Shown here in pieces: positions 1 through 64,000 of a stretch of DNA of 64,000 nt. Made by a program: the position numbers and the translations under genes. The stretch comes from an uncultured Candidatus Melainabacteria bacterium (GTDB taxonomy: Bacteria > Cyanobacteriota > Vampirovibrionia > Gastranaerophilales > Gastranaerophilaceae). The stretch covers positions 3,901-67,900 of the forward strand of contig CAMUPF010000008.1 in the NCBI GenBank assembly GCA_947090755.1. The letters are read 5' to 3'. Within the stretch, counting starts at the first letter, position 1. Every line of letters starts with the position of its first letter. The notes under the pieces were generated by a model. The model searched no databases. It saw only the letters and a program-made list of their open reading frames with translations, and was not told the DNA's origin.

Positions 1-81
1 GAAATTGATATTGACATTGTTGTCCTTTCATTGCGTTATACCGGTGCATATCCGGTCAAATCCGGAAGCGTCTAAGCTTCT

Positions 82-1773
82 CTATACGTCAAGTCTTCTT
101 CCGCCGCGGCTGGCACTTACATCCTCTTGTGAATCCGGTGCTGCTGGCTTTTCTGCATAATGTTGAATGCTTTCTTTTGAAGATGCACAAACCGCTCTGA
201 CATTAGCCCATTCGCGAATCGCAAGAATCTGTTCCTTTTGAGTTTGTGAAAGCGGAACTGTGTTCGCAATAGCTTTTTCAAAATCCTCAAATTTTAATGC
301 GCGGTTTTCAAAAAAGGCGTCACAAAGCGCTGAAATTACGACCTGTTCGATTTCCGAACCGATAAAACCTTCGGTCATTTTCGCAAGAGTGGTAATAATT
401 TTTGTGTCATCCGGTTTTATTTCTGCACAAACTTCCGGATCTTTCAGACGTTTTAAAAGGTGAACTTTGAAAATTTCCTTACGTTCTTTTATAGTTGGCA
501 AATCAACGAAGAAAATCTCATCGAAACGCCCTTTACGCAATAATTCCGGCGGAAGTCTGTCGATATTATTCGCAGTAGCGATGACAAAAACCGGAGCGGT
601 TTTTTCCTGCATCCATGTGAGGAAGGTTCCGAAAATCCTTGACGAAACGCCGCTGTCGTTGCTTGAGGAAACACCGTTTAAGCCTTTTTCGATTTCGTCA
701 ACCCACAGAATTGCCGGTGCTACTGCTTCGACAGTTGCTATAGCTTTGCGCATATTTTCTTCGGAACTTCCGACTATGCCTGAGAAAATTTTACCTAAAT
801 CAAGGCGTAAAAGCGGCAGTTGCCAGATTGTACTCATTGCTTTTGCTGTTAAACTTTTACCGCAGCCCGGAACACCGGTCACAAGAACACCTTTAGGTGC
901 CGGAATACAATATTTTTTTGCGCGTTCAGACCAGGAATTGTTCCGTTTTAAAAGCCATTTTTTCAGGTTGTCTAACCCGCCGATATCGTTGATTCCAAGG
1001 TCGCTTTGAACATATTCAAGCATACCGGTTTTGCGGATAACCTGCATTTTTTCTTCTAAAATAATACTAATATCGCTTTTTTCAAGTTTCCCGTCGTTCA
1101 CCATCGCAAGCGCAAAAGCATTTTCAGCCTCCTGCATTGTTAGGCCCAGAGCGGCTTTGCACAGTTTTTCCTTGTCTTCTTCAGTAAGTTTTGAAGTGTC
1201 GATGCGTTTGTTTGTCGAAATCATTTTGTTTAAACGCTCTTTGATATCTTCAAGTTTTGGAAGCGGAAAATCGTAGATTACGATATCTTTTTGAAGCGTT
1301 TCGGGGATGGTTAAATCCGGTGAAATAAAGATGATATTTTTTCTGACGGCGCTTGTTTTTAATGTCGGGATTAAATCACGCAGTGAGCGTACGATTGTTG
1401 GGTCGGCAGGACGTTGCTTGTTGCCGAAGAACACGTGGAAATCGTACAATATAAACACTGAATCTTTATCATATTTTTCAATAAATTCGATTAATTTATT
1501 CGGACAGGTAGTATTGGGAAAGTCCTTATCGTCGGATTTTAGGCCGTTAGCCTGCGTCCAGACGAGTACTTCACGCGGAAATTTTATCTGCGTTTCGTCT
1601 GTGACTATTGTTTTTATAAACTTTGTTGCTCTGTCTTCTTCATAACTCGAAATGTAAATATATGGGAATCGCGCTCTTAAAAGGTGCGAAAGTTTTTTAG
1701 GATTTTCATTCATAACTTCTTTCTTAATCTCTGTTGACCTTTTAATGATAGCATATTTTTTACAATTCCGCAA
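82..1773 (-). CDS. AAA+ family ATPase (single AAA module with long N-terminal domain)
   Basis: 563-aa ORF. Walker A GVPGCGKS, Walker [28 protein letters not shown] region. Real start may be the internal Met at 1713 (MNENPKK). Confidence 0.8.
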
Positions 1774-1806
1774 TAGAAGAGGGGCAAATATCTTGCCCCT
1801 GTTGGA

Positions 1807-2947
1807 TTAGCGCTTGATACATCTTATAAGAGTTCCGCCGGATGTCCGTTCTTTAAGCATTCTGTCACCAGGCGCAAAGCCTATATAATAAGCTTTGTCC
1901 GCAGAAACGATTGTACTTGACCAGTATGAATTTGTGCCGTCCTCCAGTCCCCATAGTGTTCTGTTGAAAAACATTGAGGATAATTCTTCTATGTTTGGCA
2001 GCCTGCTTTCGCTGTCAAGTTGCTGGCACAATCGACCGGCATTTATTTGATTTCCCGCGGGAGCATTTTGAGGAAGCGGCAATGGCGCTACGACGACGGT
2101 ATCTGTCGGATAAAGCGCTGTAATTGCACCCATATCCTTGCCAAAAGTATTAGGGCCTTTGTTGCCGTTTAAGTCAAAAACAAAGTTTGCACACATCGTA
2201 GGCTGTGTGTATTCTCCGGTATTGGCAAGCCCCTGATTTGAGTTATGAAACCCGCAATTAGGATTATAGTAAACAACAATACTTTCGCCGTTTTGAGTTT
2301 CAAACGCCGCGGCTTTCGTATTTGTCTGGTTATACACGAAACTTGCTCCGTTAACGCTGTTTACGTGAGAACCCGAGAACATTGAATTTAAATCTGCCAG
2401 TGTTTTTGGAAACGATGAAATGGTTTGACCTTTTAGTGTTGTGAAAGTTGAGGTAATTCCGCAATCTGCGAGGTGTTCAGCGTCACATATATTGTTAATT
2501 TTAAGAACTTTTGCTAACCCTTCTGTAACGAAAGTTTCTGCGGCAGTGTCAGTTGTATCGTTTAATGTTCCGTAGCCGTTGAGTGATGGCATTAATGCGA
2601 TGGCCTGAGAGAATCTTGCATAAAGTGCCTTGCGTTGTGTGTTCCATGTGCGTTCGTTAATGTTACCCGTCAAACTAGGCAGCGTAATGGCCGCAACCAC
2701 GCCGATTATGGTTAAGGACAGCAGGATTTCGGCCATGGTAAAGGCCAAGCCGAGCAGAGCCACGGAGCAAGGCTTGCCTTGCGAAGAGACGAGCGTGCGA
2801 CGGTCAAGACCGCGCTCTTGACCGCTAACGCGAGCGGTGGCGTTTAACGCGAGGCGCAGTACCGGCGTTGCGTTAGCGTGCTCGGCTTGCCCCCCCCCCC
2901 CTACTGTACAGGCCCATATTACAAGGGGTTTCAGCTTTTGTGTTCAT
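1807..2947 (-). CDS. type IV pilin-like (prepilin) protein with DUF1566/Lcl-like C-terminal domain, paralog 1; frame broken at homopolymer tract
   Basis: ORF 1807..2763 carries A/FTMAEILLSLTIIGVVAAITLPSL (Phe+1, Glu+5 prepilin motif) and a C-terminal RLPNIEEL..YWSST..IRCIKR. SD GGAGG plus ATG at 2947 is one frame off and stops at 2873-2875. The pilin frame itself is open from 2943 downward. Confidence 0.7.
2764..2889. repeat. GC-rich hairpin-rich 126-nt block inside the leader-coding region of pilin paralog 1
   Basis: Stems gcaaggc/gccttgc (2767-2782), ggtcaaga/tcttgacc (2802-2823) and gctaacgc/gcgttagc (2824-2831 with 2870-2877). GC content is far above the flanks. No counterpart in paralogs 2 and 3. 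Confidence 0.6.
2890..2901. repeat. homopolymeric C12 (G12 on the coding strand) tract
   Basis: Counted directly: c at 2890, ten c at 2891-2900, c at 2901. Confidence 0.95.
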
Positions 2948-2976
2948 ATTATATACCTCCAAATTTTTATATTTTT

Positions 2977-3005
2977 ATTTTAAACTACGTTTTAGGCGCT
3001 GTCAA
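2977..3005 (-). promoter_or_regulatory. sigma70-like promoter for pilin paralog 1
   Basis: Minus strand reads TTGACA (3005-3000), 17-nt spacer, TAAAAT (2982-2977), about 30 nt upstream of the ATG at 2947. Confidence 0.5.
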
Positions 3006-3143
3006 GTAATTGATTAATTAGTGGCTTTTTTACATTTATTATGTTATATTGTTATTATCGCGTTGAACGCCGGAGGAACTTTTTACAAATCCATTCGTCA
3101 TAATGATTAAATGAATGGAAGTTGTGGAGGAAGAATTAAATTT

Positions 3144-4361
3144 ATGATGAAGAAAATGAAAACTACTAAATCTATTATTACATTGTTATTGGGATTGGCG
3201 TTAACGCTGCCATCAGCGGCTTTTGCTGACGCCCCTCAGGATTTATACGATTATGTTTGGAAAAATGTTAATTCTAAATATGTTGACCAGACTAATAACG
3301 AACAAAATTGGGCAAGATGGCGCCATAAGTACGACGCATCTATGAAAACACAGGAAGATGCTTACGTTGCTATCGCGACAATGCTTGCAAGTTTAAATGA
3401 CCCTTACACAAGATTTTTAGACCCGAAAGAATTTGCGGAGGAAACAAGTTCTATTCAAGGCTCTCTAAAAGGTATCGGGATTCAAATTGCGGTTAAAGAC
3501 GGCAAACTTATGGTAATTGCTCCGTTAGAAGGAACACCGGCTGAGCGTGCAGGGATTATCGCCGATGACGAAATTTTGGAAATCGACGGTGTAAGTACAA
3601 AAGGAATTACCGTTGATAAAGCGGCAGATAAAATTAGAGGTAAAGAAGGTACTTCTGTTAACCTTTTGATTAAACGTAAGGATAATGCGCCGAAAGTTTA
3701 CAGAGTTACCCGTGAAAATATTGAAATTAAATCAATTTCACAAAAAACTCCGCTTGATACTGTTGTTCCGCAAAATATGGGTTATATCAAGATTAGTTCA
3801 TTCTTGAGCCGTAATTTAACAAAAGAATTTACCAATGTTCTTGCGCATTCACTGGATAAGCAGGGTTATATTATTGACCTTCGTTCCAATCCGGGCGGAT
3901 TGCTGGATAATGCGATTAATATCTCGGATATGTTCTTACCGGGCGGTGTAATCGTAAGTACGGTCGACCGTGACGGTTACAAGGTTTCACAGCGCGCAGC
4001 AAGAACTGTGTATACAAGCAAACCGCTAGTAGTCTTGATTAACAAGGGCTCGGCGTCTGCAAGCGAAATCCTTTCCGGAGCGCTCAAAGATCACGGACGT
4101 GCTATAATCGTTGGTGAAAAATCTTTTGGTAAAGGCCTTGTTCAAGAGGTTAACCATCTGCCTATGAATTCAGGTATGAATATTACTATTCAAAAATATT
4201 TAACACCTAACGGAAGCGATATCCATAAAAAAGGTATCACGCCTGATGTGGTTGTTGAATTGACAGAGGATAATATTAAGAATAAAGACGACGTTCAATT
4301 GAAAAAAGCAATTGATGTCCTCGGAAATATGATTAAAGAGCAAGCTGTGGCAACCAGATAA
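3144..4361 (+). CDS. ctpA: C-terminal processing peptidase, family S41 (PDZ-containing)
   Basis: Signal peptide MMKKMKTTKSIITLLLGLALTLPSAAFA. PDZ region GIGIQIAVKDGKLMVIAPLEGTPAERAG. Catalytic GSASASEI and SFGKG motifs. The ORF is open from 3111, but the ATG at 3144 follows GGAGGA. Confidence 0.85.
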   Translation: MMKKMKTTKSIITLLLGLALTLPSAAFADAPQDLYDYVWKNVNSKYVDQTNNEQNWARWRHKYDASMKTQEDAYVAIATMLASLNDPYTRFLDPKEFAEETSSIQGSLKGIGIQIAVKDGKLMVIAPLEGTPAERAGIIADDEILEIDGVSTKGITVDKAADKIRGKEGTSVNLLIKRKDNAPKVYRVTRENIEIKSISQKTPLDTVVPQNMGYIKISSFLSRNLTKEFTNVLAHSLDKQGYIIDLRSNPGGLLDNAINISDMFLPGGVIVSTVDRDGYKVSQRAARTVYTSKPLVVLINKGSASASEILSGALKDHGRAIIVGEKSFGKGLVQEVNHLPMNSGMNITIQKYLTPNGSDIHKKGITPDVVVELTEDNIKNKDDVQLKKAIDVLGNMIKEQAVATR

Positions 4362-4364
4362 CCC

Positions 4365-4529
4365 GAAAAAATTTCGTTTGCGAAATTTTTGAGTGACATT
4401 TAGACAGCGCAGCCATGCGCGGCCCAAGGTTCAGCGCGAGCGAGCGGAGTGCGAAGGACGGAAGTCCGAAGGCACGTTTTCCGCGAGTCGAGCAAGACAG
4501 CGGGGCGAAAATGGCGGAGTACTGCTTTT
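4365..4529 (+). repeat. GC-rich repeat element, copy E2 (degenerate)
   Basis: AT hairpin gaaaaaatttcg/cgaaattttt (4365-4390), core tttgagtgacatttagacagcgcag (4388-4412), 3-prime end ggcggagtactgctttt (4513-4529). Shares these blocks with copies at 48750 and 50825. Confidence 0.65.
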
Positions 4530-4530
4530 C

Positions 4531-6894
4531 ATGAAATTCAAAGAGTGGATTTATAATAAAAACGCAAAAGAAGAAGTCGCTTTAACAAAGAGGCTTCTTC
4601 TTTCGCGCGGGTTAAAAGAGCCCGATGAAATCGAGGAGTTTTTAAATCCTCTTGAAATGAAATTAACCTCGCCTTATGACTTTACGGATATGCAAAAGGC
4701 CGTGGACAGGGTTGTTAAAGCTATTGTCAATCGTGAAAAAATAGTTGTTTACGGGGATTTTGACGCTGACGGGGTTACTTCCACCTCACTTCTTGTTAAA
4801 ACTCTTTCCCATCTGGAGGCGAATGTTGATTATTTTATACCACATCGTGAGAAAGAGGGGCACGGCCTTGATTCTGCGGCTCTGGTGAAAATTATCACTG
4901 CTAAAAAGCCGAAACTTATTATCACGGTTGATAACGGTATCAGCAATGTTAAAGAAGTTGCGTTTTTGAAGAGTTTTGGGGTCGAAACGATTATTACTGA
5001 CCACCACGAGGCAAAAGATGATTTACCGGCGGCACTTGCAATAATTAACCCGAAAGCGCCGAATGCTTTATCCGAATCGCTTTCTGCCAGAAAAATTAAG
5101 GAATTAACGTATCTTGCAGGCGTTGGAGTGGCGTTCAAACTTGCGCAGGCGTTATTAGAAAAATTTGATAAAGTGGAATTTGCGCTGAAAATTCTTCCGC
5201 TTGTTGCAGTCGGAACCGTTGCAGATTTAGTGCCGCTGCTTGGCGAAAACAGATGTTTCGTTAAGCGGGGATTGGAACTTATATTAAACCATGCAGGCCT
5301 GCGTGAACTGTTAAACAGTGCGGGCTATTCGCTTGAAAAACCTGTTACTTCCGAAATCGTTGCCTTTGGAATTGCACCGCGTCTAAACGCTTCAGGGCGT
5401 CTGGAAAGCGTTGATAATGCAATGAAACTCCTTTTGAGCGACAATCCTGCAGAAATTCAGATGGCAGTTCAATCCTTGAATGAATTCAATTCTATCCGTC
5501 AGACCCTTTGCAGCGATATCTTTGCTCAAGCCGACGAAATGTGGCAGAAAGAAGGCGCAAAAAGTTCTGCGGTCGTTCTGTTTCATCCTGAATGGCATAT
5601 CGGGATTATCGGAATTGTTGCGTCAAAATTTGTTGAAAAATACCATAAACCTGCATTTTTAATGACTTATTCAGAAGAAACCCAACAATATCGCTGTTCT
5701 GCGCGTGGTGTTAAAGGGTTAAATATTTTCGACATACTGGATGAAAATGCAGAACTTTTTGACGGTTTTGGCGGTCACGAACTTGCCGGCGGTTGTTCTT
5801 TTTCTAAAGAAAAATCCTCCTTTGAAGAAGTTAAATCGGCTATTAATAAAACTGTTAAAACAATGTTGAACGGTGAGGAATTAAAACCATTTATTGAAGT
5901 GGATTTGAAGCTTTCTCCTACAGATATTAATGAGGGGCTCCTCGAGCAATTAGAAATTTTCGAACCTTTCGGTGCATCTAACCCTAATCCGGTTTTTGCC
6001 GTAGAAAATCTTGTTATTAAAGATAAAAAGCTTATGGGGCAGGATAAAAACCATCTTAAAATTATTTGTGACGCCGGCGGGCATGAACTTACCTGTATAT
6101 GGTGGCAAAGAGGTGATGTGACGCTTGATATTGGCGACAGGCTTGATGCGCTTTTTCACCCTAACCTTAACGAATTTAACGGGAATAAGTATTTGCAATT
6201 AATCTTGCAGGATGTGCATTCCGAAGCAATTGAATACGAAAAAGATGCGGTTATACAAAATGAATTGAAATTTTTTGATCACCGCAAAAAAACAAATATT
6301 TTGCCGATGGTCAATGACTATGTTAAAACCTCAAAGTTTAATATACGAGTTTTTGCGGAAAGCAAAAACGTTATTGACACACTAAAGCCTTTTCCGGCTC
6401 TATCTGAGCGGGTTTTTAACCGTAATGGACTTGAAGCATGCGATTCTGTTATGTTATTTGATTATCCCGCTGACCGGCATGCGCTCGGCGAAATTCTTGA
6501 AAAAACCGGTGCGGGAACTATCCATCTAATGAATTATGATATTAAGCATTTTTCTCAGGAAGAACTGCTCCACACAGCATTTAAAATGTTAAAATATTCG
6601 GTAAACTATAACAATGGCGTTGTTGAGCTGTACAAATTTGCAAGTTTTTTAGGTAAATCATACGAGGTTTTAGGCCTTCTTTTTTCTGTTTTTGAGGAAA
6701 CCGGCCTTATTAAAATTATTTCAAAAACATCTCAGTCAATTACGATAACCCTTGACGAAACAGTAAATATTTCGGGAGTTCTTCACTGCACAAATTATCA
6801 AAGCCTTATGGAAACAGCCGTAGAATGTGAAGATTTCCAGACATTTTTGCTCATCGGTGACCTTGACAAGGTTCAGGAAGTATTTGCTATATAA
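4531..6894 (+). CDS. recJ: single-stranded-DNA-specific exonuclease RecJ
   Basis: DHH motifs DFDADGVTS and ITDHH, DHHA1 region GGHELAGG. ATG at 4531 (MKFKEW). The upstream 46 codons of the tracked ORF lie in the GC-rich repeat. Confidence 0.9.
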   Translation: MKFKEWIYNKNAKEEVALTKRLLLSRGLKEPDEIEEFLNPLEMKLTSPYDFTDMQKAVDRVVKAIVNREKIVVYGDFDADGVTSTSLLVKTLSHLEANVDYFIPHREKEGHGLDSAALVKIITAKKPKLIITVDNGISNVKEVAFLKSFGVETIITDHHEAKDDLPAALAIINPKAPNALSESLSARKIKELTYLAGVGVAFKLAQALLEKFDKVEFALKILPLVAVGTVADLVPLLGENRCFVKRGLELILNHAGLRELLNSAGYSLEKPVTSEIVAFGIAPRLNASGRLESVDNAMKLLLSDNPAEIQMAVQSLNEFNSIRQTLCSDIFAQADEMWQKEGAKSSAVVLFHPEWHIGIIGIVASKFVEKYHKPAFLMTYSEETQQYRCSARGVKGLNIFDILDENAELFDGFGGHELAGGCSFSKEKSSFEEVKSAINKTVKTMLNGEELKPFIEVDLKLSPTDINEGLLEQLEIFEPFGASNPNPVFAVENLVIKDKKLMGQDKNHLKIICDAGGHELTCIWWQRGDVTLDIGDRLDALFHPNLNEFNGNKYLQLILQDVHSEAIEYEKDAVIQNELKFFDHRKKTNILPMVNDYVKTSKFNIRVFAESKNVIDTLKPFPALSERVFNRNGLEACDSVMLFDYPADRHALGEILEKTGAGTIHLMNYDIKHFSQEELLHTAFKMLKYSVNYNNGVVELYKFASFLGKSYEVLGLLFSVFEETGLIKIISKTSQSITITLDETVNISGVLHCTNYQSLMETAVECEDFQTFLLIGDLDKVQEVFAI

Positions 6895-7065
6895 AAAAAG
6901 AAAGTCTCGTCAATAGACAAGACTTATAAATATACATTTACCCTAGACGAATAGTATCATGGACGATTCTTTTTGTCAACTTAATTGTTGTACAAAGTGT
7001 TAAGATTTTGTAATAATTTTGAACTTTTAATAATGTTTTTCGTTATATATATGCTTGCAGGCTGA

Positions 7066-7093
7066 TTGACATCGGTGTCTGCAATGGTATAAT
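7066..7093 (+). promoter_or_regulatory. sigma70-like promoter (extended -10)
   Basis: TTGACA 7066-7071, 16-nt spacer, TGgTATAAT with the hexamer at 7088-7093, about 30 nt before the 7124 start. Confidence 0.55.
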
Positions 7094-7123
7094 TTTATAG
7101 TTAGTGAAATTAAGGAGAAAATT

Positions 7124-7525
7124 ATGAAAAAATTATTTGCTTTATTCGCATTATTGGCATTTGCGTCAGCAGGCGCATCTTTTGCAGCCGGAACTTACAC
7201 CGAATCAGTGGTTAATAAATATACCTCAGGAGTTGCTAAAAAAGAACAGCAAATGAGAAATGACGCAGCAGCAAGACAAAAAGCTAACGATGCTAAAAAA
7301 GCAGAGTTCCAGAAGAAAGTAGAAGCTGATAAGGCAGCACGAGAAGCAAGACAGGCTGAATTTAACAAGAAAATTCAAGACCAGCACGCTGCAAATGAAG
7401 CTAAAAAGGCAGAGTTTCAGAAAAAAGTAGAAGCAGATAGAGCTGCACGTGAAGCGCAACAAAAAGCTAACCAACAAAAACTTCAACAAAAGAAAGATGC
7501 CTGGAATACATTAATGGGTAAATAG
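7124..7525 (+). CDS. small secreted coiled-coil repeat protein
   Basis: Signal peptide MKKLFALFALLAFASAGASFA. Two copies of AKKAEFQKKVEAD(K/R)AAREA. SD AAGGAG upstream. Confidence 0.7.
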   Translation: MKKLFALFALLAFASAGASFAAGTYTESVVNKYTSGVAKKEQQMRNDAAARQKANDAKKAEFQKKVEADKAAREARQAEFNKKIQDQHAANEAKKAEFQKKVEADRAAREAQQKANQQKLQQKKDAWNTLMGK

Positions 7526-7540
7526 GCTTTATTCATAGGG

Positions 7541-7566
7541 GCGGGGTATTTATACCTCGCTTTTTT
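7541..7566 (+). terminator. intrinsic terminator
   Basis: Stem gcggggta/tacctcgc with loop ttta, followed by tttttt. Confidence 0.7.
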
Positions 7567-7689
7567 AATAAAAACTTTTTCAAAAATAGGCCATGTGGCT
7601 AATAACAAATCTTAATATTTACTTTTATGCATGATTGTTTGTGATATTCTAATAATCATACAATTAGAGTTTCAGATAAGAGGATTTCA

Positions 7690-8631
7690 GTGTTAAAAGG
7701 GAAGCTGCAGATAATATTAATTACTTTCAACCGTGCAGAATGGTTGAAAAATACTCTTAACTCTGTTTTATCTGAGAATTCACCTGTTAAAGATTTTGAT
7801 ATTACGGTGGTTGATAATAATTCGACTGATAATACCGGTGATATTGTCAAGGGGTTTTGTGCGCGATTCCCTAATTTGAAGTATAAAAAAAATCGCTATA
7901 ATATTGGCGGTAACGCTAATATCGCCAGAGCTTTTGAAATGCCGGAAAAAGAGTATTTCTGGATTCTTTGCGATGATGATTTGTATGACTGGTCAGCTTG
8001 GAGTGAAGTTGAGAAGGCCATTGAGTCAAACCCTGATGTGGTAATAGTTTCACGTGAACAGTTGAAAAAACAAATAAATTTGGGCACGATTACAAAACAG
8101 CTTACGTTTTTACCGTCAGGTATTTATAAGACTGCGAATATTACTGATGATGTGATTCATGATGCACAGTTTAATATACCATTTTTATTCCCGCATTTAT
8201 CAATTGTTTGTGCTCTAATCAACAGTAAAAAAATAGATAACAGAGTGGTTGTTTCCAAAGATATTGTAATCCCTGATAATCTTAATCGTAAATATTTACG
8301 GGGAATAAATTCATCAAACGCTATGGCACGTAATACTCTTTGGATAACAGGTTTTATTAATTCTATCCAGCTTGTTGAAGATTCTAAAACCAGAAAATAT
8401 ATTCTGGATCATCTTCTGGTGCGTCCTCTGGGCTTTTTCTCAATTATAAGTGCAGAATTCAAATATAACCGTCTTTACTGCGGAAATTCTTTTAAAAACA
8501 TTTGTGATGTGTTCTGCGGAATAAGTATAGGGCAGAAATTTCAGTTTTTATTAGCACTTGTCTGGCTGGATGTTATCTATTTTATTAAAAAGTTTATTTT
8601 GCGCAATAAAAAATACATAGGAGAGAAATAA
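7690..8631 (+). CDS. family 2 glycosyltransferase
   Basis: GTG start after AAGAGGA. ITFNRAEWLKNTLNSVL..VVDNNSTDNTGDIV is a GT2 N-terminal signature. Confidence 0.75.
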   Translation: MLKGKLQIILITFNRAEWLKNTLNSVLSENSPVKDFDITVVDNNSTDNTGDIVKGFCARFPNLKYKKNRYNIGGNANIARAFEMPEKEYFWILCDDDLYDWSAWSEVEKAIESNPDVVIVSREQLKKQINLGTITKQLTFLPSGIYKTANITDDVIHDAQFNIPFLFPHLSIVCALINSKKIDNRVVVSKDIVIPDNLNRKYLRGINSSNAMARNTLWITGFINSIQLVEDSKTRKYILDHLLVRPLGFFSIISAEFKYNRLYCGNSFKNICDVFCGISIGQKFQFLLALVWLDVIYFIKKFILRNKKYIGEK

Positions 8632-9428
8632 TGAAAGTCGTAATCCTTGCAGGTGGGCTGGGAACCCGATTAAGTGAAGAAACAAAACTTGTGCCGAAAC
8701 CAATGGTTGAAATCGGCGGAAAGCCTATTTTATGGCACATAATGAAGATTTATTCTCATTACGGGTTTAACGAATTTATTATTTTAACGGGTTATAAATC
8801 TCACGTTATAAAAGATTATTTCGTCCATTACTACCAGCAATATTCTGATATAACTGTTGATATGCTGAATAATTCCGTTGAAATTCATCGTATAAAAACA
8901 GAACCTTGGAAAGTTACAATGCTCTATACCGGCCAAAATACCATGACCGGCGGACGTATAAAAAAAGCGCAGGAATATATCGGAAACGAACCATTCCTTT
9001 TGACTTACGGTGACGGGGTTTCAGATGTTAACATTGATGAATTGATTAGAAATCACAAAGCGTCAGGCAAAATCGCTACGATGACAGCGGTTCAACCGTC
9101 CGGCCGTTTCGGCGCGCTTGTTATCAAAGACGACAATATGATTACATCGTTTATGGAAAAACCAAAAGGCGATGAATCCTGGATTAACGGCGGCTTCTTT
9201 GTTTGTGAGCCTGAAGTATTTGACTATATTCCAAAAGGTGATGATGTAATTTTCGAACGCGCACCGCTGGAAAATCTTGCGAAAGACCACAAGTTAAACG
9301 CCTACAAGCACGATGGTTTCTGGCGTCCGATGGATACGCTTAAGGACAAAAACGATTTGACAGAAATGTGGGAAAGTTCCAACGCCCCTTGGGCTGTATG
9401 GCAAAATCGCGAGGTGGCTAATGTTTAA
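8631..9428 (+). CDS. rfbF: glucose-1-phosphate cytidylyltransferase
   Basis: MKVVILAGGLGTRLSEETKLVPKPMVEIGGKPILWHIMKIYSHYG is the characteristic RfbF/DdhA N-terminus. 265 aa. Confidence 0.9.
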   Translation: MKVVILAGGLGTRLSEETKLVPKPMVEIGGKPILWHIMKIYSHYGFNEFIILTGYKSHVIKDYFVHYYQQYSDITVDMLNNSVEIHRIKTEPWKVTMLYTGQNTMTGGRIKKAQEYIGNEPFLLTYGDGVSDVNIDELIRNHKASGKIATMTAVQPSGRFGALVIKDDNMITSFMEKPKGDESWINGGFFVCEPEVFDYIPKGDDVIFERAPLENLAKDHKLNAYKHDGFWRPMDTLKDKNDLTEMWESSNAPWAVWQNREVANV

Positions 9429-10503
9429 TAACATTTATGCCGGAAAACGTGTATTTTTAACCGGCCATACCGGATTTAAAGGAAGCTGGCTTGCACTCTG
9501 GCTTACAAAACTCGGCGCTGATGTTTGCGGATATTCACTTGCTCCAAACACCGAGCCTTCAATGTTTAAAGAATTGGGTATTGCGGATAAGATTTCTAAA
9601 TCCGTAATCGGAGATATACTTGATGATGCATCCATAGAAAAAGCGATGCAGGATTTTCAACCTGAAATCGTTTTCCACCTTGCTGCGCAGCCGCTCGTAA
9701 GACTTTCATACTCCGAACCTGTTTTGACTTATAAGACCAATGTTATAGGAACATTAAATGTCCTTGAAGCGGCCAGAAAATGTTCTTCTGTAAAAGCATT
9801 TGTAAATATTACGACCGATAAATGCTACGAAAACAAAGAAATTAACCGTGGTTATCGCGAAGATGAACCTATGGGAGGGCATGATATGTATTCATCATCA
9901 AAAGGATGTGTCGAAATTATGTCATCATCTTTCAGACGTTCATTCTTGCAAGAAGGTTATGCAATGGCAACTGCGCGTGCCGGGAATGTTATTGGCGGCG
10001 GAGACTGGGCTTTGGACAGATTAATTCCGGACTGTGTTAAATATATCAACGCAGGTCAAAAAATTGAAATCCGTAACCCTGTTGCCGTTCGTCCGTGGCA
10101 GCATGTTCTGGAACCGTTGTCAGGCTACTTGCTTTTAGGACAAAAACTTCTTGAACATGGTATTCATTTTGCGGATGGTTTCAATTTTGGCCCTAATGAA
10201 GACAGTGTTTTAAAAGTTGCAGAAGTTGCCCAAAAAGTTACTGAATTTTACGGCCGCGGAGAAGTCGTTGTGCATAAGCGCGATGATTTGCACGAAGCAA
10301 ATTTGTTAATGCTTAATATCGAAAAAGCAGAAAAAGTTCTTGGCTGGACGCCAACTTATACCGCTAATCAGGCTATAGAAAAAACTGTTGAATGGTACAG
10401 ACACTTCTATGCGCATGATACGGGTATGTATAACTTTACAATTAATCAAATCGAAAATTATGAGGAAAGCATAAAATGGAACAAGAATTACGCAACAAAG
10501 TAA
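9421..10503 (+). CDS. rfbG: CDP-glucose 4,6-dehydratase
   Basis: GHTGFKGSWLALWL Rossmann motif, YSSSK catalytic motif, 360 aa, overlaps rfbF. Confidence 0.9.
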   Translation: MFNNIYAGKRVFLTGHTGFKGSWLALWLTKLGADVCGYSLAPNTEPSMFKELGIADKISKSVIGDILDDASIEKAMQDFQPEIVFHLAAQPLVRLSYSEPVLTYKTNVIGTLNVLEAARKCSSVKAFVNITTDKCYENKEINRGYREDEPMGGHDMYSSSKGCVEIMSSSFRRSFLQEGYAMATARAGNVIGGGDWALDRLIPDCVKYINAGQKIEIRNPVAVRPWQHVLEPLSGYLLLGQKLLEHGIHFADGFNFGPNEDSVLKVAEVAQKVTEFYGRGEVVVHKRDDLHEANLLMLNIEKAEKVLGWTPTYTANQAIEKTVEWYRHFYAHDTGMYNFTINQIENYEESIKWNKNYATK

Positions 10504-11819
10504 AAGAGGCTGCAAAGGAATATTATTCGGCAGTTTATGGCAAAAAGAGAGAGTTTGACTACATCCCGCCAAGCGGTAAACTTTTAGGCGAAGAAGAGTT
10601 GATGAATATGATTGACGCTTCTTTGGATATGTGGCTTACGGCCGGAAGATTCAATAAAGAGTTTGAAACAAAGTTTGCGAAATATCTTGGTGTAAAATTT
10701 GCGCTTTCAACAAACTCCGGTTCAAGTGCGAATCTTCTTGCTTTTTCCGCACTTACTTCTCACAAACTCGGCGAACGTGCATTGAAGAAAGGCGACGAAG
10801 TTATCTCTGTTGCTGCAGGGTTCCCGACTACAATAAACCCGATTCTTCAACACGGCATGGTTCCGGTTTTCGTTGACTGTGAAGTCGGAACTTACAATAT
10901 CGACGCAGATAAAATTGAAGAGGCTATAACGCCGAAAACAAAAGCGATTTTCCTCGCTCATACGCTTGGAAACAGCTATGATTTAGACAAAATCATGGCG
11001 CTGGCAGAAAAATATAATTTATGGGTTATTGAAGACAGCTGTGACGCTCTGGGCGGTGAATACAAAGGCCGTAAAATCGGTACCATCGGACATATCGGAA
11101 CATTTAGTTTCTATCCTGCACACCACCTGACAATGGGTGAAGGCGGGGCGGTTATTACAAATGACCCTCAATTATACAAAATTATAATGTCATTCCGTGA
11201 TTGGGGCCGTGATTGCTGCTGTCCTCCGGGCCGTGACGGTGTTTGCGGAAAACGTTTCTCACAACAGTTGGGTAACCTTCCTTACGGTTATGACCACAAA
11301 TACACTTATTCTCACATTGGTTTTAACCTTAAAATTACGGATTGGCAAGCGGCTCTTGGCTGTTCACAAATTGATAAACTCGACAGTTTCTTAGAAATTC
11401 GTCGTCGTAACGCAGCACTTTTGACAGAAAAACTGGCGGATTTAAAAGATTACCTGATTCTGCCTGAGGTTAGAGAAGGTGTAAAACCATCTTGGTTCGG
11501 CTATTTGATTTCTGTTAAAGAAAACGCTCCGTTCACAAAACAAGAAATGGTTGAATACATTGAAAAGAAAGGTATCGGAACGCGTCAATTATTTGCGGGC
11601 AATATCCTCAGACAGCCGATGATTGTAGATAATGATGTTAATTTCAGAATTGGAAATTCCGGTTTGATAAATTCAAAAGATTTGACCGAAGAACATTATA
11701 AATTATTACCGAAAACAGATTTTATAATGAATAATACGTTCTGGGTGGGAACATTCCCTGCGCTTGGAGAAGACGAAATTTCAAGAATCTCAGACGCAAT
11801 TCATGCGTGTGTAAAATAA
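10476..11819 (+). CDS. rfbH: CDP-6-deoxy-D-xylo-4-hexulose 3-dehydrase (E1), DegT/RfbH family
   Basis: 447 aa. FRDWGRDCCCPPGRDGVCGKRF..YGYDHKYTYSHIGFNLKITD matches the RfbH-type cysteine-rich region. Sits after rfbF-rfbG. Confidence 0.8.
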   Translation: MEQELRNKVKEAAKEYYSAVYGKKREFDYIPPSGKLLGEEELMNMIDASLDMWLTAGRFNKEFETKFAKYLGVKFALSTNSGSSANLLAFSALTSHKLGERALKKGDEVISVAAGFPTTINPILQHGMVPVFVDCEVGTYNIDADKIEEAITPKTKAIFLAHTLGNSYDLDKIMALAEKYNLWVIEDSCDALGGEYKGRKIGTIGHIGTFSFYPAHHLTMGEGGAVITNDPQLYKIIMSFRDWGRDCCCPPGRDGVCGKRFSQQLGNLPYGYDHKYTYSHIGFNLKITDWQAALGCSQIDKLDSFLEIRRRNAALLTEKLADLKDYLILPEVREGVKPSWFGYLISVKENAPFTKQEMVEYIEKKGIGTRQLFAGNILRQPMIVDNDVNFRIGNSGLINSKDLTEEHYKLLPKTDFIMNNTFWVGTFPALGEDEISRISDAIHACVK

Positions 11820-11839
11820 AAGGCAGGAGCTATAGCCTG

Positions 11840-12979
11840 ATGAGCGTTGCAAAAGGTCAAAATTGCAGTATTAATTTTTTGAGATTTCTTTTTACATTCG
11901 GGATTTGCTTTATGCATCTTGTTTGTCAGGTGATTTCTCCCTATATTGCATATCCGTTGAACTATGGTAATTTTGCGGCACCTTCTTATGCTGTTGAATT
12001 ATTCTTCATAATGGCCGGTTTTTTCTTGTTTTTCAATAAAAAGCCGCTGGAGGAATACATTTCAAACCGTATAATAAGATTGTGGCCGTTGCTGGTGTTT
12101 TCAACTATTATTGCAGGGATTTTGAGAGCTTTGCATATATCAGGTATGTCATTGAAGTTTGATGATATTCTTAACTGCCTGTTTTTACAGGGAACAGGTC
12201 TGATGCAAGGCGGGGCGACTAATGGACCGGCGTGGTTCGTGGGTGTTTTGTTCTGGGTTTCTGTAATATATTATTATTGCAAAAGAGTACTTGGCAAGAA
12301 ATCATTTATTGCATTAATGATTGTTATGGCGGGTATTGGTTTGATAGTATTCGGAACCACAGGCAAGGCAAATCCGTTTGAAGGAGTCAGAGGATTCATT
12401 CTTCCCGCATGGGGGGGGGGGGGGATCTCTATGATGATGTTACGCGGTTTTACGGCTATAGGCATCGGATGTATTCTGGGAAAATTTCAGGAAATTTTTG
12501 CCGGAAGTCATGCTGCGCAGACCCTGCAAAGTGTTTCGGGCTCAAAGAAGCTTTTCACGGCTTTAGAAGTGATATTTTTCGTCGGACTGTGCGCAGTCTT
12601 ACTGGGAGGCAGCCTGATGAATATATATAGTTCTTATTTATTGGCTATGGGCTTATTTTTAATCGTGTTTTTCTTGTTTTTTAATAATTTAGGATATTTT
12701 TCCTCAAAAGTTCTAAACAGAAAAGTGTTTAATCTTCTCGGAGCTTATTCATACGCCATTTATATAATGCAGAATGTAGTATTTTATATTGTAGATTATT
12801 GTTTGAAAACTTACGAAAATCTAATTCCACATACAAATCTGGTTATAACAATTTCGATGATTTTATTTATTGTAATAGGAATTATTTCTTATTATCTGGT
12901 AAATTTCATCGTAGAAAAAACGGTACAGTTATACAATTTTATTCAAAGAGATAATATTTTAAAGGAGACAACTTTATGA
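11840..12979 (+). CDS. membrane acyltransferase family 3 (putative O-acetyltransferase), contains in-frame G14 tract
   Basis: Multi-TM ORF. The N-terminal FLRFLFTFGICFMH motif is typical of acyltransferase_3. ORF open from 11807, ATG 11840 follows AGGAG. The tract encodes WGGGG. Confidence 0.7.
   Translation: MSVAKGQNCSINFLRFLFTFGICFMHLVCQVISPYIAYPLNYGNFAAPSYAVELFFIMAGFFLFFNKKPLEEYISNRIIRLWPLLVFSTIIAGILRALHISGMSLKFDDILNCLFLQGTGLMQGGATNGPAWFVGVLFWVSVIYYYCKRVLGKKSFIALMIVMAGIGLIVFGTTGKANPFEGVRGFILPAWGGGGISMMMLRGFTAIGIGCILGKFQEIFAGSHAAQTLQSVSGSKKLFTALEVIFFVGLCAVLLGGSLMNIYSSYLLAMGLFLIVFFLFFNNLGYFSSKVLNRKVFNLLGAYSYAIYIMQNVVFYIVDYCLKTYENLIPHTNLVITISMILFIVIGIISYYLVNFIVEKTVQLYNFIQRDNILKETTL
12411..12424 (+). 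repeat. homopolymeric G14 tract (in frame, ON)
   Basis: Counted directly: 12411-12420 plus 12421-12424. Confidence 0.95.
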
Positions 12980-13794
12980 ATTCATTAGAAAAGAAAATGG
13001 TAGACACTCTCGTAGATTTGAAAGAAAATCATCACGTAGTCGGCATCAAAGCAGAATTTGAGGCTGAAGGTACAAGACTTGAAGAAGCTTTGAGATTAAA
13101 AGAAGTTGTAACAAAAGCCGGTCTTGAATTAACTATTAAAATCGGCGGATGTGAAGCTATTAAAGATATGTATGATGCAAGAACAATCGGCGTAAGCACA
13201 ATCGTTGCACCTATGATTGAAACACCTTACGCAATGAAAAAATATGTTCAGGCTACAAAATTTGTATTCCCTGAAGAAGAAAGAAAAGATGTTAAATTTT
13301 TAATTAATATCGAAACAATCACAGGTTATGCAAACCTTAAAGAAATGATTGCGTCCCCATATTTTGCTGAAATTGGCGGTATCGTTCTCGGCCGTGTTGA
13401 CATGACAGGTTCAATGGGCTTGACAAGAGAGGATATTAACTCTAAACAAATTTTTGATATTGCAAATACACTTTCTCAAGAAATGTTAAAAGTCAATAAA
13501 GATATGGTAATCGGCGGTGGTGTTTCTGCACAATCACTTCCGTTCTTTAAAGATTTGCCTGCTAACGCTTTATCAAGATTTGAAACAAGAAAAATCATCT
13601 TCGATGCGCAAAAAGCATTAAAAGACCCTAATGCTGACAAAGGTATTTTGAAAGCTGTTGGCTTTGAATTGATGTGGTTGAAAAACAAACGTGAATTCTA
13701 CGGAATGATATTCCAAGAAGACGCCGCACGTTTGACAATGCTTGAAGCAAGATACAAAAAGTTAATCGAAGAAGCAGGTGGCGTGTATGCGTAA
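12976..13794 (+). CDS. HpcH/HpaI aldolase / citrate-lyase-beta-like TIM-barrel protein
   Basis: IVAPMIETPYAMKKYV, FLINIETITGYANL and IVLGRVDMTGSMG resemble the three conserved strands of HpaI-type pyruvate aldolases. Assignment by motif resemblance only. Confidence 0.5.
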   Translation: MNSLEKKMVDTLVDLKENHHVVGIKAEFEAEGTRLEEALRLKEVVTKAGLELTIKIGGCEAIKDMYDARTIGVSTIVAPMIETPYAMKKYVQATKFVFPEEERKDVKFLINIETITGYANLKEMIASPYFAEIGGIVLGRVDMTGSMGLTREDINSKQIFDIANTLSQEMLKVNKDMVIGGGVSAQSLPFFKDLPANALSRFETRKIIFDAQKALKDPNADKGILKAVGFELMWLKNKREFYGMIFQEDAARLTMLEARYKKLIEEAGGVYA

Positions 13795-14446
13795 GGCTTT
13801 AGTGACAGGTGCCTCCCGCGGTATCGGAAAAGCCATAAAGAATTTATTTGAGGAAAGGGGCATAGTGGTTTATGCCCCTGCCCGCTCTGAAATGAATCTT
13901 TCTTCTAACGAAAGTATCAAGGCGTATGTTGAAAAGATTCCTGATGTGGATATTCTGGTTAATTGTGCAGGTATAAATGATTTAGGCTCTATTGAAGAAA
14001 TGACCGAAGAAAAGTTGCAGGAAATGATTCAGGTGAATCTTATTTCACAAACTATGCTTATCAAATATGTTTCTGAAAAGATGAAGGCTAATCGTTACGG
14101 AAGAATCGTTAATTTTGCGTCTATCTGGTGTGATTTTTCAAAAGAGCGCAGAATTATGTATTCAATAGCAAAAGCAGGAGTAAAAGGTCTGACAACAGCG
14201 GCGGCTGTTGAGCTTTCAAAATACAATGTCCTTGTTAACGCAGTAGCTCCGGGGTTTGTAAATACTGAAATGACTTCGCAAAATAACACCCCTGAACAAA
14301 TTGAGGCGCTTGCGCAGGCACTCCCTATTAAACGTATGGCAGAACCTGTCGAAATCGCTGAATTCGTTTATTTCCTTTCAAGTGAACAAAATTCTTTTAT
14401 TACCGGTCAAACAATTTTTGCAGACGGAGGTTTTTCATGTGTTTAG
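13787..14446 (+). CDS. short-chain dehydrogenase/reductase (FabG-like)
   Basis: TGASRGIGKAI cofactor motif, YSIAK catalytic motif. ATG overlaps the upstream stop (ATGCGTAA). Confidence 0.8.
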   Translation: MRKALVTGASRGIGKAIKNLFEERGIVVYAPARSEMNLSSNESIKAYVEKIPDVDILVNCAGINDLGSIEEMTEEKLQEMIQVNLISQTMLIKYVSEKMKANRYGRIVNFASIWCDFSKERRIMYSIAKAGVKGLTTAAAVELSKYNVLVNAVAPGFVNTEMTSQNNTPEQIEALAQALPIKRMAEPVEIAEFVYFLSSEQNSFITGQTIFADGGFSCV

Positions 14447-15516
14447 ATAAATTGACGGTTAAGTCTAATATAAAAAATTACGATGTGTTTTTTGAAAATG
14501 ACGCATCATTTCTGAAATCACTTTCTGAAAAAGAAAATAGCGTTTATGTCGTTGATGAAAATGTGTACGAAGCGCATAAAACAGGTTGTCTTTCAACTTT
14601 ACCGCAGGAAAGATTAATAATCCTTCCAATCGGCGAAGAAATGAAAAATATTGATTCTGTTTGCAGTTTGTATGAAAAAATCATGCGATTTGCACCTCGT
14701 AAAAACCTGAATCTAATTTCCATTGGGGGCGGTATTACTCAGGATGTAACGGGTTTTGTTGCATCGTCTTTGTATCGCGGTGTAAACTGGATTTTTGTTC
14801 CGACGACTTTACTTGCGCAGGTTGACAGTTGTATCGGCGCTAAGACTTCATTAAATTTCAACCATTACAAGAATCTAATAGGAACGTTTTATCCGCCATC
14901 AGAAATCCATATTTATCCTGAATTTTTGAAAACTTTAACAAAAGCGGATTTTTATTCAGGTGTTGGCGAAATGGCTAAATTACATTTGATGAACGGTGAA
15001 TCTGATACAAAAGTTTTTGTGGATTCTCTGGAAGCTATAGATAGACTTGAGCCGCAAACTTTATTGGAACGCACGCAAAACTGTCTTAAAATCAAAAAAT
15101 CATACATTGAGGATGATGAATTTGATACAGGCAAAAGAAATATGTTGAATTACGGTCATTGTTTTGGTCATGCGATTGAAAGTTCAACAGACTTTGCGAT
15201 TTCTCATGGTCAGGCGGTTGTTGTCGGTATGATTCTGGCAAACAAAGAGGCCTTAAGACGTGGAATTTTAAGCGCGGAAAACGAAAAGTATATCCGTGAA
15301 AATGTTTTAGAACCTGTATTAAAGGTGCAAGTTCCGGATGTAGATGCAGCAAAAACCGTTGCCGCAATGGGACAGGATAAGAAAAATCTTGGTAAAGGTT
15401 TAGCCCTTGTCATGATTCAAGATGGCTATGAAATGGTGAAAATCACTGATATGACTACACAAGAAGCTGGAGAAATATTGAAAGAATGTCAAAAATTAAA
15501 TTATCAGACTATATAG
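14437..15516 (+). CDS. 3-dehydroquinate synthase-like sugar-phosphate cyclase superfamily protein
   Basis: GGGITQDVTGFVASSLYRGVNWIFVPTTLLAQVDSCIGAKTSLNF parallels the AroB core, with HCFGHAIE metal-site histidines. Confidence 0.7.
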   Translation: MCLDKLTVKSNIKNYDVFFENDASFLKSLSEKENSVYVVDENVYEAHKTGCLSTLPQERLIILPIGEEMKNIDSVCSLYEKIMRFAPRKNLNLISIGGGITQDVTGFVASSLYRGVNWIFVPTTLLAQVDSCIGAKTSLNFNHYKNLIGTFYPPSEIHIYPEFLKTLTKADFYSGVGEMAKLHLMNGESDTKVFVDSLEAIDRLEPQTLLERTQNCLKIKKSYIEDDEFDTGKRNMLNYGHCFGHAIESSTDFAISHGQAVVVGMILANKEALRRGILSAENEKYIRENVLEPVLKVQVPDVDAAKTVAAMGQDKKNLGKGLALVMIQDGYEMVKITDMTTQEAGEILKECQKLNYQTI

Positions 15517-17261
15517 CAAAAAGATTGAAAGAATGTTATAATGTAGAACACTTTTTTATGGTTTCCGGAGGCGGTGCAATGCACTTAAACGACAGCCTTG
15601 GAAAATACATCCCCTATACCGCAAACCATCACGAACAGGCTTGCGCTATTGCGGCGGAGGGTTATGCAAGGGTTAATCAGAAACTCGGCGTTGTAAATGT
15701 TACAACCGGCCCCGGAGGTTTGAACTGTCTAAACGGTGTTTTTGGCCAGTGGACAGATAGTGTACCTGTTTTGTATATTTCCGGTCAGGTAAAATTTACC
15801 ACAACAATGGCCTCTTGTCCGGAAGTTCCTCTGCGTCAGCTTGGTGATCAGGAGGTTGATATTATTTCCTGCGTCAAACCGCTTGTGAAGTATGCTAAAA
15901 TGGTAACTGAACCTAATGAAATAAAATACCACCTTGACAGAGCGATTTATGAAGCTACAACCGGTCGTATGGGACCTGTTTGGCTGGATATTCCGATGAA
16001 TGTTCAAGGCGCAATGATAGATGAAGATGAATTAAAAGGATTTACTCCGCCATCTGCTAAAGTGTATGATTTGAAAATTGCGCAGGTCGTTGAAAAATTA
16101 AAATCCGCAAAACGTCCGTTAATCGTTGCGGGTTACGGTTTAAGACTGGCTAAACAGGAAGAAAATTTCTTAAAACTTCTTGAAAACACTGATATTCCTG
16201 TGGTTACAACGTTTAACGGAATGGATTTACTCTCGTCAGACCATAAAAACTTCTGCGGTCGAATCGGTACAGTCGGTCAACGTGCGGGTAACTTTACGCT
16301 TCAAAACGCGGACGTGATTTTGTCCCTCGGAACCCGTAACAATATTCGTCAGGCTAGTTACAACTGGGAAAATTTTGCTAAAAATGCTTATAAAATGGTT
16401 GTCGATATTGACAGCGCTGAACTTGATAAACCGACAGTGGTTCCGGACTTGAAAGTTAACGCGGATTTGAAAGAATTTTTGCCTGCTCTTATAAAAGAAT
16501 TCCCGACGCTTGATGTTAAAGAATGGGCAAGTTTTTCTAAAAATTTACAGGCAAAATATACTTTTGAAAAAACAGAGCAATATCAGTCTAAAGACGGTGT
16601 TATCAATGTCTATGATTTTGTTCATACATTGAGTGAAGTTATGAGTGAAGGTGACATTGTTGTTGCCGGAAACGGCTCTGCCTGTGTTTGTACACATCAG
16701 GCGGCACATGTTAAGCCTGAACAGCGAATTTTCTGGAATTCAGGTGATGCATCAATGGGTTATGACCTGCCTGCGGCGCTTGGGGCCTGTTATGAAGCAA
16801 ATGGCAGAAATGTAATCTGTTTGACCGGCGACGGCTCAATAATGATGAATATTCAGGAACTTCAAACCGTTGCGTTTAATAAGTTACCGCTGAAAATTTT
16901 TGTTATTAATAATGCCGGTTATTCCTCAATAAGACAAACTCAAAGGAATTTCTTCAGCGGTCGTATGACGGGTTCAGGCGATGACAGCGGTGTGAGCGTT
17001 CCGGATTTTTGCAAACTCGCAGAAGGCTTTGGTCTTAATTCGGTAAGAGTTTCTAATCCTGTGACAATGAAAGAGGATTTGGCTGCGGTATTGAAAATGG
17101 ACGGCCCTGTGGTTTGTGAAGTAATGGTAGAAAAAGAATATGCGTTCTCTCCTAAATTATCTGCACGAAAACTGGACGACGGAACAATGGTTTCTCCTAG
17201 TTTGGAAGATATGTTCCCGTTCCTTGACAGGGAGGAATATGAAAGGAATTTGTTAAAATGA
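15486..17261 (+). CDS. thiamine-diphosphate-dependent enzyme, acetolactate-synthase-like (YerE-like candidate)
   Basis: 591 aa. The TPP-binding motif GDGSIMMNIQELQT..NN and the N-terminal HEQACAIAAEGYAR are typical of the ALS/YerE family. Confidence 0.8.
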   Translation: MSKIKLSDYIAKRLKECYNVEHFFMVSGGGAMHLNDSLGKYIPYTANHHEQACAIAAEGYARVNQKLGVVNVTTGPGGLNCLNGVFGQWTDSVPVLYISGQVKFTTTMASCPEVPLRQLGDQEVDIISCVKPLVKYAKMVTEPNEIKYHLDRAIYEATTGRMGPVWLDIPMNVQGAMIDEDELKGFTPPSAKVYDLKIAQVVEKLKSAKRPLIVAGYGLRLAKQEENFLKLLENTDIPVVTTFNGMDLLSSDHKNFCGRIGTVGQRAGNFTLQNADVILSLGTRNNIRQASYNWENFAKNAYKMVVDIDSAELDKPTVVPDLKVNADLKEFLPALIKEFPTLDVKEWASFSKNLQAKYTFEKTEQYQSKDGVINVYDFVHTLSEVMSEGDIVVAGNGSACVCTHQAAHVKPEQRIFWNSGDASMGYDLPAALGACYEANGRNVICLTGDGSIMMNIQELQTVAFNKLPLKIFVINNAGYSSIRQTQRNFFSGRMTGSGDDSGVSVPDFCKLAEGFGLNSVRVSNPVTMKEDLAAVLKMDGPVVCEVMVEKEYAFSPKLSARKLDDGTMVSPSLEDMFPFLDREEYERNLLK

Positions 17262-17971
17262 AAAGCATAATTTATGCAATGGTTCCTGCAAGAGTCGGAA
17301 GCACACGTTTAAAATTAAAGAATATTCGTTTGCTTCACGAGAAACCGTTAATCTGGTATGGGGTAAACGCCGCGCAAACCGCCGGATTTTTCGATAAAGT
17401 TTTTATAAATTCCGATGAAGGTCTGTGGGGTAAACTCGCGCAGGACTACGGGTGTGAATTTTATCATCGTAATAGCGAATTCGCTACCTCTATTTCTACT
17501 GCTGATGATGTTATATATGACTTTTTTAAGAATAATCCCGAATGTGATTTCCTTTTCTGGATAAATACAACAAATCCTTTCCAGCCGTATGAGGATTATG
17601 CAAAAGCATTTGAGTACTTTATTGATAATAATTTAGACGGGTTGATTACGACAACAAAGGATAAAATTCATACAAGGTTTATGGGTAAGCCTCTTAACTA
17701 TAATGCAAATGATAAATTACCTAAAACTCAGGATATTGAACCGGTAGAAGTTTTTGCTTTTCCGTTTAGTATCTGGAGAAGAGAAAGTTTTATAAGAAAT
17801 TATGAAAATCACGGTTATGCTTATCTTTGCGGTAATATAGGCTACTGGGAAGTCAATAAACTTGCAGCAGTTGAAATCGATGATGAGGAAGATTTTCTTT
17901 TCGCTAATGCAATTCTTTATGGACGTGATAATCCTTTGTGTTACAAAAAAGAATATGCAAAATTGGATTAA
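17258..17971 (+). CDS. acylneuraminate/ulosonate cytidylyltransferase family protein (CTP_transf_3)
   Basis: AMVPARVGSTRLKLKNIRLLHEKPLIWY matches the NeuA/KdsB-type N-terminal motif. Confidence 0.75.
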   Translation: MKSIIYAMVPARVGSTRLKLKNIRLLHEKPLIWYGVNAAQTAGFFDKVFINSDEGLWGKLAQDYGCEFYHRNSEFATSISTADDVIYDFFKNNPECDFLFWINTTNPFQPYEDYAKAFEYFIDNNLDGLITTTKDKIHTRFMGKPLNYNANDKLPKTQDIEPVEVFAFPFSIWRRESFIRNYENHGYAYLCGNIGYWEVNKLAAVEIDDEEDFLFANAILYGRDNPLCYKKEYAKLD

Positions 17972-17973
17972 TA

Positions 17974-18695
17974 ATGAAAAGATTTCTAAGAAAAATTTTG
18001 GGTAAAAATAAAACGCAATATTATGACATTTGCGGGGATAATAATAAATTAATTATTATTGAAAATGGTGTTGAGCGTCTGGCGAACAAGGAAACTATTC
18101 TCGGTTTGTGGGTTTCGATACACGGAAATAACAATACCGTAAAGTTAGAACTTCCGATTCATTTTGAAAATTCATCTATTATAATTTCGGATTCTGATGA
18201 GGCTGACATTTTTATCCGCAAGACTCAGCATCACGTTAAAAATTTTTCGGTAAATTCACGCCTGCATAGCGGCCATAAACTATTTATTGATGAAGATTTT
18301 TATTGCAACGGGGCAACAATTTTGCTAAGAGAAGAAAACGCGTCGGTAAAAATAGGTAAAGATTGTATGTTTTCGTGGGGAATAACTATATGGACTTCTG
18401 ACGGACATTGTATTTTTGATAATACAACCGGCGAACTGTTAAATGACCCATCCGGGGGGGGGGGGGCCTCATCGGTAATCATGTATGGGTAGGCTGCAAC
18501 GTTAATTTATTGAAAAATTCGAAAATCCCTGACAATTCGGTCGTTGCGTTAGGGGCAATTATTTCTAAAAGATTTGATGAGGAAAATATTTTGCTCGTTG
18601 GCACAAATGAAGTTAAGAAAAGAAATATTCGATGGACAAGAGATTTTATAACTGATTATAAAAGGAGTAAATGTGAAAGTATTAATAGATTCTGA
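17974..18695 (+). CDS. left-handed beta-helix (hexapeptide) acetyltransferase, split by G13 tract (OFF frame)
   Basis: The upstream ORF ends 26 nt after the tract. The other frame reads LIGNHVWVGCNVNLLKNSKIPDNSVVALGAIISK, a classic hexapeptide transferase C-terminus. 14 or 11 G would fuse the two parts. Confidence 0.75.
18454..18466 (+). repeat. homopolymeric G13 tract
   Basis: Counted directly: 18454-18460 plus 18461-18466. Confidence 0.95.
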
Positions 18696-20197
18696 TTATT
18701 TTTTTATAAGGGATATGTATTATCGTTCCTGCGGCCATACACTTAATACTATTAATATTTTGAAACGTTTTTTCGGCGAAGATTTATTAAAGGATTTCAG
18801 GTGTGTTATTTCTGAAACTGTTTATTACCAGTTAAATGAAGAAGAATTATCCGGTATTAATCCTGTAGTGATTTTTGACAGGGAATTGCGGGATATTTTT
18901 GAGGATAAATTTATATCGCACAATGAAATTGTCGAAAAGTTTTATTACGGCAATTTGACCCCTAACAATCTACAGGATTTGAAGGCGCTTTATTCTCGCA
19001 AACTGGAAGGTTTTGTGCCGGATTTAGTTATGCAATTTGAATATCATAATAAATGTTATGACGATATTTTCCCTAAGGCGTTTAAATTAACCTTTCAGGG
19101 CGGACTTTTTAAAAGGGGAATTGGGCCTGAAACTTATATTATTGACCCCTCAGGCAGCTTTAAGGATTCATCTTTAAATATCTTTCGTGATGAAATTAAC
19201 AATTTCGTAATTTCTGAACAACAAAACACACTGATTGATAACTTTAAACGCCGCCTTAGTAATCTTATAAAAGAGAATACATCTTTTATTTCTACCTTAT
19301 TAGCGCCTTATAAAGAGAAGTTTGATTATCTTGTTTTGCTTCCGTTACAAATGAGTAATCATTATGGTTTTGATACTGAAACAGGATTTAAAACGCAGTA
19401 TGACTATCTTGAATATGTACTGGATAATGTTCCTAAAAATGTCGGGGTAATCGTAACAGAACACGACCATGGCCGTTTTCTTGAAGAAGGAACCTTCGGA
19501 AAAGGCGGATTCTTAGAATGGTTTGAAAACAAGTATGAAAATTTGGTATACATTAAAGAACTGCGGGGGGGGGGGGGGGTATTCCTCTCCGTCAATATAT
19601 TTCTTGCCGGAGGTTGATGCTGTGATAAATGTTTCGTCCTCAGTCGCCCTGACTGCAACTTTATTCGATAAAAGAATAATATCACTTGGTAAAACTTATA
19701 ATAATTGTTTTAAGGATACTCAGGGATTAGAAAACATTATTGAAGTTTTAAGCAAACCGGTTAGAAATAAAAATTCGTTTTTATTCTGGTTTTTGACTAA
19801 ATATGTTTTTTTCGAAAAACAGTTGAATGATAAATCTTTTATGTACCAATATTTATGTGATTCCATAGAAAAATTCAAGAATGAAGGAGTAACTTTTGCT
19901 TACTTTACGCAAATGAATGGAATCGAAGAGGCTTGTGATTCTATTGCAGGGTATATTGAAAATGTTTTCATTACAGAGCGCCGCAGGCAGGAAGATGAAA
20001 GGCTTGCGCAAGAGGCAGAAAGGCTTGCAAGGGAAAAGGAAATAGAAGAAGCAAGACTACGCGAAGAGGAGCGAAAACGGCGGATTGATAAAAAACGTGA
20101 AAGATGTAACCGGTTCGGAATCTATTACGAGGCAAAACATATTATTATCGGCCTGTTCGGGCTTAAAATAAAATTTAGAAACTATTTGGAGGAATAA
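18673..20197 (+). CDS. capsule-synthesis (KpsC/KpsS-like, PF05159-like) protein with C-terminal charged coiled coil, split by G15 tract (OFF frame)
   Basis: YLVLLPLQMSNHYGFD and VIVTEHDHG before the tract. YSSPSIYFLPEVDAVINVSSSVALTATLFDKRIISLGK after it, in the -1 frame. 14 or 17 G would fuse them. Family call by motif resemblance. Confidence 0.55.
19565..19579 (+). repeat. homopolymeric G15 tract
   Basis: Counted directly: 19565-19570 plus 19571-19579. Confidence 0.95.
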
Positions 20198-20200
20198 TTT

Positions 20201-21265
20201 ATGAATACAATTTTAAAAGAAGATTTTGATTATATTCTTGGCGATAAGAATATTGATTGGTCAGAATTAGCAGGTACGACAATTCTGGTTTCCGGAGCAT
20301 CAGGATTCTTGCCCTCATATTTGATAAAAACGCTTTTATACCTGAATTCTCTCGGTGTCCAAAAACCCGTCAAAATCCTTGCACTTGTAAGAAATATTGA
20401 CAAAGCAAAAGCTAAATTTAAAGATTCACTCAATGACAGTAATTTAGTGTTCCTTGCACAGGATGTTACAAAACCGATAGAAGTTCCTGAAAAAATTGAT
20501 TATATTATTCACGCAGCAAGTCAGGCCAGCCCTAAATTCTTTTTCTCCGATCCTGTAGGAACTATCAATGCCAATACTCTGGGTACAAGTAATTTACTGG
20601 CTCTTGCAAAAGAAAAAGAGGTTAAAAGTTTCCTATATTTTTCATCCGGCGAAGTATGCGGTGACATTTTTGAACATAAAAATCTTGTATCAGAAGATGA
20701 TTACGGGATTGTTAACCCGTTAGATGTTAGAAATTGCTATTCAGAGAGTAAAAGAATGGGCGAAAATATGTGTTTTTGCTGGAATTACCAGTATGGTGTT
20801 CCGGTAAAAATCGTAAGACCGTCGCATACTTATGGCCCCGGATTTAGTTTTGACGATGGCAGAGCGTTTACAAGTTTTGTGGCCTCTGTGGTTAAGGGCG
20901 AAGATATTGTGTTAAAAAGTGACGGCAGTGCAAAAAGGTCTTTTGTCTATCTGGCAGATGCAGTAAGAGCGTATATTTTTGTACTTTTAAACGGTCAGAA
21001 CGGTGCCGCTTACAATGTTGGCTACGATGGTGAAATAAGTATTCTGGAACTGGCAAACCTTCTTGTTTCTCTGGCTGATAACAAAAATATTAAAGTTCGT
21101 CGTGAAATTTCAGGTAATGCCCCGAGCAGTAAAGTCGCAAACGGACTCCTCGATATCAGTAAATTAAAAGCTATGGGCTGGTATCCGAATATTTCAGAAG
21201 AAAAAGGGTTTAAAAGAACTATTGACTACTTTCTTCAGGAATTAGAATTGGAGACCGTGCACTAA
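20201..21265 (+). CDS. NAD-dependent sugar epimerase/dehydratase (extended SDR)
   Basis: VSGASGFLPSYL cofactor motif and YSESK catalytic motif. 354 aa. Confidence 0.8.
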   Translation: MNTILKEDFDYILGDKNIDWSELAGTTILVSGASGFLPSYLIKTLLYLNSLGVQKPVKILALVRNIDKAKAKFKDSLNDSNLVFLAQDVTKPIEVPEKIDYIIHAASQASPKFFFSDPVGTINANTLGTSNLLALAKEKEVKSFLYFSSGEVCGDIFEHKNLVSEDDYGIVNPLDVRNCYSESKRMGENMCFCWNYQYGVPVKIVRPSHTYGPGFSFDDGRAFTSFVASVVKGEDIVLKSDGSAKRSFVYLADAVRAYIFVLLNGQNGAAYNVGYDGEISILELANLLVSLADNKNIKVRREISGNAPSSKVANGLLDISKLKAMGWYPNISEEKGFKRTIDYFLQELELETVH

Positions 21266-21270
21266 AACTA

Positions 21271-21297
21271 AAAAAGAGGCTCGATGAGCCTCTTTTT
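21271..21297. terminator. bidirectional intrinsic terminator
   Basis: aaaaagaggctc-gat-gagcctcttttt between convergent genes. Confidence 0.8.
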
Positions 21298-22481
21298 TAT
21301 AATGAATATTTTGTCTTCTTTGCAGATCTGAACTTTTTACGTAAATCGCTTAATGTTATATTATGCAAAAGTCTGCGGATGAAAAGATATGCCATATCCC
21401 GTATTCTGAGATTTTTGACGGCTGTTGAATAAATTTTATTTTTATAGTTTTTGAATATGTTTTTTGTTTTCTTATAATGATTTTGTTTCATAAGTTTAAG
21501 GATATCTTCTCTGTATTCTTTGATTCCGTAACCAAAAACTTCTTCAAGATGTTTTCTTGATTCGTCATCATTCAATAAATCATCAATATATTCTGCAGAA
21601 TGACCTACAAAACGTTGTTCCATAAACAAACCGTGTGCGATAAAGAACGGTATATCTTTTTTGTCGTTTAATTTATCAACAAAAGGGCTTTCCGGAAAAA
21701 TTTCTTTTGCGATATTGATATCTTCAAGAGTCAAAAATGTTTTATAATAAGTTTTATGCTCGTACCAGTCGTATGCCGCAACTTTATCAATAGCGCCGAT
21801 TGCGGACGCTTGTGATTCGTGAATCCTGTAATTAGCGACTAATTTATTTATGTAACCTGCCTTGTAACCTTTACAGAAAAGTGCCAGCCATAAATTGATA
21901 TCAAAGCAATAAATATAAGTTTTATTGATTTTTACAGTTTTAAGTATATCAGCTTTAATTATAGCACCTGCCCAAGGTAGAAAACCGATTCCGCGTCCTA
22001 ACAGGCCTATACAATCAGCGGGAGTATTTTCTACGGAGAAAAATTCTCTTACATCAAAGTGATTTACATTTAAATCTTTTCCCTCTGAATTAATATATTC
22101 AACGTTACCAAAGGCGAAGTCAACATCCGGAGTGCTTTCCATATAGTTAACGAGGGTTTCAAGTCCGCCCTCTCTCAGTTCGTCATCTGCAGATACGACT
22201 TTGATATATTTCCCGCAAGATTGATCGAACATTTTTTGTAATAATAAACCGCTGCCGCCGCCGATATTTTCTTCCATATCAATATGTTTGATACGCGGAT
22301 CGTTATAAGAGCGTGCTATTTCTCTACAGGAATCTTCTGTTGCATGGTTAAGTAAAAATAACTCAAAGTTTTGATATGACTGTTTTAGAACTGATTCAAT
22401 TGAACATTTCAAAAACTTTTCATCGTTATAGTATGGTATCAAAATTGAAACTAAAGGGTTTCCCGTCGGTGTGTTTTGCAT
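21297..22481 (-). CDS. family 2 glycosyltransferase (paralog A)
   Basis: VSILIPYYNDEKFLKCSIESVLKQSYQNFELFLLNHATEDSCREI. 394 aa. Collinear similarity to the 22989..24149 product, including the C-terminal K..YSL. Confidence 0.8.
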   Translation of the reverse strand: MQNTPTGNPLVSILIPYYNDEKFLKCSIESVLKQSYQNFELFLLNHATEDSCREIARSYNDPRIKHIDMEENIGGGSGLLLQKMFDQSCGKYIKVVSADDELREGGLETLVNYMESTPDVDFAFGNVEYINSEGKDLNVNHFDVREFFSVENTPADCIGLLGRGIGFLPWAGAIIKADILKTVKINKTYIYCFDINLWLALFCKGYKAGYINKLVANYRIHESQASAIGAIDKVAAYDWYEHKTYYKTFLTLEDINIAKEIFPESPFVDKLNDKKDIPFFIAHGLFMEQRFVGHSAEYIDDLLNDDESRKHLEEVFGYGIKEYREDILKLMKQNHYKKTKNIFKNYKNKIYSTAVKNLRIRDMAYLFIRRLLHNITLSDLRKKFRSAKKTKYSL

Positions 22482-22509
22482 GCTTAATCCTTTCCTTTGT
22501 CGTGGCGTA

Positions 22510-22528
22510 TATGATATAAGATATCATA
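22510..22528. promoter_or_regulatory. palindrome in divergent intergenic region (candidate XRE operator)
   Basis: tatgatat-aag-atatcata, perfect 8-bp arms, between GT2 paralog A and the XRE gene. Confidence 0.35.
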
Positions 22529-22611
22529 AAATTTGCTAAGTTACAACTTAATATAGCATTTCCATTGTTATTGGTTGATTTTAGAATTATAAAGGAGTTT
22601 AAGGGATTTTA

Positions 22612-22953
22612 ATGGATAAGGCAGAAGTAAAAAAGAATGTGGGGCAAAAGGTTCGTACATATAGGTTGAATTTAAAGTTATCCCAGTTCGCACTTGGTGA
22701 AAAAGCGGATATTAATCAAAGACAAATCGCCCAAATAGAATCCGGAAAATCTTTGCCTTCTCTTAACACTTTGCTTAAATTCTGTGAAATTTTTCACTGT
22801 GAAATCGGTGAATTTTTTGAACAAAATATCGTCAAAACCAGAGAAGAACTTAAGCAGGAGATTATTAACATTATTGATGACTTTAACTTTGGCCAATTAG
22901 AGTTTATATATTTGTATATCCGCAATTTTTCTATGGTTAGGTCAAAAAAATAA
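22612..22953 (+). CDS. XRE-family helix-turn-helix transcriptional regulator
   Basis: VGQKVRTYRLNLKLSQFALGEKADINQRQIAQIESGKSLPSLNTLLKFCEIF is a Cro/C1-type HTH. Confidence 0.8.
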   Translation: MDKAEVKKNVGQKVRTYRLNLKLSQFALGEKADINQRQIAQIESGKSLPSLNTLLKFCEIFHCEIGEFFEQNIVKTREELKQEIINIIDDFNFGQLEFIYLYIRNFSMVRSKK

Positions 22954-22988
22954 ATAGGCCTAGGCATTTAATAGAAAGGAATTTGATT

Positions 22989-24149
22989 ATGAATAGTCCG
23001 TTAGTATCACTATTTATACCGTATTATAATGATAAAACTTTTTTAAGGGTTTCTATAGAGTCTGTATTGTCACAAACTTATAAAAACTGGGAGTTGATTT
23101 TGGTAAACCATGCATCAACTGATTCAAGTCGTGAGATAGCTCATTCATATAATGACAGTAGAATTAAACATGTTGACGTTAGCTGTAATTTAGGGGTTGG
23201 CGGTGGCGGGCTGCTAATGACAAAATTTCTGGAACAGGCTAAGGGCAAATATGTTAAATTTTTATGCGCTGATGATATGTTGCTTGATGATGGATTATCA
23301 ATTCTCGTTGATTATATGGAAAGTCATCCTGATATAGATTTTGCATTTGGCAATTTGAATTATATTAATGAAAACGGCAGGTCTCTGGGGAAAGATTTTT
23401 TCTCGAATAGAGAATATTTTTCTGTTGATAATACTGAAGCTGACTGTATACGTCTTTATTCTAAAGGATATAGTTTTTTACCGTATATTGGCAGTATTGC
23501 GAAACGCCAAATTTTCAATAATATAACAATAAACAAAACGATTATTATGACATTTGATATGTCTTTATGGCTTTCGCTGCTGTGTAAGGGATATAAAATC
23601 GGTTATATTGAACAACTTATCGGAAATTATAGAATTCATAAAGAACAGGCCTCTGCAATACAAAAAAGAAGACAGGCTGAAATGTTAAGTTCGCATGAAT
23701 GGGGAATATTTTGGAAGATTTTTCTTACTATTGAAAGCGTAGATTTGGCAAAAGAGGTATGGCCCGAGAGCGATTTAGCAGAGAAACTTACCCGTAAAGA
23801 AGATATCCCTTTTTTTGTAGCATATATGCTATTTGATTTCTGGATAATTTCGCAGGAAATATATGCTTATATCGCCTCCTTACTTGATGACGATTGCAAG
23901 CGTCAATACTTAATCGAAACATTCGGTTTTGGTGTCAGAGAGTTGAGGAAAGCCTGTCTGAATAAGTTACAAACTAATAATTCAGCGAAAATGAATTCCT
24001 TGAAAAAATATAAAACTAAACTTTATATGAAAGGCGTTAAGGATTTAAATTTACTGGATATGATTTATCTTGCGTTTAGAAAATTTATCAACTTAATTAC
24101 TTTGCGCCCTTTATTTAAACTGTTCAAAAAGAAAAACTATTCGTTATAG
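22989..24149 (+). CDS. family 2 glycosyltransferase (paralog B)
   Basis: VSLFIPYYNDKTFLRVSIESVLSQTYKNWELILVNHASTDSSREI. ATG 22989 after AAAGGA; the tracked ORF starts at TTG 22983. Confidence 0.8.
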   Translation: MNSPLVSLFIPYYNDKTFLRVSIESVLSQTYKNWELILVNHASTDSSREIAHSYNDSRIKHVDVSCNLGVGGGGLLMTKFLEQAKGKYVKFLCADDMLLDDGLSILVDYMESHPDIDFAFGNLNYINENGRSLGKDFFSNREYFSVDNTEADCIRLYSKGYSFLPYIGSIAKRQIFNNITINKTIIMTFDMSLWLSLLCKGYKIGYIEQLIGNYRIHKEQASAIQKRRQAEMLSSHEWGIFWKIFLTIESVDLAKEVWPESDLAEKLTRKEDIPFFVAYMLFDFWIISQEIYAYIASLLDDDCKRQYLIETFGFGVRELRKACLNKLQTNNSAKMNSLKKYKTKLYMKGVKDLNLLDMIYLAFRKFINLITLRPLFKLFKKKNYSL

Positions 24150-24686
24150 AATAAAGTTCATATAGCTTTCGTCGATTTTATCCTGTTCTATTCCGATGTA
24201 TCTTAGAGTTATTGAGGTTGAGGAATGGTTCAGGATTTTTTGTAGAAGCGCGATATCGTTAAACCGGATATAATGGTGATAACCAAACGTTTTTCTTAGC
24301 GAATGGGTACCAACTTTATATTTTATTCCCACTGTTGTGCAAGCCTTATTAATAATCCTGTATGCCTGATGCCTGTCGAGCCGGTTGTTATAAACCGTAG
24401 TAAACAGCGGCTCTTTGTCTTTTTTGCCTTCGATATGACGAATTATTAGTTGTTGTAATTTTTGATTTATCGGGAATCTTTTGTGTTTATGAGTTTTCTT
24501 TTCTGTTATACAAATATGGGTTTTGCCGCGAACATCCCCGACGTTGAGGCCCAGAATATCGGATATTCTGAGTCCGCTGTTTGTTCCCATAACGAAAAAC
24601 AGTAAATCTCTTAAACTTTGCTTTTCAAGAGTGTGTTCAATGCGTTTCAAATCATCTTTGTTTCTAATCGGTTCTACAATGTTCAT
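24144..24686 (-). CDS. small tyrosine recombinase (catalytic domain only, 180 aa)
   Basis: GLRISD (Arg), HSLRKT (His-x-x-Arg), NHSS and LRYIG (Tyr) catalytic residues. No N-terminal SAM-like or arm-binding domain. Confidence 0.8.
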   Translation of the reverse strand: MNIVEPIRNKDDLKRIEHTLEKQSLRDLLFFVMGTNSGLRISDILGLNVGDVRGKTHICITEKKTHKHKRFPINQKLQQLIIRHIEGKKDKEPLFTTVYNNRLDRHQAYRIINKACTTVGIKYKVGTHSLRKTFGYHHYIRFNDIALLQKILNHSSTSITLRYIGIEQDKIDESYMNFIL

Positions 24687-24750
24687 AGTGCCCGCCTTTC
24701 TATGTAAAATTTCTAAATGAGTGCTTTTTTACATAGATAAAAACGAAACT

Positions 24751-24778
24751 AAAAAAGACTCCTTTAGGAGTCTTTTTT
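24751..24778. terminator. bidirectional intrinsic terminator
   Basis: aaaaaagactcc-ttt-aggagtctttttt. Confidence 0.75.
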
Positions 24779-24854
24779 AGTTTGGGTTCGCGCTCGAACC
24801 AATGACAAAGCTCCGCTTTGTTGTGGTTCGTAAAATGCAACGCATACTCATGAT

Positions 24855-24888
24855 AAAAATGGAAATAACAAAAGTTATTTCCATTTTT
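24855..24888 (-). terminator. intrinsic terminator after tRNA-Tyr
   Basis: aaaaatggaaataac-aaaa-gttatttccattttt, a 15-bp stem, immediately 3-prime of the tRNA on the minus strand. Confidence 0.75.
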
Positions 24889-24891
24889 ATT

Positions 24892-24974
24892 TGGGCAGGG
24901 GTGGATTCGAACCACCGTAGGCTCGCACCGACAGATTTACAGTCTGTTCCCTTTAGCCACTCGGGCACCTACCC
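24892..24974 (-). tRNA. tRNA-Tyr (anticodon GTA), class II long variable arm
   Basis: Manual cloverleaf: acceptor GGGTAGG/CCTGCCC, anticodon arm ACAGA-CTGTAAA-TCTGT, T arm GGTGG-TTCGAAT-CCACC. CCA not encoded. Confidence 0.85.
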
Positions 24975-25172
24975 ATATTAAATTTTAGTTTCTTTCCTGC
25001 TCTCTAATGTGTTCCGCCAGTGTCCGTAACCTGCCTAGTGCTCTTTTTCGGCTAATTACTTGTTTTATTTCCTGATGCTATTCATATTCCTTATGGTTGC
25101 GGACCGGCCACACACATTTTTGAGTTTTTATATCAGATTGGTATCTCTGATTAAGTTCGAGATAACGCAATA

Positions 25173-25244
25173 TGCCCTTGACGAGATTTGAACTCGTGGC
25201 CTCTCCCTTACCAAGGGAGTGCGCTACCCCTGCGCCACAAGGGC
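25173..25244 (-). tRNA. tRNA-Thr (anticodon GGT)
   Basis: Acceptor GCCCTTG/CAAGGGC, D arm GCGC-AGGGGTA-GCGC, anticodon arm CTCCC-TTGGTAA-GGGAG, T arm ACGAG-TTCAAAT-CTCGT. Confidence 0.85.
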
Positions 25245-25419
25245 TTGCCTTCTGGTTTGCCGCACTTTGTAATTCTGAAGGGAACCAAGGGAGTGCTGCT
25301 ACCCTCCTCCACTCAAACGATATTCTAATCGTTTTCGCGGAGTCCTTGCCACAAGGGCTCTTTTGGACGCCTCTAGCGTTACGAGCCAACCCGTAAACCC
25401 TTTCCGGCACCCGAGAAAT

Positions 25420-25491
25420 AGCCGGCAATAGGAATCGAACCTACAACCTACGGTTTACAAAACCGTTGCTCTACCGTTGAGCTATGCCGGC
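25420..25491 (-). tRNA. tRNA-Thr (anticodon TGT)
   Basis: Acceptor GCCGGCA/TGCCGGC, anticodon arm ACGGT-TTTGTAA-ACCGT, T arm GTAGG-TTCGATT-CCTAT. Confidence 0.85.
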
Positions 25492-25539
25492 GCGTGAGAA
25501 AATTGTATAATGAACATATTTTAATGTCAAGCCCATTTT

Positions 25540-26517
25540 TTAATTACTTAAAATTTTATTTTCTCCGAACACAAACGCCCGAAACTCTTGCTTGATAGGC
25601 TTGTAGAACTCTTTGACAAGCACATGACGCGTCTGGATGCAGTTGTATTTTCTGGCATGGAGATAATCTTCGTATTCCTGTGCAAATTTCAAGCTTTTTC
25701 TTTGTTCCAAATACGCTTTGAATCCGCTGTTGCGTTTACGTTTTATGCTCTGCAGCGCGAATGAAATCAGAGCGTCATAATTTATATTATACCCGTTGTT
25801 TTTGACCAGCGTAATTATGAAATTGTTATTATCATTAGTTTTAACGCTCAGATAAACTATTGCCTGCTCTTTTTCCATTAAAACGTAGTTGTTTTCACAC
25901 TGATTGTCAAAAAGTTTTAATAAAGGTTCTTTGAATTCATTTTCTGATTGTAAAAGCGCAGGTTTATAGTGGGCGATTAGTTCGTTGTTGATTAAATCCG
26001 CAATCGCGCTGCTGTGCGAATCGTTAGCACTCACAAGGGGGGAGGGTTCAAGGTTCAGAAAATAGTTAATATCGTGCGTGATATCCCATAAATTTTCGTA
26101 AGAGCAGCATCTGAAGCCGCAGCCTTCCATAAATAGTTGTTCTAAATCTTTCTGGGTGTTGTCAACAACAACTTTGAAATTTTTTGCGCCGCGTTCACCA
26201 TAGTGCCGGATGATAAACTTAATCAATTTTTTGCCTGTAAGATAGTCGTTATTTTCAAACAGCAGACGTTTAATATTGATTTGTTCGGCGTTGCCCTGAG
26301 TTGTTGCAGTGCTAATCATGCCTTTTATCGTGCTGTCTTCGGATAGTACAAAGGATTCGGGCATAAATTTAAAGTGTAAGGGCAGAAGGCTTTGCAGCGG
26401 ACTGGCACATTCTTTAAGGATATTATATTTAAAGTAGTCCTGATTCAGACCTGAAATATCTACGATTTTTTTCAGGCGCGATTTGTCAAAAATGTTTAGC
26501 CTTCTAATATTACTCAT
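25540..26517 (-). CDS. hypothetical protein (possibly tandem GNAT-like folds)
   Basis: 325-aa ORF with no diagnostic motif. GAKNFKVVVDNTQKDLEQLFMEGCGF loosely resembles a GNAT core. Confidence 0.5.
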   Translation of the reverse strand: MSNIRRLNIFDKSRLKKIVDISGLNQDYFKYNILKECASPLQSLLPLHFKFMPESFVLSEDSTIKGMISTATTQGNAEQINIKRLLFENNDYLTGKKLIKFIIRHYGERGAKNFKVVVDNTQKDLEQLFMEGCGFRCCSYENLWDITHDINYFLNLEPSPLVSANDSHSSAIADLINNELIAHYKPALLQSENEFKEPLLKLFDNQCENNYVLMEKEQAIVYLSVKTNDNNNFIITLVKNNGYNINYDALISFALQSIKRKRNSGFKAYLEQRKSLKFAQEYEDYLHARKYNCIQTRHVLVKEFYKPIKQEFRAFVFGENKILSN

Positions 26518-26560
26518 AAATTTATTATAACGTTTTCGGTGAAAATCGGCAAGTAGGTAT

Positions 26561-26592
26561 TAAAAAAGGCGCCGCGCAGCGCGCGGCGCCTT
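26561..26592 (-). terminator. intrinsic terminator of rubrerythrin gene
   Basis: ggcgccgcgc-agc-gcgcggcgcc, a 10-bp GC stem followed by a T run on the minus strand. Confidence 0.85.
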
Positions 26593-26607
26593 CCTGTAAA
26601 CATTAAA

Positions 26608-27147
26608 TTAGTTAAAGTATCTTTTTAAAAGACCGTCGAAGCCTCTGCCGTGGCGTGCTTCATCTTTAGCCATTTCGTGAACTGTGTCGTGAATAGCGTC
26701 GTAGCCGAGTTCTTTAGCGCGTTTTGCAAGCATAAGTTTACCTTCGCAAGCACCTTGTTCAGCGCCGGCTCTCAATTCTAAGTTTTTCTTAGTTGAGTTT
26801 GTTACGACATCACCGAGAAGTTCCGCGAATTTTGCAGCGTGTTCAGCTTCTTCAAACGCGTATCTTTTGTAAGCTTCAGCGATTTCAGGGAATCCTTCGC
26901 GTTCAGCCTGTCTGCTCATAGCGAGGTACATACCAACTTCGCAGCATTCGCCGTTGAAGTTCGCGAGTAAGCCGTCCATAATTTCTTTATCATCAACTTT
27001 GCCGTCACCGATTTTGTGTTCGCAGGCATAAACTTTTTCGCCGCCAGCTTCTTGTGCTGTGAAAGTAGTTGCGCCGCAAATAGGGCATTTAGCCGGTTGA
27101 ACGTCAGCTTCTGTAGTCCAGCCGCATACTGTACAAATGTATTTCAT
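26608..27147 (-). CDS. rbr: rubrerythrin, reverse domain order (N-terminal rubredoxin-like, C-terminal ferritin-like)
   Basis: N-terminal CTVCGW..CPICG. Diiron ExxH motifs EEAEHAAKF and DEARHGRGF. Confidence 0.85.
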
Positions 27148-27220
27148 AATTCTCTCCTTTACTAATCTTACCGCTAATATTTTATAATATAACTGTTAAA
27201 ATGTAAATATGTAAGTTACA

Positions 27221-27248
27221 AAAAACGGCTCCAAAAGGGGCCGTTTTT
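27221..27248 (-). terminator. intrinsic terminator after groEL
   Basis: aacggctcc-aaaa-ggggccgtt flanked by A/T runs. Confidence 0.75.
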
Positions 27249-27270
27249 AAATGTTTTGAAGGATGAACGG

Positions 27271-29215
<1,945 letters not shown>

Positions 29216-29296
29216 ATATTGCTCCTTCTTTTCTTACACATATCATAATATAACGAAAATCACAAAATATGTATATCCTTAATGAAAAATTAAGGA

Positions 29297-29325
29297 TTGA
29301 CTAAAGTGAAAAAATAATACATAAT
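29297..29325 (+). promoter_or_regulatory. sigma70-like promoter of pilin paralog 2 (conserved with copy at 63933)
   Basis: TTGACT 29297-29302, 17-nt spacer, CATAAT 29320-29325. The same architecture and downstream leader recur at 63933..64000. Confidence 0.6.
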
Positions 29326-29396
29326 AATTAATAAAGAAAGGCAGGCTGATCCTGTTCTACAATCGAACCCGAGTGAAACTTGGGAGAAAGGAAATT

Positions 29397-30415
29397 ATGA
29401 AAAACAATATTGTAAACATTTTGACAGGGGGGGGGGGCCTCTCTTAACAGGCTTCACTATGGCGGAGATACTTCTGTCATTAACAATAATCGGTGTGGTT
29501 GCGGCGATAACGCTTCCGTCGCTGACAGGCAACATTAACGAACGCACATGGAACACCCAGAGAAAAGCACTTTATGCCCGTATGAGTCAGGCGATTGCCC
29601 TAATGCCGGCGTTGAACGGTTACGGAACTTTGACAGAGGGCAACGAATCAACGTCAGCCGTCGACACCGCTGCCGAAACTTTCGTCACGGAAGGCCTTTC
29701 AAAAGTTCTCAAAATTAATAATATTTGTGACTCCGACCACCTCGCGGATTGCGGTATACCTACCCAATTTAATAATATCGGTGGAGATGTTGTATCTACC
29801 TGGCCTCAAACTTTTGTTGCTTTGAACGGGATGTTTAACGGTTCCTATGAAAACTATGATGGTTCAAGTGTAAATGTTATTTGGACTTATTCACAAACAG
29901 ATACGAAAGTCGCGGCATTTGAAACCGCAAATGGAGAAAGCGTTGCTGCGTATTATAATCCTTATTGTGTAGGTAATTTTAATGAAACAAATGAATATTA
30001 TATTCAACCTAAAGTTTGTGCAAATTTTATATATGACTTGAATGGATCTAAAGGACCTAATACTGTTGGGAAGGACATTGGGTTTATGACGGTATTTTAT
30101 CCTACTGATTCAGTTGTAGTTGCGCCTCATCCTTCGGTTAGACTTGCGACAAACCAGCGGGTTGTGCAGGCTGAGGCAGGGGCGGCCTGTTTCGCGCTGG
30201 ATAATGAAACAAGAGTTCCCAATATTCATGAGATTGCGTCTATGTTTACGAATAGGCTGTTAATGAAATCTACAATCACTGAAACAGGAACTAATGGGAT
30301 TTGGTCGGGTTCAAAATATTCTGCGTCTTATGACTGGTTATTCAACTGGGCTTGTGGAAAATGTATGTTGAAAGACCATGCTTGGACAGGAAATGTTTGG
30401 TGTATAAATCGTTAA
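29397..30415 (+). CDS. type IV pilin-like (prepilin) protein with DUF1566/Lcl-like C-terminal domain, paralog 2; leader interrupted by G11 tract (OFF frame)
   Basis: RBS GGGAGAAAGGA, ATG 29397, MKNNIVNILT, then G11, then TAA at 29445. With 12 G the frame reads GGGGPLLTG/FTMAEILLSLTIIGVVAAITLPSL and joins ORF 29459..30415. C-terminal RVPNIHEI..IWSGS..VWCINR. Confidence 0.8.
29427..29437 (+). repeat. homopolymeric G11 tract
   Basis: Counted directly: 29427-29430 plus 29431-29437. Confidence 0.95.
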
Positions 30416-31045
30416 TTACATTGCAACTGAGCGCAGAACCATATAATACTTGTAATCGCCCCAGTATAAAATTACTACAACAAAATTATCGTCTAAGTCC
30501 TCCGCTTCCAAGAATGTCTTTGGCATTTCAGGTCGTTGTGAGGACTTAAATTTTCCTACGAATTTCAACAAGCGTAAGTGTTGTTTTTGCGACCACGTGG
30601 TCTTTTCTTCCGGCAAGTTGTCTTTGTAAAATCCCATTGGAACGATTTTTTTATCGTAAATCGGGATAATATATTTAACTTTTCCGGCTTCTTTGAACAA
30701 CATGTACCAGTTTCCGGCCTGCTGGCGCGGGGTTAGCAGATAGTACCCCGGTTGAATTGTTATTGTTTTGAAATATAACGGCGCTGTGAGGCGGAACAAC
30801 GAATACGGTGACCATGCGGCATTTTGGGTGTCTATATATTCTTCAGGGTCTAAGTCGTGAACATAGCGGAATGTCGGCACTTCAAGGCTTCGATAGATTT
30901 CGGGGATATCCATATCTTCGAGGTCTTTGTATTCATAATCCTGTGCCGCCTGATCGCGTGGAATTTCTTCGATTTGTACATCTTCGCATAAACCGGCGCT
31001 GCCCAGAAATATTCCCAATAATACCGCTAATAAAATTTTCTTCAT
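30416..31045 (-). CDS. secreted hypothetical protein
   Basis: Signal peptide MKKILLAVLLGIFLGSAGLC. 209 aa, no recognisable motif. Confidence 0.6.
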   Translation of the reverse strand: MKKILLAVLLGIFLGSAGLCEDVQIEEIPRDQAAQDYEYKDLEDMDIPEIYRSLEVPTFRYVHDLDPEEYIDTQNAAWSPYSLFRLTAPLYFKTITIQPGYYLLTPRQQAGNWYMLFKEAGKVKYIIPIYDKKIVPMGFYKDNLPEEKTTWSQKQHLRLLKFVGKFKSSQRPEMPKTFLEAEDLDDNFVVVILYWGDYKYYMVLRSVAM

Positions 31046-31049
31046 AAAT

Positions 31050-31634
31050 CTATTTTAATTGTTTTTTGTCAAAAAGCAAGCGTTGAAAACATTCTTCAAG
31101 CGCTTTGGGGCAAATTCCGATAATATTTTCAAGGTTACCGCTGTAAGATTTTACGTAGCCGGCAGGAAGTTCTTGTATGCCGTAGGCTCCGGCTTTATCT
31201 AGCGGCTTGAAATTGTTGACGTAAAAGTCAATCATTTTGTCAGTAAGGTTGTTGAAAATAACCTTTGATGTTGTTGATTTGATAACATGGCGGCCTGTGA
31301 TTGTGTTAATTAGCGCAATGCTTGTGACGACTTGATGTTCGCGGCCGGAAAGACTTTTGAGCATACGTTTGGCGTCCTCACTGTTGTGGGGCTTTTCAAG
31401 AATTTTGCCATCCAGTACGACAACTGTGTCTGCGCCGATAATATTACAATCGCCTTTAACCAGCGGCACAACGGCTTTTGCCTTATTGTAGGCAAGATTT
31501 TCTACGTACTCATAAGAAAAAACCGTCGTCGCATGAATTTCCTCATACGGGGACGGCACAATTTCAAAAACATATTTGTCTTTTAGAATTTCTGCCCTTC
31601 TTGGAGAAGAAGAGGCAAGAATATTTTTTCCCAT
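31050..31634 (-). CDS. maf: Maf-like nucleoside-triphosphate pyrophosphatase
   Basis: ILASSSPRRAEIL N-terminal motif, GADTVV, GAYGIQ. Confidence 0.9.
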   Translation of the reverse strand: MGKNILASSSPRRAEILKDKYVFEIVPSPYEEIHATTVFSYEYVENLAYNKAKAVVPLVKGDCNIIGADTVVVLDGKILEKPHNSEDAKRMLKSLSGREHQVVTSIALINTITGRHVIKSTTSKVIFNNLTDKMIDFYVNNFKPLDKAGAYGIQELPAGYVKSYSGNLENIIGICPKALEECFQRLLFDKKQLK

Positions 31635-31704
31635 TATGCGCTCCTTTTCCGCTATTATACCAGAAAAGAAACTTAAAATGAGTTTTTACATCTAAATACT
31701 TAAA

Positions 31705-31941
31705 TTAGTATCTTGATGTTTTGGTGTATCTTGCAGCTTTTGCATTGATTGCGTAGCATGCAATGTTTAGACGTTGTTTGATAGCTATCATATTACGGTA
31801 CATTTCTGCTTGATCTTTCATTGCGTCAAGCATTTTTTCAGGTTCGACAAGCGATTCTAAGTTATCGTGGTTGTCAACCTTTTCTTCTGCGTATTTTTTA
31901 ACCAGTAATTGATCAATGTAGTCTTCTGCGCCGATTGCCAT
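31705..31941 (-). CDS. hypothetical small protein
   Basis: 78-aa ORF, no motif. Confidence 0.4.
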   Translation of the reverse strand: MAIGAEDYIDQLLVKKYAEEKVDNHDNLESLVEPEKMLDAMKDQAEMYRNMIAIKQRLNIACYAINAKAARYTKTSRY

Positions 31942-32077
31942 TAAATAGCCTCCAAGAGTTTAGTGTGTTAATTCCTTAGAAAAATAAATATCCTATTTTA
32001 TTCCTATGTATATATAAAGTATTTAACTTTTGCAGAATTGCGTTTTTAGTTGGGTCGTGTTTAACAAAACTTAACAC

Positions 32078-32161
32078 ATGAAAAACGCGGACACCGCTGC
32101 AGGAACCTTTGTCACAGAAGGGCTTTCCAAAGTACCTAAAATTTCTGGCAAAAATGAGTGA
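32078..32161 (+). pseudogene. remnant of a pilin-family gene
   Basis: 27-codon ORF MKNADTAAGTFVTEGLSKVPKISGKNE. The DNA aligns with paralog 2 (29668-29720, DTAAETFVTEGLSKVLKI) with mostly synonymous differences. It lacks the FTMAE segment and the C-terminal domain. Confidence 0.6.
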
Positions 32162-32256
32162 AAGTTGAATGAAAAATTTGTCGGATTTTCTTTTGTTGGT
32201 TCCGGTAGCAGTCATATGTATTAAACGTTAAAAAAACGGCGGGGAACCGCCGTTTT

Positions 32257-32760
32257 TTAGTATCTTTTGTTTAAATCTTTCGGATTGCCGACGCCGAAAA
32301 CATCTTTCAATAACGAGATTCCGCCGTAAGCGCCCAGCAGCCAGCCGCCGGCTTTTGCTATTGAATTTTTACTTGCAAGCACTGTTAAAAGTCCAAGACC
32401 AAGAGGAACAACATTTGAAACCAGCGACATCCCGATACCTTTAAAATATCCCACGGTTGAGTTTACAAAACTTCGCCAGTTTTGTTGTTCTTCCAGATGA
32501 AGCATACTTTTTTTCAGGCTTGCATTTATTGCACTCGGCTGGGAAAGATACATTGTATCGGTTGCGCGTGCGATACAGGCCTCTGCGTCGCGTGTTTTTG
32601 AATAGCTGTCGGACTGTAAAAGCCCCAGAATATGTGCGTCATAGCCAATCATGCCTAAGGCCCCGACACCAACAGTTTTGGCAAGATATTTACCGTAGTT
32701 GCCTTTGATATTTGTTATGCAGTTTGTGTAACCTGTTTTGATTTTTGAAAAGATTTTCAT
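32257..32760 (-). CDS. hypothetical membrane protein
   Basis: 167 aa, Gly-rich hydrophobic segments (VGVGALGMIGY, LGLGLLTVLA, GGWLLGAYGG). Confidence 0.5.
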   Translation of the reverse strand: MKIFSKIKTGYTNCITNIKGNYGKYLAKTVGVGALGMIGYDAHILGLLQSDSYSKTRDAEACIARATDTMYLSQPSAINASLKKSMLHLEEQQNWRSFVNSTVGYFKGIGMSLVSNVVPLGLGLLTVLASKNSIAKAGGWLLGAYGGISLLKDVFGVGNPKDLNKRY

Positions 32761-32773
32761 ATACTACATAATC

Positions 32774-33559
32774 CTACTTTTTATCGGCCTTCTGGGAGTT
32801 TTTAACTTCGAATTCTTTTTCTACAGTCTGGCCGGACATTTTCAACAGGATGTCTGAGGCCATCAGAGAATCCTGACCGTAGCCGGAACTTGAGTTTTGA
32901 ATTTGCGTTAAGAGTTGGACGGTGAGCGGATCACCTGTTGCCATTCGTGATTGAAGTGCTGCCATCGCTAAGAATTTTACTTTTGAATAAGGGTCTTGAA
33001 GCATTTTGTTTATAAGCGCATTAAGCGCTTTGTCGTCTTTTCTTGATTCATCTTCTTCAAGTCGGGCTACTACTTCTTTGGCACCCATAAATCTTAATTC
33101 TTTATCCTGACTGTTTAAATAGTTTTCAAGATTTCTTATATAATCGTCTGTAAGTTCAACGATTTTGCGCTTTTCTGTTTTTTTAGAAGAATTTTCCGTG
33201 TTATTTACGATGTTATTTGTTGTGTTTGTGATATTTTTTGACTCATCAGCCGGTTTTGCAAGCTGTTGGGTGTAGTAGTTTGCAGGATAACTTTGTGCCG
33301 GAGCGGTTTGATAAGAAGGTGCATTTACGTTATAAACAGGCGCGTTCGCTCCCGGAGGCGTAACTGACGGGTTAAAGATTTGAATATTTACACCTGAGTA
33401 GTTAGGAACCTGCACGGATTGTTGCTGCGGTTGGGGTGCAGTTTGGTAAGAAGTCGCCTGTTGAGGCACATTCTGTTGAACCGGCTGTTGTTGAACCGGC
33501 TTGGTATATGCAGATGGAACCGCCTGCGGTATCTGATTTTGTCTTACTGAATTTTGCAT
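32774..33559 (-). CDS. hypothetical protein, Q/P-rich N-terminus and HEAT-like C-terminus
   Basis: 261 aa with a low-complexity QQPVQQNVPQQ N-terminal half. The C-terminal helical repeats are a weak call. Confidence 0.5.
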   Translation of the reverse strand: MQNSVRQNQIPQAVPSAYTKPVQQQPVQQNVPQQATSYQTAPQPQQQSVQVPNYSGVNIQIFNPSVTPPGANAPVYNVNAPSYQTAPAQSYPANYYTQQLAKPADESKNITNTTNNIVNNTENSSKKTEKRKIVELTDDYIRNLENYLNSQDKELRFMGAKEVVARLEEDESRKDDKALNALINKMLQDPYSKVKFLAMAALQSRMATGDPLTVQLLTQIQNSSSGYGQDSLMASDILLKMSGQTVEKEFEVKNSQKADKK

Positions 33560-33666
33560 AAATATAACCTACTATGAATATAAAGTGTTTTGGGGACGGA
33601 ATATTGCTATTTGTTAAAGAAATGTAACGATTTTTCATTGACCTGATTATAAAGTATAATGTTTGT

Positions 33667-34227
33667 ATGGTTGAGATTCTGGGAGAGAAAAAGATTTGTA
33701 AAAAATGCGGGAAGTGTTGCCGCTTGATTTCTTCTACAAAGTCGTATGAGCAGTTGTGCGAAGAGGCGAAAACGGGTGATAGCGTCGCGATAAATTTTTT
33801 AAAACTTTTTTTACCCTATGAATCAATTGCGGATGCGATAAAGATTGATTCCCAACTTGTGGATTCTGTTGTAGAGATGAATAAGCGCGTTTACGGGCCG
33901 GATGTGCAAACGTATTTTTATCACTGCCGTTATATTAATTTCGAAAACGAGTGTATGGCTTATGATATGCGTCCTAAACTTTGCCGTCAGTATCCAAAAA
34001 ATGAGTTTGTTCCGGTTCCGTCCGACTGCTCTTATGAAGGATATTCTTTTGCTGCACGTGAAAAAGTTAAGGCCAAAGTTCGCAAGGCAAAAGAGGATTT
34101 ACTTGATATAAAAGTTATGCGCGAAAAGGCTGTTGAACGCGGTGTGATTGAGAAATTCAACAAGCTTGAAGGAAAATTAACCGCTCTTGTGGAGAATTAC
34201 AAAGCTTTTGGCTCTTACGATTGGTGA
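33667..34227 (+). CDS. YkgJ-type cysteine-cluster (CxxCxxCC) protein
   Basis: CKKCGKCC motif near the N-terminus and a second Cys group (HCRY..ECMAY..LCRQYP). Confidence 0.6.
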   Translation: MVEILGEKKICKKCGKCCRLISSTKSYEQLCEEAKTGDSVAINFLKLFLPYESIADAIKIDSQLVDSVVEMNKRVYGPDVQTYFYHCRYINFENECMAYDMRPKLCRQYPKNEFVPVPSDCSYEGYSFAAREKVKAKVRKAKEDLLDIKVMREKAVERGVIEKFNKLEGKLTALVENYKAFGSYDW

Positions 34228-35591
34228 TTCAGAGCGTCTTGAAGCTTTTCCATTTTTTCTTTAGAGGTGGTTTCAAAATAGATTCTTAAAAGTGGCTCTG
34301 TTCCGCTCGGGCGGGCAAGAATCCAGCTTTCTCCGTCATCAAAAAATAGCTTTACGCCGTCTGTAAGGTCTGTTTTTATAACCTTTAATCCCGCAAGTTC
34401 TTTGAGTGAGCGGATTTTATCAAGGAAAGGTCTTATTTCATCAAAGTTTTCAAGACGCTTATCGATTCTGTCATTAATAAATTCGACTCCGATTAGGGCC
34501 TTTAATTCTTGTTGAAGTTCGACTAAAGTTTTGTTTTCATAGGCCATTGCTTCTAACACCAGAAGGTTAGCGAGGATTCCGTCTTTTTCCGGAATATGGT
34601 TTTGAATGCTAAGTCCGCCGCTTTCTTCGCCTGCTATAATCGGGTTAAATTTTCTCATCGCCGCGCCCACATGTTTGAATCCGACGGCCGTTTCAATTAA
34701 TTCTACACCGAGTTTTTCGGCCAGAATATTTAGCATAAGGCTTGCACCGACTGTTTTTACAAGTGCTCCGGTGTAATTCTTATGTTTTTTCAGGTGTAAA
34801 AGCAGTATTGCAATAATTTCGTTAGGGGTTACGTATTCACCTTTTTCGTTTATTACGCCGAAGCGGTCGCCGTCACCATCATTTGCAAAACCTACAGCGC
34901 CATTACAACAACTGATAAGTTCTTTTAAATATTTAGGTTTAGGTTCAGGCATTCCGCCGCCAAAATTTATATCATGGTGGAGGTGAAGAGACTCGAACTT
35001 TATTCCGTGATTATTCAATAGTTTGTCAAAATAGCCGATTGTTGCGGAATAAAGCCCGTCAAAAATGATTTTTGGCCTGTGAGATTTAATTTTTTGAAAG
35101 TCAATTAGGCTTTCCAGATGTTTAAAATATTCCGGCGCGAAATCCACTTTCTTAATTGTACCGGTGCCAAACGATGTGAAATCCAAACCGAGATTTGCGG
35201 TTATTGTATCCGTTATATCGCTTGTTGCAGGGCCTGCGTAATCAGGAATGAATTTTAGCCCGAGATATTCCGGCGGGTTGTGCGACGCTGTGAACATAAG
35301 CGCGCAGGCGTTGAGTTCTCTGGCCTGAAACGCGAGTACAGGTGTCGGAATGATTTTTTCACTCAACAAAACCTGAAATCCCAAACCGCTTAAAAGTTCG
35401 GCGCTCTCTTTTGCAAAAACATCAGCTTTGTATCGAGGGTCATAGCCGATAATAATTTTTTTATCCGCCCCGAATTCTTCGTAAACATATTTTGCGATTG
35501 CCGTTACCGCACATTTTACGTTTTCGTGTGTGAAATCTTTATCCGTTATGGCTCTCCAGCCGTCTGTTCCGAATGTTATTACGCTTTTCAT
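34215..35591 (-). CDS. phosphoglucomutase/phosphomannomutase family protein
   Basis: Active-site TASHNPPEYLG, metal loop FANDGDGDR. ATG 35591 after GAGGG; the tracked ORF starts at 35606. Confidence 0.9.
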   Translation of the reverse strand: MKSVITFGTDGWRAITDKDFTHENVKCAVTAIAKYVYEEFGADKKIIIGYDPRYKADVFAKESAELLSGLGFQVLLSEKIIPTPVLAFQARELNACALMFTASHNPPEYLGLKFIPDYAGPATSDITDTITANLGLDFTSFGTGTIKKVDFAPEYFKHLESLIDFQKIKSHRPKIIFDGLYSATIGYFDKLLNNHGIKFESLHLHHDINFGGGMPEPKPKYLKELISCCNGAVGFANDGDGDRFGVINEKGEYVTPNEIIAILLLHLKKHKNYTGALVKTVGASLMLNILAEKLGVELIETAVGFKHVGAAMRKFNPIIAGEESGGLSIQNHIPEKDGILANLLVLEAMAYENKTLVELQQELKALIGVEFINDRIDKRLENFDEIRPFLDKIRSLKELAGLKVIKTDLTDGVKLFFDDGESWILARPSGTEPLLRIYFETTSKEKMEKLQDALNHQS

Positions 35592-35628
35592 ATTGCCCTC
35601 TTTCATAAATTCTATTATAATACAAAAT

Positions 35629-36507
35629 ATGAAATCGGGATTGAATTTAGAAAATATTCAAAATATAGCATTTTTAGGGCCTGCCGGTTCTTATTCAGAG
35701 ATGGCGATGGATTTTTTTGTGCACAATTATGAGATAAGAGCGCATGCAACAGAGCAAAAAACAATAAGGCAGGTTGCGGAATTCGTTGATTCTACGCCGG
35801 ATACACTGGGGGTATTGCCTGTAGAGAATTCTATTGAAGGCGCTGTAAGGGAAACGCTCGATAATCTTATCAGACTTAAAAATCCTAATATAAGAATTTT
35901 ATCAGAAGTTTTAATGCCGATTGAACATTGTTTACTGGCGCGAACAACAGAATTTTACAGCATTACCAGCGGCGTAATCTCTCACCCGCAGGCACTTGCA
36001 CAGTGTCAAAACTTTATACATACAGAACTTCCGTACGGGATTCAGACAATGGAGGCCTCAAGTACTGCAGAAGCCGCACGCAGTCTTGCAAATTACAACC
36101 TTACATACGCTGCGATCGGAAGCAAAAAAACGGCCGATATCTACAGACTTAATGTTTTGCGTGAAAATATTAACGACGATAAATCCAATTGTACACGTTT
36201 TATTCTTATAGGTGACGTGGAATCAGAATTCGTCAAAGGAATGCAGTCTTTACTGGCGTTTTCAACAGAAAACAAACCCGGCGCGCTCCTTGATGTTCTG
36301 GAAATATTCCGCAATAATAAAATAAACCTTTCCTATATTTCTTCGCGGCCTTCCAAGCATAAGTTCGGAGAGTACATATTTTATGTGAATTTTGACGGAC
36401 ATACCTCACATTCACAAATTCTTAAAACTGTCGAAGAAATAAAATCTAAGACAACGTTTTTGAGATTTTTGGGCTCTTATGAAAAGAATGTGGTCGAAAA
36501 TGTGTAG
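35629..36507 (+). CDS. pheA: prephenate dehydratase
   Basis: IAFLGPAGSYSE, TRF motif (NCTRFILIG), ACT domain with SRPSK..YIFYVNFDGH. ATG 35629; the upstream part of the tracked ORF overlaps the divergent gene. Confidence 0.9.
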   Translation: MKSGLNLENIQNIAFLGPAGSYSEMAMDFFVHNYEIRAHATEQKTIRQVAEFVDSTPDTLGVLPVENSIEGAVRETLDNLIRLKNPNIRILSEVLMPIEHCLLARTTEFYSITSGVISHPQALAQCQNFIHTELPYGIQTMEASSTAEAARSLANYNLTYAAIGSKKTADIYRLNVLRENINDDKSNCTRFILIGDVESEFVKGMQSLLAFSTENKPGALLDVLEIFRNNKINLSYISSRPSKHKFGEYIFYVNFDGHTSHSQILKTVEEIKSKTTFLRFLGSYEKNVVENV

Positions 36508-36609
36508 GCAAATTTGTGTCAGCAAATTTGCCGGCTTGACTCAGTCGTGAAAAATTGCTAAAAATTAATTACGCATTCTTGTTTCGTTAAATTAGTCAGA
36601 AAGGTTTTT

Positions 36610-37980
36610 ATGGCTAATTCTTTGATACCTTATTCCTTTGTCCCCGGTACAAAAGCCATGGCAAGTGAAGTTAATGCAAACTTCATAGCGCTGGCAAATT
36701 CTGTAGAGGAGGGCAAACAATTTACTAACAAGGCAATCGAAAATTTTAATACGGAATTTGAAACGCGGCTTGATGAATTTGACGGAAAAGTCGGAGATAA
36801 ACTGGAGTTTAATATGTCAAACTCTGTGAATGTTTCAAACTGTATCGTAGAAGTTCCGCAGAATATAAAAGTAGAGTTTAATAACGGGACCGTAACTTTA
36901 AAGGCGGGTTCTGTGGTAACGGTTCCTGACGGGTTTGAAGAGGACGGTGTTACTGCAAAATTTACTTATCATACCGTTGAAAATGATGTTTCCGTGTCAA
37001 CATCAGGCGTAGGGGGAAGTTATGAGGATTTATTTACCTGTTATAATGTAACGACCGGTGATTTCGGAACATTGCGTGCGATGAGTACGGAAGGGGTTAG
37101 CGGCAATACGTTTACGCCTCCGGGGAGCGGCTTCGCTTTTTGGTTTGATAGGGCCTCCAATCTGGTTAAATATGTATCAGGCGGTGCTGTACAGTCCGGA
37201 AAATATTCACTGCCGCTTTTTACATTAAGAAATTCTGCCGCAAATTTGCTCGGTATAAATCAGGTGTTTAACGGTATAGGTTATATCGGCCAGACAACAT
37301 GGCTTGAAAAAGGTGTGAAATGTTTGTTTGCAGACGGAAGAAATTCTGACGGAACATTTAAAAATATTAGTGTTACCCAGCCGGCTATTACGTTAACAGA
37401 TTTGTACAATCAAACCAGCCAGATAGGGCAAATTATTTATAGTCAGACAACGAAACGAATACGTGTTTATGGTTATGGTCCGACGACGTATTTTATACAG
37501 GACAAAGTTCCTACCGGATTCGGGCAATATGCGCTCTGGTACAATTCACGGGAAAATATATTTTATGCAACTGCGGATTCAGGTTCTAACTGGGTTAAAG
37601 ACTATAGAATTATTTTACCGAAACTTACTAAAGCAAGTGAGAATGGAAATATTTCAGGGTTATCAGAAATTCATTCTTTATCAATTTGGGCACAGGCATA
37701 TATTACGAAAAGTTATGTAAATGGAACCTCCGGATATATTGTTTACAGTAACGGCTTCTGTGAACAATGGGGAAGAACGGGTGCTTCAGCCCAAACTGTA
37801 AGTTTGTTAATACCGCATAGAGATGTTAATTTCTCTGTAGTTGCGAGTTCCCGCGGTGGTGCTGCCACCCACACAGCCGGTAACCCTTCGGTAAATATTG
37901 TATCTAACGGGTCAATTACAGTAATTAACAATACAAATGATTATAATTCTGCGTTCTGGCAAACAAAGGGTTATATTTAA
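36610..37980 (+). CDS. phage tail-fibre-like protein (gp53-like C-terminal domain)
   Basis: The N-terminus YSFVPGTKAMASEVNANFIAL is typical of tail-fibre proteins. The C-terminus GFCEQWGRTGA..FSVVAS..FWQTKGYI resembles the gp53-like tip domain. Confidence 0.55.
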   Translation: MANSLIPYSFVPGTKAMASEVNANFIALANSVEEGKQFTNKAIENFNTEFETRLDEFDGKVGDKLEFNMSNSVNVSNCIVEVPQNIKVEFNNGTVTLKAGSVVTVPDGFEEDGVTAKFTYHTVENDVSVSTSGVGGSYEDLFTCYNVTTGDFGTLRAMSTEGVSGNTFTPPGSGFAFWFDRASNLVKYVSGGAVQSGKYSLPLFTLRNSAANLLGINQVFNGIGYIGQTTWLEKGVKCLFADGRNSDGTFKNISVTQPAITLTDLYNQTSQIGQIIYSQTTKRIRVYGYGPTTYFIQDKVPTGFGQYALWYNSRENIFYATADSGSNWVKDYRIILPKLTKASENGNISGLSEIHSLSIWAQAYITKSYVNGTSGYIVYSNGFCEQWGRTGASAQTVSLLIPHRDVNFSVVASSRGGAATHTAGNPSVNIVSNGSITVINNTNDYNSAFWQTKGYI

Positions 37981-37991
37981 GGAGAAAAATT

Positions 37992-38333
37992 ATGAGTTAT
38001 AAACTGGACAAACCATATACAGAGGAAAGCAGGCTTGATTTTATAGTTACCTACAACCATAATCAGGGCTTGTTAATAGAAGAAACAGAAGACGCATTGT
38101 ATGCACTTGAGGCAAATGAGGTTATGCAAGAGGGGGTGCCTGTTGTGGATTCAAATTATGAAACCCGATTGGCACGCGCACAGGCTGATGTGGAAATTGC
38201 AGAAATTAAGGAGCAGCTTGCGGAAATTGATTTGAAATCAATTCGTGCATTGCGTGCCGGAGAGAAAGATTATCTGCAGGAATATGAGGCCGAGGCCGTT
38301 GAATTGCGAAACCGGCTGGAGGCGTTGGAATAG
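37992..38333 (+). CDS. hypothetical protein (possible tail-fibre accessory/chaperone)
   Basis: 113 aa, coiled-coil C-terminus, placed 11 nt after the tail-fibre-like gene. Function inferred from position only. Confidence 0.35.
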   Translation: MSYKLDKPYTEESRLDFIVTYNHNQGLLIEETEDALYALEANEVMQEGVPVVDSNYETRLARAQADVEIAEIKEQLAEIDLKSIRALRAGEKDYLQEYEAEAVELRNRLEALE

Positions 38334-38354
38334 TTTAATTACTAAGGGCGCTGT

Positions 38355-40157
38355 TTATTCAGCGTCCTTTCCTTTAGGCGGTGTTAAAATTATCATTTCA
38401 CAGTTTTGGCAGTCAAACTTTAGGGGAAATTTTATACCTTTTTCATCCTCAAGGAAAAGGTTAACCGGTTTTTGACATAATCCGTGTGCAAATTTAAGGC
38501 AGTGCTTTGTCTTCATAAGTTCAACCTGACGCTGTGGTTGTTCTTTTTCAAACGCCGGCTCTGTGATTTCGCAATAGTGGTCAAAATAGAATTTCTTCGC
38601 GCTGTCGTTTAGAACATTTGCTCTATAGTCCATTTCCTGTACAGGGAATATTGTTTCTTTTAACGGCCGCTGGATTTTTCGCGGGTAATTTTTTAGGCGT
38701 TCCTGCATAAGAGCGTCGAGAGCGTTGCGGCGAAATTCATTTATTATTGAAACCGGCAGGAAAGGCAGGTTACAATTGATATAAAGGTGTTCAATTTCAA
38801 AATCCGATTCGCCGGTCTTTTTAAACTGGTTGAGGAATGTTTCATTAGCCCGCTGCTGGTTTTTAGGCTCTTCACCCTGTGGGAGCGTAATTTTAATGCG
38901 ATTTTCGTCTTCGTCGGTGAGCGTAAGGCCTTCAGAAGTAATTTCGGCATTAACCCTGATTTTGCGCTGGAATCTGGCGGATTCGATTTCTTTTTCGTAT
39001 GCGGAATCTAAATTACGGAAGATTGTGTCACCGGTTTTTATTGCCGGCATGCGGTTCGGGAAGATTTTACGGCCGGCAGTTTTGTTTACCATAAAACCGT
39101 TCAATTCTTCGCGCATAAAGCATAAGCCGTCCTGCGGGTTTAAAGTTACAGCAGTGTCCAATTCAAAATAATCTTTGCCAACAAATTTCACTTTGCCCAG
39201 TTTTTCACCGATTGATTTCGGTGTATTGAAGTTGTAGCATTCGTGGCGTTTTTGAAGAAAATAATCCGTAAATCCGCGGTTGAAACTTTTTTCTAAAACA
39301 GGCGTGAAATCGGTTTTGACTATTCCGGAGGAGGTTTTGTGCGAATATTTGTCAAGTTCACTGCGGTAGTAACTTACGACTGTTTTGATGTAGGTTTCGT
39401 CTTTTAGCCTGCCTTCGATTTTGAAGGATTTTACACCGGCGTCACAAAGTTTTTTAAGATGTTTTGAGGCGTTGAAATCTTTTAACGACAAAAGGTGTTT
39501 GTTTCTGGCTAAATAATTGCCTTTTTCATCAACGAGTGAATATTTTTTGCGGCAAGGCTGTGCGCATTCGCCTCTGTTTGCGGAACGTCCGCCGATGTAT
39601 TGGCTTAAATAGCACTGGCCGCTGTAACTTACGCATAACGCACCATGGACAAAAACTTCTATTTCAGTGTTTTTGAGTGTTTTTGTGATTTGCTCTATTT
39701 GTTCAAGCGATAGTTCGCGTGCAAGAATTATTCGTTTAAGCCCCAGTTCTTTGAAAAAGTTGACTTTTTCAATGTCCCTGTTGTTGCACTGTGTGCTGGC
39801 ATGAAGCGGTATTGGCGGTAATTCGCCGTTTTTTGCAAGTTCCAGAATTCCGAAATCCTGCACAATTATTGCGTCAACACCAATTTCGTAGAGTTTGTGG
39901 ATAAGTTCTTTTGCCTGTAAAAGTTCTTCATCCGTGAGAATTGTATTTAAGGTTACAAAAACTTTTACGTAAAATCTATGTGCATAATCAACTATTTCTC
40001 TGATATCTTCAAGCGAATTGGGCGCGTTTTTTCTGGCGCCAAAGTTTGCCGCGCCGATATAAATCGCGTCAGCACCGCAATTGATGGCGGTGAAGGCGGT
40101 TTGTTTATTTTTTGCCGGTGCAAGAAGTTCTGTTTTCATAGGGTAAATATAACTCAA
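38355..40157 (-). CDS. peptidase U32 family protein
   Basis: EVFVHGALCVSYSGQCYLSQYIGGRSANRGECAQPCR is the U32 signature. 600 aa. Confidence 0.9.
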   Translation of the reverse strand: MSYIYPMKTELLAPAKNKQTAFTAINCGADAIYIGAANFGARKNAPNSLEDIREIVDYAHRFYVKVFVTLNTILTDEELLQAKELIHKLYEIGVDAIIVQDFGILELAKNGELPPIPLHASTQCNNRDIEKVNFFKELGLKRIILARELSLEQIEQITKTLKNTEIEVFVHGALCVSYSGQCYLSQYIGGRSANRGECAQPCRKKYSLVDEKGNYLARNKHLLSLKDFNASKHLKKLCDAGVKSFKIEGRLKDETYIKTVVSYYRSELDKYSHKTSSGIVKTDFTPVLEKSFNRGFTDYFLQKRHECYNFNTPKSIGEKLGKVKFVGKDYFELDTAVTLNPQDGLCFMREELNGFMVNKTAGRKIFPNRMPAIKTGDTIFRNLDSAYEKEIESARFQRKIRVNAEITSEGLTLTDEDENRIKITLPQGEEPKNQQRANETFLNQFKKTGESDFEIEHLYINCNLPFLPVSIINEFRRNALDALMQERLKNYPRKIQRPLKETIFPVQEMDYRANVLNDSAKKFYFDHYCEITEPAFEKEQPQRQVELMKTKHCLKFAHGLCQKPVNLFLEDEKGIKFPLKFDCQNCEMIILTPPKGKDAE

Positions 40158-40202
40158 TCTTGTGTAATAATCAATATTGTGTTATGTTATACAGTGAAAT
40201 AT

Positions 40203-40276
40203 GTGCTTGTAGCTCAGCCGAATAGAGCGTTGGTCTCCGAAGCCAAAGGTCACGGGTTTGAATCCCGTCAGGCACA
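40203..40276 (+). tRNA. tRNA-Arg (anticodon CCG)
   Basis: Acceptor GTGCTTG/CAGGCAC, anticodon arm TTGGT-CTCCGAA-GCCAA, T arm ACGGG-TTTGAAT-CCCGT. Confidence 0.85.
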
Positions 40277-40282
40277 ATTTAA

Positions 40283-40356
40283 GGGCTCGTAGCTCAGTAG
40301 GATAGAGCAACGGTTTCCTAAACCGGAGATCGCGAGTTCGACTCTCGCCGGGCCCA
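40283..40356 (+). tRNA. tRNA-Arg (anticodon CCT)
   Basis: Acceptor GGGCTCG/CGGGCCC, anticodon loop TTCCTAA, T arm GCGAG-TTCGACT-CTCGC. Confidence 0.8.
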
Positions 40357-40363
40357 TTCTCTA

Positions 40364-40392
40364 TTGACCCGTTAGCCAATAAGTGGTATAAT
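40364..40392 (+). promoter_or_regulatory. consensus sigma70 promoter of pilin paralog 3
   Basis: TTGACC 40364-40369, 17-nt spacer, TATAAT 40387-40392. Confidence 0.65.
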
Positions 40393-40430
40393 AAAAACGG
40401 TATTATTTATAACGAGGGTATATTAAAAAG

Positions 40431-41408
40431 ATGAAAAGATTTTTTACGGTGAAATCTGCCGCTTTTACTATGGCCGAAATTCTGTTGTCTTTGACAATCA
40501 TCGGTGTTGTTGCGGCGATTACGTTACCGTCTTTGACCGGTAACATTAACGAACGAACATGGGCGACTCAAAAGAAAGCGCTTTATGCACGTATGTCACA
40601 GGCAATTCCGTTGCTTGATTCTATGAATACTTATGATGACGCCGAGTCTTTCATAGCAGGCGCATTGAATAAAGTTACTAAAATCAATAACGTTTGCGCG
40701 CAAGACCATTTGGAAGATTGCGGTATTAACAAAGATTTGTTAGGAAGACTTGCTGACGGTACGACAACTTCTTTCCCTGAAACCTGGTCTGCTTTAGGTA
40801 TTGATAAGCAATTCTCTTATGCTTCAGCAGCGGATGATACGGCAGAAGCAACTTCAAACAAAAAATTGAGTGCTAATCAGGCAATGGTTGCAGCATTTGA
40901 AACCGGAAACGGTGAATCAATTGTTCTTTATTACAACCCTGATTGTACTGCCGATCAGGAACAGGCGCCAAATGCCATTGTCGACGGTTCCGGTACAAAC
41001 TACATAGACATGTTTGATCACGTATGTATCAATATGATTTATGACTTGAATTCAAACAAAGGACCAAACGCAGTTGGTAAAGATATTGGATTTATGACTG
41101 TATTCTATCCTTCAGACGCAACGGTTGTTTCTCCGGTTCCTTACGTTCAGTCATCAAGCTCTGCGACTTGTGACAGCGAATACAGATTGCCTAACAGATT
41201 CGAAGCTGCGGCATTCGCTCTTAACTCTACTTTAATCAGCGCTACGGCAGAAGGCCCGTATTTAACATCAACTAAGGCGTCAACCGGTAATGATACTTAT
41301 GTTTATATTCAAGATAAAAATTCAAGCGGTGAAATCAAAGCTTATACTAAAAAGATAACCGACGGCGCCTCTGCAGGTGTTTCATTCTCCAGATGCGTAA
41401 AACGTTAG
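40431..41408 (+). CDS. type IV pilin-like (prepilin) protein with DUF1566/Lcl-like C-terminal domain, paralog 3 (no homopolymer tract)
   Basis: MKRFFTVKSAA/FTMAEILLSLTIIGVVAAITLPSLTGNINERTW. C-terminal YRLPNRFEAAAF..SRCVKR. Confidence 0.8.
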   Translation: MKRFFTVKSAAFTMAEILLSLTIIGVVAAITLPSLTGNINERTWATQKKALYARMSQAIPLLDSMNTYDDAESFIAGALNKVTKINNVCAQDHLEDCGINKDLLGRLADGTTTSFPETWSALGIDKQFSYASAADDTAEATSNKKLSANQAMVAAFETGNGESIVLYYNPDCTADQEQAPNAIVDGSGTNYIDMFDHVCINMIYDLNSNKGPNAVGKDIGFMTVFYPSDATVVSPVPYVQSSSSATCDSEYRLPNRFEAAAFALNSTLISATAEGPYLTSTKASTGNDTYVYIQDKNSSGEIKAYTKKITDGASAGVSFSRCVKR

Positions 41409-41434
41409 TATTTATCTCAAACACATCTAACAAG

Positions 41435-41464
41435 AAAAGCTGTCACTTTATGTGGCGGCTTTTC
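41435..41464 (+). terminator. intrinsic terminator
   Basis: agctgtcac-ttta(t)-gtggcggct stem with G-U pairs, followed by ttt. Confidence 0.55.
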
Positions 41465-41512
41465 TATTTACAAATATAATTTAATGGTGTAAAATTTTAA
41501 CAGAGGAAGATT

Positions 41513-43237
41513 ATGGTAAAAGCGTGCGAGAAAAATAAAAAGGATATTTTGAGAATTATCTCATTGTTAACTGATAGAGAGGCGGCAGAAGCACTCGTCG
41601 CGATTAAGAATCTTTCTGACGATTTGCACGCGCACAATTGCAGTGAATTGAACTCTGAATGTATGAGTTTGCTGGGGTTCGCAAATTATCTTGCCGATAA
41701 AAATAATTTTAAATCTTCACTTGAAACCATAAATGAAGCGGCGTTTCTGGCCTCTTATAACAAGAATCTTTCCGCAAAACTGCTTAATGAATTTGTCCTT
41801 GGAGAGTTGAATTTTGCTGAAGGTGAAGCAAAAGTTGCACTAAAACATTATCAAAACGCTAAAGAGCTTTCATCAGAAAAAAATATTGAATACGATATCA
41901 CAGATATGCTTACGATTCGAATGAGCCAGATTAATAACGGATTGGATTTTTCACACCCCGTAAAGGCTGATCCGCTTGTTTCACTGGTTAAAATCGGCCG
42001 TTCAATTACCGCGCTTACTGATATTAAGGTGCTTTTAAAGGTTATAGCGGAAGAAACAAAAAATGCTATTCAGGCCGACAGATGTACTGTTTTTTTGTGG
42101 GATAAAGAAACCGATGAACTCTGGTCAATGGTGGCGCTGGGAATGGACAGCGAAGAAATTCGTTTCCCTGCAAGTAAAGGTCTGGCGGGGTTTGTTGCGA
42201 AAACCGGCGAAAGTGTAAATATTAAAGACGCCTATAACGATTCCCGTTTTAACCCTGAAGTGGATTTGAAAACGGGCTATAAGACAAATACGATTTTATG
42301 CCTTCCGATTAAGAATAATAATCAGGAAATAATCGGGGTTTTTCAGGTTTTAAACAAATTAAAGGGAACATTTACAAAAAGCGATGAGGATTTGCTGGTT
42401 GCAATCGGAGGCAGTGCGAGTATTGCTCTTGAAAATGCCCAATTATTTGCGCAGCAAGAACAGCTTTATAAAGAACAAAAAGAACTTTTTGAAAGTTTTA
42501 TTGATACGCTTGCGGCTTCTGTCGATGCTCGTGACAAGATTACGGCCGGTCATTCTTTGCGGGTAAAATTATATTCAGTTTTAATTGCGCGTAAGATGGA
42601 ATTGCCTGAAAAAGACATCGCCTTGATTGAAAAAGCGGCGATTCTACATGATATCGGCAAAATCGGAATTATGGATTCTGTCCTTCAAAAAGAAGGCAAG
42701 CTTACACCTGAGGAATATGCACATATTCAGGAACACGCCAGAATTACGCATGATATCTTAGATAAAATTCACATGTCAAAAGATTTTAAGGTTATCACTG
42801 AAATTGCTTGTTCCCACCATGAAAAATATAACGGTGCAGGCTATTATCGGGGCTTAAAGGGTGAAGAGATTCATTTAGGCGGAAGAATACTTGCTGTTGC
42901 GGATGTGTTCGATGCTATAACGTCTAAGCGTCATTATCGTGACAGAATGCCGATTTTTAACGTTATTAATATCCTTCTAAAGGATTCCGGAACACATTTT
43001 GATAAAGCGATTGTCGATGTGTTTATGTCCGTGCCTTTACTTGGGTTGATTCAGGTGTTTTTGAGCGAAAACCCTGAAAAAATGCTTGCGGCAAAAGACG
43101 TAAAAGTTCTTGCTGAAAACAATCTTGCGGATTTGTATGAAGCCGGAAATTGCGAAAAACAGACGACAAAACAGAAAAAATTGATTGAAGTTTTTGAAAG
43201 CTATTATGCATGCAAAAATGGAGCGGGTGCTGAATAA
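41513..43237 (+). CDS. GAF-domain HD-GYP-type phosphohydrolase (putative c-di-GMP phosphodiesterase)
   Basis: GAF region, then HDIGKIG and HHEKYNGAGYYRGLKG. The GYP motif reads GYY here. Confidence 0.8.
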   Translation: MVKACEKNKKDILRIISLLTDREAAEALVAIKNLSDDLHAHNCSELNSECMSLLGFANYLADKNNFKSSLETINEAAFLASYNKNLSAKLLNEFVLGELNFAEGEAKVALKHYQNAKELSSEKNIEYDITDMLTIRMSQINNGLDFSHPVKADPLVSLVKIGRSITALTDIKVLLKVIAEETKNAIQADRCTVFLWDKETDELWSMVALGMDSEEIRFPASKGLAGFVAKTGESVNIKDAYNDSRFNPEVDLKTGYKTNTILCLPIKNNNQEIIGVFQVLNKLKGTFTKSDEDLLVAIGGSASIALENAQLFAQQEQLYKEQKELFESFIDTLAASVDARDKITAGHSLRVKLYSVLIARKMELPEKDIALIEKAAILHDIGKIGIMDSVLQKEGKLTPEEYAHIQEHARITHDILDKIHMSKDFKVITEIACSHHEKYNGAGYYRGLKGEEIHLGGRILAVADVFDAITSKRHYRDRMPIFNVINILLKDSGTHFDKAIVDVFMSVPLLGLIQVFLSENPEKMLAAKDVKVLAENNLADLYEAGNCEKQTTKQKKLIEVFESYYACKNGAGAE

Positions 43238-43240
43238 AAG

Positions 43241-44743
43241 ATGAAGAAAATTTTCCTTACAAGTTTAATATTATTGACGGCGGCCCCTGTAATGTCTGAG
43301 GATTTGTATTCGCAGCTGCAGCTGGTAGACCCTGTTATGCAAAATGTTCTGAATTTGTCGCAGGATGCCCCAAAGAAAGTAGCAATCAGTTATGACAGCC
43401 CTTTTGCTCTGTATAATATTGCGTTTGAACGGTTTAAAAACTGCAATATTAAGCCGGCTTATGACGACTTTAAAAACCTTTTTGAAAATGCAAATGCCAG
43501 TGATTATTTCTACATGAAAATGGCTGAAGAAATGGCTAAAATAGGGTTTTATTCACTTTCAGACCTTGCAATGAGTAAGATTAAAGAAAAAGATATTGCT
43601 AATATTGTTGTCGAAGACATCAGGCATTATTATTTTCCGGCGCAGCAAATGCGCCAGAAAAAAGAATTATATCTGGCAGAACTTTATTCGAATATTGTTT
43701 ATAACGAACAAACAAGTGAGGTTATTACAGAACTCAATCAGGCTGACGATTCTTTAGACGGCATAGATTATGCGAATTATCTTCTGGCGTTTGCCTTTGT
43801 CCAGAACAATGATTTTGAAAAAGCTAAAACCTTTATTGATAAGGCCGTGTATTTGAATCCTGACAACCTGAATTATCAGGCGTTGCAGGTCGAGATTCTT
43901 GCTGAAACAAATCAGCCTAAAGACGCGTTAAAGATAATTAATAAACTCAAAAAACAGCAGATTTATTCTATAACCTTTACAAATAAAATAAATTCTCTGG
44001 AACAATACGTTCAATACAAACTTGCGAAAAAAGATTCTGTAAAGGCGTATCATTTAGGCTACTATTACTACTGGGAAAAGGCTTACGAAAAAGCAATAAG
44101 AACGCTTTCTGCAATTGAAAAGAAAAATAAAGACGTAAATGCGCTTCTTTCACGAATTTACTATGATACGCAGGATTTTGACAAAGCCTTTGGGTTTGCG
44201 TCAAAAGCGAAATCTTCCGCCCTTGCAAATGAGGTTCTGGGCGATTATTATACCGATAAAAAAGAGTTTAATCTTGCTCTGAAATGCTATTCAAAAGCGT
44301 GCTCTTTAGATAAGAAACAATTAAAATACCGCGAGAAATTGGCTCAGGCTTACCTTGCTCTGGGGAATACCGGTAAGGCCAAAAATCTTTTTGAAGATGT
44401 GATTATGAATTCAAGTAATGCGTATCTGTCATATTATAATCTGGCGCAGATTGACAGCACAAAAGAAATGGCATATTTGCGCAAAAGTGTTGCTATAAAT
44501 ATGATGTTTTCTGACGGCTGGCTTTCGCTTGCAAATAGCGAGTTGAAAAAAGAAAACCTTGACAGTGCTGGCAAGTATTTGAAAATTGTAAAATCTATTG
44601 ACGAAAATAATTTTAAATATTATTATTATCTGGGGTTATTATGTAACAAACAGGGGCAAAAGCGTGATGCAGAACAGAATTTCCAAAAAGCTCTTCTGTT
44701 AAACCCTGATTTTGAACCGGCAAAAGAGGCGTTGAGTATATGA
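43241..44743 (+). CDS. secreted tetratricopeptide-repeat protein
   Basis: Signal peptide MKKIFLTSLILLTAAPVMS. Multiple TPR-like A..Y...G....A repeats. Confidence 0.7.
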   Translation: MKKIFLTSLILLTAAPVMSEDLYSQLQLVDPVMQNVLNLSQDAPKKVAISYDSPFALYNIAFERFKNCNIKPAYDDFKNLFENANASDYFYMKMAEEMAKIGFYSLSDLAMSKIKEKDIANIVVEDIRHYYFPAQQMRQKKELYLAELYSNIVYNEQTSEVITELNQADDSLDGIDYANYLLAFAFVQNNDFEKAKTFIDKAVYLNPDNLNYQALQVEILAETNQPKDALKIINKLKKQQIYSITFTNKINSLEQYVQYKLAKKDSVKAYHLGYYYYWEKAYEKAIRTLSAIEKKNKDVNALLSRIYYDTQDFDKAFGFASKAKSSALANEVLGDYYTDKKEFNLALKCYSKACSLDKKQLKYREKLAQAYLALGNTGKAKNLFEDVIMNSSNAYLSYYNLAQIDSTKEMAYLRKSVAINMMFSDGWLSLANSELKKENLDSAGKYLKIVKSIDENNFKYYYYLGLLCNKQGQKRDAEQNFQKALLLNPDFEPAKEALSI

Positions 44744-45393
44744 AATTAAATATTTTAATTGTTGAGGATCACGAATTAACACGTTTTGGTCTGAAAACTA
44801 CATTTGAAGGCGTAGATTATGTTAATACAATTTTCGAGGCCGAATCCGCTGAAAAAGCATTAGAAATTTTTGATTCAAATCAGATTGACGTGATTATTAT
44901 GGATTTAGGGCTTCCCGGCATGAACGGAATCGAGGCGACTCAAAAAATTCGTTCACGTAAAAAAGACGTTAAGGTTATCATGTTAACCTCTCATAACGAT
45001 GAAAAAGAGGTCATAAGCAGTCTGAAAGCCGGTGCAAATGCCTACTGTTCCAAAGAAATTAATCCGCAAAGACTAATCAGTGTCGTTCAATCCGTTGCGG
45101 ATGGTGCGGCGTGGTTTGACCCGAGCATTGCGCACATCGTTTTAAAAGCTAGTTGTCAGGCGCAGGTTCAGGAGGACAATTCCGCTGAGAACGCTAAAAA
45201 ATACGACCTTACAGCCCGTGAATCTCAAATATTAAAACTAATGACAGAAGGCTACAGTAATATGGAAATTGCTCAAATTCTGGTCATAAGTATAAATACT
45301 ACAAAAGCCCATGTCGCAAATATTTTACAAAAATTAGAGGTTGACGATAGACTTCAGGCGGCCCTGAAAGCTTTAAAAAATAAAATAGTATAA
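44740..45393 (+). CDS. response regulator, NarL/LuxR family
   Basis: Receiver ILIVEDHELTR..IIMDLGLPGMNG. LuxR HTH LTARESQILKLMTEGYSNMEIAQIL. Confidence 0.9.
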   Translation: MKLNILIVEDHELTRFGLKTTFEGVDYVNTIFEAESAEKALEIFDSNQIDVIIMDLGLPGMNGIEATQKIRSRKKDVKVIMLTSHNDEKEVISSLKAGANAYCSKEINPQRLISVVQSVADGAAWFDPSIAHIVLKASCQAQVQEDNSAENAKKYDLTARESQILKLMTEGYSNMEIAQILVISINTTKAHVANILQKLEVDDRLQAALKALKNKIV

Positions 45394-45402
45394 TGTGGAA
45401 TT

Positions 45403-45987
45403 ATGACAAAAGTTTTACTTGTTGATGATAACTCAAAATACTTGAAAGACGCGCTTCCGTTTTACGGTTATGAAGTAACGTGTGCTTGTGATGGCGTTCA
45501 GGCATTAAAAACACTTGCAAAAAATTCTGATTTTGATATTATACTTTTAGATGTAATGATGCCGAATATGAACGGATGGGAAACCCTTCGTAATATCAGG
45601 CAGAATTCATTGACAGAACACTTGCCGGTAATAATGCTTACGGCCGTAAACGATGAGCAAAAAATGGTTCTGGGATTGAAAAATGGAGCCGATGATTATA
45701 TAGTAAAACCCTTTATGCTCCCGAATCTTTTGGCCAGAATGGAGGCGGTTCTCAGACGTTCTAAGCCGAAAAGCCCAAAGATACAAAATACAGCAGTAAA
45801 TAATTTGACAAATAAAGAAAAGGAAGTTCTGTCAATGCTTGCAAAAGGCGCAAGCAATAAGGAAATCGCCGATAAAATGGTTGTCAAAGAAGTTACTATT
45901 AAGACTCACTTAAATTCTATTTATAAAAAACTTAATGTAACAGGCAGAACACAGGCCATTTTACTCGCTGTAAATATGAAATTTTAA
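45403..45987 (+). CDS. response regulator with LuxR-type HTH output
   Basis: Receiver VLLVDDNSKYL..ILLDVMMPNMNG..DDYIVKPF. HTH LTNKEKEVLSMLAKGASNKEIADKM. Confidence 0.9.
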   Translation: MTKVLLVDDNSKYLKDALPFYGYEVTCACDGVQALKTLAKNSDFDIILLDVMMPNMNGWETLRNIRQNSLTEHLPVIMLTAVNDEQKMVLGLKNGADDYIVKPFMLPNLLARMEAVLRRSKPKSPKIQNTAVNNLTNKEKEVLSMLAKGASNKEIADKMVVKEVTIKTHLNSIYKKLNVTGRTQAILLAVNMKF

Positions 45988-46004
45988 AAGGAGAAATTAT
46001 AAAA

Positions 46005-46538
46005 ATGATAGATTATACAAGAGAAGAATTAGTTGAATTGCTAAGAAAGAATCCTGAAAGGTTTAACGAATGGAAACAACAGCAGGATGAAGAAATTAAT
46101 TTGAGTGAAATGGACTTTTCAGGTTTAAATCTGAATGAAATTGATTTCAGCGATGTTAATCTTAATTCAAGTTCGTTTGCGGATTGTAGTCTGTCATTAG
46201 TAAACTTTACCAATACTGATTTGACATCAGTTGATTTTACCCGTTCACATATTATAGAGTGCGATTTCTCCGAAAGTTTGATGACCGGAACCGATTGCAG
46301 TTATTCTGTCTTAAGTTATTGTAATTTTACAGATACTGATCTTGCGGGATGTATATTCTGCGAGGCGGATTTAAGCAATTCAGACTTTACTTCGTCGGTT
46401 AACCTTCATGCCTCAAGATTTGATGAAGATACTGTCTGGCCGGATCCTGAGTATTTGCCGGAAGATTTTGATGCTGTATACAGTAAAGACCTTTCTTCGC
46501 TTGAAGATGACGATGATACAGTTATTTCGGATTACTAA
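46005..46538 (+). CDS. pentapeptide-repeat protein
   Basis: Long run of A(D/N)LxX repeats (DFSGLNLNEIDFSDVNLNSSSFADCSLS...). Confidence 0.85.
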   Translation: MIDYTREELVELLRKNPERFNEWKQQQDEEINLSEMDFSGLNLNEIDFSDVNLNSSSFADCSLSLVNFTNTDLTSVDFTRSHIIECDFSESLMTGTDCSYSVLSYCNFTDTDLAGCIFCEADLSNSDFTSSVNLHASRFDEDTVWPDPEYLPEDFDAVYSKDLSSLEDDDDTVISDY

Positions 46539-46577
46539 GAAGTAGCAAATTTATTTTTTAGTGATTTTAAAACTGTT

Positions 46578-47117
46578 ATGAATGTTAGCAGGCCCGAAAA
46601 TTATTCATTGCAAAATTTTTGTGCGTTGCCAAAATGGCAAAGTATCGTTGACGACCGTCTTGTTCGAGGGCCGCGTGTATCTTGTCCGTGGCGGCTTTAT
46701 GAAATGAAGCAGGAAGGTATAAATCAGATTATTGATTTAAGAAATTGTTCTTATTTTAAACGCCCTATGGAAAAGTTTTTTTGTAAGCTTTTGGGAATAA
46801 AATATGTAAATTATCGCTATTCCCATAAAGACGTTAATTTGCCTTCCCATGATTTTTTTGTACGTGTTAATAATACAATTTTAGAGAATGACGGAAAAAC
46901 TTATATTCACTGTATGAAAGGGAAAAGACGCACAGGGATGTGTGTGGCTTTCTATGAAAAGTTTCATACAGAAAAAAGCGATGCCGAGATTGTAGGGAAT
47001 ATGCTTGATAAGGGCTTTCAGGATATTTATGGGCCATATAAATCTAAAAAGATTGTAAGAATGCGCAACATATATGGAAAATTTGTCGAAAAATATTTTC
47101 CGTCTGTTAAAAGTTGA
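46578..47117 (+). CDS. Cys-based protein tyrosine/dual-specificity phosphatase-like protein
   Basis: HCMKGKRRTG matches the HCx5R(S/T) P-loop. Confidence 0.7.
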   Translation: MNVSRPENYSLQNFCALPKWQSIVDDRLVRGPRVSCPWRLYEMKQEGINQIIDLRNCSYFKRPMEKFFCKLLGIKYVNYRYSHKDVNLPSHDFFVRVNNTILENDGKTYIHCMKGKRRTGMCVAFYEKFHTEKSDAEIVGNMLDKGFQDIYGPYKSKKIVRMRNIYGKFVEKYFPSVKS

Positions 47118-47207
47118 AATTTGTAACAAAATTATTAAGTATTTGTTATCGTGTCAGTAGTGGATTAAAATATTCTTAGGAGAGAGTGTCTTCTTGACAG
47201 GTGACAA

Positions 47208-48374
47208 ATGAGTACTCAAAGTGTAAATTTAATAAATTCTAAGGATTTATCGTATCAGTACGACTGGTTTCAAAAAACATTTCCGCCGGTCGTACAGGAA
47301 GTTTTTGATAACTTTTTCGGGCAGAATTTCACGTTTACTCTTCTTGGCGTTTGTAAAAATGTCAATGCGGTTTCTGATAAGGATGCGTATTTTGTCACCA
47401 AAATTAAAATTGATAAACAGCATGATATCTTTTTCCGTATATCAGAAACCTCTATCTCGCTTATACTTGAGAGGGTTCTGGGCAGGCCAAACGGTGCGTT
47501 TGATTTGAATAAGCTTACTGAATTGGAAACTAAGATTATTACAACCTTTAATGATTGTCTTTACAGGTCTGTTGTTAACTTCCTGAAGCCTGCGCCGCCG
47601 ACTCTGGCAAGAACAAATTTTGATGTCGTATATCTGGTATTTATTCTGACCGATGGTGAAACAGGTAAATCCGGAAGGTTTGTTGTTACGCTCCCCGATG
47701 TCTTACTGGAGCCAGAATCTATTGAGGCTCAGGGCGAGTTTTCGGTAGAACATTTTGAAAAAAGTACAATTCAGGCCCGTTTAGAGGTTGGCAGGACTAT
47801 ATTTAAACTGCACGATTTGAAACACCTCGAAATTGATGATATGGTGGTGTTTGAAAATAGTAATACGGATAGATTAAAGTTGTATTTCAGGGATTATGAA
47901 ACGGATGTGTTGTTGAAACCTAATTTAAGTTTGGTGGTACCGGTTGATAATGATGGAGGTTCTGAGGTGTCAGAAAATGAAAATATAAATATTTGGGATA
48001 GTATTGAGGTTGAGATGGTCGGCCACTTTGATGCTGTTGATATTACGCTTGGTGAATTGAAGAAGATTCAGGCCGGAATGGTGGTTGATTTGACTTCAAT
48101 TTATCAAAACAGAGTGACGTTAACCGTTGAGGATAAACAGATTGCGTCCGGCGAACTTGTTATCATTAACGATAAGTACGGCGTGAAGATTACAGAAGTT
48201 TACGCTCCAAAAGCGGCGGATGAAATCGCTCAGGCTCCTGTATCGGAGGGTGTGCCTGCTTCTGATACGGTGGGAGCAGTGGATGATATCCCTGAGGTTT
48301 CAACCGGTGGAGATGGTGTCGGAGATGATGAAGAATTCGATTATAGCGATTTCGATTTAGAGGAGGATATTTAA
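47208..48374 (+). CDS. flagellar motor switch protein, FliM-like with C-terminal FliN/SpoA domain and acidic tail
   Basis: LILERVLGRPNG..LTELETKI (FliM middle-domain-like). The C-terminal LGELKKIQAGMVVDLTS..VEDKQIASGELVIINDKYGVKITEV is a SpoA/FliN fold signature. Confidence 0.7.
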   Translation: MSTQSVNLINSKDLSYQYDWFQKTFPPVVQEVFDNFFGQNFTFTLLGVCKNVNAVSDKDAYFVTKIKIDKQHDIFFRISETSISLILERVLGRPNGAFDLNKLTELETKIITTFNDCLYRSVVNFLKPAPPTLARTNFDVVYLVFILTDGETGKSGRFVVTLPDVLLEPESIEAQGEFSVEHFEKSTIQARLEVGRTIFKLHDLKHLEIDDMVVFENSNTDRLKLYFRDYETDVLLKPNLSLVVPVDNDGGSEVSENENINIWDSIEVEMVGHFDAVDITLGELKKIQAGMVVDLTSIYQNRVTLTVEDKQIASGELVIINDKYGVKITEVYAPKAADEIAQAPVSEGVPASDTVGAVDDIPEVSTGGDGVGDDEEFDYSDFDLEEDI

Positions 48375-48375
48375 G

Positions 48376-48849
48376 GTGACTTCTTATCTTTTGACTTTTA
48401 CGGTTTATACAATGGCTATGGTTGGCATGATTTTTCTTGCGCTGTTTGCTTATAAAAAGTTTTCTGTGCAAAATAATCGTGTTTCGCAATCAAATTTTCT
48501 TGAAGTTGAAGATTGCGTGACTCTCGGTATGCGTAAACAGTTGTATGTTGTAAGAGCAGGAGAAGAAAAATTTTTAATTGCGTCTGATGCAGAAAGAACG
48601 ACATTCCTTTCAAAACTTCAAAACTCAGAAACTCCACGAAAAGAAATTAGTTCCTTCGAGGCTATCGGACATTTTTACCCTGAGGAAGAGCGCGAAAATG
48701 TAAGGAAGGACGCTACGGCAGTTTTGAGAAATATAATAAGCACCCCGAGAAAATTTCGCGAAGAGCGAAATTTTGGAGTGGGGTATGAGACAGCGAAGCC
48801 GGGTACGGCCCGCGGTTCAGCGGGGCGGAGCGGCGAAGAACTGCTTTAG
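48376..48849 (+). CDS. fliO: FliO-like flagellar export protein; C-terminal tail encoded by the GC-rich repeat
   Basis: GTG start after AGGAGGA. Single N-terminal TM segment (TFTVYTMAMVGMIFLALFAY). Position between fliM-like and fliP. Confidence 0.6.
   Translation: MTSYLLTFTVYTMAMVGMIFLALFAYKKFSVQNNRVSQSNFLEVEDCVTLGMRKQLYVVRAGEEKFLIASDAERTTFLSKLQNSETPRKEISSFEAIGHFYPEEERENVRKDATAVLRNIISTPRKFREERNFGVGYETAKPGTARGSAGRSGEELL
48750..48848 (+). repeat. GC-rich repeat element, copy E3
   Basis: Hairpin aaaatttcgc-gaaga-gcgaaatttt (48750-48774), core ttggagtggggtatgagacagcgaag (48773-48798), end ggcgaagaactgcttta (48832-48848). Confidence 0.7.
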
Positions 48850-48862
48850 GAGAAAGAAGATA

Positions 48863-49504
48863 ATGGATAGTGTAATAAAAGATATAAACCCTGTTTTACA
48901 GTTACTTGTTGTAATGACGGTATTTTCGCTAATCCCGTTTATTTTCTGCTGTATGACGAGTTTTTTAAGATTTGCGATAGTGTTTTCAATGCTTAAAACC
49001 GCGATGGGAACCCAACAGGTTCCGCCGAGTATTGTAATTATCGGGTTATCAATGGTTTTGACGTTCTACACAATGGGTGGAACATTCCAAAAAATGTATG
49101 AAATGGGGTCTGTACCTTATCAACAGAGCCAGAATATTGTGGCTGCGATTGACGAGGGTTCTAAGCCCTTAAAAGAATTCATGATGAAACAGACGCGTGA
49201 AAGCGATTTGGCGTTTTTTGTCGAGTTGTCGCAGAAAACTCCGCCTAAAAGCCCTGAGGAAATAACAATATGGCAGGTGGCACCCGCATATATTATGAGC
49301 GAATTGAAAACAGCGTTTGAAATCGGGTTTATAATCTTTGTTCCGTTTATTGTATTAGACCTTGTAGTCGCGAACATTTTGCTGGCTCTGGGGATGTTTA
49401 TGCTGTCGCCGACGATTATTTCGCTGCCGTTTAAACTGCTGATATTTATCGCGGTAGACGGCTGGGGATTGATTGTACAGGGGCTTGTGACAAGTTATAA
49501 CTAA
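48863..49504 (+). CDS. fliP: flagellar export apparatus protein FliP
   Basis: ATG 48863 after AGGAGAAAG. FLRFAIVFSMLKTAMGTQQVPP and AFEIGFIIFVPFIVLDLVVANILLALGM are FliP signatures. Confidence 0.9.
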   Translation: MDSVIKDINPVLQLLVVMTVFSLIPFIFCCMTSFLRFAIVFSMLKTAMGTQQVPPSIVIIGLSMVLTFYTMGGTFQKMYEMGSVPYQQSQNIVAAIDEGSKPLKEFMMKQTRESDLAFFVELSQKTPPKSPEEITIWQVAPAYIMSELKTAFEIGFIIFVPFIVLDLVVANILLALGMFMLSPTIISLPFKLLIFIAVDGWGLIVQGLVTSYN

Positions 49505-49529
49505 CCGGAAAGCGTGGAGGTGTCGAGTT

Positions 49530-50024
49530 ATGGAACTTATGGTTGAATATTTAGCAAAAGGCTTTCTGGTAATGCTTTCGATTTCAATGCCGTGTGTATT
49601 AGTTGCGGCCGGAATCGGTCTTGTCGTCGGTATTTTGCAGGCGGTTACACAGGTTCAGGAACAAACTATCGCCGCGGCGCCGAAAATTCTCGGTGTATTC
49701 CTGATAATTATTATCGGCGGTTACGCATTTATGAATAATTTAAGTAACTTTTTTATTCAGGGGATGGGCTTAGCGTTCAATGTTTTGCCTAAGAATGACA
49801 GTTTTGTACTTTCTTCTGATTATTACAAATACACAACACCGTTTCAGGGTGAAATGGATGCTGATAAATTCAAAAATGTTCCTGATATCAATGAAATTAT
49901 GAAAAATCCGGGAAAGGTTCCATATATTGATAAATATGAACGTGCAAAATATCATCCGTCAGCGCGTACACCGATGCCGCGTCCTAATCTGATTGAAACG
50001 AATCAGATTTTAAGAGGTCAATAG
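49530..50024 (+). CDS. fliQ: flagellar export apparatus protein FliQ with ~75-aa C-terminal extension
   Basis: The first ~88 aa match FliQ (GILQAVTQVQEQTIAAAPKILGVF). The ORF continues for about 75 further residues. Confidence 0.85.
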   Translation: MELMVEYLAKGFLVMLSISMPCVLVAAGIGLVVGILQAVTQVQEQTIAAAPKILGVFLIIIIGGYAFMNNLSNFFIQGMGLAFNVLPKNDSFVLSSDYYKYTTPFQGEMDADKFKNVPDINEIMKNPGKVPYIDKYERAKYHPSARTPMPRPNLIETNQILRGQ

Positions 50025-50028
50025 ACAG

Positions 50029-50814
50029 ATGAACGGGTTTGATTTTCTGACTGAACTTGTGAAGATTTTTCCGGAATTGGATAAATGTCTGATTGTCGGA
50101 ATCTTGATATTCTCAAGGTTGATGGGATTTTCACGATTTGCGCCAATTTTGAACAGAAAAGAAATTCCGGGGATGGTGAAACTTTGTCTTATTTTTATTT
50201 TGACTGTAACGATTACTATGGTTGCAAAGCCTGATGGACAGTTACTTCAGGATTCGTTGTTGTTGTCGATTGTTTTAAATTTCGTCGTCGGCGGACTTCT
50301 GGGGTATGTTGCTCAGGTAATTTTGATTGCGATAGAAGCGGGCGCTGATATGATTAATATGCAAATGGGGCTTTCTTCAGCTATGGTTCTTGATCCGACG
50401 ACTTCAAGTCAGGTGTCGATTCTGGGTAAATGCTTTTCGCTCTTTGCGCTGTGTATTTTTATACATATCGGCGGGTTTTATTGGATGATGAATGCGTTTA
50501 TGAAAAGTATGGAGGTCTTCCCGATTTACGCTACATCTATCCCGCTGGAGAAGATTGTAAACCTTGATTATCTGGTGAAAATTACGTCAAATGTGCTGTA
50601 TATGGGCCTTCAACTTGCGTCACCAGTGCTTCTGGCGACACTCGGACAGGATATTATTCTTGGCGTAATTTCAAAAACTGCGCCGCAGGTAAACGTTTTC
50701 CAGTTAAGCTTTCTTTTTAAACCTGTACTTGGCGCGGCGATAATGGTTTGGATTTTGCCGATGCTGTTTAATATAATTCAGGATTATCTGACGTCATACA
50801 GCCGAATATTTTAA
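50029..50814 (+). CDS. fliR: flagellar export apparatus protein FliR
   Basis: 261 aa, multi-TM, FSRLMGFSRFAPIL and GLQLASPVLLATL motifs. Follows fliQ. Confidence 0.85.
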   Translation: MNGFDFLTELVKIFPELDKCLIVGILIFSRLMGFSRFAPILNRKEIPGMVKLCLIFILTVTITMVAKPDGQLLQDSLLLSIVLNFVVGGLLGYVAQVILIAIEAGADMINMQMGLSSAMVLDPTTSSQVSILGKCFSLFALCIFIHIGGFYWMMNAFMKSMEVFPIYATSIPLEKIVNLDYLVKITSNVLYMGLQLASPVLLATLGQDIILGVISKTAPQVNVFQLSFLFKPVLGAAIMVWILPMLFNIIQDYLTSYSRIF

Positions 50815-50824
50815 CTGTCCGAGC

Positions 50825-50933
50825 AAATCTCGCGATAAGGAACGTGAGCGAGATTTGGGAGTGGCGTATGAGACAGCGCAGTCGCGGGTTGACTCGCGTG
50901 AGCGAGGCAAGCAGGCGACGGAGAACTGCTTTA
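50825..50933 (+). repeat. GC-rich repeat element, copy E4
   Basis: Hairpin aaatctcgc-(14 nt)-gcgagattt (50825-50856), core ttgggagtggcgtatgagacagcgcag (50855-50881), end ggcgacggagaactgcttta (50914-50933). Confidence 0.7.
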
Positions 50934-51887
50934 TTCTAAAACTATTGCCGCGATGAGGATTATTGACATATACATCATAATATTGCGTGATAAAAGCAGG
51001 CGAAAATAGAAGCTTTCAGCGCCGTCTTTTACAACTTGTGTCCAGTTGTCCAGCGGAAAATTAAGTTTATTTATACGTGGAATTACAGTTTTATCGGCGT
51101 TGAATTGAAGTAATTCTTTGAAAAGCCAGACGATGTAAGGTAAAGTTATAAATCCTGCAAGATAAAGCCGGTTGTGGCTCATAAGCGTAAGCGCTATGAG
51201 TGAAAGGAAGCCGATATCAAAGAAGATTGCCAATAATATAAGCGCTTTATTTTTATCACCAATGCGGCAGGCAAGAGTTTTCTTGTGCGAAACCATATCG
51301 CCGTCGTAGTCCAAAACTGTATGTGTGTAAAGGAATTGTTCAGAAAACATCACGCTGACAAGCGAAAGAATAAGAACTTCAAGTGAAAAATTTCCGGTCA
51401 TAACATAATATGTTCCTTCGAACATCAACGGGCCGTATACGATTCCGACGGCAAGTTCACTGCAGCCGATAAGCGAACATTTCTGATAAAATAAAACTGC
51501 TGCCGCGCCGATTGCCATTAACCACCATACGTGCGGGCCGCTCAGGAAAAACAGGGTTATACCGATTAGTGATGCAAGTGAACAAAGGATTATAATTGCG
51601 ATTCCGATTTGCTTGTGGCTGATGATGTTTTGACAAATAAGTCTGCATTTACCCTTTTGAACGGTGTTGTGAAAATTCCGGTCGCGCAGGATGATTTTGT
51701 AATCGAGGTAATCATCGACAAGGTTTGTCGCAAGGTGCGCAAGTTCTATGCCAAGGCCTGCAAGGAGCCCGAGCCAGATGTTTCCGCCCATTTTAACCCC
51801 GTAGGCAAAAATTACAGCCCACGACATAACCGTAATCGGGATTGAATAGGCTCTCACACATTCTAACCAGTTTTTAACAATACTCAT
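50931..51887 (-). CDS. UbiA-family aromatic prenyltransferase (MenA-like)
   Basis: Multi-TM, Asp-rich NLVDDYLDY motif. 318 aa. Confidence 0.75.
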   Translation of the reverse strand: MSIVKNWLECVRAYSIPITVMSWAVIFAYGVKMGGNIWLGLLAGLGIELAHLATNLVDDYLDYKIILRDRNFHNTVQKGKCRLICQNIISHKQIGIAIIILCSLASLIGITLFFLSGPHVWWLMAIGAAAVLFYQKCSLIGCSELAVGIVYGPLMFEGTYYVMTGNFSLEVLILSLVSVMFSEQFLYTHTVLDYDGDMVSHKKTLACRIGDKNKALILLAIFFDIGFLSLIALTLMSHNRLYLAGFITLPYIVWLFKELLQFNADKTVIPRINKLNFPLDNWTQVVKDGAESFYFRLLLSRNIMMYMSIILIAAIVLE

Positions 51888-52105
51888 TGGCGAAGTAATC
51901 CCTCTTTGCTTTTGACGGCTTCGTAACTAGCGCCGGCCTCCAGAACTTCTTCCGCGCTCATACCGAACAACGTTATCAAGTTATCCGCGTCGCGGTCGTT
52001 TGTTTCCAAAAGTTTTACGACTGTTTTTACAGCTTCCTCGCGGCTCAGGCTGGAAAACTGGTTATAAATCCCGAGTTGGAAACTTCTTTTCTTCGCTTTA
52101 CCCAT
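51884..52105 (-). CDS. hypothetical small protein
   Basis: 73-aa ORF, overlaps both neighbours by 4-8 nt (operon-like). Confidence 0.45.
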   Translation of the reverse strand: MGKAKKRSFQLGIYNQFSSLSREEAVKTVVKLLETNDRDADNLITLFGMSAEEVLEAGASYEAVKSKEGLLRQ

Positions 52106-52964
52106 TGTTTTTCATTGCCTCCAAGGCCAGCAGACCCGCGCCAATCATTCCTGAATAGTTACCGGCGCTTGCGTGACGGATTTTTAACGGTTGGGTTACG
52201 ATTTCTTTGTTGACTTCGCGCTCTAAATATTCAGCGTCAAGAAATTCGCCCAGAGAGCCTGAAAGAACGATTACGTCAGGATCAAAAAGGTTCGCAAGCC
52301 CGATTAAACCGGTCAGAACATCGTTTTGCCAGCGGTTAATTATATCGGTCATTTTGCCCTCTATAACGTCGTAAGTCGTAATATCAGGGTTGCCGCTCAT
52401 TTCTTCGGCCGTAATCTTCAAACCTGTGCCGGATGTGTAGATTTCAAAACAATCCCACGAACCGCAGGTGCATTTGCGCCGTTTGTCAGGATACATTTTG
52501 AAATGCATTTCGCCTGCGGCGCCGCTTTTACCTTTGTAGAGTTTGTTGTTGAGGATAATTCCACCGCCGACACCGGTGCCAAAAGTAAGCATTATTGAAT
52601 ACGGAAAACCTTTTGATGCACCGATTACGTGCTCTGCCCACGCCGCTGCGTTCGCGTCGTTCTCAACGAAAACCTTTTTGTTGGAGAGCGCCTGAAAATC
52701 CATTGTCGGGTATTCGGCTGCAATGTTTCCGGTTGAACCAAGAATCCCTGTGTTCTCGTTGTTTACCGCACCGCACGTTGCAATTCCGATAACATCAACA
52801 TCGTTTTCGTGTTTGCGCACAATTTCTTCAAGCGTTGATTTTATTTGTGCGAAAGTTTTTGGCGTCGAATGCTTTTCGATTTCTGCGATAATTTCGCCGT
52901 TTTCGTTGATGATAGTGTTATAAATTTTTGTTCCGCCAATATCAATAACCAGTGCCTTTTTCAT
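52098..52964 (-). CDS. ROK-family sugar kinase (N-acetylmannosamine kinase candidate)
   Basis: DIGGTKI, ENDANAAAW and the zinc motif CTCGSWDC. Directly downstream of nanE. Confidence 0.8.
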   Translation of the reverse strand: MKKALVIDIGGTKIYNTIINENGEIIAEIEKHSTPKTFAQIKSTLEEIVRKHENDVDVIGIATCGAVNNENTGILGSTGNIAAEYPTMDFQALSNKKVFVENDANAAAWAEHVIGASKGFPYSIMLTFGTGVGGGIILNNKLYKGKSGAAGEMHFKMYPDKRRKCTCGSWDCFEIYTSGTGLKITAEEMSGNPDITTYDVIEGKMTDIINRWQNDVLTGLIGLANLFDPDVIVLSGSLGEFLDAEYLEREVNKEIVTQPLKIRHASAGNYSGMIGAGLLALEAMKNNG

Positions 52965-53651
52965 TTAAACTCCACGATTTTGTACGAATCTTTTTGTAAT
53001 CAACTGCGGGCGGGTTATCGCTGAACCTATTACCACGCAGTGCGCGCCCAGCCTGAACGCTTCTTGAACCTGTTCTGTTGTCCAGATTCTGCCCTCCAGA
53101 ACAACAGGAACTTTCACGGTTTTAACAAGGTTTTCTAAAAGTTCAAAATCAGGCCCTTCGCCCTCGTTTGGTGAATTTTGTGTGTAACCGGAAAGCGTTG
53201 TTGAAATCAGGTCTGCGCCGGCTTTTTCTGCGAAAATCCCTTCTTCAAGCGTAGAAATATCAGCCATCGCAATGCGTTTATTGATATGAATGTATTTGAT
53301 AATTTCTTCCACGGTGCAGTCTTCGTGCGGCCTCATAGTACCGTCAAATGCTACGATATCTGCGCCAGCTTTAATAAGTTCCAGCGTGTCCTTTATTGAC
53401 GGGGTGATATAAACTATTTCTTTCCAGTTTGACGGGATTACGGCAGGTTTTGTAAGCCCGATTACAGGCACATCAAAAAGCCCTTTTGCGTTTCTGACAT
53501 CCCGTGCTCCGGCAACTCTCAATGCTCCTGCGCCGCCTTTGATAACTGATTTCATCATTGCAATCATACAAATTTCATTGTAAAAAGGCTCATTTGGCAT
53601 AGCCTGACAGGACACAACAACTTTGTTTTTTAAACGATTAACCATTTCCAT
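52965..53651 (-). CDS. nanE: N-acetylmannosamine-6-phosphate 2-epimerase
   Basis: VVSCQAMPNEPF, PVIGLTK and DISTLEEG regions typical of NanE. 228 aa. Confidence 0.85.
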   Translation of the reverse strand: MEMVNRLKNKVVVSCQAMPNEPFYNEICMIAMMKSVIKGGAGALRVAGARDVRNAKGLFDVPVIGLTKPAVIPSNWKEIVYITPSIKDTLELIKAGADIVAFDGTMRPHEDCTVEEIIKYIHINKRIAMADISTLEEGIFAEKAGADLISTTLSGYTQNSPNEGEGPDFELLENLVKTVKVPVVLEGRIWTTEQVQEAFRLGAHCVVIGSAITRPQLITKRFVQNRGV

Positions 53652-53724
53652 TCCATAAATTATAATCCAAAAAAATTTGTTTGCGGTATAATATTTTTAA
53701 TTGTAAAGAACCTCGGGGGAGATT

Positions 53725-55062
53725 ATGAAAAAAAGTTTTGTTGAATATCCGTACCTAACAGAGAAAGTAGAGATTTTTGAACGTGAAAACGGGCATAAAA
53801 TCGTTCTTGCGCACAAAGAGGGTGAACTTGTTAATGTTTCAAGCTGGGTGAAAACCGGCTCTATTAACGAGGACGATACGAACAACGGAATCTCGCATTT
53901 CCTTGAACACTTGATGTTCAAAGGCACCGGAAGATTTAAGGTCGGGGAGTTTGACAGAATTTTGGAGGCAAAAGGCGGTATCGTAAACGCTGCAACCTGG
54001 AAGGATTACACTTTCTACTACGTAACTTTGCCAAAAGGTGAGAATGATGAAAATCTTTACCTTGCAATTGATTTGCACTCAGATATGATGACCGGCGCGA
54101 TTTTACCGGAAGAGGAAATCGGCGCGCCGTTTAATTTAAACGATACAGCGGTAACTGACAAGCGCGAACGCCATGTTGTTATCGAAGAAATCAGAATGCG
54201 CAAAGACCAGAACTGGACAAAGGTTTATAATGCGTGCAATTACAATATGTACACGCAGCACCCGTACAAACGCGACGTTATCGGAACTCCGGAAATTATT
54301 TCGCAGGTGACGCAGACGCAAATTATGGATTACTACAAAACCCACTACACGCCTGAAAATATTACCACTATTGTCGTTGGTGACTTTGATAAAGAAAAGG
54401 TTCTTGCGGCCGTTGAAAAAGGTTTTGATTTTTCCGGCACCCGTAAGGCTCCGAAACGTGAAAACACAATCGACACACCTGTCAGCGAAACAAAAGTTAT
54501 CGAAAACACGACAAATGCAAACACCGGTTATGCAATGTTCGGGTTCCTCGGGCCAAAAGCCAGCGAATTAAAAGACAATATCGCGCTTGATTTAATCAGT
54601 ATAATCCTTGGCGAAGGCACCAGTTCAAGACTTTATCAAAACTTAATCGAAAAACAGCCTGAACCGATTGTGAATTACGCAGATTCTACCCATTATCAGT
54701 TTAAAGACGGCAACAATTTCTTTATTCAGGCAAACTTCCGCCCTGAAAAGAAAGATACTGTTATTGAGATGTTGAAAGCCGAACTTGAAAAGCTTTTGAG
54801 TGAGAAAATTACGGATAAGGAACTTTTGAAGGCTAAAAAGAAAACCAAATCCCGTTTCGCCGAAAACGCAGAAACCGTAAGTGAAATCGGAGAAACAATC
54901 GGTTATTACATGACGGTTTGTGATGATTTGAAACTTGTCGAAGAATACTTGCGTGATTTGGAAAACATCACGATTGCCGACCTTGAGGCGGCGGTTCGTA
55001 AATACTTGAACATCCAAAACGCAGTGATTTCGGTGCTTATGCCGCAAGGACTTGACAAATAG
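53725..55062 (+). CDS. M16 (pitrilysin/insulinase) family zinc peptidase
   Basis: HFLEHLMFKGT inverted zinc motif (HxxEH). Confidence 0.9.
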   Translation: MKKSFVEYPYLTEKVEIFERENGHKIVLAHKEGELVNVSSWVKTGSINEDDTNNGISHFLEHLMFKGTGRFKVGEFDRILEAKGGIVNAATWKDYTFYYVTLPKGENDENLYLAIDLHSDMMTGAILPEEEIGAPFNLNDTAVTDKRERHVVIEEIRMRKDQNWTKVYNACNYNMYTQHPYKRDVIGTPEIISQVTQTQIMDYYKTHYTPENITTIVVGDFDKEKVLAAVEKGFDFSGTRKAPKRENTIDTPVSETKVIENTTNANTGYAMFGFLGPKASELKDNIALDLISIILGEGTSSRLYQNLIEKQPEPIVNYADSTHYQFKDGNNFFIQANFRPEKKDTVIEMLKAELEKLLSEKITDKELLKAKKKTKSRFAENAETVSEIGETIGYYMTVCDDLKLVEEYLRDLENITIADLEAAVRKYLNIQNAVISVLMPQGLDK

Positions 55063-55093
55063 TTTTAAATCGTAAATAATATAAATACAGGGC

Positions 55094-55117
55094 GAGAGGA
55101 TTGCCGTCCTCTCTTTA
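55094..55117 (+). terminator. intrinsic terminator
   Basis: gagagga-ttgccg-tcctctc followed by ttt. Confidence 0.6.
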
Positions 55118-55277
55118 ATTGCCCCTAATGTATTAGTTTAAGCACTAAAAGTATTAGTAATAATATGATTAGTGCTTTTTCGCTTACTGCGAAATACATC
55201 GTGCATCACCTCCTCTCTTAAAGCCTTGATGCCGAAAACATCAGTTGAGAGGCTGTGCGGGGCGTACCCATGTAATT

Positions 55278-55496
55278 TTATAATTCTTTATTGTTAATAA
55301 TACCAAGATTTAATTCTAAAACTTCTGCGATTTTGTAGAGATTTTTCAATGTAATATTGCCTACTCCCTGTTCAAGCGTGCGAATCGTGTTAATGCTCAC
55401 GCCGGATTTTTCGGATAATTGTTCTTGAGAAAGCTCCTTTAAATCTCTAGCATACTTTATTTTGTATGCCAATTTCAGTAAATCTTCTTTTTTCAT
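55278..55496 (-). CDS. XRE-family HTH protein (72 aa)
   Basis: LSQEQLSEKSGVSINTIRTLEQG is a Cro/C1 HTH. Confidence 0.8.
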   Translation of the reverse strand: MKKEDLLKLAYKIKYARDLKELSQEQLSEKSGVSINTIRTLEQGVGNITLKNLYKIAEVLELNLGIINNKEL

Positions 55497-55590
55497 AATT
55501 TAATTATATGTTATTGACAAATTTTCAACAAGTCTTTATAATGGTTGTATAACCAATATATTGTTTTAAACGATTATAAAAGGAGTGATT

Positions 55591-55776
55591 ATGGCACCGG
55601 ATTTGAAAAAGATTGAACAGATGGCAGAAAAAATTCTTAAGATTATTATCGTTATGCGATATTATTGCAAGCAAAGCGAAGACGAGTATGAAATGGGGAA
55701 TGTCATACCGCTTATTGATATTTTATGGAAAGAATCTGACAATTTGGTTTGTGAAATTTGCGGGTTTAATGATTAA
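55591..55776 (+). CDS. hypothetical small protein
   Basis: AAAGGAG RBS, ATG 55591, 61 aa. Divergent from the XRE gene, with TTGACA-17-TATAAT in the spacer. Confidence 0.5.
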   Translation: MAPDLKKIEQMAEKILKIIIVMRYYCKQSEDEYEMGNVIPLIDILWKESDNLVCEICGFND

Positions 55777-57251
55777 AGTTCTTCGTAAATTTCAATCGGG
55801 GCGTAGAAGGAAACTTCTTCGCGCGCAAGAACACTGACTTCATTGAAATAGCTTGATAGCATTTTGAATATCAGGTGGCGGAATTCAAGCGGAACAATTA
55901 TTGTACGGCAATTGTATTTCGTCATTAGTTTTTCAAGCTTTTTAGCCAGTTGATCAGCGTATTTTGCGTCGATTTTGATGATTTCTTCGTCTTCCTCTTC
56001 TTCAACGGCTGTTTCGCAGACGTTTAGGAGCGAATCTTCTGTGATTTCGATTGCAGGGATTACGCCGTCTTCGTTTACAAAATTCCTTGTAATCTGGCGG
56101 CCGATTGAAAGACGCAGTTTGCGCAAAATGTCTGATTTGTCGCAATCGTTCGCAAAATCATTAATTTTTTCTAAAATAAATGTGATGTCTTTTATTGAAA
56201 CTCTTTCATTGATGAGGCTTGTCAGAATGTATCTTAAATCTGCAAGGGTTAAAAATTCAGGGATTAGGTTTTCGATTAAGTAGGAGTTGTTTTCATCAAC
56301 GACTTCGATGTAGTTGTCAAGTTCGTTGTAGTCTAAGATTTCGTCAACAAATTTTACAGCGATAAATTCCAGCGCGCGGGTTATGCATTGAGCGCCGGAA
56401 AGTCCTTTTTCCCAGAAGTCTTTGCATTTTGTTTTTGGAACCCATACGATTTTTTTGCCTGAAATGGCGTCATCGTCATAGATTGCGTCTTTAATTTTTT
56501 TGTCGGTAAGGATATTGTCAGCGAAAAACATCAGATGATTAGGGTAGACGATTCCTCTAAAGACTTCCAGCCCGCGGATTTTTATGGTGTATTCGTAAGG
56601 GCTCAGGGTTTCGTCGTCCTTAAAAACGATTTTAGGGATTACGTAACCCAGTTCTTCGGTGAGTTTAAGGCGAAGTTTGACGGTTTCTGCGATAAGTTCT
56701 TCTTCGTCGATATCCTGTTCTGCGTCGATGTAGCCGAGGATTTCTTCGCTTAAAGTTATGGCAAGCTTGTCTTCGTGAAGTTTTTTGTACATACCTTCGG
56801 GCGAAGTGGTTTCCGCAAGCTGGCGCTTGAGTTCTTCAAGTTCGCGCAAACCCGTTGATATTCTGTCGTTAAGGCGTTTGCGGCCAAGTGAGGCAGGCGC
56901 TTCGTTTTCGAGTTCTTTTTTTGCGCGTGCAACTTTGTTTTTAACTTCTTTGATTTTGTGTTGGATTTCAAGGCACGCTTCATAGGGTGTAAGTGTAGGG
57001 GATAGAAGTTTTTCCATCTGGCTTTTGAAGTTAGAGATGTTTATTTCGTCCGTGTTTCGGGTGTAATTTTCGTCTTCGGATTCTTTCATAAAAATGCAGT
57101 TGTACTGATAGCCTTCATCCATTTCGACTTCGTTGATGGTGTAGAGTTCCCAGCCGTTCATAGACATTTCGTTCAACAGGTTTTGAAGAGCCTGTGTGTC
57201 TTCGCTTGAACAGGTTTTGATAACATATTGCATTTTCTTGTTTTTAAACAT
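55773..57251 (-). CDS. soluble protein with DUF4177-like N-terminus, coiled coil and FlhA C-terminal (FHIPEP cytoplasmic) domain; no transmembrane region
   Basis: LTEELGYVIPKIVFKDDETLSPYEYTIKIRGLEVFRGIVYP and LTSLINERVSIKDITFILEKINDFA closely parallel conserved FlhA-C blocks. The N-terminus NGWELYTINE.. is DUF4177-like. Confidence 0.65.
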   Translation of the reverse strand: MFKNKKMQYVIKTCSSEDTQALQNLLNEMSMNGWELYTINEVEMDEGYQYNCIFMKESEDENYTRNTDEINISNFKSQMEKLLSPTLTPYEACLEIQHKIKEVKNKVARAKKELENEAPASLGRKRLNDRISTGLRELEELKRQLAETTSPEGMYKKLHEDKLAITLSEEILGYIDAEQDIDEEELIAETVKLRLKLTEELGYVIPKIVFKDDETLSPYEYTIKIRGLEVFRGIVYPNHLMFFADNILTDKKIKDAIYDDDAISGKKIVWVPKTKCKDFWEKGLSGAQCITRALEFIAVKFVDEILDYNELDNYIEVVDENNSYLIENLIPEFLTLADLRYILTSLINERVSIKDITFILEKINDFANDCDKSDILRKLRLSIGRQITRNFVNEDGVIPAIEITEDSLLNVCETAVEEEEDEEIIKIDAKYADQLAKKLEKLMTKYNCRTIIVPLEFRHLIFKMLSSYFNEVSVLAREEVSFYAPIEIYEEL

Positions 57252-57402
57252 ATCTGACTCCTATATATGTATAATTATAACATATTTTTGAACCTCCGCC
57301 TAGTGCGAAATGATGAAATTATTTTTACAAAAATTCACATATTTGCCACGCAATAATTTTTTTCAGGTGTTTTTGATATAATGAAAAACAAGGAAATTTT
57401 AT

Positions 57403-58254
57403 ATGGCGGTTGAAAAATCTATTATGGAAAAAGTTAGTTTGTTGTCAGCAGAAAAGGCATTACATAGCGTGGAAGGACCTATCTCTCATGTTTTACCTCT
57501 CGAAATGTTTAGAAAACATGAAGATATGAAATCTCTTTTAAAGTTTAATAATTCTATTGAAAATCCGGTTTTCGTTTCTTTGAAATCGGATTTTTTGTAT
57601 AAAATGCAGAGGTTGTTGAAGCAGGACAGACCTATAATGATTGCGATTACGGGTGAGAGCGCGAGCGGTAAGTCTTGTTTTACGCAGAATTTGAAACAAT
57701 CTATTCTTGATATGGGTGTTGAATGCTCCTTTATCAGCTGCGACAATTTCTATCAGGATATTTCCTGCTACTATGAAAAATACGGAAATTACGGAAACGC
57801 ACTTGCGGCCGGTGTTGATTTGGAAGGCCCGAGCGCATTTGATTTGGAAGAACTTGAAAAATCGCTGGATGAAATTTCGCACGGCAAAGATATTTGTATT
57901 CCGAAAATGAATTTAAGCAACGGGGTTTGCATTAAAAACCAGACACCTGTAAAAAGTGCAAAAGTCGTTCTTGTTGAAGGTATTGCTTCAATGTGGAACG
58001 GGCTGGACAAAAAGTTTGATGTAACCATTTACGTAGATTTGGACGAAGCGACCCGTAAAGCGCGTCACGTTGAACGTGCGGCCAGCCGCAACAAGTCTAA
58101 AGAAGAAGCGTTGCAAATGTGGAAATATATGAGTGCGTCTGCAGAACTTCATATTCAACCGCACAAAGAAAAATGTGATATCGTTTTGAACGGTAACTAT
58201 TACAAAGAAGATTTGTTTAAAATGTTTGATAAAATGAAAATGTTATTTTCATAA
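57403..58254 (+). CDS. uridine kinase / phosphoribulokinase family protein
   Basis: P-loop IAITGESASGKS. 283 aa. Confidence 0.7.
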   Translation: MAVEKSIMEKVSLLSAEKALHSVEGPISHVLPLEMFRKHEDMKSLLKFNNSIENPVFVSLKSDFLYKMQRLLKQDRPIMIAITGESASGKSCFTQNLKQSILDMGVECSFISCDNFYQDISCYYEKYGNYGNALAAGVDLEGPSAFDLEELEKSLDEISHGKDICIPKMNLSNGVCIKNQTPVKSAKVVLVEGIASMWNGLDKKFDVTIYVDLDEATRKARHVERAASRNKSKEEALQMWKYMSASAELHIQPHKEKCDIVLNGNYYKEDLFKMFDKMKMLFS

Positions 58255-59046
58255 AGGTTTCGGACGGTTCTTATTGTTGATTAAATAAGTTCTTATATTG
58301 TCTGAAATATGGACGTTTTGTAGCGCCATGTGGTGTTTGCGCATCAGGGCGATTCGCTCCTGCTCTTCTTCAAGGTTGCGTTCGGGCGCCGGTTTGATGG
58401 ACTTTTTCACTTCTTCAAAACCGGATTTATTTTGTTTGTTGATGATTTTCTGTGCGATTTCATCAATGTTTGAGCCGCTGGTGCCGTACTTGCTTGCAAC
58501 TTCTGCAGGCGTTGCACCCTGCGGAAAATTGTAAAGCCATTTCAAAGTTAATTTGTCGTTTGTGGAAAGATTTTTAATACCCTTCTGGTGCGGGGTGTAC
58601 ATAATATCAGTTTTATACGGGCTGTGACCTAATCCCAGCGCGTGGCCGATTTCGTGCAAAATCGTGTGGTAAACCTCGTCTTCATCCATGTACTGCGCGT
58701 GAACCAGCCCCTCGGTCAGCCCGATTTGAACCTCGGCGCTATAAAGCCGGTTATTCGGGTCGTATTGGAATGTACAGTATCCGAGTGCCTGCCTGTCTAC
58801 GCGTTTCCACTCAATGTTTACGTTGGATTCCAGAAGTGTGCCGACGATTTTGAAAGAAATCTTGCCGCCTGACGCCCTTTGCCACGCTTCAAGCGCCTGT
58901 TTTACCATCGCGCGGTATTTGTAATCCTCTCCCTGTTTTGAATAAAATTTCATCGGCGCAATATAAACCTTCAACGGCATAAATGTCCAGCGCATCAGTC
59001 GGCCGTTTTTTAAAGATTCTGACAGATATGTTCTTCCATTTTCCAT
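58249..59046 (-). CDS. matrixin-like (M10/metzincin) zinc metalloprotease
   Basis: HEIGHALGLGHS zinc-binding consensus. Confidence 0.85.
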   Translation of the reverse strand: MENGRTYLSESLKNGRLMRWTFMPLKVYIAPMKFYSKQGEDYKYRAMVKQALEAWQRASGGKISFKIVGTLLESNVNIEWKRVDRQALGYCTFQYDPNNRLYSAEVQIGLTEGLVHAQYMDEDEVYHTILHEIGHALGLGHSPYKTDIMYTPHQKGIKNLSTNDKLTLKWLYNFPQGATPAEVASKYGTSGSNIDEIAQKIINKQNKSGFEEVKKSIKPAPERNLEEEQERIALMRKHHMALQNVHISDNIRTYLINNKNRPKPL

Positions 59047-59104
59047 ATTTTTATTATATAATAAGATTAGGTATTAGGGAAGACTAATTAGGAGGATATG
59101 TATA

Positions 59105-59443
59105 ATGAATATTATGCAAATGATGAAGCAGGCGCAGGGCTTGCAAAAAAGATTAAAAGATACACAGGCTGAACTTGCTAATCTTGAAGTGGTCGGCGAA
59201 AAAGGCGGCGTTAAAGTCGTTTGCGACGGTCAGGGCAAGTTTAAGTCAATTTCAATTTCAGCAGAAGCTGTAAACCCTGAAAATCCGTCTGCTGTTGATA
59301 AAGACACTTTAGAAATGTTGGAAGATGTCGTATCTGCTGCTATTAAACAGGCCGGCGACAAAGCTAATAAAGAAATGGAAACAAGAATGACTGCTGTTAC
59401 AGGCGGTTTGAATATTCCGGGATTGCAAGGCTTATTTTCATGA
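59105..59443 (+). CDS. ybaB: nucleoid-associated protein YbaB/EbfC
   Basis: MQMMKQAQGLQKRLKDTQAEL..GGGVKV. 112 aa, upstream of recR. Confidence 0.9.
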   Translation: MNIMQMMKQAQGLQKRLKDTQAELANLEVVGEKGGVKVVCDGQGKFKSISISAEAVNPENPSAVDKDTLEMLEDVVSAAIKQAGDKANKEMETRMTAVTGGLNIPGLQGLFS

Positions 59444-60036
59444 TATACCCTAAATCTATTGCAACGTTAATAGAGTATTTTCAGAAATTCCCGTCAATCG
59501 GGCCGAAATCCGCACAGAGAATGGCGTTTTATCTTTTGAGAATGCCGGTTACGGAAGTGGAAAAATTTTCACAGGCGATGTTGGAGGCGAAAAATAATAT
59601 TAAAAACTGCGAAATTTGTTTTAATATTTCGACCTCTACGCCTTGTGAAATTTGTGCGTCTACAAGCCGCGACCGCTCAACAATCTGCGTAGTTGCCGAA
59701 ACCAAAGACCTTATTGCTATTGAAAAAACCAATGAATATAAAGGACTTTATCACGTTTTGCAAGGCCTGATTTCGCCCATGGACAGTATCGGTGCGGACG
59801 ATATCAGAATCAAGGAACTTTTGAGCCGGCTTGTGAACGATGAGGTTAAAGAAGTTATTCTTGCACTTAGCCCCTCAGTTGAGGGCGAGGCAACCAGCCT
59901 TTACTTGACCAGATTGATTAAGCCGTTTAATATAAAAGTTTCGCGAATTGCCTTCGGCTTGCCGATTGGTTCGGATTTGGAATACGCTGACGAAATTACT
60001 CTTGCCAGAGCAATCGAAGGGCGTCGGGAAATTTAG
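59440..60036 (+). CDS. recR: recombination protein RecR
   Basis: Zinc finger CEICFN..CEIC and Toprim region ICVVAETKDLIAIEKT. Confidence 0.95.
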   Translation: MIYPKSIATLIEYFQKFPSIGPKSAQRMAFYLLRMPVTEVEKFSQAMLEAKNNIKNCEICFNISTSTPCEICASTSRDRSTICVVAETKDLIAIEKTNEYKGLYHVLQGLISPMDSIGADDIRIKELLSRLVNDEVKEVILALSPSVEGEATSLYLTRLIKPFNIKVSRIAFGLPIGSDLEYADEITLARAIEGRREI

Positions 60037-60067
60037 CCAACCTTGGCATTACAGAAAGTGTGAAAAA

Positions 60068-60823
60068 ATGATAAACAGAAAATCAAGAGATGATATAAAA
60101 CGTATGCGCCACGCGGGCCATATTGTGGCGCTGGTACATCAGGAAATGAAACGCGTCGTAGAACCTGGGATTTCTACAAAAGAACTTGACAATATTGCAA
60201 TGAAAGTTATTAAAGAAAACCGTGCGATACCTACATTCTTAGGATATAACGGGTTCCCCGGATGTATTTGCACATCAATTAACGAACAGGTTGTCCACGG
60301 GATTCCGAACGAAAACGTTATCCTGAAAGAGGGCGATGTCATAAGTATTGACGTTGGCGCGACTTACGGCGGTTTCGTTGGCGACAGCGCGTGGACTTAC
60401 GGCGTCGGAAAAATCAGCGACGAAGTTCAAAATCTCTTGAAATTTACAGAAGAAGGCTTATGGGCCGGTATTGCAAAAATGCACGAAGGTAATGTTTTGG
60501 ACGATGTTTCTGCGGCAATTGAGGCGGTTGCTAACCGCGAAAACCTCGGAATCGTTCGTCAATACGGCGGTCACGGAGTAGGCCGCGCAATGCATGAAGA
60601 GCCGTTCTTATTTAATTATTCGGTCGGTGACAGAACACAGTTAAAAACCGGCATGGCAATTGCGATCGAGCCTATGTTTATCTTAGGCGGTGTGGATGAG
60701 GTTGAAGTCGCTGATGATGATTGGACGGTAAGTTCTGTTGGCAAAATGCCTGCGGCACACTTTGAACATACGGTTGTTGTTACGGATAATGAACCGATAA
60801 TTACAACTAAATTGATGCTTTAG
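60068..60823 (+). CDS. map: type I methionine aminopeptidase
   Basis: ATG 60068. HGIP, DVGA..GFVGD, GHGVG and EPM metal-site motifs. Confidence 0.95.
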   Translation: MINRKSRDDIKRMRHAGHIVALVHQEMKRVVEPGISTKELDNIAMKVIKENRAIPTFLGYNGFPGCICTSINEQVVHGIPNENVILKEGDVISIDVGATYGGFVGDSAWTYGVGKISDEVQNLLKFTEEGLWAGIAKMHEGNVLDDVSAAIEAVANRENLGIVRQYGGHGVGRAMHEEPFLFNYSVGDRTQLKTGMAIAIEPMFILGGVDEVEVADDDWTVSSVGKMPAAHFEHTVVVTDNEPIITTKLML

Positions 60824-60825
60824 TA

Positions 60826-60847
60826 TGGCGCGGCGCACGCGCCGCGC
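60826..60847 (+). terminator. GC hairpin after map (no clear T run)
   Basis: ggcgcggcg-cacg-cgccgcgcc, 9-bp stem. Confidence 0.45.
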
Positions 60848-60871
60848 CTCCTAACTTATAAAAGGAGCTTT

Positions 60872-61504
60872 ATGAATTATTATGTAGGTTTATCGCTGAC
60901 AGCAGGGTCAACAATGGACACGGGACTCGCTGTTTTAGACGAAGATTATAACCTTATTATGGTAGACAAACTCTATAAAATGAGCGATGTGATTTTCTTT
61001 TTTGAAAATTTTTCGTCACTTAAACAATCAAAACTCTGCGTATCTTTGCCGTGGGATAGAACGCTTTTGAACGGTAAATGGCGAATTTTGTCAAAGCCAT
61101 ACCAACTTGTTGCGACAAATCCGCATATTAAAAATATTGATAACTGGACACAAAGATATTCAACGCGCGGCTGCGACTTCTTTAACGGCTTGATAGAACA
61201 GGGGGTTGAAGTAAATCGTTTTGAACTATACCTGACACGTCAAAGTCTGCATTTGAATTCGTGCTTCCGCGAAAGAACCCCTGCGGATTGCAAGTTTTTA
61301 CAACAGGTTCTGACGAACGAATGGGGAATAAATTTGCCTGTAAATATGATGCCGATGTCGCAATTGGAAGCTATAGTTGGCGCGATTCTGGCAATGGAAA
61401 ACGCGAAAAATCCTGACAATATCAAGGAACTTTTCACCTTCCGCGGCCAGCGCGTAATTGATGTTAAAGACAGGGCAAACGTTAAAAATCTTATTTGCGT
61501 TTAA
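60872..61504 (+). CDS. hypothetical protein
   Basis: 210-aa ORF after AAAGGAG, no diagnostic motif. Confidence 0.5.
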   Translation: MNYYVGLSLTAGSTMDTGLAVLDEDYNLIMVDKLYKMSDVIFFFENFSSLKQSKLCVSLPWDRTLLNGKWRILSKPYQLVATNPHIKNIDNWTQRYSTRGCDFFNGLIEQGVEVNRFELYLTRQSLHLNSCFRERTPADCKFLQQVLTNEWGINLPVNMMPMSQLEAIVGAILAMENAKNPDNIKELFTFRGQRVIDVKDRANVKNLICV

Positions 61505-61517
61505 CGAAAATGATAAT

Positions 61518-61548
61518 AATAAACGCCCCGATTTTCGGGGCGTTTATT
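61518..61548. terminator. bidirectional intrinsic terminator
   Basis: aataaacgccccg-atttt-cggggcgtttatt between convergent genes. Confidence 0.8.
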
Positions 61549-61784
61549 TATGTATTAATTTCTCTTTTTTCTGATATCTCAAGGTCTTTGTTTTTGATGT
61601 TATTGACCACCGCGTCTACCAGAAGACTGAAGGATTTGGAGTTTTCAATGCCCGGAAATTCCGCTTTTAACTGCGAAATAACTTCACGCTCAAGCTTCGC
61701 TTCCATTTCGTGGAAACTCATCCGCTCAATGCCGTTTACGTCGCTCATATATTTTGATTTGTTTTCTTTATCTTTGTCAAGCAT
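61548..61784 (-). CDS. hypothetical small protein
   Basis: 78-aa ORF, charged/helical. Confidence 0.4.
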   Translation of the reverse strand: MLDKDKENKSKYMSDVNGIERMSFHEMEAKLEREVISQLKAEFPGIENSKSFSLLVDAVVNNIKNKDLEISEKREINT

Positions 61785-61881
61785 TTTTCTGCTCCTACTT
61801 TTTAACCTTCTTTGTACTATTTTAAAGCATCCTCAAGGGAAATATTTCCTTTTTTAAGCACTTTGTTACAAAAATGTTACA

Positions 61882-63870
61882 TTACAATTTCGCGAAATTC
61901 GTAAGGTGGTTGTACTTATCCCTTAATAGGCTTAAAAGCGCCAGACGGTTGGTTTTTACGGCTTCGTCTTTGTCCATTACAAGTACGTCCTCAAAGAATT
62001 TTACAACTGCCGGATTGATTGCGACGAGTTGTGCCAGATATGCAGTATAGTCAACGTTTTCGTTGATTTTTGTGACTTGCGCGAAGAGTTCTTTTTCTGC
62101 CGTTTCTTTTAACAGGTTTACATTAACACTGCGGTTTTCAATCTCTTTTGTGATTCTCAACACTCTGTTTGCGCTTTCTAACAATTCAGGATTATCGAGC
62201 GTTGAAACAACTTTTACGCGTTCAATGTAGTCGTTAAGGTTAGATAATGCTCTTTCAGCGCACGCCTCTAGTACTGTCTTTTTATATGTGTCGTTTAAGA
62301 AAATGATTAAACGTTGGATGAAAAACTCTCTGATTTCATCTGCGCAATCGCGTTTGATTGGCAGAAGTTCAAGAGATTTGTAGATTAAAGCGTTGATATC
62401 GATTTTTAGGCCATATTCAAGTACGGTTCTTATAATACCAAGTGCCGCACGTCTTACGCCCAGCGGGTCAGAGGAGCCGGTTGGCTTCTTACCGTCAACA
62501 AAAACTGCACAAATATTGTCGATTTTGTCTGCAATACCTGCGATTTGGCCTTCGATTGATTTTGCGGTTTCGCTTTCTGCGTTAAGCGGGAAGTAATGTT
62601 CTTTAATACCTTCGCAAACTTTCGCGTCTTCGCCCGAAACTCTTGCGTAATCCGCACCGATAAAGCCTTGAAGTTCGGTGAATTCAAAAACTAATTTCGT
62701 TGTCAAATCCGCTTTTGCAAGCAATGCCGCGCGTTCAATTGTAGCAGAAGTTTGGCCGAGTTCTGACATCAAGTGTTTGCTTAAAGCAACCATTCTTTGC
62801 GCCTTGTCGTACATTGACCCCATTCCTTTTTGGAACGTAATACCCTTTAAGTCCTCAACATAATCACTAAGCGGTTTTGCTGTATCTTCGTTAAAGAAGA
62901 ACACGGCGTCGTCAAGTCTTGCTTTGATTACGCGAACGTTACCGGCCGCAATGTTTGCGAACTCATCGCCAAGGTAGTTTGTCATTGTAATAAATTTGTT
63001 GATAAGTTTACCGTCTTTGTAAAGCGCGAAATAACGCTGGTGAACAGCCATAACGGTTACGGTTACTTCTTCCGGAATCTCTAAATATTTCGGGTCAAAG
63101 TCGCAAACAGCAGGAACCGGATATTCTGTGATGAAAGTTACTTCATCAAGCAAATCGTCTGTGTAGTGTGGTGTTGCGCCGAGTTTTTCAGCTTCTTTTT
63201 TCGCTAATTCGATGATTCTTGCACGGCGTTCGTTCTGGTCTGCGATTACGTAATGTTTTCTCATCAGGTCTAAATATTCGTCAGGGTGAGAAATTTTGAA
63301 GGATTTTTCCGGCGCGAATCTGTGGCCGCGTGAAATGTTTGATGATTCTTTGTCAATAATTTTGATTTTCACTTCTTCACCATCAAGAATTGAAACAATC
63401 CATCTAATAGGACGTGAGAATTTTTCATCGTTTGCGCTCCAGCGCATAAAGTGAGAACCTTGCAGCTTCAAAATTAACGACGGAATATTTGATTGTAAAA
63501 CTTCAACAGCTGATTTCCCCTTGATTGAAATCTTTGCGTGAACATAATTGTCTTCAACGTACAAATCTTTCGGGTCGATTCCGTTTTTCTTGCAGAAGCC
63601 TTCGCCGGCTTTTGTTACGTTGCCGTTTTCATCATACGCTACATTTTTGATAGGGCCTTTAACGATTTTAACTTCATCCTTGCCTTCTTTTGAAAGCCCG
63701 TCCAAAATTACTGCTAAACGACGCGGGGTCGCATAAACCTTAATGTCTGAATAGTCGATTTTGTTTGTTGTTAAAAGCGTTTCAAAACTTTTTTTCAATT
63801 GCTCTATTGCGCTTGGTATAAATCTATATGGTAATTCTTCTGTTCCTATTTCTAATAAATATTTACTCAT
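61882..63870 (-). CDS. glyS: glycine--tRNA ligase beta subunit
   Basis: MSKYLLEIGTEELP N-terminus. 662 aa from ATG 63870 (after GGTGAG). Anticodon-binding C-terminal region. Confidence 0.9.
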   Translation of the reverse strand: MSKYLLEIGTEELPYRFIPSAIEQLKKSFETLLTTNKIDYSDIKVYATPRRLAVILDGLSKEGKDEVKIVKGPIKNVAYDENGNVTKAGEGFCKKNGIDPKDLYVEDNYVHAKISIKGKSAVEVLQSNIPSLILKLQGSHFMRWSANDEKFSRPIRWIVSILDGEEVKIKIIDKESSNISRGHRFAPEKSFKISHPDEYLDLMRKHYVIADQNERRARIIELAKKEAEKLGATPHYTDDLLDEVTFITEYPVPAVCDFDPKYLEIPEEVTVTVMAVHQRYFALYKDGKLINKFITMTNYLGDEFANIAAGNVRVIKARLDDAVFFFNEDTAKPLSDYVEDLKGITFQKGMGSMYDKAQRMVALSKHLMSELGQTSATIERAALLAKADLTTKLVFEFTELQGFIGADYARVSGEDAKVCEGIKEHYFPLNAESETAKSIEGQIAGIADKIDNICAVFVDGKKPTGSSDPLGVRRAALGIIRTVLEYGLKIDINALIYKSLELLPIKRDCADEIREFFIQRLIIFLNDTYKKTVLEACAERALSNLNDYIERVKVVSTLDNPELLESANRVLRITKEIENRSVNVNLLKETAEKELFAQVTKINENVDYTAYLAQLVAINPAVVKFFEDVLVMDKDEAVKTNRLALLSLLRDKYNHLTNFAKL

Positions 63871-63932
63871 CTTTCTCACCTTTTAATATCTGTACTCCAA
63901 TTATAAAAAAGACATGCTGTGATGTAAAGCTA

Positions 63933-64000
63933 TTGACGAAAAAAGAAAGATGATACATAATGGTTATATAAAGAAAGGCAGGCTGATCCTGTTCTACAAT
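63933..64000 (+). promoter_or_regulatory. second copy of the pilin-family promoter and 5-prime leader (gene continues beyond the window)
   Basis: TTGACG 63933-63938, 17-nt spacer, CATAAT 63956-63961, then ataaagaaaggcaggctgatcctgttctacaat, identical to 29331-29363. Confidence 0.6.

Follow-up and report, generated by a model that had tools for sequence, protein, structure and literature searches.

A hairpin-forming repeat in the leader of a poly-G-gated pilin-like gene of gut Gastranaerophilales

A pilin-like gene in a 64,000-nt stretch of DNA from an uncultured Candidatus Melainabacteria bacterium (the whole stretch analyzed, hereafter the window) is probably a working phase-variable gene that is currently OFF, and the GC-rich block in its leader is probably a REP/RPE-like structured repeat carried as an in-frame passenger in a disposable segment. 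By this account, the locus would be a type IV pilin-like gene of gut Gastranaerophilales, intact and phase-variable, whose expression is gated by the length of a 12-G tract, with 12 G ending the frame after 24 codons and 11 or 14 G setting the gene ON. The core unit of the block would be a lineage-specific, GC-rich, hairpin-forming repeat, acting at the level of the nucleic acid, and would behave as a mobile or recombining repeat of the REP/MITE type, as suggested by its two orientations, its use as a nesting target, its turnover and its occasional intergenic copies. The leader would stay in the cytoplasm and later be removed by prepilin peptidase, so that a stop-free in-frame insert would leave the mature pilin unchanged and selection would act as a filter for an open frame only. 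The 68-aa leader of this gene, and leaders of up to more than 150 aa elsewhere in the family, would presumably be cleaved in the same way, with Phe1 then methylated by the prepilin peptidase (PilD), as expected of a type IV pilin.

Gene anatomy and the poly-G switch

From promoter to terminator, the gene comprises the following elements, given in window coordinates.

2977-3005, minus strand: sigma-70-like promoter, TTGACA-17 nt-TAAAAT (11/12 consensus matches), approximately 30 nt upstream of the Shine-Dalgarno (SD) sequence and ATG
2956-2960, minus strand: SD sequence GGAGG, as read from the DNA, with the ATG 8 nt downstream
2947-2945, minus strand: start ATG, opening MNTKAETPCNMGLYSR and then 12 G
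2902-2947, minus strand: leader prefix of the 'AENPC' subfamily, made up of the ATG and 15 further codons (MNTKAETPCNMGLYS, followed by the start of R)
2890-2901, minus strand: poly-G tract of 12 G, leader codons 16-19; phase-variation switch, at present OFF
2873-2875, minus strand: TAA that closes the ATG frame while the tract has 12 G, giving a 24-aa product
1807-2742, minus strand: predicted mature pilin-like protein of 311 aa (FTMAEILLSLTIIGVVAAITLPSL...), followed by the stop
1780-1800, minus strand: terminator-like hairpin in the sequence, followed by a T-rich tail

An earlier note on this DNA had placed the ATG at 2947, the 12 G at 2901-2890, the stop at 2873-2875 and the pilin frame at 2943-1807, all of which we confirmed. 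On the minus strand, no stop interrupts the 380 codons of the pilin frame between 2943 and its own stop at 1807. The ATG frame joins it at 11 or 14 G, as that note had predicted, and the fused leader comes to 68 aa, where about 70 aa had been anticipated. The gene is OFF because of tract length alone. Two paralogs lie elsewhere in the window.

29397-30415, plus strand: paralog of basal architecture, with ATG, 11 G (29427-29437), 15 nt and G|FTMAE; OFF now, ON at 12 G
40431-41408, plus strand: paralog without poly-G, leader MKRFFTVKSAA|FTMAE, already in frame

The 19-aa leader that had been cited for comparison does belong to the 29397 paralog, but that length (MKNNIVNILTGGGGPLLTG|F) applies only if its tract had 12 G, and it has 11.

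A prepilin N-terminus is marked by G/A|F-x-x-x-E ahead of a hydrophobic helix of some 20 residues, and the predicted cleavage site of the window gene reads A|FTMAEILLSLTIIGVVAAITLPSL, with Glu at +5. Against the TIGR02532 model (cutoff 16.3) the window gene scored 13.5, paralog 2 scored 14.4 and paralog 1 (G|F) scored 16.7; the Pfam N_methyl (PF07963) score was also under its cutoff. The best partial matches were all N-terminal models of pilins or pseudopilins, and the homolog P0119 is named prepilin-type by NCBI. The C-terminal part of the mature protein has a weak Lcl_C (PF07603, formerly DUF1566)-like match. Automatic annotation starts the gene (P0001) at GTG 2763, inside the repeat and without an SD sequence, so that MAG annotations would overlook the poly-G switch and, with it, the true N-terminus; an exact-protein look-up of P0001 as called returned no match. 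The 'AENPC' type of prefix also occurs at L075, L083, L043, L009 and L024, and the prefix of the sister strain L084 differs from that of the window gene by T7N and Y14N.

Candidatus Gastranaerophilales carry a greatly expanded family of pilin-like genes with poly-G in most leaders. We collected 98 distinct related pilin 5′ ends with a tract of 8-16 G at the equivalent place; 27 family members were ON and 65 OFF, and a share of about one third ON is what random phase would give. Tract lengths differ between orthologs (15 vs. 13 G in L026/L031, and 14 vs. 13 G in L025/L055). Two hallmarks of a simple-sequence-repeat contingency locus are present here, namely a homopolymeric tract longer than the usual minimum of about 8-9 nt that sets the frame near the start of the coding sequence, and a length that varies between orthologs, with alleles of the ON as well as the OFF type. 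The switching mechanism would be slipped-strand changes in the tract. Among genes that carry the block, L075 (G14) and L001-L006 are ON with a complete ORF (proteins P0002, P0005 and P0009). The combination of leader insert and poly-G is a systematic trait of the whole gene family across an order. Further G tracts were seen in surface-polysaccharide-like genes of the window, at 12.4, 18.4 and 19.5 kb.

A lesion that had killed the gene was among the options raised earlier. A pseudogene inactivated by insertion and frameshift, with the block as debris, would account for the ATG being out of frame at 12 G and for the annotation falling back on an SD-less GTG. We consider this highly improbable: promoter, SD sequence, ATG and terminator are intact, the pilin frame lacks any stop over its 380 codons, the mature part is under protein-level constraint (see below), and being out of phase is, at any given time, the state of two thirds of the family. 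Moreover, other genomes carry the identical unit in frame in an ON gene, the block-bearing relatives L075 and L001-L006 are ON, and the sister strain keeps the ORF.

A folded unit conserved as nucleic acid

The leader insert consists of a variable linker and a core unit, within which three helical elements were recognized.

2861-2889, minus strand: variable linker, 29 nt, whose first 11 nt (CAAGCCGAGCA, 2889-2879) are an inverted copy of the 3′ terminal 11-mer of the unit
2743-2860, minus strand: core unit, 118 nt (ACTGCGCCTCGCG...TGCTCGGCTTGGCC), in forward orientation (nhmmer, 118.6 bits)
2759-2841, minus strand: closing helix around both hairpins, GCCAC (2841-2837) with GTGGC (2763-2759); 5 pairs, 100% paired
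2790-2836, minus strand: central long hairpin of 16 pairs, 5 of which show compensatory change on both sides
2767-2782, minus strand: 3′ hairpin GCAAGG-CAAG-CCTTGC; covariation at 6/6 pairs, with 100% of cells in paired state

The extra segment had been drawn as exactly 2764-2889 (42 codons), which is too short. From the inverted repeat and the homologous copies, the inserted DNA spans 2889-2746 (144 nt, 48 codons), and the conserved unit runs to 2743. The last codons of the core unit are codons -3 to -1, GGC TTG GCC (G-L-A), directly up to the A|FTMAE site, and with 2889-2746 deleted in silico the leader becomes a short one of normal form, MNTKAETPCNMGLYSRGGGA|FTMAE; in basal leaders, 6-15 nt stand where the window gene has the block. 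The inverted repeat is 14 nt long (2743-2756 / 2879-2892), complementary at 13/14 positions with a perfect 11-nt core, and the 11-mer CAAGCCGAGCA also abuts the poly-G tract in the reverse-orientation copies L043 and L083. At 68% GC, the 126-nt block (2764-2889) is the richest such stretch in the window, which has 39% GC overall and five G/C runs of at least 11 nt. No second copy of the block was found within the 64-kb window. The other GC-rich patch of the window, 4401-4526, consists of different element families.

Outside the window, the most similar unit copy is in L075, which is not a syntenic ortholog of the window gene; the two cores are 97% identical despite the distance between the genomes (CtpA approximately 45% identical). 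Using the neighboring AAA gene, we found one sister strain with an identical block in the same orientation, 12 G and the ORF kept, while this look-up otherwise gave short contigs breaking inside the pilin N-terminus.

The block had been described as containing three strong stem-loops. Its folding energy is unexceptional against dinucleotide shuffles on either strand (z = -0.4, -0.85, and -1.4), and covariation across copies was used in place of energy as the test of structure. Double-sided changes occurred in 12/27 pairs, compared with 5.3 ± 1.6 in shuffles (0/500 reached 12), and 96% of cells were paired, vs. 28-45% when the partners were slid. The 3′ hairpin appears among the copies as CAAGA/TCTTG, CTTGC/GCAAG and CAAAA/TTTTG, the apical stem of the central hairpin pairs GGTCAAGA (2823-2816) with TCTTGACC (2809-2802) around a GCGCGG loop, and one pair of the closing helix covaries, from A-U to G-C, in the reverse-orientation subfamily. 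Because their pairs covary across copies, two hairpins and a closing helix can be taken as real. Rfam 15 gave no match at gathering thresholds over the block or on seven long-leader loci, and in a permissive search of the block the best hit was Ref68 (15 bits vs. a cutoff of 44, E = 0.49). Invariant unpaired motifs sit between the covarying helices and look like functional nucleic acid.

Counting stops from the Phe codon, a procedure free of gene-caller bias, we found 50/56 distinct leader inserts of at least 100 nt to be stop-free in the pilin frame, compared with 0-6 in each of the other five frames of the same 56 inserts and 3.5 in shuffles; a subset of 36 inserts had 0 stops in 8,286 nt. 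From this excess of open frames, it follows that the inserts are translated. Insert length modulo 3 (46/14/8) was discarded as a test, as its value depends on the phase of the prefix. Within the block, identity at codon position 3 was 0.87-1.00 and at positions 1 and 2 was 0.84-0.95, while in the adjoining pilin codons the corresponding values were 0.31-0.53 and 0.87-0.97. The switch between the two patterns falls exactly at the -1 codon. The mature pilin is hence under protein-level constraint, since positions 1 and 2 are conserved and position 3 is saturated, and the unit is conserved as nucleotide sequence and fold, not as a peptide.

These values bear directly on whether the block could be ancestral coding sequence kept for the function of its leader peptide, which would have undone the earlier note's interpretation. 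Dozens of homologs do translate a ...LRLALNATARA...QGKPCSVALLGLA segment. The block nevertheless lacks codon periodicity, its third codon positions being as conserved as the first and second when the neighboring codons are saturated at the third; its substitutions track base pairing and not amino-acid similarity; the same DNA is read elsewhere on the other strand and in other phases, as in the reverse copies; untranslated intergenic copies keep the fold; and basal leaders have a few nucleotides in its place. We therefore regard a conserved peptide as the least credible of the explanations, with next to no chance of being correct.

The unit might also supply its own start, with GTG 2763 giving a 7-aa leader (MALLGLA|FTMAE) and freeing expression from control by the poly-G tract. 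Type IVa pilins typically have leaders of 7 aa, which the predicted length would match; GTG 2763 is the start picked by gene callers (P0001), and the GTG and the codons after it are invariant in all forward copies. However, no SD sequence is in range, the nearest AAGG being 13 nt off and sequestered in the 3′ hairpin; the frame held open back to the poly-G tract in most inserts would stay unexplained; and the idea is inapplicable to reverse copies or to other modules. An internal start is accordingly very improbable.

Distribution, orientation and turnover of the unit

The unit occurs in 15 distinct pilin leaders, 11 times in forward and 4 times in reverse orientation, always upstream of the cleavage site, and the reverse copies are translated in other phases. 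Every forward copy stops exactly at the -1 codon. A nhmmer profile search of 1.29 Mb of sampled sequence placed 24/24 matches in pilin leaders, and a metagenome scan with the invariant 5′ core gave two matches, both in pilin leaders, in a collection (JGI) that seems poor in this lineage. Insert-like DNA makes up approximately 20 kb in leaders (approximately 3% of the sampled sequence) vs. 3.4 kb elsewhere. An exhaustive HMMER peptide search recovered two non-pilin intergenic copies, L087 and L088, one in a ribosomal-protein operon and one after a SurA-like gene. These copies are untranslated and keep the fold of the unit, and one protein beside them is 62% identical to a Gastranaerophilales locus.

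The fixed end position and the enrichment in leaders are also compatible with a cis-acting function under selection or with a targeted mechanism. As a cis-acting element, through mRNA structure or DNA structure beside the G tract, the unit would tune translation, mRNA stability, the tightness of the OFF state or the rate of tract slippage, and would be kept in frame only owing to its location in coding sequence. This would agree with the 97% core identity and shared fold between distant genomes, with helices covarying between invariant unpaired motifs, and with forward copies ending at one fixed position in a strongly preferred compartment. Conversely, 4/15 leader copies are reversed, so that the mRNA carries the complement; many pilins have no insert or have unrelated modules, and close orthologs swap modules; the unit is also present in the ribosomal-protein operon and behind the SurA-like gene; and there is no Rfam match, no U-tract after the hairpins and a spacing unlike that of a frameshift stimulator. 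Because the unit works either way round and occurs outside pilin genes, an RNA-level regulator becomes less likely, and we hold a selected cis-acting role to be doubtful.

A targeted mechanism would make the stretch between the poly-G tract and the cleavage site a dedicated landing pad or cassette-exchange site for structured GC-rich modules. Insertion could be directed by hairpins or ssDNA, or recombination could be set off at the G tract; 12-15 G could form non-B DNA, and the modules could influence switching or expression. We put this forward tentatively, as an unlikely but coherent account.

Leader inserts turn over even between closely matching orthologs. Mature pilins that are 98% identical carry unrelated inserts of 255 vs. 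432 nt, and the inserts of an 89%-identical pair measure 321 vs. 15 nt. Leader elements stack and nest, up to 552 nt, with nested insertions at the hairpin loops of the unit in L046, L014 and L061; the nested family is also found between genes at window 4434-4507. At the junctions of the nested 'family B', neither a consistent target motif nor a duplication nor a terminal repeat was seen, and the junctions of the window copy (G-run|CAAGCC ... GGCTTG|GCC) likewise show no target-site duplication. A non-exhaustive inspection tied the unit to no transposase, RAYT or recombinase. Mobility of the unit is what its copies suggest. Of the options raised earlier, a structured or mobile element inserted in frame and tolerated there is the one that the data support, in that the block belongs to a repeat family with an open frame, nucleotide-level conservation, both orientations and two intergenic copies.

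The two orientations would also be expected if the block were an intragenic inverton, flipped by a recombinase between the 11-14-nt inverted repeats and forming a second, independent switch in the leader. The insert is indeed flanked by an inverted repeat (2743-2756 / 2879-2892), one prefix subfamily has the unit both forward (the window copy, W3, and L075) and reversed (L083 and L043) right after poly-G-CAAGCCGAGCA, a flipped window copy would gain one in-frame TAA and so be OFF, and intragenic invertons have been documented in gut bacteria (PMC10028968). Yet six independent assemblies of one locus (L001-L006) show a single orientation, and the window and the sister strain share theirs. A MITE would have terminal inverted repeats on every copy, but here only the window copy, L075 and the reverse copies have one; most forward copies are without its 5′ arm (missing in L001, L023, L022, L062 and L018), and the reverse copy L083 lacks the second arm. 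Additionally, no recombinase gene was identified nearby, and insertion of a repeat in either orientation accounts for the same data. We judge inversion improbable, and return to the reading of a repeat tolerated in a disposable leader.

Relation to known elements and significance

Rickettsia palindromic elements (RPEs; Ogata et al. 2000, summarized in PMC10969869) are hairpin-forming repeats lying in frame in genes. Like them, the unit is palindromic, of approximately 100-150 bp (a 118-nt core in a 144-nt insert), in frame and stop-free in genes, apparently tolerated by the host protein, and also found outside genes. RPEs occupy many unrelated housekeeping genes and their peptide is kept in the mature protein, whereas 15/15 intragenic copies of the unit lie in the leaders of one gene family, in a presumably cleavable segment between poly-G and the prepilin cleavage site, where they stack and nest. 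The unit also belongs to a different lineage and has no sequence similarity to RPEs.

The REP, BIME and REPIN elements of proteobacteria likewise are short, GC-rich, imperfect palindromes with covarying stems, in either orientation, in mosaic clusters of several unit types, and within operons or after genes (as L087 and L088 are). REPs are extragenic by definition, occur in hundreds of copies and have an associated RAYT transposase. The unit, in contrast, lies mostly within genes and is translated, has no identified RAYT partner, and seems to have a low copy number outside leaders.

With regard to the switch, a genic G/C tract of 9-20 is given for Neisseria pilC (PMC5953494, citing Jonsson et al. 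1991), and the poly-G genes of Campylobacter are homopolymeric-tract contingency loci (PMC8355987). There, as here, a gene for a pilus or surface component has a long G tract near the 5′ end of its coding sequence that sets ON or OFF, with differences between strains. Unlike those loci, the pilin-like subunit itself bears the tract here, in its class III (prepilin) leader; the arrangement recurs over a very large family of paralogs, and an insertion-rich segment is coupled to the tract, with switching predicted from sequence. The intragenic invertons of gut bacteria (PMC10028968) share with the unit a short intragenic segment, inverted repeats and both orientations across loci; in the unit, however, no flipping at a single locus was seen, most copies are without one arm, and no recombinase was identified.

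In the literature searched, no description of poly-G pilins or leader repeats in Melainabacteria was found. If our reading is correct, it would offer a clean natural example of repeat DNA living in coding sequence, in which the prepilin leader is a disposable, cytoplasmic, cleaved-off segment with an open frame as the sole requirement, and in which leaders of 70 to more than 180 residues are made of nested hairpin repeats. In practical terms, gene callers would mis-start or split such pilin genes. Two questions are raised, namely what length of leader is tolerated by prepilin peptidase and what mobilizes the repeats. Were the landing-pad account true, the very large pilin-like family of gut Melainabacteria would hold a new kind of contingency locus, composite in nature.

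Gut Melainabacteria are uncultured and widespread in animal and human gut communities. For these organisms, the finding, if true, would mean a large undescribed repertoire of phase-variable surface filament genes, suggesting that their surfaces vary stochastically, much as in Neisseria or Campylobacter.

Anatomy of the W3 locus

The minus-strand poly-G pilin-like gene of the window (W3) has the following features in its sequence.

Features of W3
3005-2977, minus: promoter-like TTGACA-17-TAAAAT
2960-2956, minus: Shine-Dalgarno-type GGAGG
2947, minus: start codon ATG, then 15 codons before the G run
2943 to stop 1807, minus: open pilin frame
2901-2890, minus: poly-G (12 G), GC-rich DNA beyond
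2875-2873, minus: TAA closing the ATG frame at the present tract length
1800-1780, minus: terminator-like hairpin 3′ of the gene

The switch proposed in an earlier note, consisting of the ATG, the 12-G tract and the open pilin frame, was confirmed by frame analysis: with 11 or 14 G the two frames fuse, giving a protein of 379 aa, 68 of which form the leader. The GC-rich insert (block) that the note placed in the leader, between the tract and the prepilin cleavage site (A/FTMAE, slash marking cleavage), also stands; no other 126 nt of the window, whose GC content is 39%, are as GC-rich. Its boundary had to be moved from 2889-2764 to 2889-2746 (144 nt), because an inverted repeat (2743-2756 / 2879-2892, 11-nt perfect core) bounds the insert. 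In silico removal of 2889-2746 leaves a normal short prepilin leader, MNTKAETPCNMGLYSRGGGA/FTMAEILL. A sister strain (L084:2700-2960; ENA ERZ13657772 NODE_236), with 99.95% identity to the window across 5.7 kb, has the same 12-G tract and an unchanged block. Of its three differences from the window, two are nonsynonymous, both in the 15-codon leader prefix (T7N, Y14N).

Nature and distribution of the insert

Over the 135 nt past the cleavage site, identity is 0.87-0.97 at codon positions 1 and 2 and 0.31-0.53 at position 3, whereas the block codons have 0.84-0.95 and 0.87-1.00, respectively; the pattern changes over exactly at the -1 codon. Because position 3 is as conserved as positions 1 and 2, unlike in the neighbouring pilin codons, the block is, judged by sequence comparison, conserved as nucleotide sequence and not as peptide. 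This does not fit ancestral coding sequence under protein-level constraint, the outcome by which the earlier note would have been refuted, and favours, among the readings first offered, a tolerated in-frame insertion of a nucleic-acid element.

BLAST and profile searches of 1.29 Mb of DNA located the unit's 118-nt core (2860-2743 of the window) in 15 different pilin leaders, with no match outside pilin leaders in that sample. Eleven copies run forward and have their 3′ end precisely at the -1 codon; in four reversed ones that end adjoins the poly-G. Between W3 and G. phascolarctosicola (L075) the core has 97% identity, even though the genomes are distant (CtpA ~45% identical, pilins ~57%). A metagenome scan gave two matches to the unit, both pilin leaders. 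Among 1.84 billion representatives, an exhaustive search at the peptide level gave only 12, two of which lie away from pilin genes. In L087, a ribosomal-protein operon contains, downstream of rpsN, a 282-nt tandem duplication with the unit present twice; in L088 the unit occurs once, downstream of a SurA-like gene, and a nested insertion divides it. One L087 neighbour protein shares 62% identity with the product of a gene in a Gastranaerophilales locus. The duplication (L087:372-968), after which come a promoter-like TTGACA...TACAAT and an inserted gene for an Fe-dependent repressor, has been given a 198-aa hypothetical protein in the annotation (P0121), probably a spurious ORF.

By folding energy, the "three strong stem-loops" first described in the block are no better than dinucleotide shuffles (z = -0.4, -0.85, -1.4). 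RNAalifold of ten copies predicted a closing helix enclosing one long and one short hairpin. In the alignment of unit copies, 97.7% of cells are paired vs 30-43% with partners slid, and double-sided changes occur in 10 pairs vs 5.9 +/- 1.5 in shuffles. When two untranslated intergenic copies are added, 12 of 27 pairs covary (reached by 0 of 500 shuffles), and in the 3′ hairpin each of the six pairs shows compensatory variation. An Rfam search with the block and other long-leader loci returned no family match. The leading rival explanation, which we consider unlikely, is that the structure has a selected cis-acting role: forward copies are exactly positioned, unpaired motifs are invariant and such modules are very strongly enriched in leaders, but some copies are reversed, orthologs swap modules and unit copies exist outside pilin genes. 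Much less probable still is an inverton, which would suit the inverted repeat and the two known orientations of the unit, although both orientations were seen at no single locus. Flipping the W3 copy in silico produces one in-frame TAA.

Translation and turnover of leader inserts

Stops were counted in the 56 different inserts that measure 100 nt or more, taking the Phe codon as the reference for each frame. The pilin frame is stop-free in 50 of them, the other five frames in 0-6 and composition-matched shuffles in 3.5; in a subset of 36 inserts, the pilin frame has no stops in 8,286 nt and each other frame has 65-175. Because the pilin frame is kept stop-free, there is strong evidence at the sequence level that ribosomes read from the upstream ATG via the tract and inserts. 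As evidence of translation this excludes a dead gene, and the idea of a lesion that killed W3 is not borne out. W3 is probably a working contingency locus, now OFF (ATG out of the pilin frame) at 12 G, with a REP/RPE-like structured repeat as an in-frame leader passenger. The prepilin leader would stay cytoplasmic and be cleaved off, so that an open frame would be the sole demand on the insert and the block could persist.

The mature pilins of L026:13499 and L031:14036 are 98% identical, with unrelated inserts of 255 vs 432 nt; pairs with 89%- and 84%-identical pilins have inserts of 321 vs 15 and 15 vs 207 nt. Further elements interrupt the unit at L046, L014 and L061, where the frame stays open; the insertion sites are the GCGTT^AAACGC loop and positions in or next to the central-hairpin loop. 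Leader inserts combine modules of several families into mosaics, and some of these families also occur between genes (e.g., a TGTCATCC...GGATGACA palindrome, and the one at 4434-4507 of the window, upstream of recJ). In many mosaics, including L026:13499 and L031:14036, a near-palindromic CCGGCTGAGCCGG (translated PAEPV) directly follows the poly-G and recurs close to the 3′ end, and several duplicate "...AFTMAARLSR...", mimicking cleavage-site codons; both could mark insertion or recombination junctions.

Another GC-rich intergenic element in the window, three copies
4393-4530
~48740-48850
~50830-50930

This element (...GAGACAGCG...GGCGGAG[T/A]ACTGCTTT) directly precedes the ribosome-binding site and ATG of downstream genes (recJ start 4531). 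The unit 4434-4507, nested in the first copy, belongs to a family also present in pilin leaders and, at L046, L014 and L061, nested within the block. The 3′ end of the 4393-4530-type element, GGCGGAGTACTGCTTTT, is also found in L082, where it precedes a pilin promoter.

Poly-G genes in the window and the lineage

The window holds two pilin paralogs besides W3, and long G tracts within other ORFs.

Other pilin paralogs and G tracts
29397, plus: paralog 1; ATG, 11 G (29427-29437), 15 nt, G/FTMAE
40431, plus: paralog 2, without G tract
12411-12424: 14 G, inside ORF
18454-18466: 13 G, inside ORF
19565-19579: 15 G, inside ORF

Paralog 1 shares the W3 design without an insert and is out of phase at 11 G; 12 G would put it in frame. 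It passes the NCBIfam prepilin N-terminal model, with both A/F paralogs (W3, paralog 2) slightly under the cutoff; all partial domain matches of the window pilins are to pilin or pseudopilin N-terminal models. An identical 33-nt segment, just past a promoter-like site, occurs both ahead of paralog 1 (29331-29363) and at the window's very end (63968-64000); a fourth paralog probably begins just outside the window, past its 64000 end. The ORFs with 13-15-nt tracts (~7.6-20 kb) look like a surface-polysaccharide cluster, and a hexapeptide-acetyltransferase-like ORF near 18.45 kb is broken by its own tract. G-tract contingency loci seem to be in wide use across the source genome.

The fused W3 protein retrieved 2,301 homologs, many with N-termini that are the in-frame translation of the block (e.g., P0002, MKEIKSVNILSGGGGSPEPVASATLGLRLALNATARACSRKRGFACRALDSAQGKPCSVALLGLA/FTMAEILL). 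A scan of species-representative genomes assigned the family to Candidatus Gastranaerophilales / Gastranaerophilus (Melainabacteria), with at least 446 tblastn-confirmed matches; one closed 2.02-Mb chromosome supplies at least 14 of 75 fetched loci. The raw DNA of 81 loci, taken with no gene-caller filter, contains 98 distinct pilin 5′ ends with an 8-16-nt G tract, and the distance from tract to Phe codon, basally 15 nt, exceeds 30 nt in 68 cases (maximum 552 nt). Among the 92 with an assignable start codon, 27 are in phase and 65 out, about one third being expected if random. Many related-locus pilin 5′ UTRs have a small hairpin directly 5′ of the AGAAAGGA ribosome-binding site. In MAG JAZUCM01 (Gastranaerophilus) the tract is nearly always 11 G (L017, L023, L033, L038, L040, L057, L064, L067, L068, L076, L078, L080) and leaders run on ...CFAKTSDPCERKITEVNMSKNLG/FT, with an internal ATG 5-6 codons ahead of the cleavage site. 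This genome either has almost every copy OFF, one base out of frame, or starts translation at the internal ATG, with the tract acting upstream.

The W3 switch resembles pilC-type G-tract phase variation (PMC5953494), and its insert resembles Rickettsia palindromic elements, which are ~150 bp and in frame in ORFs (PMC10969869); the leader inserts also resemble REP/BIME mosaics. The literature searched gave no account, for Melainabacteria, of pilins with poly-G tracts or of repeats in their leaders. Unlike in those systems, the elements here are concentrated in a presumably cleavable leader beside a hypermutable tract, stack and nest there, and the pattern spans a very large paralog family.

What the first reader, a model, noticed from the sequence alone, without database searches (positions are those of the whole stretch)
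8631..17261. CDP-3,6-dideoxyhexose entry genes plus a YerE-like TPP enzyme but no visible E3 reductase: candidate branched-chain dideoxyhexose pathway
rfbF (CDP-glucose synthesis), rfbG (4,6-dehydratase) and rfbH (E1 3-dehydrase) are contiguous. The established pathway needs the E3 [2Fe-2S] flavoprotein reductase (DdhD/AscD/RfbI) to complete C-3 deoxygenation, and no such gene is in this locus. Downstream is a 591-aa acetolactate-synthase-like TPP enzyme with an SDR nearby. In Yersinia pseudotuberculosis, YerE (TPP-dependent) and YerF (reductase) add a two-carbon branch to CDP-4-keto-3,6-dideoxyglucose to make yersiniose A. The gene content is compatible with a yersiniose-like branched sugar, but that is inference from family membership only.
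Basis: inference. Interest (0 to 1): 0.6.

Follow-up and report, generated by a model that had tools for sequence, protein, structure and literature searches.

The report
Long-branched dideoxy-sugar operon without E3
This operon of an uncultured gut bacterium (Gastranaerophilales) most likely makes a CDP-activated 3,6-dideoxy sugar with a long carbon side chain attached by a YerE-type thiamine enzyme. That kind of route was published in 2022, and the "missing" E3 reductase is absent from the whole lineage rather than being a peculiarity of this locus.

Summary
rfbF, rfbG, rfbH and a 591-aa thiamine (ThDP) enzyme lie in one overlapping operon at 8631-17261. No E3 reductase exists in the locus, in the 99.98%-complete genome, or in 150 of 151 genomes of the order.

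The ThDP enzyme is YerE-like: it is closest to JanthE, then PpYerE, and lies outside true acetolactate synthases. The genome has its own genuine IlvB.

A two-carbon, yersiniose-like branch is unlikely. In 63 of 67 related loci the ThDP gene follows a very conserved HpcH/HpaI-type aldolase gene. This is the published aldolase + ThDP + reductase scheme for long acyl-branched sugars (erwiniose, caryophyllose).

Between the aldolase and ThDP genes, related loci carry one of four things: an SDR plus a dehydroquinate-synthase paralog (as here), a HAD-IA phosphatase, a HAD-IIA phosphatase, or nothing. I infer that the aldolase product is phosphorylated. The phosphate would be removed either by hydrolysis or, here, by DHQS-type elimination plus ketoreduction, giving an omega-deoxy side chain.

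RfbH keeps His220 and all four [2Fe-2S] cysteines, so it probably takes electrons from general ferredoxins, as SpnQ does.

Everything rests on sequence comparison; nothing was assayed.

The parts
7690..8631 (+). Family-2 glycosyltransferase, first gene of the overlapping operon
   Evidence: PF00535, E = 1.2e-20. Its stop overlaps the rfbF start.
8631..9428 (+). rfbF/ddhA, glucose-1-phosphate cytidylyltransferase
   Evidence: TIGR02623, 402.5 bits against a cut-off of 300.25.
9421..10503 (+). rfbG/ddhB, CDP-glucose 4,6-dehydratase
   Evidence: TIGR02622, 487.1 bits against a cut-off of 278.45.
10476..11819 (+). rfbH/ddhC, the E1 enzyme (PMP- and [2Fe-2S]-dependent CDP-4-keto-6-deoxyglucose 3-dehydrase)
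   Evidence: NF011936, 667 bits against 423. PDB 3BCX at E = 3.4e-154. His216 (= His220) and Cys189/247/249/257 (= Cys193/251/253/261, spacing C-X57-C-X-C-X7-C) are invariant in 47 orthologs.
11807..12979 (+). Membrane acyltransferase-3 (probable O-acylation of the glycan). It contains a G14 tract at 12411-12424 that is currently in frame.
   Evidence: PF01757, E = 5e-24; tract found. This gene occupies the slot that holds an extended-SDR 'Epimerase' gene in most related loci.
12976..13794 (+). Divergent HpcH/HpaI-type class II pyruvate aldolase, proposed maker of the 2-oxo-acid side-chain donor
   Evidence: PF03328, 39.5 bits against 25. AlphaFold model with pLDDT 94. Best Foldseek hits are HpaI, YfaU, HpcH and SbnG. 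The metal ligands Glu113 and Asp142 are invariant in 85 sequences. At least 69% identical in 80 loci.
13778..14446 (+). FabG-like short-chain dehydrogenase/reductase, always paired with the AroB-like gene
   Evidence: PF13561/PF00106. It co-occurs with the AroB-like gene in the 24 type-A loci.
14437..15516 (+). Dehydroquinate-synthase paralog (TIGR04425 type), proposed NAD+-dependent phosphate-eliminating enzyme acting on the side-chain precursor
   Evidence: TIGR04425, 393.5 bits (cut-off 400); aroB model, 267 bits (cut-off 305). Thirteen DHQS active-site positions are invariant in 27 sequences. The genuine aroB lies elsewhere in the genome.
15486..17261 (+). YerE/JanthE-like ThDP-dependent carboligase
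   Evidence: Three TPP domains. PDB scores: JanthE 372 bits, PpYerE 251 bits, best ALS 203 bits. Its clade is sister to JanthE and outside ALS. The ALS model scores 327 bits against a cut-off of 538.
17258..17971 (+). CMP-type (CTP_transf_3) cytidylyltransferase, probably part of a separate decoration pair with the transferase at 18673-20197
   Evidence: PF02348, E = 9e-20. It co-occurs with the 507-aa transferase in the window, L015, L008, L028 and L041, in both type-A and type-B loci.
17974..18693 (+). Hexapeptide-repeat acetyltransferase gene broken by a G13 tract (18454-18466)
   Evidence: Reading the tract one G longer or two shorter gives an open frame of about 239 aa. Hexapep hit.
18673..20197 (+). 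507-aa KpsS/capsule-synthesis-like transferase gene broken by a G15 tract (19565-19579)
   Evidence: With 14 G the frame is open for 507 aa. Weak local similarity to a GT99/Capsule_synth protein of L003.
20201..21265 (+). Extended SDR (NDP-sugar epimerase/reductase family), candidate YerF-like reductase in this locus
   Evidence: PF01370, E = 1.7e-42. 59-65% identical copies sit downstream of the ThDP gene in L012, L015 and L067. The usual 247-307-aa 'Epimerase' gene of the cassette is absent from this genome.

Best explanation
The operon builds a CDP-activated, C-4 acyl-branched 3,6-dideoxyhexose whose branch is longer than two carbons (erwiniose/caryophyllose type).

Proposed steps:
1. RfbF and RfbG make CDP-4-keto-6-deoxyglucose.
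2. RfbH (E1) removes the C-3 hydroxyl. Its [2Fe-2S] cluster is re-reduced by a general low-potential carrier (a ferredoxin fed by 2-oxoacid:ferredoxin oxidoreductases), not by a dedicated E3. This resembles SpnQ.
3. In parallel, the HpcH-type aldolase condenses pyruvate with a phosphorylated aldehyde, giving a 3-deoxy-2-ulosonate omega-phosphate (DAHP-like).
4. The AroB-like enzyme removes the phosphate by DHQS-type NAD+-dependent elimination, and the SDR reduces the resulting ketone. The product is an omega-deoxy polyhydroxy 2-oxo acid.
5. The YerE/JanthE-like ThDP enzyme decarboxylates this acid and adds it to the C-4 ketone of the CDP-sugar.
6. An extended SDR (20201-21265) probably reduces the branch carbonyl. 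Glycosyltransferases and phase-variable acyltransferases then finish the glycan.

What sequence comparison shows: gene identities, intact catalytic residues, conserved gene order and co-occurrence, and the absence of E3.

What is inferred: every substrate, the order of steps, the identity of the aldehyde, and whether the AroB-like enzyme cyclises its product.
For: ThDP enzyme is YerE-like:
- PDB scores are JanthE 372 bits, PpYerE 251 bits and best ALS 203 bits.
- In the tree, the cassette clade (support 100) is sister to JanthE (99), then PpYerE, with ALS as outgroup.
- The ALS equivalog model scores 327 bits against a cut-off of 538. The genome's own IlvB scores 602.
- The catalytic Glu and the GDG...N motif are invariant in 74 sequences.

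Coupling to the aldolase and to RfbH:
- The ThDP gene lies within 4 kb downstream of the aldolase gene in 63 of 67 loci. rfbH lies within 6 kb upstream in 35 of 53 loci.
- Of 16 genomes where the aldolase-ThDP pair stands apart from rfbH, 15 have an RfbH ortholog elsewhere.
- Across 151 genomes of the order the counts are: ThDP+RfbH+ 28, ThDP+RfbH- 2, ThDP-RfbH+ 24, neither 97. The odds ratio is 57 and Fisher p = 5e-14.

Published scheme:
- Aldolase + ThDP enzyme + reductase + ddh genes is the published route to long acyl-branched sugars. MMAR_2331 of that scheme belongs to the aldolase/citrate-lyase family (PMC9306805; PMC12247030).

Phosphorylated intermediate:
- The slot between the aldolase and ThDP genes holds SDR + AroB-like (24 loci), a HAD-IA phosphatase (27), an unrelated HAD-IIA phosphatase (5) or nothing (16).
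- The AroB-like enzyme keeps all 13 DHQS substrate, phosphate and metal positions.
- The caryophyllose branch is 1,3,4,5-tetrahydroxyhexyl (PMC5706390). This is what a 7-deoxygenated DAHP-like donor would give.

E1 intact, E3 absent:
- Ferredoxins and two 2-oxoacid:ferredoxin oxidoreductase loci are present.
- SpnQ is the precedent (PMC8987622).
Against: - Nothing has been assayed, and the organism is uncultured.
- The aldolase is very divergent from characterised ones: 10-15% identity, TM-score about 0.55-0.6, and a PDB sequence match of only E = 0.65. Its substrates are therefore guesses.
- A complete DHQS active site argues for full DHQS chemistry, including cyclisation. That would destroy the 2-oxo acid the ThDP enzyme needs. 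Either cyclisation is suppressed, or the enzyme acts after coupling, or its product goes elsewhere.
- The window's ThDP enzyme nests in a clade of phosphatase-type loci, being 92% identical to that of L008. The locus is therefore a recent mosaic, and its parts may not be tuned to one another.
- YpYerE, ErwE and MMAR_2332 themselves could not be fetched. 'YerE-like' rests on JanthE and PpYerE only.
- The co-occurrence statistics ignore shared ancestry.
Confidence: 0.68

Rival explanations
1. Yersiniose-A-like pathway. The ThDP enzyme would use pyruvate to add a two-carbon branch and the nearby SDR would act as YerF. The aldolase and the AroB-like genes would belong to another pathway.
For: - JanthE, the closest characterised relative, also accepts pyruvate (PMC12247030).
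- An SDR lies two genes upstream of the ThDP gene.
Against: - The aldolase gene immediately precedes the ThDP gene or its tailoring module in 63 of 67 loci. The pair stays together even when separated from rfbFGH.
- The FabG-like SDR is found only with the AroB-like gene and is missing from the 48 loci of the other types.
Confidence: 0.1
2. Two separate products. The aldolase, AroB-like enzyme, SDR, CMP-type cytidylyltransferase and KpsS-like transferase would form their own module. It would make and transfer a CMP-activated ulosonic or carbocyclic (dehydroquinate-like) acid. The ThDP enzyme would work independently on the CDP-sugar.
For: - The complete DHQS active site suggests cyclisation.
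- CTP_transf_3 enzymes activate 2-keto-3-deoxy acids, and one sits directly after the ThDP gene.
- A KpsS/capsule-like transferase follows.
Against: - The cytidylyltransferase/transferase pair is present in only 5 loci. It also occurs with phosphatase-type loci that lack the AroB-like gene (L008, L028).
- Most type-A loci lack the cytidylyltransferase: at least 21 of 24 show no homolog.
- The only enzyme conserved downstream of the aldolase and its modules is the ThDP enzyme.
Confidence: 0.13
3. The ThDP enzyme is only a decarboxylase or an ordinary acetolactate synthase. It would, for example, turn the aldolase product into a 2-deoxy aldose, with no link to the CDP-sugar.
For: - The annotation given by one source is 'acetolactate synthase I/II/III large subunit'.
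- It is about 31% identical to true ALS.
Against: - It scores below every ALS cut-off.
- A true ALS exists in the genome.
- It lies in the YerE-like branch of the tree.
- It co-occurs strongly with RfbH.
Confidence: 0.04
4. The deoxygenation stalls. Without E3, RfbH would be inactive or would act as an aminotransferase, so that the real acceptor is a 4-keto-6-deoxy or 4-amino sugar.
For: - No E3 is found anywhere.
- SpnQ shows transaminase activity when no reductase is present (PMC8987622).
Against: - His220 and all four cluster cysteines are invariant in 47 orthologs. This degree of conservation implies selection for the redox function.
- 52 genomes of the order keep RfbH without E3.
Confidence: 0.05

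Closest known systems
Long acyl-branched sugar pathways: erwiniose (ErwE/F/I/J, Pectobacterium atrosepticum) and caryophyllose (MMAR_2331 aldolase + MMAR_2332 ThDP enzyme, Mycobacterium marinum); Steitz et al. 2022, PMC9306805
   Same: - The logic is the same: ddhA-C genes supply CDP-4-keto-3,6-dideoxyglucose.
- A pyruvate aldolase makes a hydroxylated 2-oxo acid.
- A YerE-like ThDP enzyme attaches it at C-4, and a reductase finishes the branch.
- MMAR_2331 is in the same aldolase/citrate-lyase (HpcH) family.
   Different: - The aldolase here is a very divergent, tightly conserved subfamily.
- A DHQS paralog + SDR, or HAD phosphatases, sit between the aldolase and ThDP genes. I found no paper linking a DHQS-like enzyme with YerE-type clusters.
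- There is no E3.
- The hosts are gut Melainabacteria and Elusimicrobia rather than Proteobacteria or mycobacteria.
JanthE (Janthinobacterium sp. HH01, PDB 8RPH/8RPI/8RPJ) and PpYerE (PDB 5AHK), characterised YerE-like ThDP lyases
   Same: - Same three-domain fold.
- These are the best PDB matches, at 372 and 251 bits.
- JanthE is the sister group of the cassette clade in the tree.
   Different: - The window enzyme has the canonical GDG ThDP motif, whereas JanthE has CDG (PMC12188165).
- The physiological substrates of JanthE are unknown.
Yersiniose A pathway (ddhDABC + YerE + YerF, Yersinia pseudotuberculosis O:VI)
   Same: - Same CDP-sugar acceptor pathway.
- Same enzyme family for the branching step.
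   Different: - Yersinia has E3 (ddhD) and no aldolase, and it adds a C2 branch from pyruvate.
- Here E3 is absent and an aldolase-derived donor is expected.
SpnQ (Saccharopolyspora spinosa), an E1-type 3-dehydrase without a dedicated E3
   Same: - It is a PMP/[2Fe-2S] 3-dehydrase.
- It is reduced by general ferredoxin/flavodoxin systems instead of E3 (PMC8987622).
   Different: - SpnQ acts on a dTDP-2,6-dideoxy sugar.
- The window enzyme is a close ortholog of CDP-specific E1 (PDB 3BCX, E = 3e-154).
- Its reductant is not identified.
3-dehydroquinate synthase (AroB)
   Same: - All 13 active-site positions I mapped (metal, phosphate and substrate ligands) are kept.
   Different: - It scores below the aroB cut-off, 267 against 305.
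- It is encoded in a glycan operon next to an SDR, while the true aroB sits beside shikimate kinase elsewhere in the genome.

Membership tests
YerE-like ThDP-dependent carboligases | Three-domain ThDP fold with the catalytic Glu and the GDG...N diphosphate-Mg motif | tested here: met
   PF02776/PF00205/PF02775 are all present. Glu50, Gly448-Asp449-Gly450 and Asn455 are invariant in 74 sequences.
YerE-like ThDP-dependent carboligases | Closer to characterised YerE-like enzymes than to acetolactate synthases | tested here: met
   372 bits (JanthE) and 251 (PpYerE) against at most 203 (ALS). The tree agrees, with 99-100% SH-aLRT support. Caveats: only two YerE-like and two ALS references were used, the branches are long, and YpYerE itself was not available.
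YerE-like ThDP-dependent carboligases | Genomic association with the CDP-4-keto-3,6-dideoxyglucose genes | tested here: met
   Same operon in this window. rfbH lies within 6 kb in 35 of 53 loci. 15 of 16 unlinked cases have RfbH elsewhere. Odds ratio 57 across 151 genomes.
YerE-like ThDP-dependent carboligases | Carboligation of a 2-oxo acid to a ketone acceptor | not testable with these tools
   This needs an enzyme assay.
Biosynthetic acetolactate synthase (IlvB) | Score above the curated equivalog cut-off | tested here: not met
   TIGR00118 scores 327 bits against a cut-off of 538. The genome's separate paralog on contig C18 scores 602.
E1 (CDP-6-deoxy-L-threo-D-glycero-4-hexulose 3-dehydrase, RfbH/DdhC/AscC) | His in place of the PLP lysine, plus the C-X57-C-X-C-X7-C [2Fe-2S] motif | tested here: met
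   Alignment to 3BCX/3BB8. All five residues are invariant in 47 orthologs with exact spacing.
Classical E1/E3 system | A partner E3 (Fer2 + FAD_binding_6 + NAD_binding_1 reductase; DdhD/AscD/RfbI) | tested here: not met
   - No Fer2 domain in the genome.
- RfbI gives no tblastn hit in the genome.
- No hit in 85 loci.
- No hit in 47 of 50 cassette genomes.
- No hit in 150 of 151 genomes of the order.
Class II (HpcH/HpaI) pyruvate aldolases | Pfam membership, TIM-barrel fold and the Glu/Asp metal ligands | tested here: met
   PF03328 scores 39.5 bits against 25. The top Foldseek hits are HpaI, YfaU and HpcH. Glu113 and Asp142 align to the YfaU ligand motifs and are invariant. Identity to solved members is only 10-15%.
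3-dehydroquinate synthase (AroB) / TIGR04425 | Score above the curated cut-off | tested here: inconclusive
   The aroB model scores 267 bits against 305, so that test is not met. TIGR04425 scores 393.5 against 400, just below the cut-off. Active-site positions are all kept. I mapped them to A. nidulans numbering from memory.
Yersiniose A pathway | ddhD present, pyruvate as donor, no aldolase needed | tested here: not met
   ddhD is absent. An aldolase is tightly coupled to the ThDP gene. The donor itself is not testable here.

The most novel reading that the evidence does not exclude
TIGR04425 dehydroquinate-synthase paralogs, together with a dedicated SDR, would be a side-chain tailoring module. 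They would apply DHQS chemistry (NAD+-dependent oxidation, then beta-elimination of phosphate) to an aldolase-made, DAHP-like 2-oxo acid. The outcome would be either an omega-deoxy branch of the caryophyllose type or a carbocyclic branch. Evolution would swap this module for simple HAD phosphatases to diversify surface sugars in gut Melainabacteria and Elusimicrobia. In the same lineages, E1 would run on general ferredoxin instead of E3.
Probability: 0.35. Interest if true: 0.6.

Novelty: new variant of a known kind. Interest (0 to 1): 0.42.

Why it matters
- Branched 'higher' deoxysugars are rare, strongly antigenic surface components. Their biosynthesis was only given a common scheme in 2022.
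- This cassette occurs in at least 209 species genomes, mostly uncultured gut Melainabacteria and Elusimicrobia. Such sugars may therefore be common on members of the gut microbiota whose surfaces have never been analysed.
- The interchangeable modules (DHQS-like + SDR, two kinds of phosphatase, or none) give a concrete, testable idea of how omega-deoxy and fully hydroxylated side chains arise. How the deoxy-aldehyde precursors form is not explained in the literature I could search.
- ThDP enzymes of this clade may be useful biocatalysts for tertiary alcohols.
- The lineage-wide lack of E3 shows that the textbook E1/E3 pair is not general.

Tried and rejected
1. An E3 hidden elsewhere. I searched with Pfam Fer2, FAD_binding_6 and NAD_binding_1 and with Salmonella RfbI. 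The only hits were PyrK and an NfnA-like protein.
2. The FAD-containing ThDP enzyme as a stand-in for E3. I rejected this because 24 genomes of the order have RfbH without the ThDP enzyme.
3. Flavodoxin as the reductant. The genome has no Flavodoxin_1 domain.
4. Annotated YerE-like clusters on plasmids for comparison. Only true ALS genes were found, at about 31% identity.
5. Supplementary sequences of ErwE, MMAR_2332 and MyGE. They are not held, so these enzymes are missing from the tree.
6. Literature linking a DHQS-like enzyme or TIGR04425 to YerE-type clusters. Nothing was found.
7. Pfam annotation of the repaired 507-aa transferase. No hit.
8. Transcription or tract-length evidence from sequencing runs.
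9. A sequence-profile search of the aldolase against the PDB gave only E = 0.65 for YfaU. The fold assignment rests on the predicted structure instead.

Full report
**Observation.** The window lies in a 1.78-Mb, 99.98%-complete genome. Its closest named relatives are Candidatus Gastranaerophilales; L008, Ca. Gastranaerophilus phascolarctosicola, shares 92-98% identity in the cassette genes.

From 7690 to 17971 ten ORFs on the + strand overlap or abut:
- a family-2 glycosyltransferase
- rfbF (TIGR02623, 402.5 bits, cut-off 300)
- rfbG (TIGR02622, 487 bits, cut-off 278)
- rfbH (NF011936, 667 bits, cut-off 423)
- an acyltransferase-3
- an HpcH/HpaI-like protein
- a FabG-like SDR
- an AroB-like protein (TIGR04425, 393.5 bits, cut-off 400; aroB model 267 bits, cut-off 305)
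- the 591-aa ThDP enzyme
- a CTP_transf_3 cytidylyltransferase

It passed over the four genes that sit between rfbH and the ThDP gene or just after it.

**RfbH is an intact E1.** It matches Yersinia E1 (PDB 3BCX) at E = 3e-154. The His that replaces the PLP lysine is kept (His216 here, His220 in E1). So are the four cluster cysteines (Cys189/247/249/257, equivalent to Cys193/251/253/261), with the exact spacing C-X57-C-X-C-X7-C. All five residues are invariant in 47 orthologs. The refutation condition 'RfbH is catalytically dead' is not met.

**There is no E3 in the locus, the genome or the lineage.**
- The genome has no Fer2 domain, and the same search rings in 12 of 14 control genomes.
- It has one FAD_binding_6 protein (PyrK, next to PyrD) and one NAD_binding_1 protein (NfnA-like).
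- I took a genuine E3, Salmonella RfbI, from an annotated record. It gave no tblastn hit in the genome at E <= 0.01 and none in 85 related loci.
- It gave none at E <= 1e-5 in 47 of 50 genomes that carry the cassette. The other three showed only partial FNR-module matches.
- It gave none in 150 of 151 genomes of the order, although 52 of these encode an RfbH ortholog.
- E1-type enzymes without E3 are known. SpnQ uses ferredoxin or flavodoxin reductase pairs (PMC8987622).
- This genome lacks long-chain flavodoxin. It has two 2-oxoacid:ferredoxin oxidoreductase loci and several small ferredoxins.
- A general ferredoxin is therefore the most likely reductant. This is inference.

**The ThDP enzyme is YerE-like, not an ALS.**
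- All ALS equivalog models score far below their cut-offs (TIGR00118: 327 against 538). A paralog on contig C18 is a true ALS (602 bits).
- Among solved structures the best matches are JanthE (8RPH, 372 bits) and PpYerE (5AHK, 251 bits). Both are characterised YerE-like ketone-accepting lyases (PMC12188165, PMC12247030). The best ALS scores 203 bits.
- In a maximum-likelihood tree, 74 cassette enzymes form one clade (support 100). The clade is sister to JanthE (99), then PpYerE, with E. coli ALS I and the genome's own IlvB as outgroup.
- Caveats: I transcribed the PDB sequences from the aligned parts printed, the references are few, and their branches are long. YpYerE, ErwE and MMAR_2332 could not be obtained.

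**A conserved cassette.**
- Homologs of the ThDP enzyme at 70-92% identity are abundant in metagenomes.
- A scan with the aldolase found relatives in at least 209 species genomes. The 80 best share at least 69% identity. They are mostly Gastranaerophilales and other Melainabacteria, Elusimicrobia/Endomicrobia and Vampirovibrionales.
- The usual gene order is rfbF-rfbG-rfbH-Epimerase(247-307 aa)-aldolase-[module]-ThDP.
- The ThDP gene lies within 4 kb downstream of the aldolase in 63 of 67 loci that extend far enough. rfbH lies within 6 kb upstream in 35 of 53.
- In some genomes the aldolase-ThDP pair stands alone among housekeeping genes (MinCDE and guanylate kinase in L032). Of 16 such genomes, 15 have rfbF-rfbG-rfbH elsewhere.
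- Across 151 genomes of the order, the ThDP enzyme and RfbH co-occur 28 times. ThDP alone occurs twice (one of those genomes is 73% complete), RfbH alone 24 times, and neither 97 times. The odds ratio is 57 and Fisher p = 5e-14, not corrected for shared ancestry.
- This links the ThDP enzyme to the E1 product. It also shows that the aldolase is its constant partner.

**The branch is probably long.** The combination of aldolase, YerE-like enzyme, reductase and ddh genes is the published 'unifying scheme' for erwiniose, caryophyllose and gastriose. In that scheme the aldolase supplies a hydroxylated 2-oxo acid donor, and MMAR_2331 belongs to the aldolase/citrate-lyase family (PMC9306805).

The window's aldolase-like protein passes the Pfam HpcH_HpaI threshold (39.5 bits against 25). 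Its AlphaFold model has pLDDT 94. The best structural matches are the class II pyruvate aldolases HpaI, YfaU and HpcH, along with SbnG and the pyruvate kinase barrel, at TM-scores of about 0.55-0.6 and 10-15% identity. The two metal ligands are invariant. It is thus a divergent member of the family, and its substrates are unknown.

**The tailoring slot.** Between the aldolase and ThDP genes, related loci carry one of four arrangements:
- an SDR plus the AroB-like gene, 24 loci (type A, as in this window)
- a HAD-IA phosphatase, 27 loci (type B)
- an unrelated HAD-IIA phosphatase, 5 loci
- nothing, 16 loci (type C)

On the ThDP tree the module has switched at least 15 times. The window's ThDP enzyme nests inside a 13-member clade whose other 12 members are type B, so this locus is a recent mosaic.

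Two unrelated phosphatases and a DHQS paralog occupy the same position. The DHQS paralog keeps all 13 mapped metal, phosphate and substrate residues in 27 sequences. I mapped these positions to the A. nidulans numbering from memory. Together this suggests that the aldolase product carries a phosphate and resembles DAHP.

Hydrolysis would leave a terminal hydroxyl. DHQS-type oxidation and elimination, followed by SDR reduction, would leave a terminal methyl. Caryophyllose carries a 1,3,4,5-tetrahydroxyhexyl branch (PMC5706390), which is the pattern expected from a 7-deoxygenated 3-deoxyheptulosonate.

This step is inference, and it has a real difficulty. Complete DHQS chemistry ends in cyclisation, which would consume the 2-oxo group that the ThDP enzyme needs. 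The enzyme may not cyclise, may act after coupling, or may feed another product. The true aroB lies beside shikimate kinase elsewhere in the genome.

**The reductase.** The FabG-like SDR occurs only with the AroB-like gene, so it is unlikely to be the YerF equivalent. The general companion of the cassette is an extended-SDR 'Epimerase' gene placed after rfbH. This genome lacks that gene and has an acyltransferase-3 in its place. The extended SDR at 20201-21265 is the candidate here. It is conserved downstream of the ThDP gene in L012, L015 and L067.

**The cytidylyltransferase.** The CTP_transf_3 gene and the 507-aa KpsS-like transferase occur together in five loci of both type A and type B. 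Most type-A loci lack the cytidylyltransferase: at least 21 of 24 show no homolog. This argues against a single 'aldolase-DHQS-SDR-CMP-transferase' module. It does not exclude that the ulosonic acid is also CMP-activated in this locus.

**Comparison and novelty.** The overall design is a known kind (Steitz et al. 2022). [quoted passage not shown] Three things are not described in the literature I could search: the DHQS-like + SDR module, its interchange with phosphatases, and the lineage-wide absence of E3. I therefore rate this a new variant of a known kind, of moderate interest.

Earlier AI notes of this scan, which I read only after forming this view, describe similar cassettes and E3-less loci in other genomes. 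They are consistent with this report but are not independent evidence.

**Limits.** Nothing was assayed.

Noticed in passing
window 12411-12424, 18454-18466, 19565-19579; also 2890-2901 and 29427-29437: There are long homopolymer tracts: G14 inside the acyltransferase-3 gene (in frame), G13 breaking a hexapeptide acetyltransferase gene, and G15 breaking a 507-aa transferase gene. A C12 and a G11 tract lie elsewhere in the window. They look like slipped-strand on/off switches of glycan-modifying genes.
   Followed up: partly
L032 10001-12694; likewise L031, L033, L059, L063-L065, L070, L071: In some genomes the aldolase-ThDP pair stands alone among housekeeping genes (MinCDE, guanylate kinase, a ZIP transporter), while rfbF-rfbG-rfbH sit on another contig.
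   Followed up: yes
window 12976-17261 compared with L008: The locus is a mosaic. rfbF, rfbG, rfbH, the aldolase and the ThDP enzyme are 92-98% identical to those of L008, which carries a phosphatase module. The SDR and AroB-like genes are closest to those of other genomes (83-86% to L010 and L012).
   Followed up: partly
window 17258-17971 and 18673-20197; L015, L008, L028, L041: A CMP-type cytidylyltransferase and a KpsS-like transferase travel together as a pair in five loci of different cassette types. This suggests a separate cytidine-nucleotide-dependent decoration.
   Followed up: partly
window 21297-22481 (-) and 22983-24149 (+), with 22612-22953 between them: Two paralogous family-2 glycosyltransferases with very similar N-termini flank a small XRE-type HTH regulator gene.
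   Followed up: no
whole genome (G000): The genome has no plant-type [2Fe-2S] ferredoxin domain and no long-chain flavodoxin domain at all. Its FNR-type proteins are limited to PyrK and an NfnA-like protein.
   Followed up: yes
order-level genomes G061-G210: 24 of 151 genomes of the order have RfbH without the ThDP enzyme, so they presumably make unbranched 3,6-dideoxyhexoses. Within the window's own genus, two of four genomes lack both genes, so the trait varies between species.
   Followed up: partly

Follow-up and report, generated by a model that had tools for sequence, protein, structure and literature searches.

The closest described analogue of the gene reported here is pglI of Neisseria meningitidis and N. 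gonorrhoeae. It encodes an acetyltransferase of the acyltransferase-3 (AT3) family and carries a poly-G tract in its coding sequence, and its ON/OFF switching alters the acetylation of protein O-glycans (PMC10425976, PMC9558356). The present gene shares with pglI the coding-sequence poly-G tract, the AT3 family and a position amid other repeat-controlled glycan genes. Unlike PglI, which is a fusion of an AT3 and an SGNH domain, its product is an AT3 domain alone, with a length of 379 amino acid residues. The organisms also differ, since Neisseria belongs to the Pseudomonadota and the bacterium considered here to the Melainabacteria/Vampirovibrionia, and the two proteins have no meaningful sequence similarity beyond that of the family.

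Another example is oafA of Haemophilus influenzae, a phase-variable AT3 O-acetyltransferase of LOS that alters a surface glycolipid epitope and serum resistance (PMC9558356). Here too, the protein is an AT3 protein and its expression is proposed to be phase-variable. The repeat of oafA is a tetranucleotide near the 5' end of the gene, and the acceptor is a heptose of the LOS. The gene described here has instead a homopolymer in its middle.

AT3 proteins can also occur without a fused domain. Oac/OacA of Shigella phages and WbaK of Salmonella are stand-alone AT3 proteins of about 330-380 residues with the motifs RxxR and R/K-X10-H, encoded in or beside O-antigen clusters (PMC9558356). The protein described here has the same AT3-only architecture and the same motifs. 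To our knowledge, Oac/OacA and WbaK are not controlled by intragenic repeats, and their variation arises through phage carriage or the presence and absence of the gene.

In Campylobacter jejuni and Helicobacter pylori, the loci for capsule, LOS and flagellin glycosylation are rich in G tracts of about 9-15 nt, which give combinatorial ON/OFF expression. Campylobacter also lacks mismatch repair. The present locus resembles these in having several G tracts in a surface-glycan locus of a low-GC gut bacterium. It differs in that its tracts are longer (11-15) and in that it comes from another phylum.

The sequence analysed, referred to below as the window, is a stretch of 64,000 nucleotides from an uncultured Candidatus Melainabacteria bacterium, with a G+C content of 39.4%. 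It contains a stand-alone AT3 gene that carries 14 consecutive G in its middle. This tract is likely to be a hypermutable simple-sequence repeat, or contingency locus, which would make a stand-alone AT3 O-acyltransferase in a Gastranaerophilus surface-glycan cluster phase-variable by slipped-strand mispairing. The mechanism is known from Neisseria pglI and Haemophilus oafA; the lineage is new.

The acyltransferase gene and its G tract

The positions of the gene, the tract and the features around them are collected in Table 1.

Table 1. Features of the window discussed in the text, with positions counted from its first nucleotide.
Feature	Position	Strand	Remarks
C12 tract	2890		
Glycan-biosynthesis cluster holding the AT3 gene	7690..21265	+	genes co-oriented; starts and stops mostly overlap
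Stand-alone Acyl_transf_3 (AT3) membrane acyltransferase gene	11840..12979	+	379 aa, ON; Pfam PF01757, alignments, AlphaFold2 model
Low-confidence loop	12362..12421	+	codons 175-194; pLDDT <50; between helix 153-173 and helix 198-222
G14 homopolymer, proposed slipped-strand switch	12411..12424	+	part of W191 and G192-G195; in frame at 11, 14 and 17
Out-of-frame tail of the G12/G15 OFF state	12425..12630	+	68 aa; stop TAG 12628-12630
Candidate neighbouring switch, hexapeptide (LbH) acetyltransferase-like gene	18454..18466	+	G13, OFF here
Candidate neighbouring switch, gene of unassigned function	19565..19579	+	G15; splits the gene into ORFs 18673-19617 and 19523-20197
G11 tract	29427		

The AT3 gene starts with an ATG at 11840, preceded by AGGAG 9 nt upstream, and ends with a stop codon at 12977-12979. 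The protein matches the Pfam family Acyl_transf_3 (PF01757) end to end, with an E-value of 4.7e-24 and 85.5 bits against a cut-off of 31. The match covers residues 10-349 and profile positions 3-323 of 326. Two motifs, R/K-X10-H in the first transmembrane helix and RxxR in the first cytoplasmic loop, are essential and widely conserved in AT3 proteins (PMC9558356). The first is present as FLRFLFTFGICFMHL, with 10 residues between R15 and H26, both of which are invariant in the two alignments made (A1 and A2). The second is R77-I-I-R80, within NRIIRLWP, where R80 and W82 are invariant in the homologue alignments. Both motifs lie N-terminal of the tract, and a conserved block (S304-Y305-x-I307-Y308-x-x-Q311) lies C-terminal of it. 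A change of frame at the tract costs the protein its whole C-terminal half, including the SYxIYxxQ block.

An AlphaFold2 model built from ten homologues (pLDDT 81, pTM 0.84) predicts a bundle made up almost entirely of long helices, and the hydropathy peaks agree with it. The protein is accordingly predicted to be polytopic and of a class with about 10 helices. Codons 175-194 form the only internal stretch of low confidence in the model, and this loop is Gly-rich in all homologues. The tract (codons 191-195) starts in the 3' end of this stretch and extends just past it. Since the tract codes for the end of a flexible loop, the loop should tolerate 3, 4 or 5 glycines.

No SGNH domain was found in the protein with Pfam; it consists of the AT3 domain alone and ends at residue 379. 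This makes it a stand-alone AT3 protein and not an AT3-SGNH fusion of the OafA/OafB/OatA/PglI type. A sequence-profile search of the PDB returned no solved relative, and NCBIfam holds no model for the protein. Foldseek gave no match with a significant E-value; its best meaningful match was the membrane acetyltransferase HGSNAT (probability 0.97, TM 0.43, E 0.18).

The cluster that holds the gene is a surface-glycan locus built around a pathway of the CDP-3,6-dideoxyhexose type. It begins with genes for a GT2 glycosyltransferase, an RfbF-like protein (glucose-1-phosphate cytidylyltransferase-like), an RfbG-like protein (CDP-glucose 4,6-dehydratase-like) and an RfbH equivalog, which scores 667 bits against a cut-off of 423. 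The AT3 gene comes next. It is followed by genes for an HpcH/HpaI-like protein, an SDR, an AroB-related putative sugar-phosphate cyclase and a ThDP enzyme of the acetolactate-synthase type. The last genes of the cluster encode a PseF/KdsB-like cytidylyltransferase, the LbH acetyltransferase-like protein, a 489-aa protein without assigned function, and an epimerase/reductase. The AT3 stop codon overlaps the next ATG (ATGA, 12976-12979). Since that downstream gene has its own AAGGAG, polarity of an AT3 frameshift is possible, not required.

The family of the protein and its location in a cluster of CDP-sugar and glycosyltransferase genes suggest acyl-CoA-dependent O-acylation of a glycan acceptor. 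The modification is presumably O-acetylation of a polysaccharide epitope, with a sugar of this glycan as the probable acceptor.

Flanking and cluster proteins have 80-98% amino acid identity to those on a contig of Candidatus Gastranaerophilus phascolarctosicola Zag_221 (L017). For the AT3 protein, the best match in the one-genome-per-species contigs has 57% identity, and nearly all of the better matches are labelled Gastranaerophilales or Melainabacteria. These matches assign the window to a gut Gastranaerophilus, whose own species is absent from the representatives for this gene.

The original prediction placed a G14 tract inside an acyltransferase-3 gene in the ON state, that is, with the frame open. 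Direct reading and a script agree with this, as does the Pfam assignment: position 12410 is a T, then come 14 G, then ATC. The ORF reads through the tract as ...P-A-W-G-G-G-G-I-S-M-M-M..., from W191 to G195, and stays open for its full 379 codons, as had been claimed. Tracts of this kind are far from expected by composition. The window has 15 occurrences of an 11-G word, in the five tracts of at least 11 G or C given in Table 1, as against 0.04 expected from dinucleotide-preserving shuffles; none of 100 shuffles reaches that count.

The frame of the gene depends on the length of the tract. Lengths of 11 and 17 G keep the frame as 14 does, with 3, 5 and 4 Gly, respectively. Any change not divisible by three abolishes the full-length product, as in a contingency locus. 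The predicted truncation after about 195 residues, upon gain or loss of a single nucleotide, is accurate for one direction. In a frame simulation of the window gene, the G13 allele gives a product of 197 aa, and the G13/G16 state meets a stop within two codons of the tract. The G15 allele behaves differently. Like G12, it gives a product of 262-263 aa, in which 194-195 native residues are followed by an out-of-frame tail of 68 aa.

A poly-G read artefact of two-colour chemistry was ruled out as the origin of the tract, which is internal, has conserved coding flanks in more than ten assemblies and aligns to the Gly codons of relatives. An invertible promoter beside a small tyrosine recombinase (24144-24686) was considered as an alternative switch and rejected, as the inverted repeats found there were weak and scattered and the only hairpins were terminator-like.

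Tract lengths in close and distant relatives

Two further contigs belong to the strain of the window (L001, ENA ERZ13657772, and L002, Logan SRR13440551). Their identity to the window is 99.96% and 99.99%, respectively, and the AT3 tract has 14 G in each. No variation of this tract was thus seen among the three assemblies of the strain, all G14 and possibly from non-independent samples.

A sister lineage is represented by seven assemblies from different ENA analyses. Their nucleotide identity is 84% with the window and 99.7-99.96% among themselves. The orthologous tract has 12 G in three of them (L003, L127, L128), 13 G in one (L007) and 15 G in the other three (L124, L125, L126), all of which are OFF states. 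A comparison of tract length among strains or MAGs had been named beforehand as a test of the switch, and its outcome is positive. The corresponding protein forms are found on further contigs, the G15 form on seven and the G12 forms on four, with protein P0025 on seven and P0026 on three. The sister-lineage proteins P0004, P0025 and P0026 have the same tail frame and stop position as predicted for the G12/G15 OFF state of the window gene.

In total, the sister lineage is OFF on 12 of 12 tract-bearing contigs, and the window lineage is ON in three of three assemblies; within these samples, no lineage had both ON and OFF alleles. The tract lengths were read from assemblies of short reads, which are prone to error at G12-15.

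Apart from the tract, the gene of the sister lineage is intact. The tract is the sole AT3 lesion in six of the seven assemblies. All indels between these assemblies lie in G tracts, except one 10-nt deletion upstream of the tract in L007, on a contig at 3.5x coverage. The G12 and G15 alleles, one Gly apart, occur on the same SNP background, also with the same assembler or naming scheme. If the tract is reset to G14 in L003, L124 and L127, an uninterrupted ORF of 380 aa results.

Evidence for constraint is provided by the comparison of the window with L003. Codons 1-190 have a dN/dS of 0.05, and codons 196-379, read in the ON frame, one of 0.15. Because dS is saturated (>1), these values reflect constraint over the long term rather than in recent times. 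The value of 0.15 indicates that the C-terminal half, which is out of frame in the sister assemblies, evolved as coding sequence.

The two tracts downstream in the cluster also vary in length. Between the window and the 99.96%-identical contig L001 they differ as G13 vs G14 and G15 vs G14. With 14 G, the LbH acetyltransferase-like gene encodes a 240-aa product in L001, L003 and L125, and the gene that is split in the window encodes an intact 489-aa protein in L124. The GC-rich segment downstream of the tract at 2890 had no Rfam match (best E 0.61), and its folding was no better than that of shuffles (z = -0.73).

More distant relatives encode the loop with or without a repeat. Orthologues with 57% identity in syntenic clusters (L004, L005, L008, L010, L011) encode it as GGC GGA GGA TGG or GGC GGC GGC TGG. 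In a rabbit Gastranaerophilales MAG, a homologue with 43% identity (on L006, which is one contig with L013) carries a G11 tract of its own in this loop; it is OFF and would need 10 or 13 G. The mixed-codon Gly runs of the orthologues and the G11 of this homologue indicate that the Gly-rich loop is old and that homopolymerisation took place in some branches. The original prediction was to fall if tract length proved uniform and relatives encoded the same Gly run with mixed codons. The mixed codons were found in the 57%-identical orthologues; the uniform length was not, as lengths differ.

Metagenomes at JGI were also searched. A DNA scan with an exact pattern across the tract and a variable gap (GCATGGGGGGGGN{0,12}TCTCTATGATGATG) gave no match. 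In a protein-alignment scan, relatives had at most 39% identity among the matches listed, and no extra alleles came from these.

The proposed switch and its alternatives

In the proposed switch, slipped-strand mispairing during replication would add or remove G in the tract. Such changes would be expected to recur in a population at an appreciable rate and to be reversible. With 11, 14 or 17 G, the cell would make the full enzyme of the 10-helix class, with 3, 4 or 5 Gly in a flexible loop. With other lengths, the frame would be lost after residue 194 or 195, so that the N-terminal motifs, which would bind acyl-CoA, are kept and the C-terminal half is gone. The truncated product is presumably inactive, and the glycan of the cluster would then lack its O-acyl (probably O-acetyl) group. 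Since two neighbouring genes of the cluster also have G tracts, single cells could show differing combinations of glycan decorations. Such combinations could help to evade phage or host antibody.

One objection to this model concerns the data. If the differences in length had been introduced at a long G homopolymer by faulty sequencing or assembly, the tract itself could be stable and the gene constitutively expressed in all lineages. The accuracy of Illumina sequencing does fall in and after long G runs, and several of the contigs have low coverage (3.5-10x by their names). Substitutions between near-identical assemblies also cluster within 15-30 nt 3' of G tracts (2908/2928 in the window; 13685-13699 and 18478/18486 in L003), which suggests local sequencing error. 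Errors of this kind are, however, usually of plus or minus 1 nt, and G12 and G15 differ by 3 nt. These alleles recur on four and seven contigs, respectively, from different analyses and with contig names of both MEGAHIT and SPAdes style, and the flanks of the tract are perfectly conserved in more than ten assemblies. It is very improbable that artefact accounts for the polymorphism. A different explanation accepts the lengths as real and denies them a function. The tract would then be a mutational hot spot that drifts in a Gly-rich loop; the window would be in frame by chance, and the gene of the sister lineage would be lost, as an early pseudogene. This would fit the OFF state of every tract-bearing sister contig, the lack of a lineage with both states, the additional deletion in L007 and the 57%-identical orthologues, which work without a tract. 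A decaying gene should nevertheless not be damaged at the tract alone in six of seven assemblies and yield a complete ORF once repaired, nor would its tracts be expected to remain long (12-15) and uninterrupted. With the SNP background unchanged, a G12 allele can become G15 only through G14, the ON state, or by a jump of 3 nt. The independent G11 in the same loop of the 43%-identical homologue, the recurrence of G tracts in other AT3 genes of the order and the bias of these tracts to the sense strand also speak against drift, and this explanation is judged unlikely.

The uniform OFF state of the sister lineage, which would be rare if phase were random, may reflect selection for OFF, recent loss of the gene, or leaky expression through transcript slippage. 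The last of these leads to a third alternative, in which the tract acts as a dimmer. Slippage of RNA polymerase or of the ribosome on the G run would give a mixture of in-frame and out-of-frame products at any DNA length, and OFF alleles would be leaky. This would explain why the ORF of the sister lineage is otherwise intact although all of its assemblies are OFF at the DNA level. Long A/T runs are established sites of transcriptional slippage, which is less documented on G/C runs. A dimmer would also be compatible with switching at the DNA level, on top of which it would act. As a replacement for the DNA-level switch it is quite improbable.

Poly-G tracts in the Gastranaerophilales

The phase-variable switch proposed for the AT3 gene may be one case of a wider pattern. 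Runs of at least 9 G have a density of 4.0 per 100 kb in the loci that carry a Gastranaerophilales or Melainabacteria label, as compared with 0.35 per 100 kb in the other loci. In 21 of 22 runs from these labelled loci, the G lies on the sense strand of the AT3 gene. Thirteen runs, 11 of them in Gastranaerophilales/Melainabacteria-labelled loci, lie inside an AT3 homologue or no more than about 200 nt away from it, at its 5' end, near residue 315, or at its 3' end.

These observations lend moderate support to the idea that the Gastranaerophilales, which are the uncultured gut members of the sister group of Cyanobacteria that lacks photosynthesis, have an order-wide poly-G "phasome", and on balance this idea is favoured. 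It would comprise sense-strand tracts in surface-glycan loci, in AT3 genes at varied positions, and in the leader-peptide region of type IV pilin-like genes, and would provide combinatorial surface variation in the style of Campylobacter or Neisseria. In the open-access literature, no paper was found that links Melainabacteria, Gastranaerophilales or Vampirovibrionia to phase variation, homopolymers or poly-G.

In a few cultured pathogens, the control of glycan O-acetylation by phase-variable homopolymers is a textbook phenomenon. Here it is proposed for an uncultured commensal lineage, associated with humans and animals, that can be reached only through metagenomes. The natural series of alleles obtained from public assemblies supports the reading of the tract as a switch. 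Taken by itself, the single tract is a solid but unsurprising case of a known mechanism.

The order-wide pattern, if true, would have wider consequences. It would mean that the Gastranaerophilales are under strong fluctuating selection directed at their surface, for instance by phage or IgA. Gene calls in the glycan loci of their MAGs would be systematically misannotated as frameshifted or split genes. Finally, the spectra of tract lengths in existing gut metagenomes could give an in-situ read-out of this selection.

Poly-G tracts in the glycan cluster

The features considered here are listed with their coordinates in the table.

Features of the window in and beyond the glycan cluster
Feature	Window position	Strand	Tract	Remark
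Hexapeptide-repeat (maltose/WbbJ-type) acetyltransferase-like gene	17938-18492		18454-18466	Truncated by G13
Gene without Pfam or NCBIfam match	18673-20197		19565-19579	Split by G15
Small tyrosine recombinase, 180 aa	24144-24686	minus		At the glycan cluster edge, adjoining tRNA genes
FlhA-like ORF	55773-57251	minus		Partial FHIPEP profile match
Type IV pilin-like gene	29397-30415		G11, 29427-29437	ATG at 29397; tract within the leader-peptide coding part
Pilin-like paralogue	1807-2947	minus	2890-2901	ATG at 2947; tract past a short leader

One gene of this cluster with a G tract codes for a hexapeptide acetyltransferase-like protein. With G14, as found in L001 (a contig of the same strain) and in the sister-lineage assemblies L003 and L125, its product is 240 aa long. 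In L124, another sister-lineage assembly, the tract is G15 and the gene is split. The cluster thus contains another acetyltransferase, the second one and of a cytoplasmic type, which may likewise be phase variable.

The neighbouring tract-bearing gene encodes a product that found no match when searched against Pfam and NCBIfam. Within the sister lineage, G14 gives an intact protein of 489 aa (L124), and G12 gives a truncated one (L125). In L001 the tract is likewise G14, yet the ORF ends about 47 nt 5' of it, at a G-to-T difference between L001 and the window at 19516.

The junction between the RfbH-like gene and the acyltransferase (AT3) gene also varies. In the window, T at 11817 creates a TAA stop, and the RfbH-like product has 447 aa. 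The two same-strain contigs, L001 and L002, have G at this position (GAA), which makes the protein 7 aa longer, and the extended gene ends at a TGA overlapping the start codon (ATG) of AT3. The same form, with a protein of 454 aa, occurs in the sister lineage and in L017, a contig of Ca. Gastranaerophilus phascolarctosicola. Either the T at 11817 is an error, or it is a strain SNP by which the RfbH-like and AT3 genes become uncoupled.

G tracts in the clusters of relatives

In L017, the RfbH-like and HpcH-like genes flank a different gene in place of this AT3 gene. Two genes beyond that position lies a different AT3 gene (L017 10031-11131; 29-30% identical), which carries G10 at 11096-11105, approximately 30 nt upstream of its stop. 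AT3 homologues in four other MAGs (L016, L018, L028 and L080; 26-31% identical) have G10-G11 at roughly the same 3' position.

In the sister lineage, the AroB-related gene carries an additional tract, G13 or G14, at its 3' end (L003 13672-13684; L124, L125, L127). Whether the AroB-like product has 363, 367 or 376 aa is set by this tract together with the bases following it. The gene is followed by a HAD-hydrolase gene, which is absent from the window. Another example is found in L004 and L005, two assemblies with the same gene order that encode an identical AT3 protein (P0002). Close to its 3' end, a GT2 gene has G10 in L004 (18086-18095) versus G11 in L005 (14005-14015), resulting in products of 374 and 373 aa.

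Substitutions near tracts and other loci

Among near-identical assemblies, substitutions are concentrated on the 3' side of G tracts, within roughly 15-30 nt (L003 13685-13699 and 18478-18486; window 2908 and 2928). Between L124 and L003, 6 of the 10 substitutions fall in such zones. These clusters represent either post-poly-G sequencing error or genuine local mutagenesis, and tract lengths derived from assemblies therefore call for caution.

Recombinases similar to that of the window, 181-190 aa long, lie beside the homologous glycan clusters of L004, L005, L011 and the rabbit MAG L006. A search for inverted repeats near the window's recombinase gene found none that were convincing. The FlhA-like ORF covers only FHIPEP profile positions 310-653 of 657, and for the N-terminal membrane half an upstream ORF of 120 aa or longer was not seen. 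FliM/N-like genes lie close to this ORF.

Pilin-like genes with a tract after or within the leader

The two pilin-like proteins are paralogues with 58% identity. In the minus-strand gene, a leader resembling that of the other paralogue is followed by G12 on the coding strand (C12 on the plus strand). The gene is OFF at this length; G11 or G14 would give 379-380 aa, with the frame staying open through a GC-rich segment, some 150 nt long, and on into the pilin body. This segment has no Rfam match and its fold is not unusual. A tract-independent form could start from GTG at 2763.

In the other gene, with G11 present, translation from the ATG meets a stop after 16 aa. With G12, a protein of 339 aa is predicted, whose N-terminus, MKNNIVNILTGGGGPLLTG|FTMAEILLSLTIIGVV, is a typical prepilin leader. 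The G11 tract appears to represent another class of poly-G switch, the second one, OFF at present.
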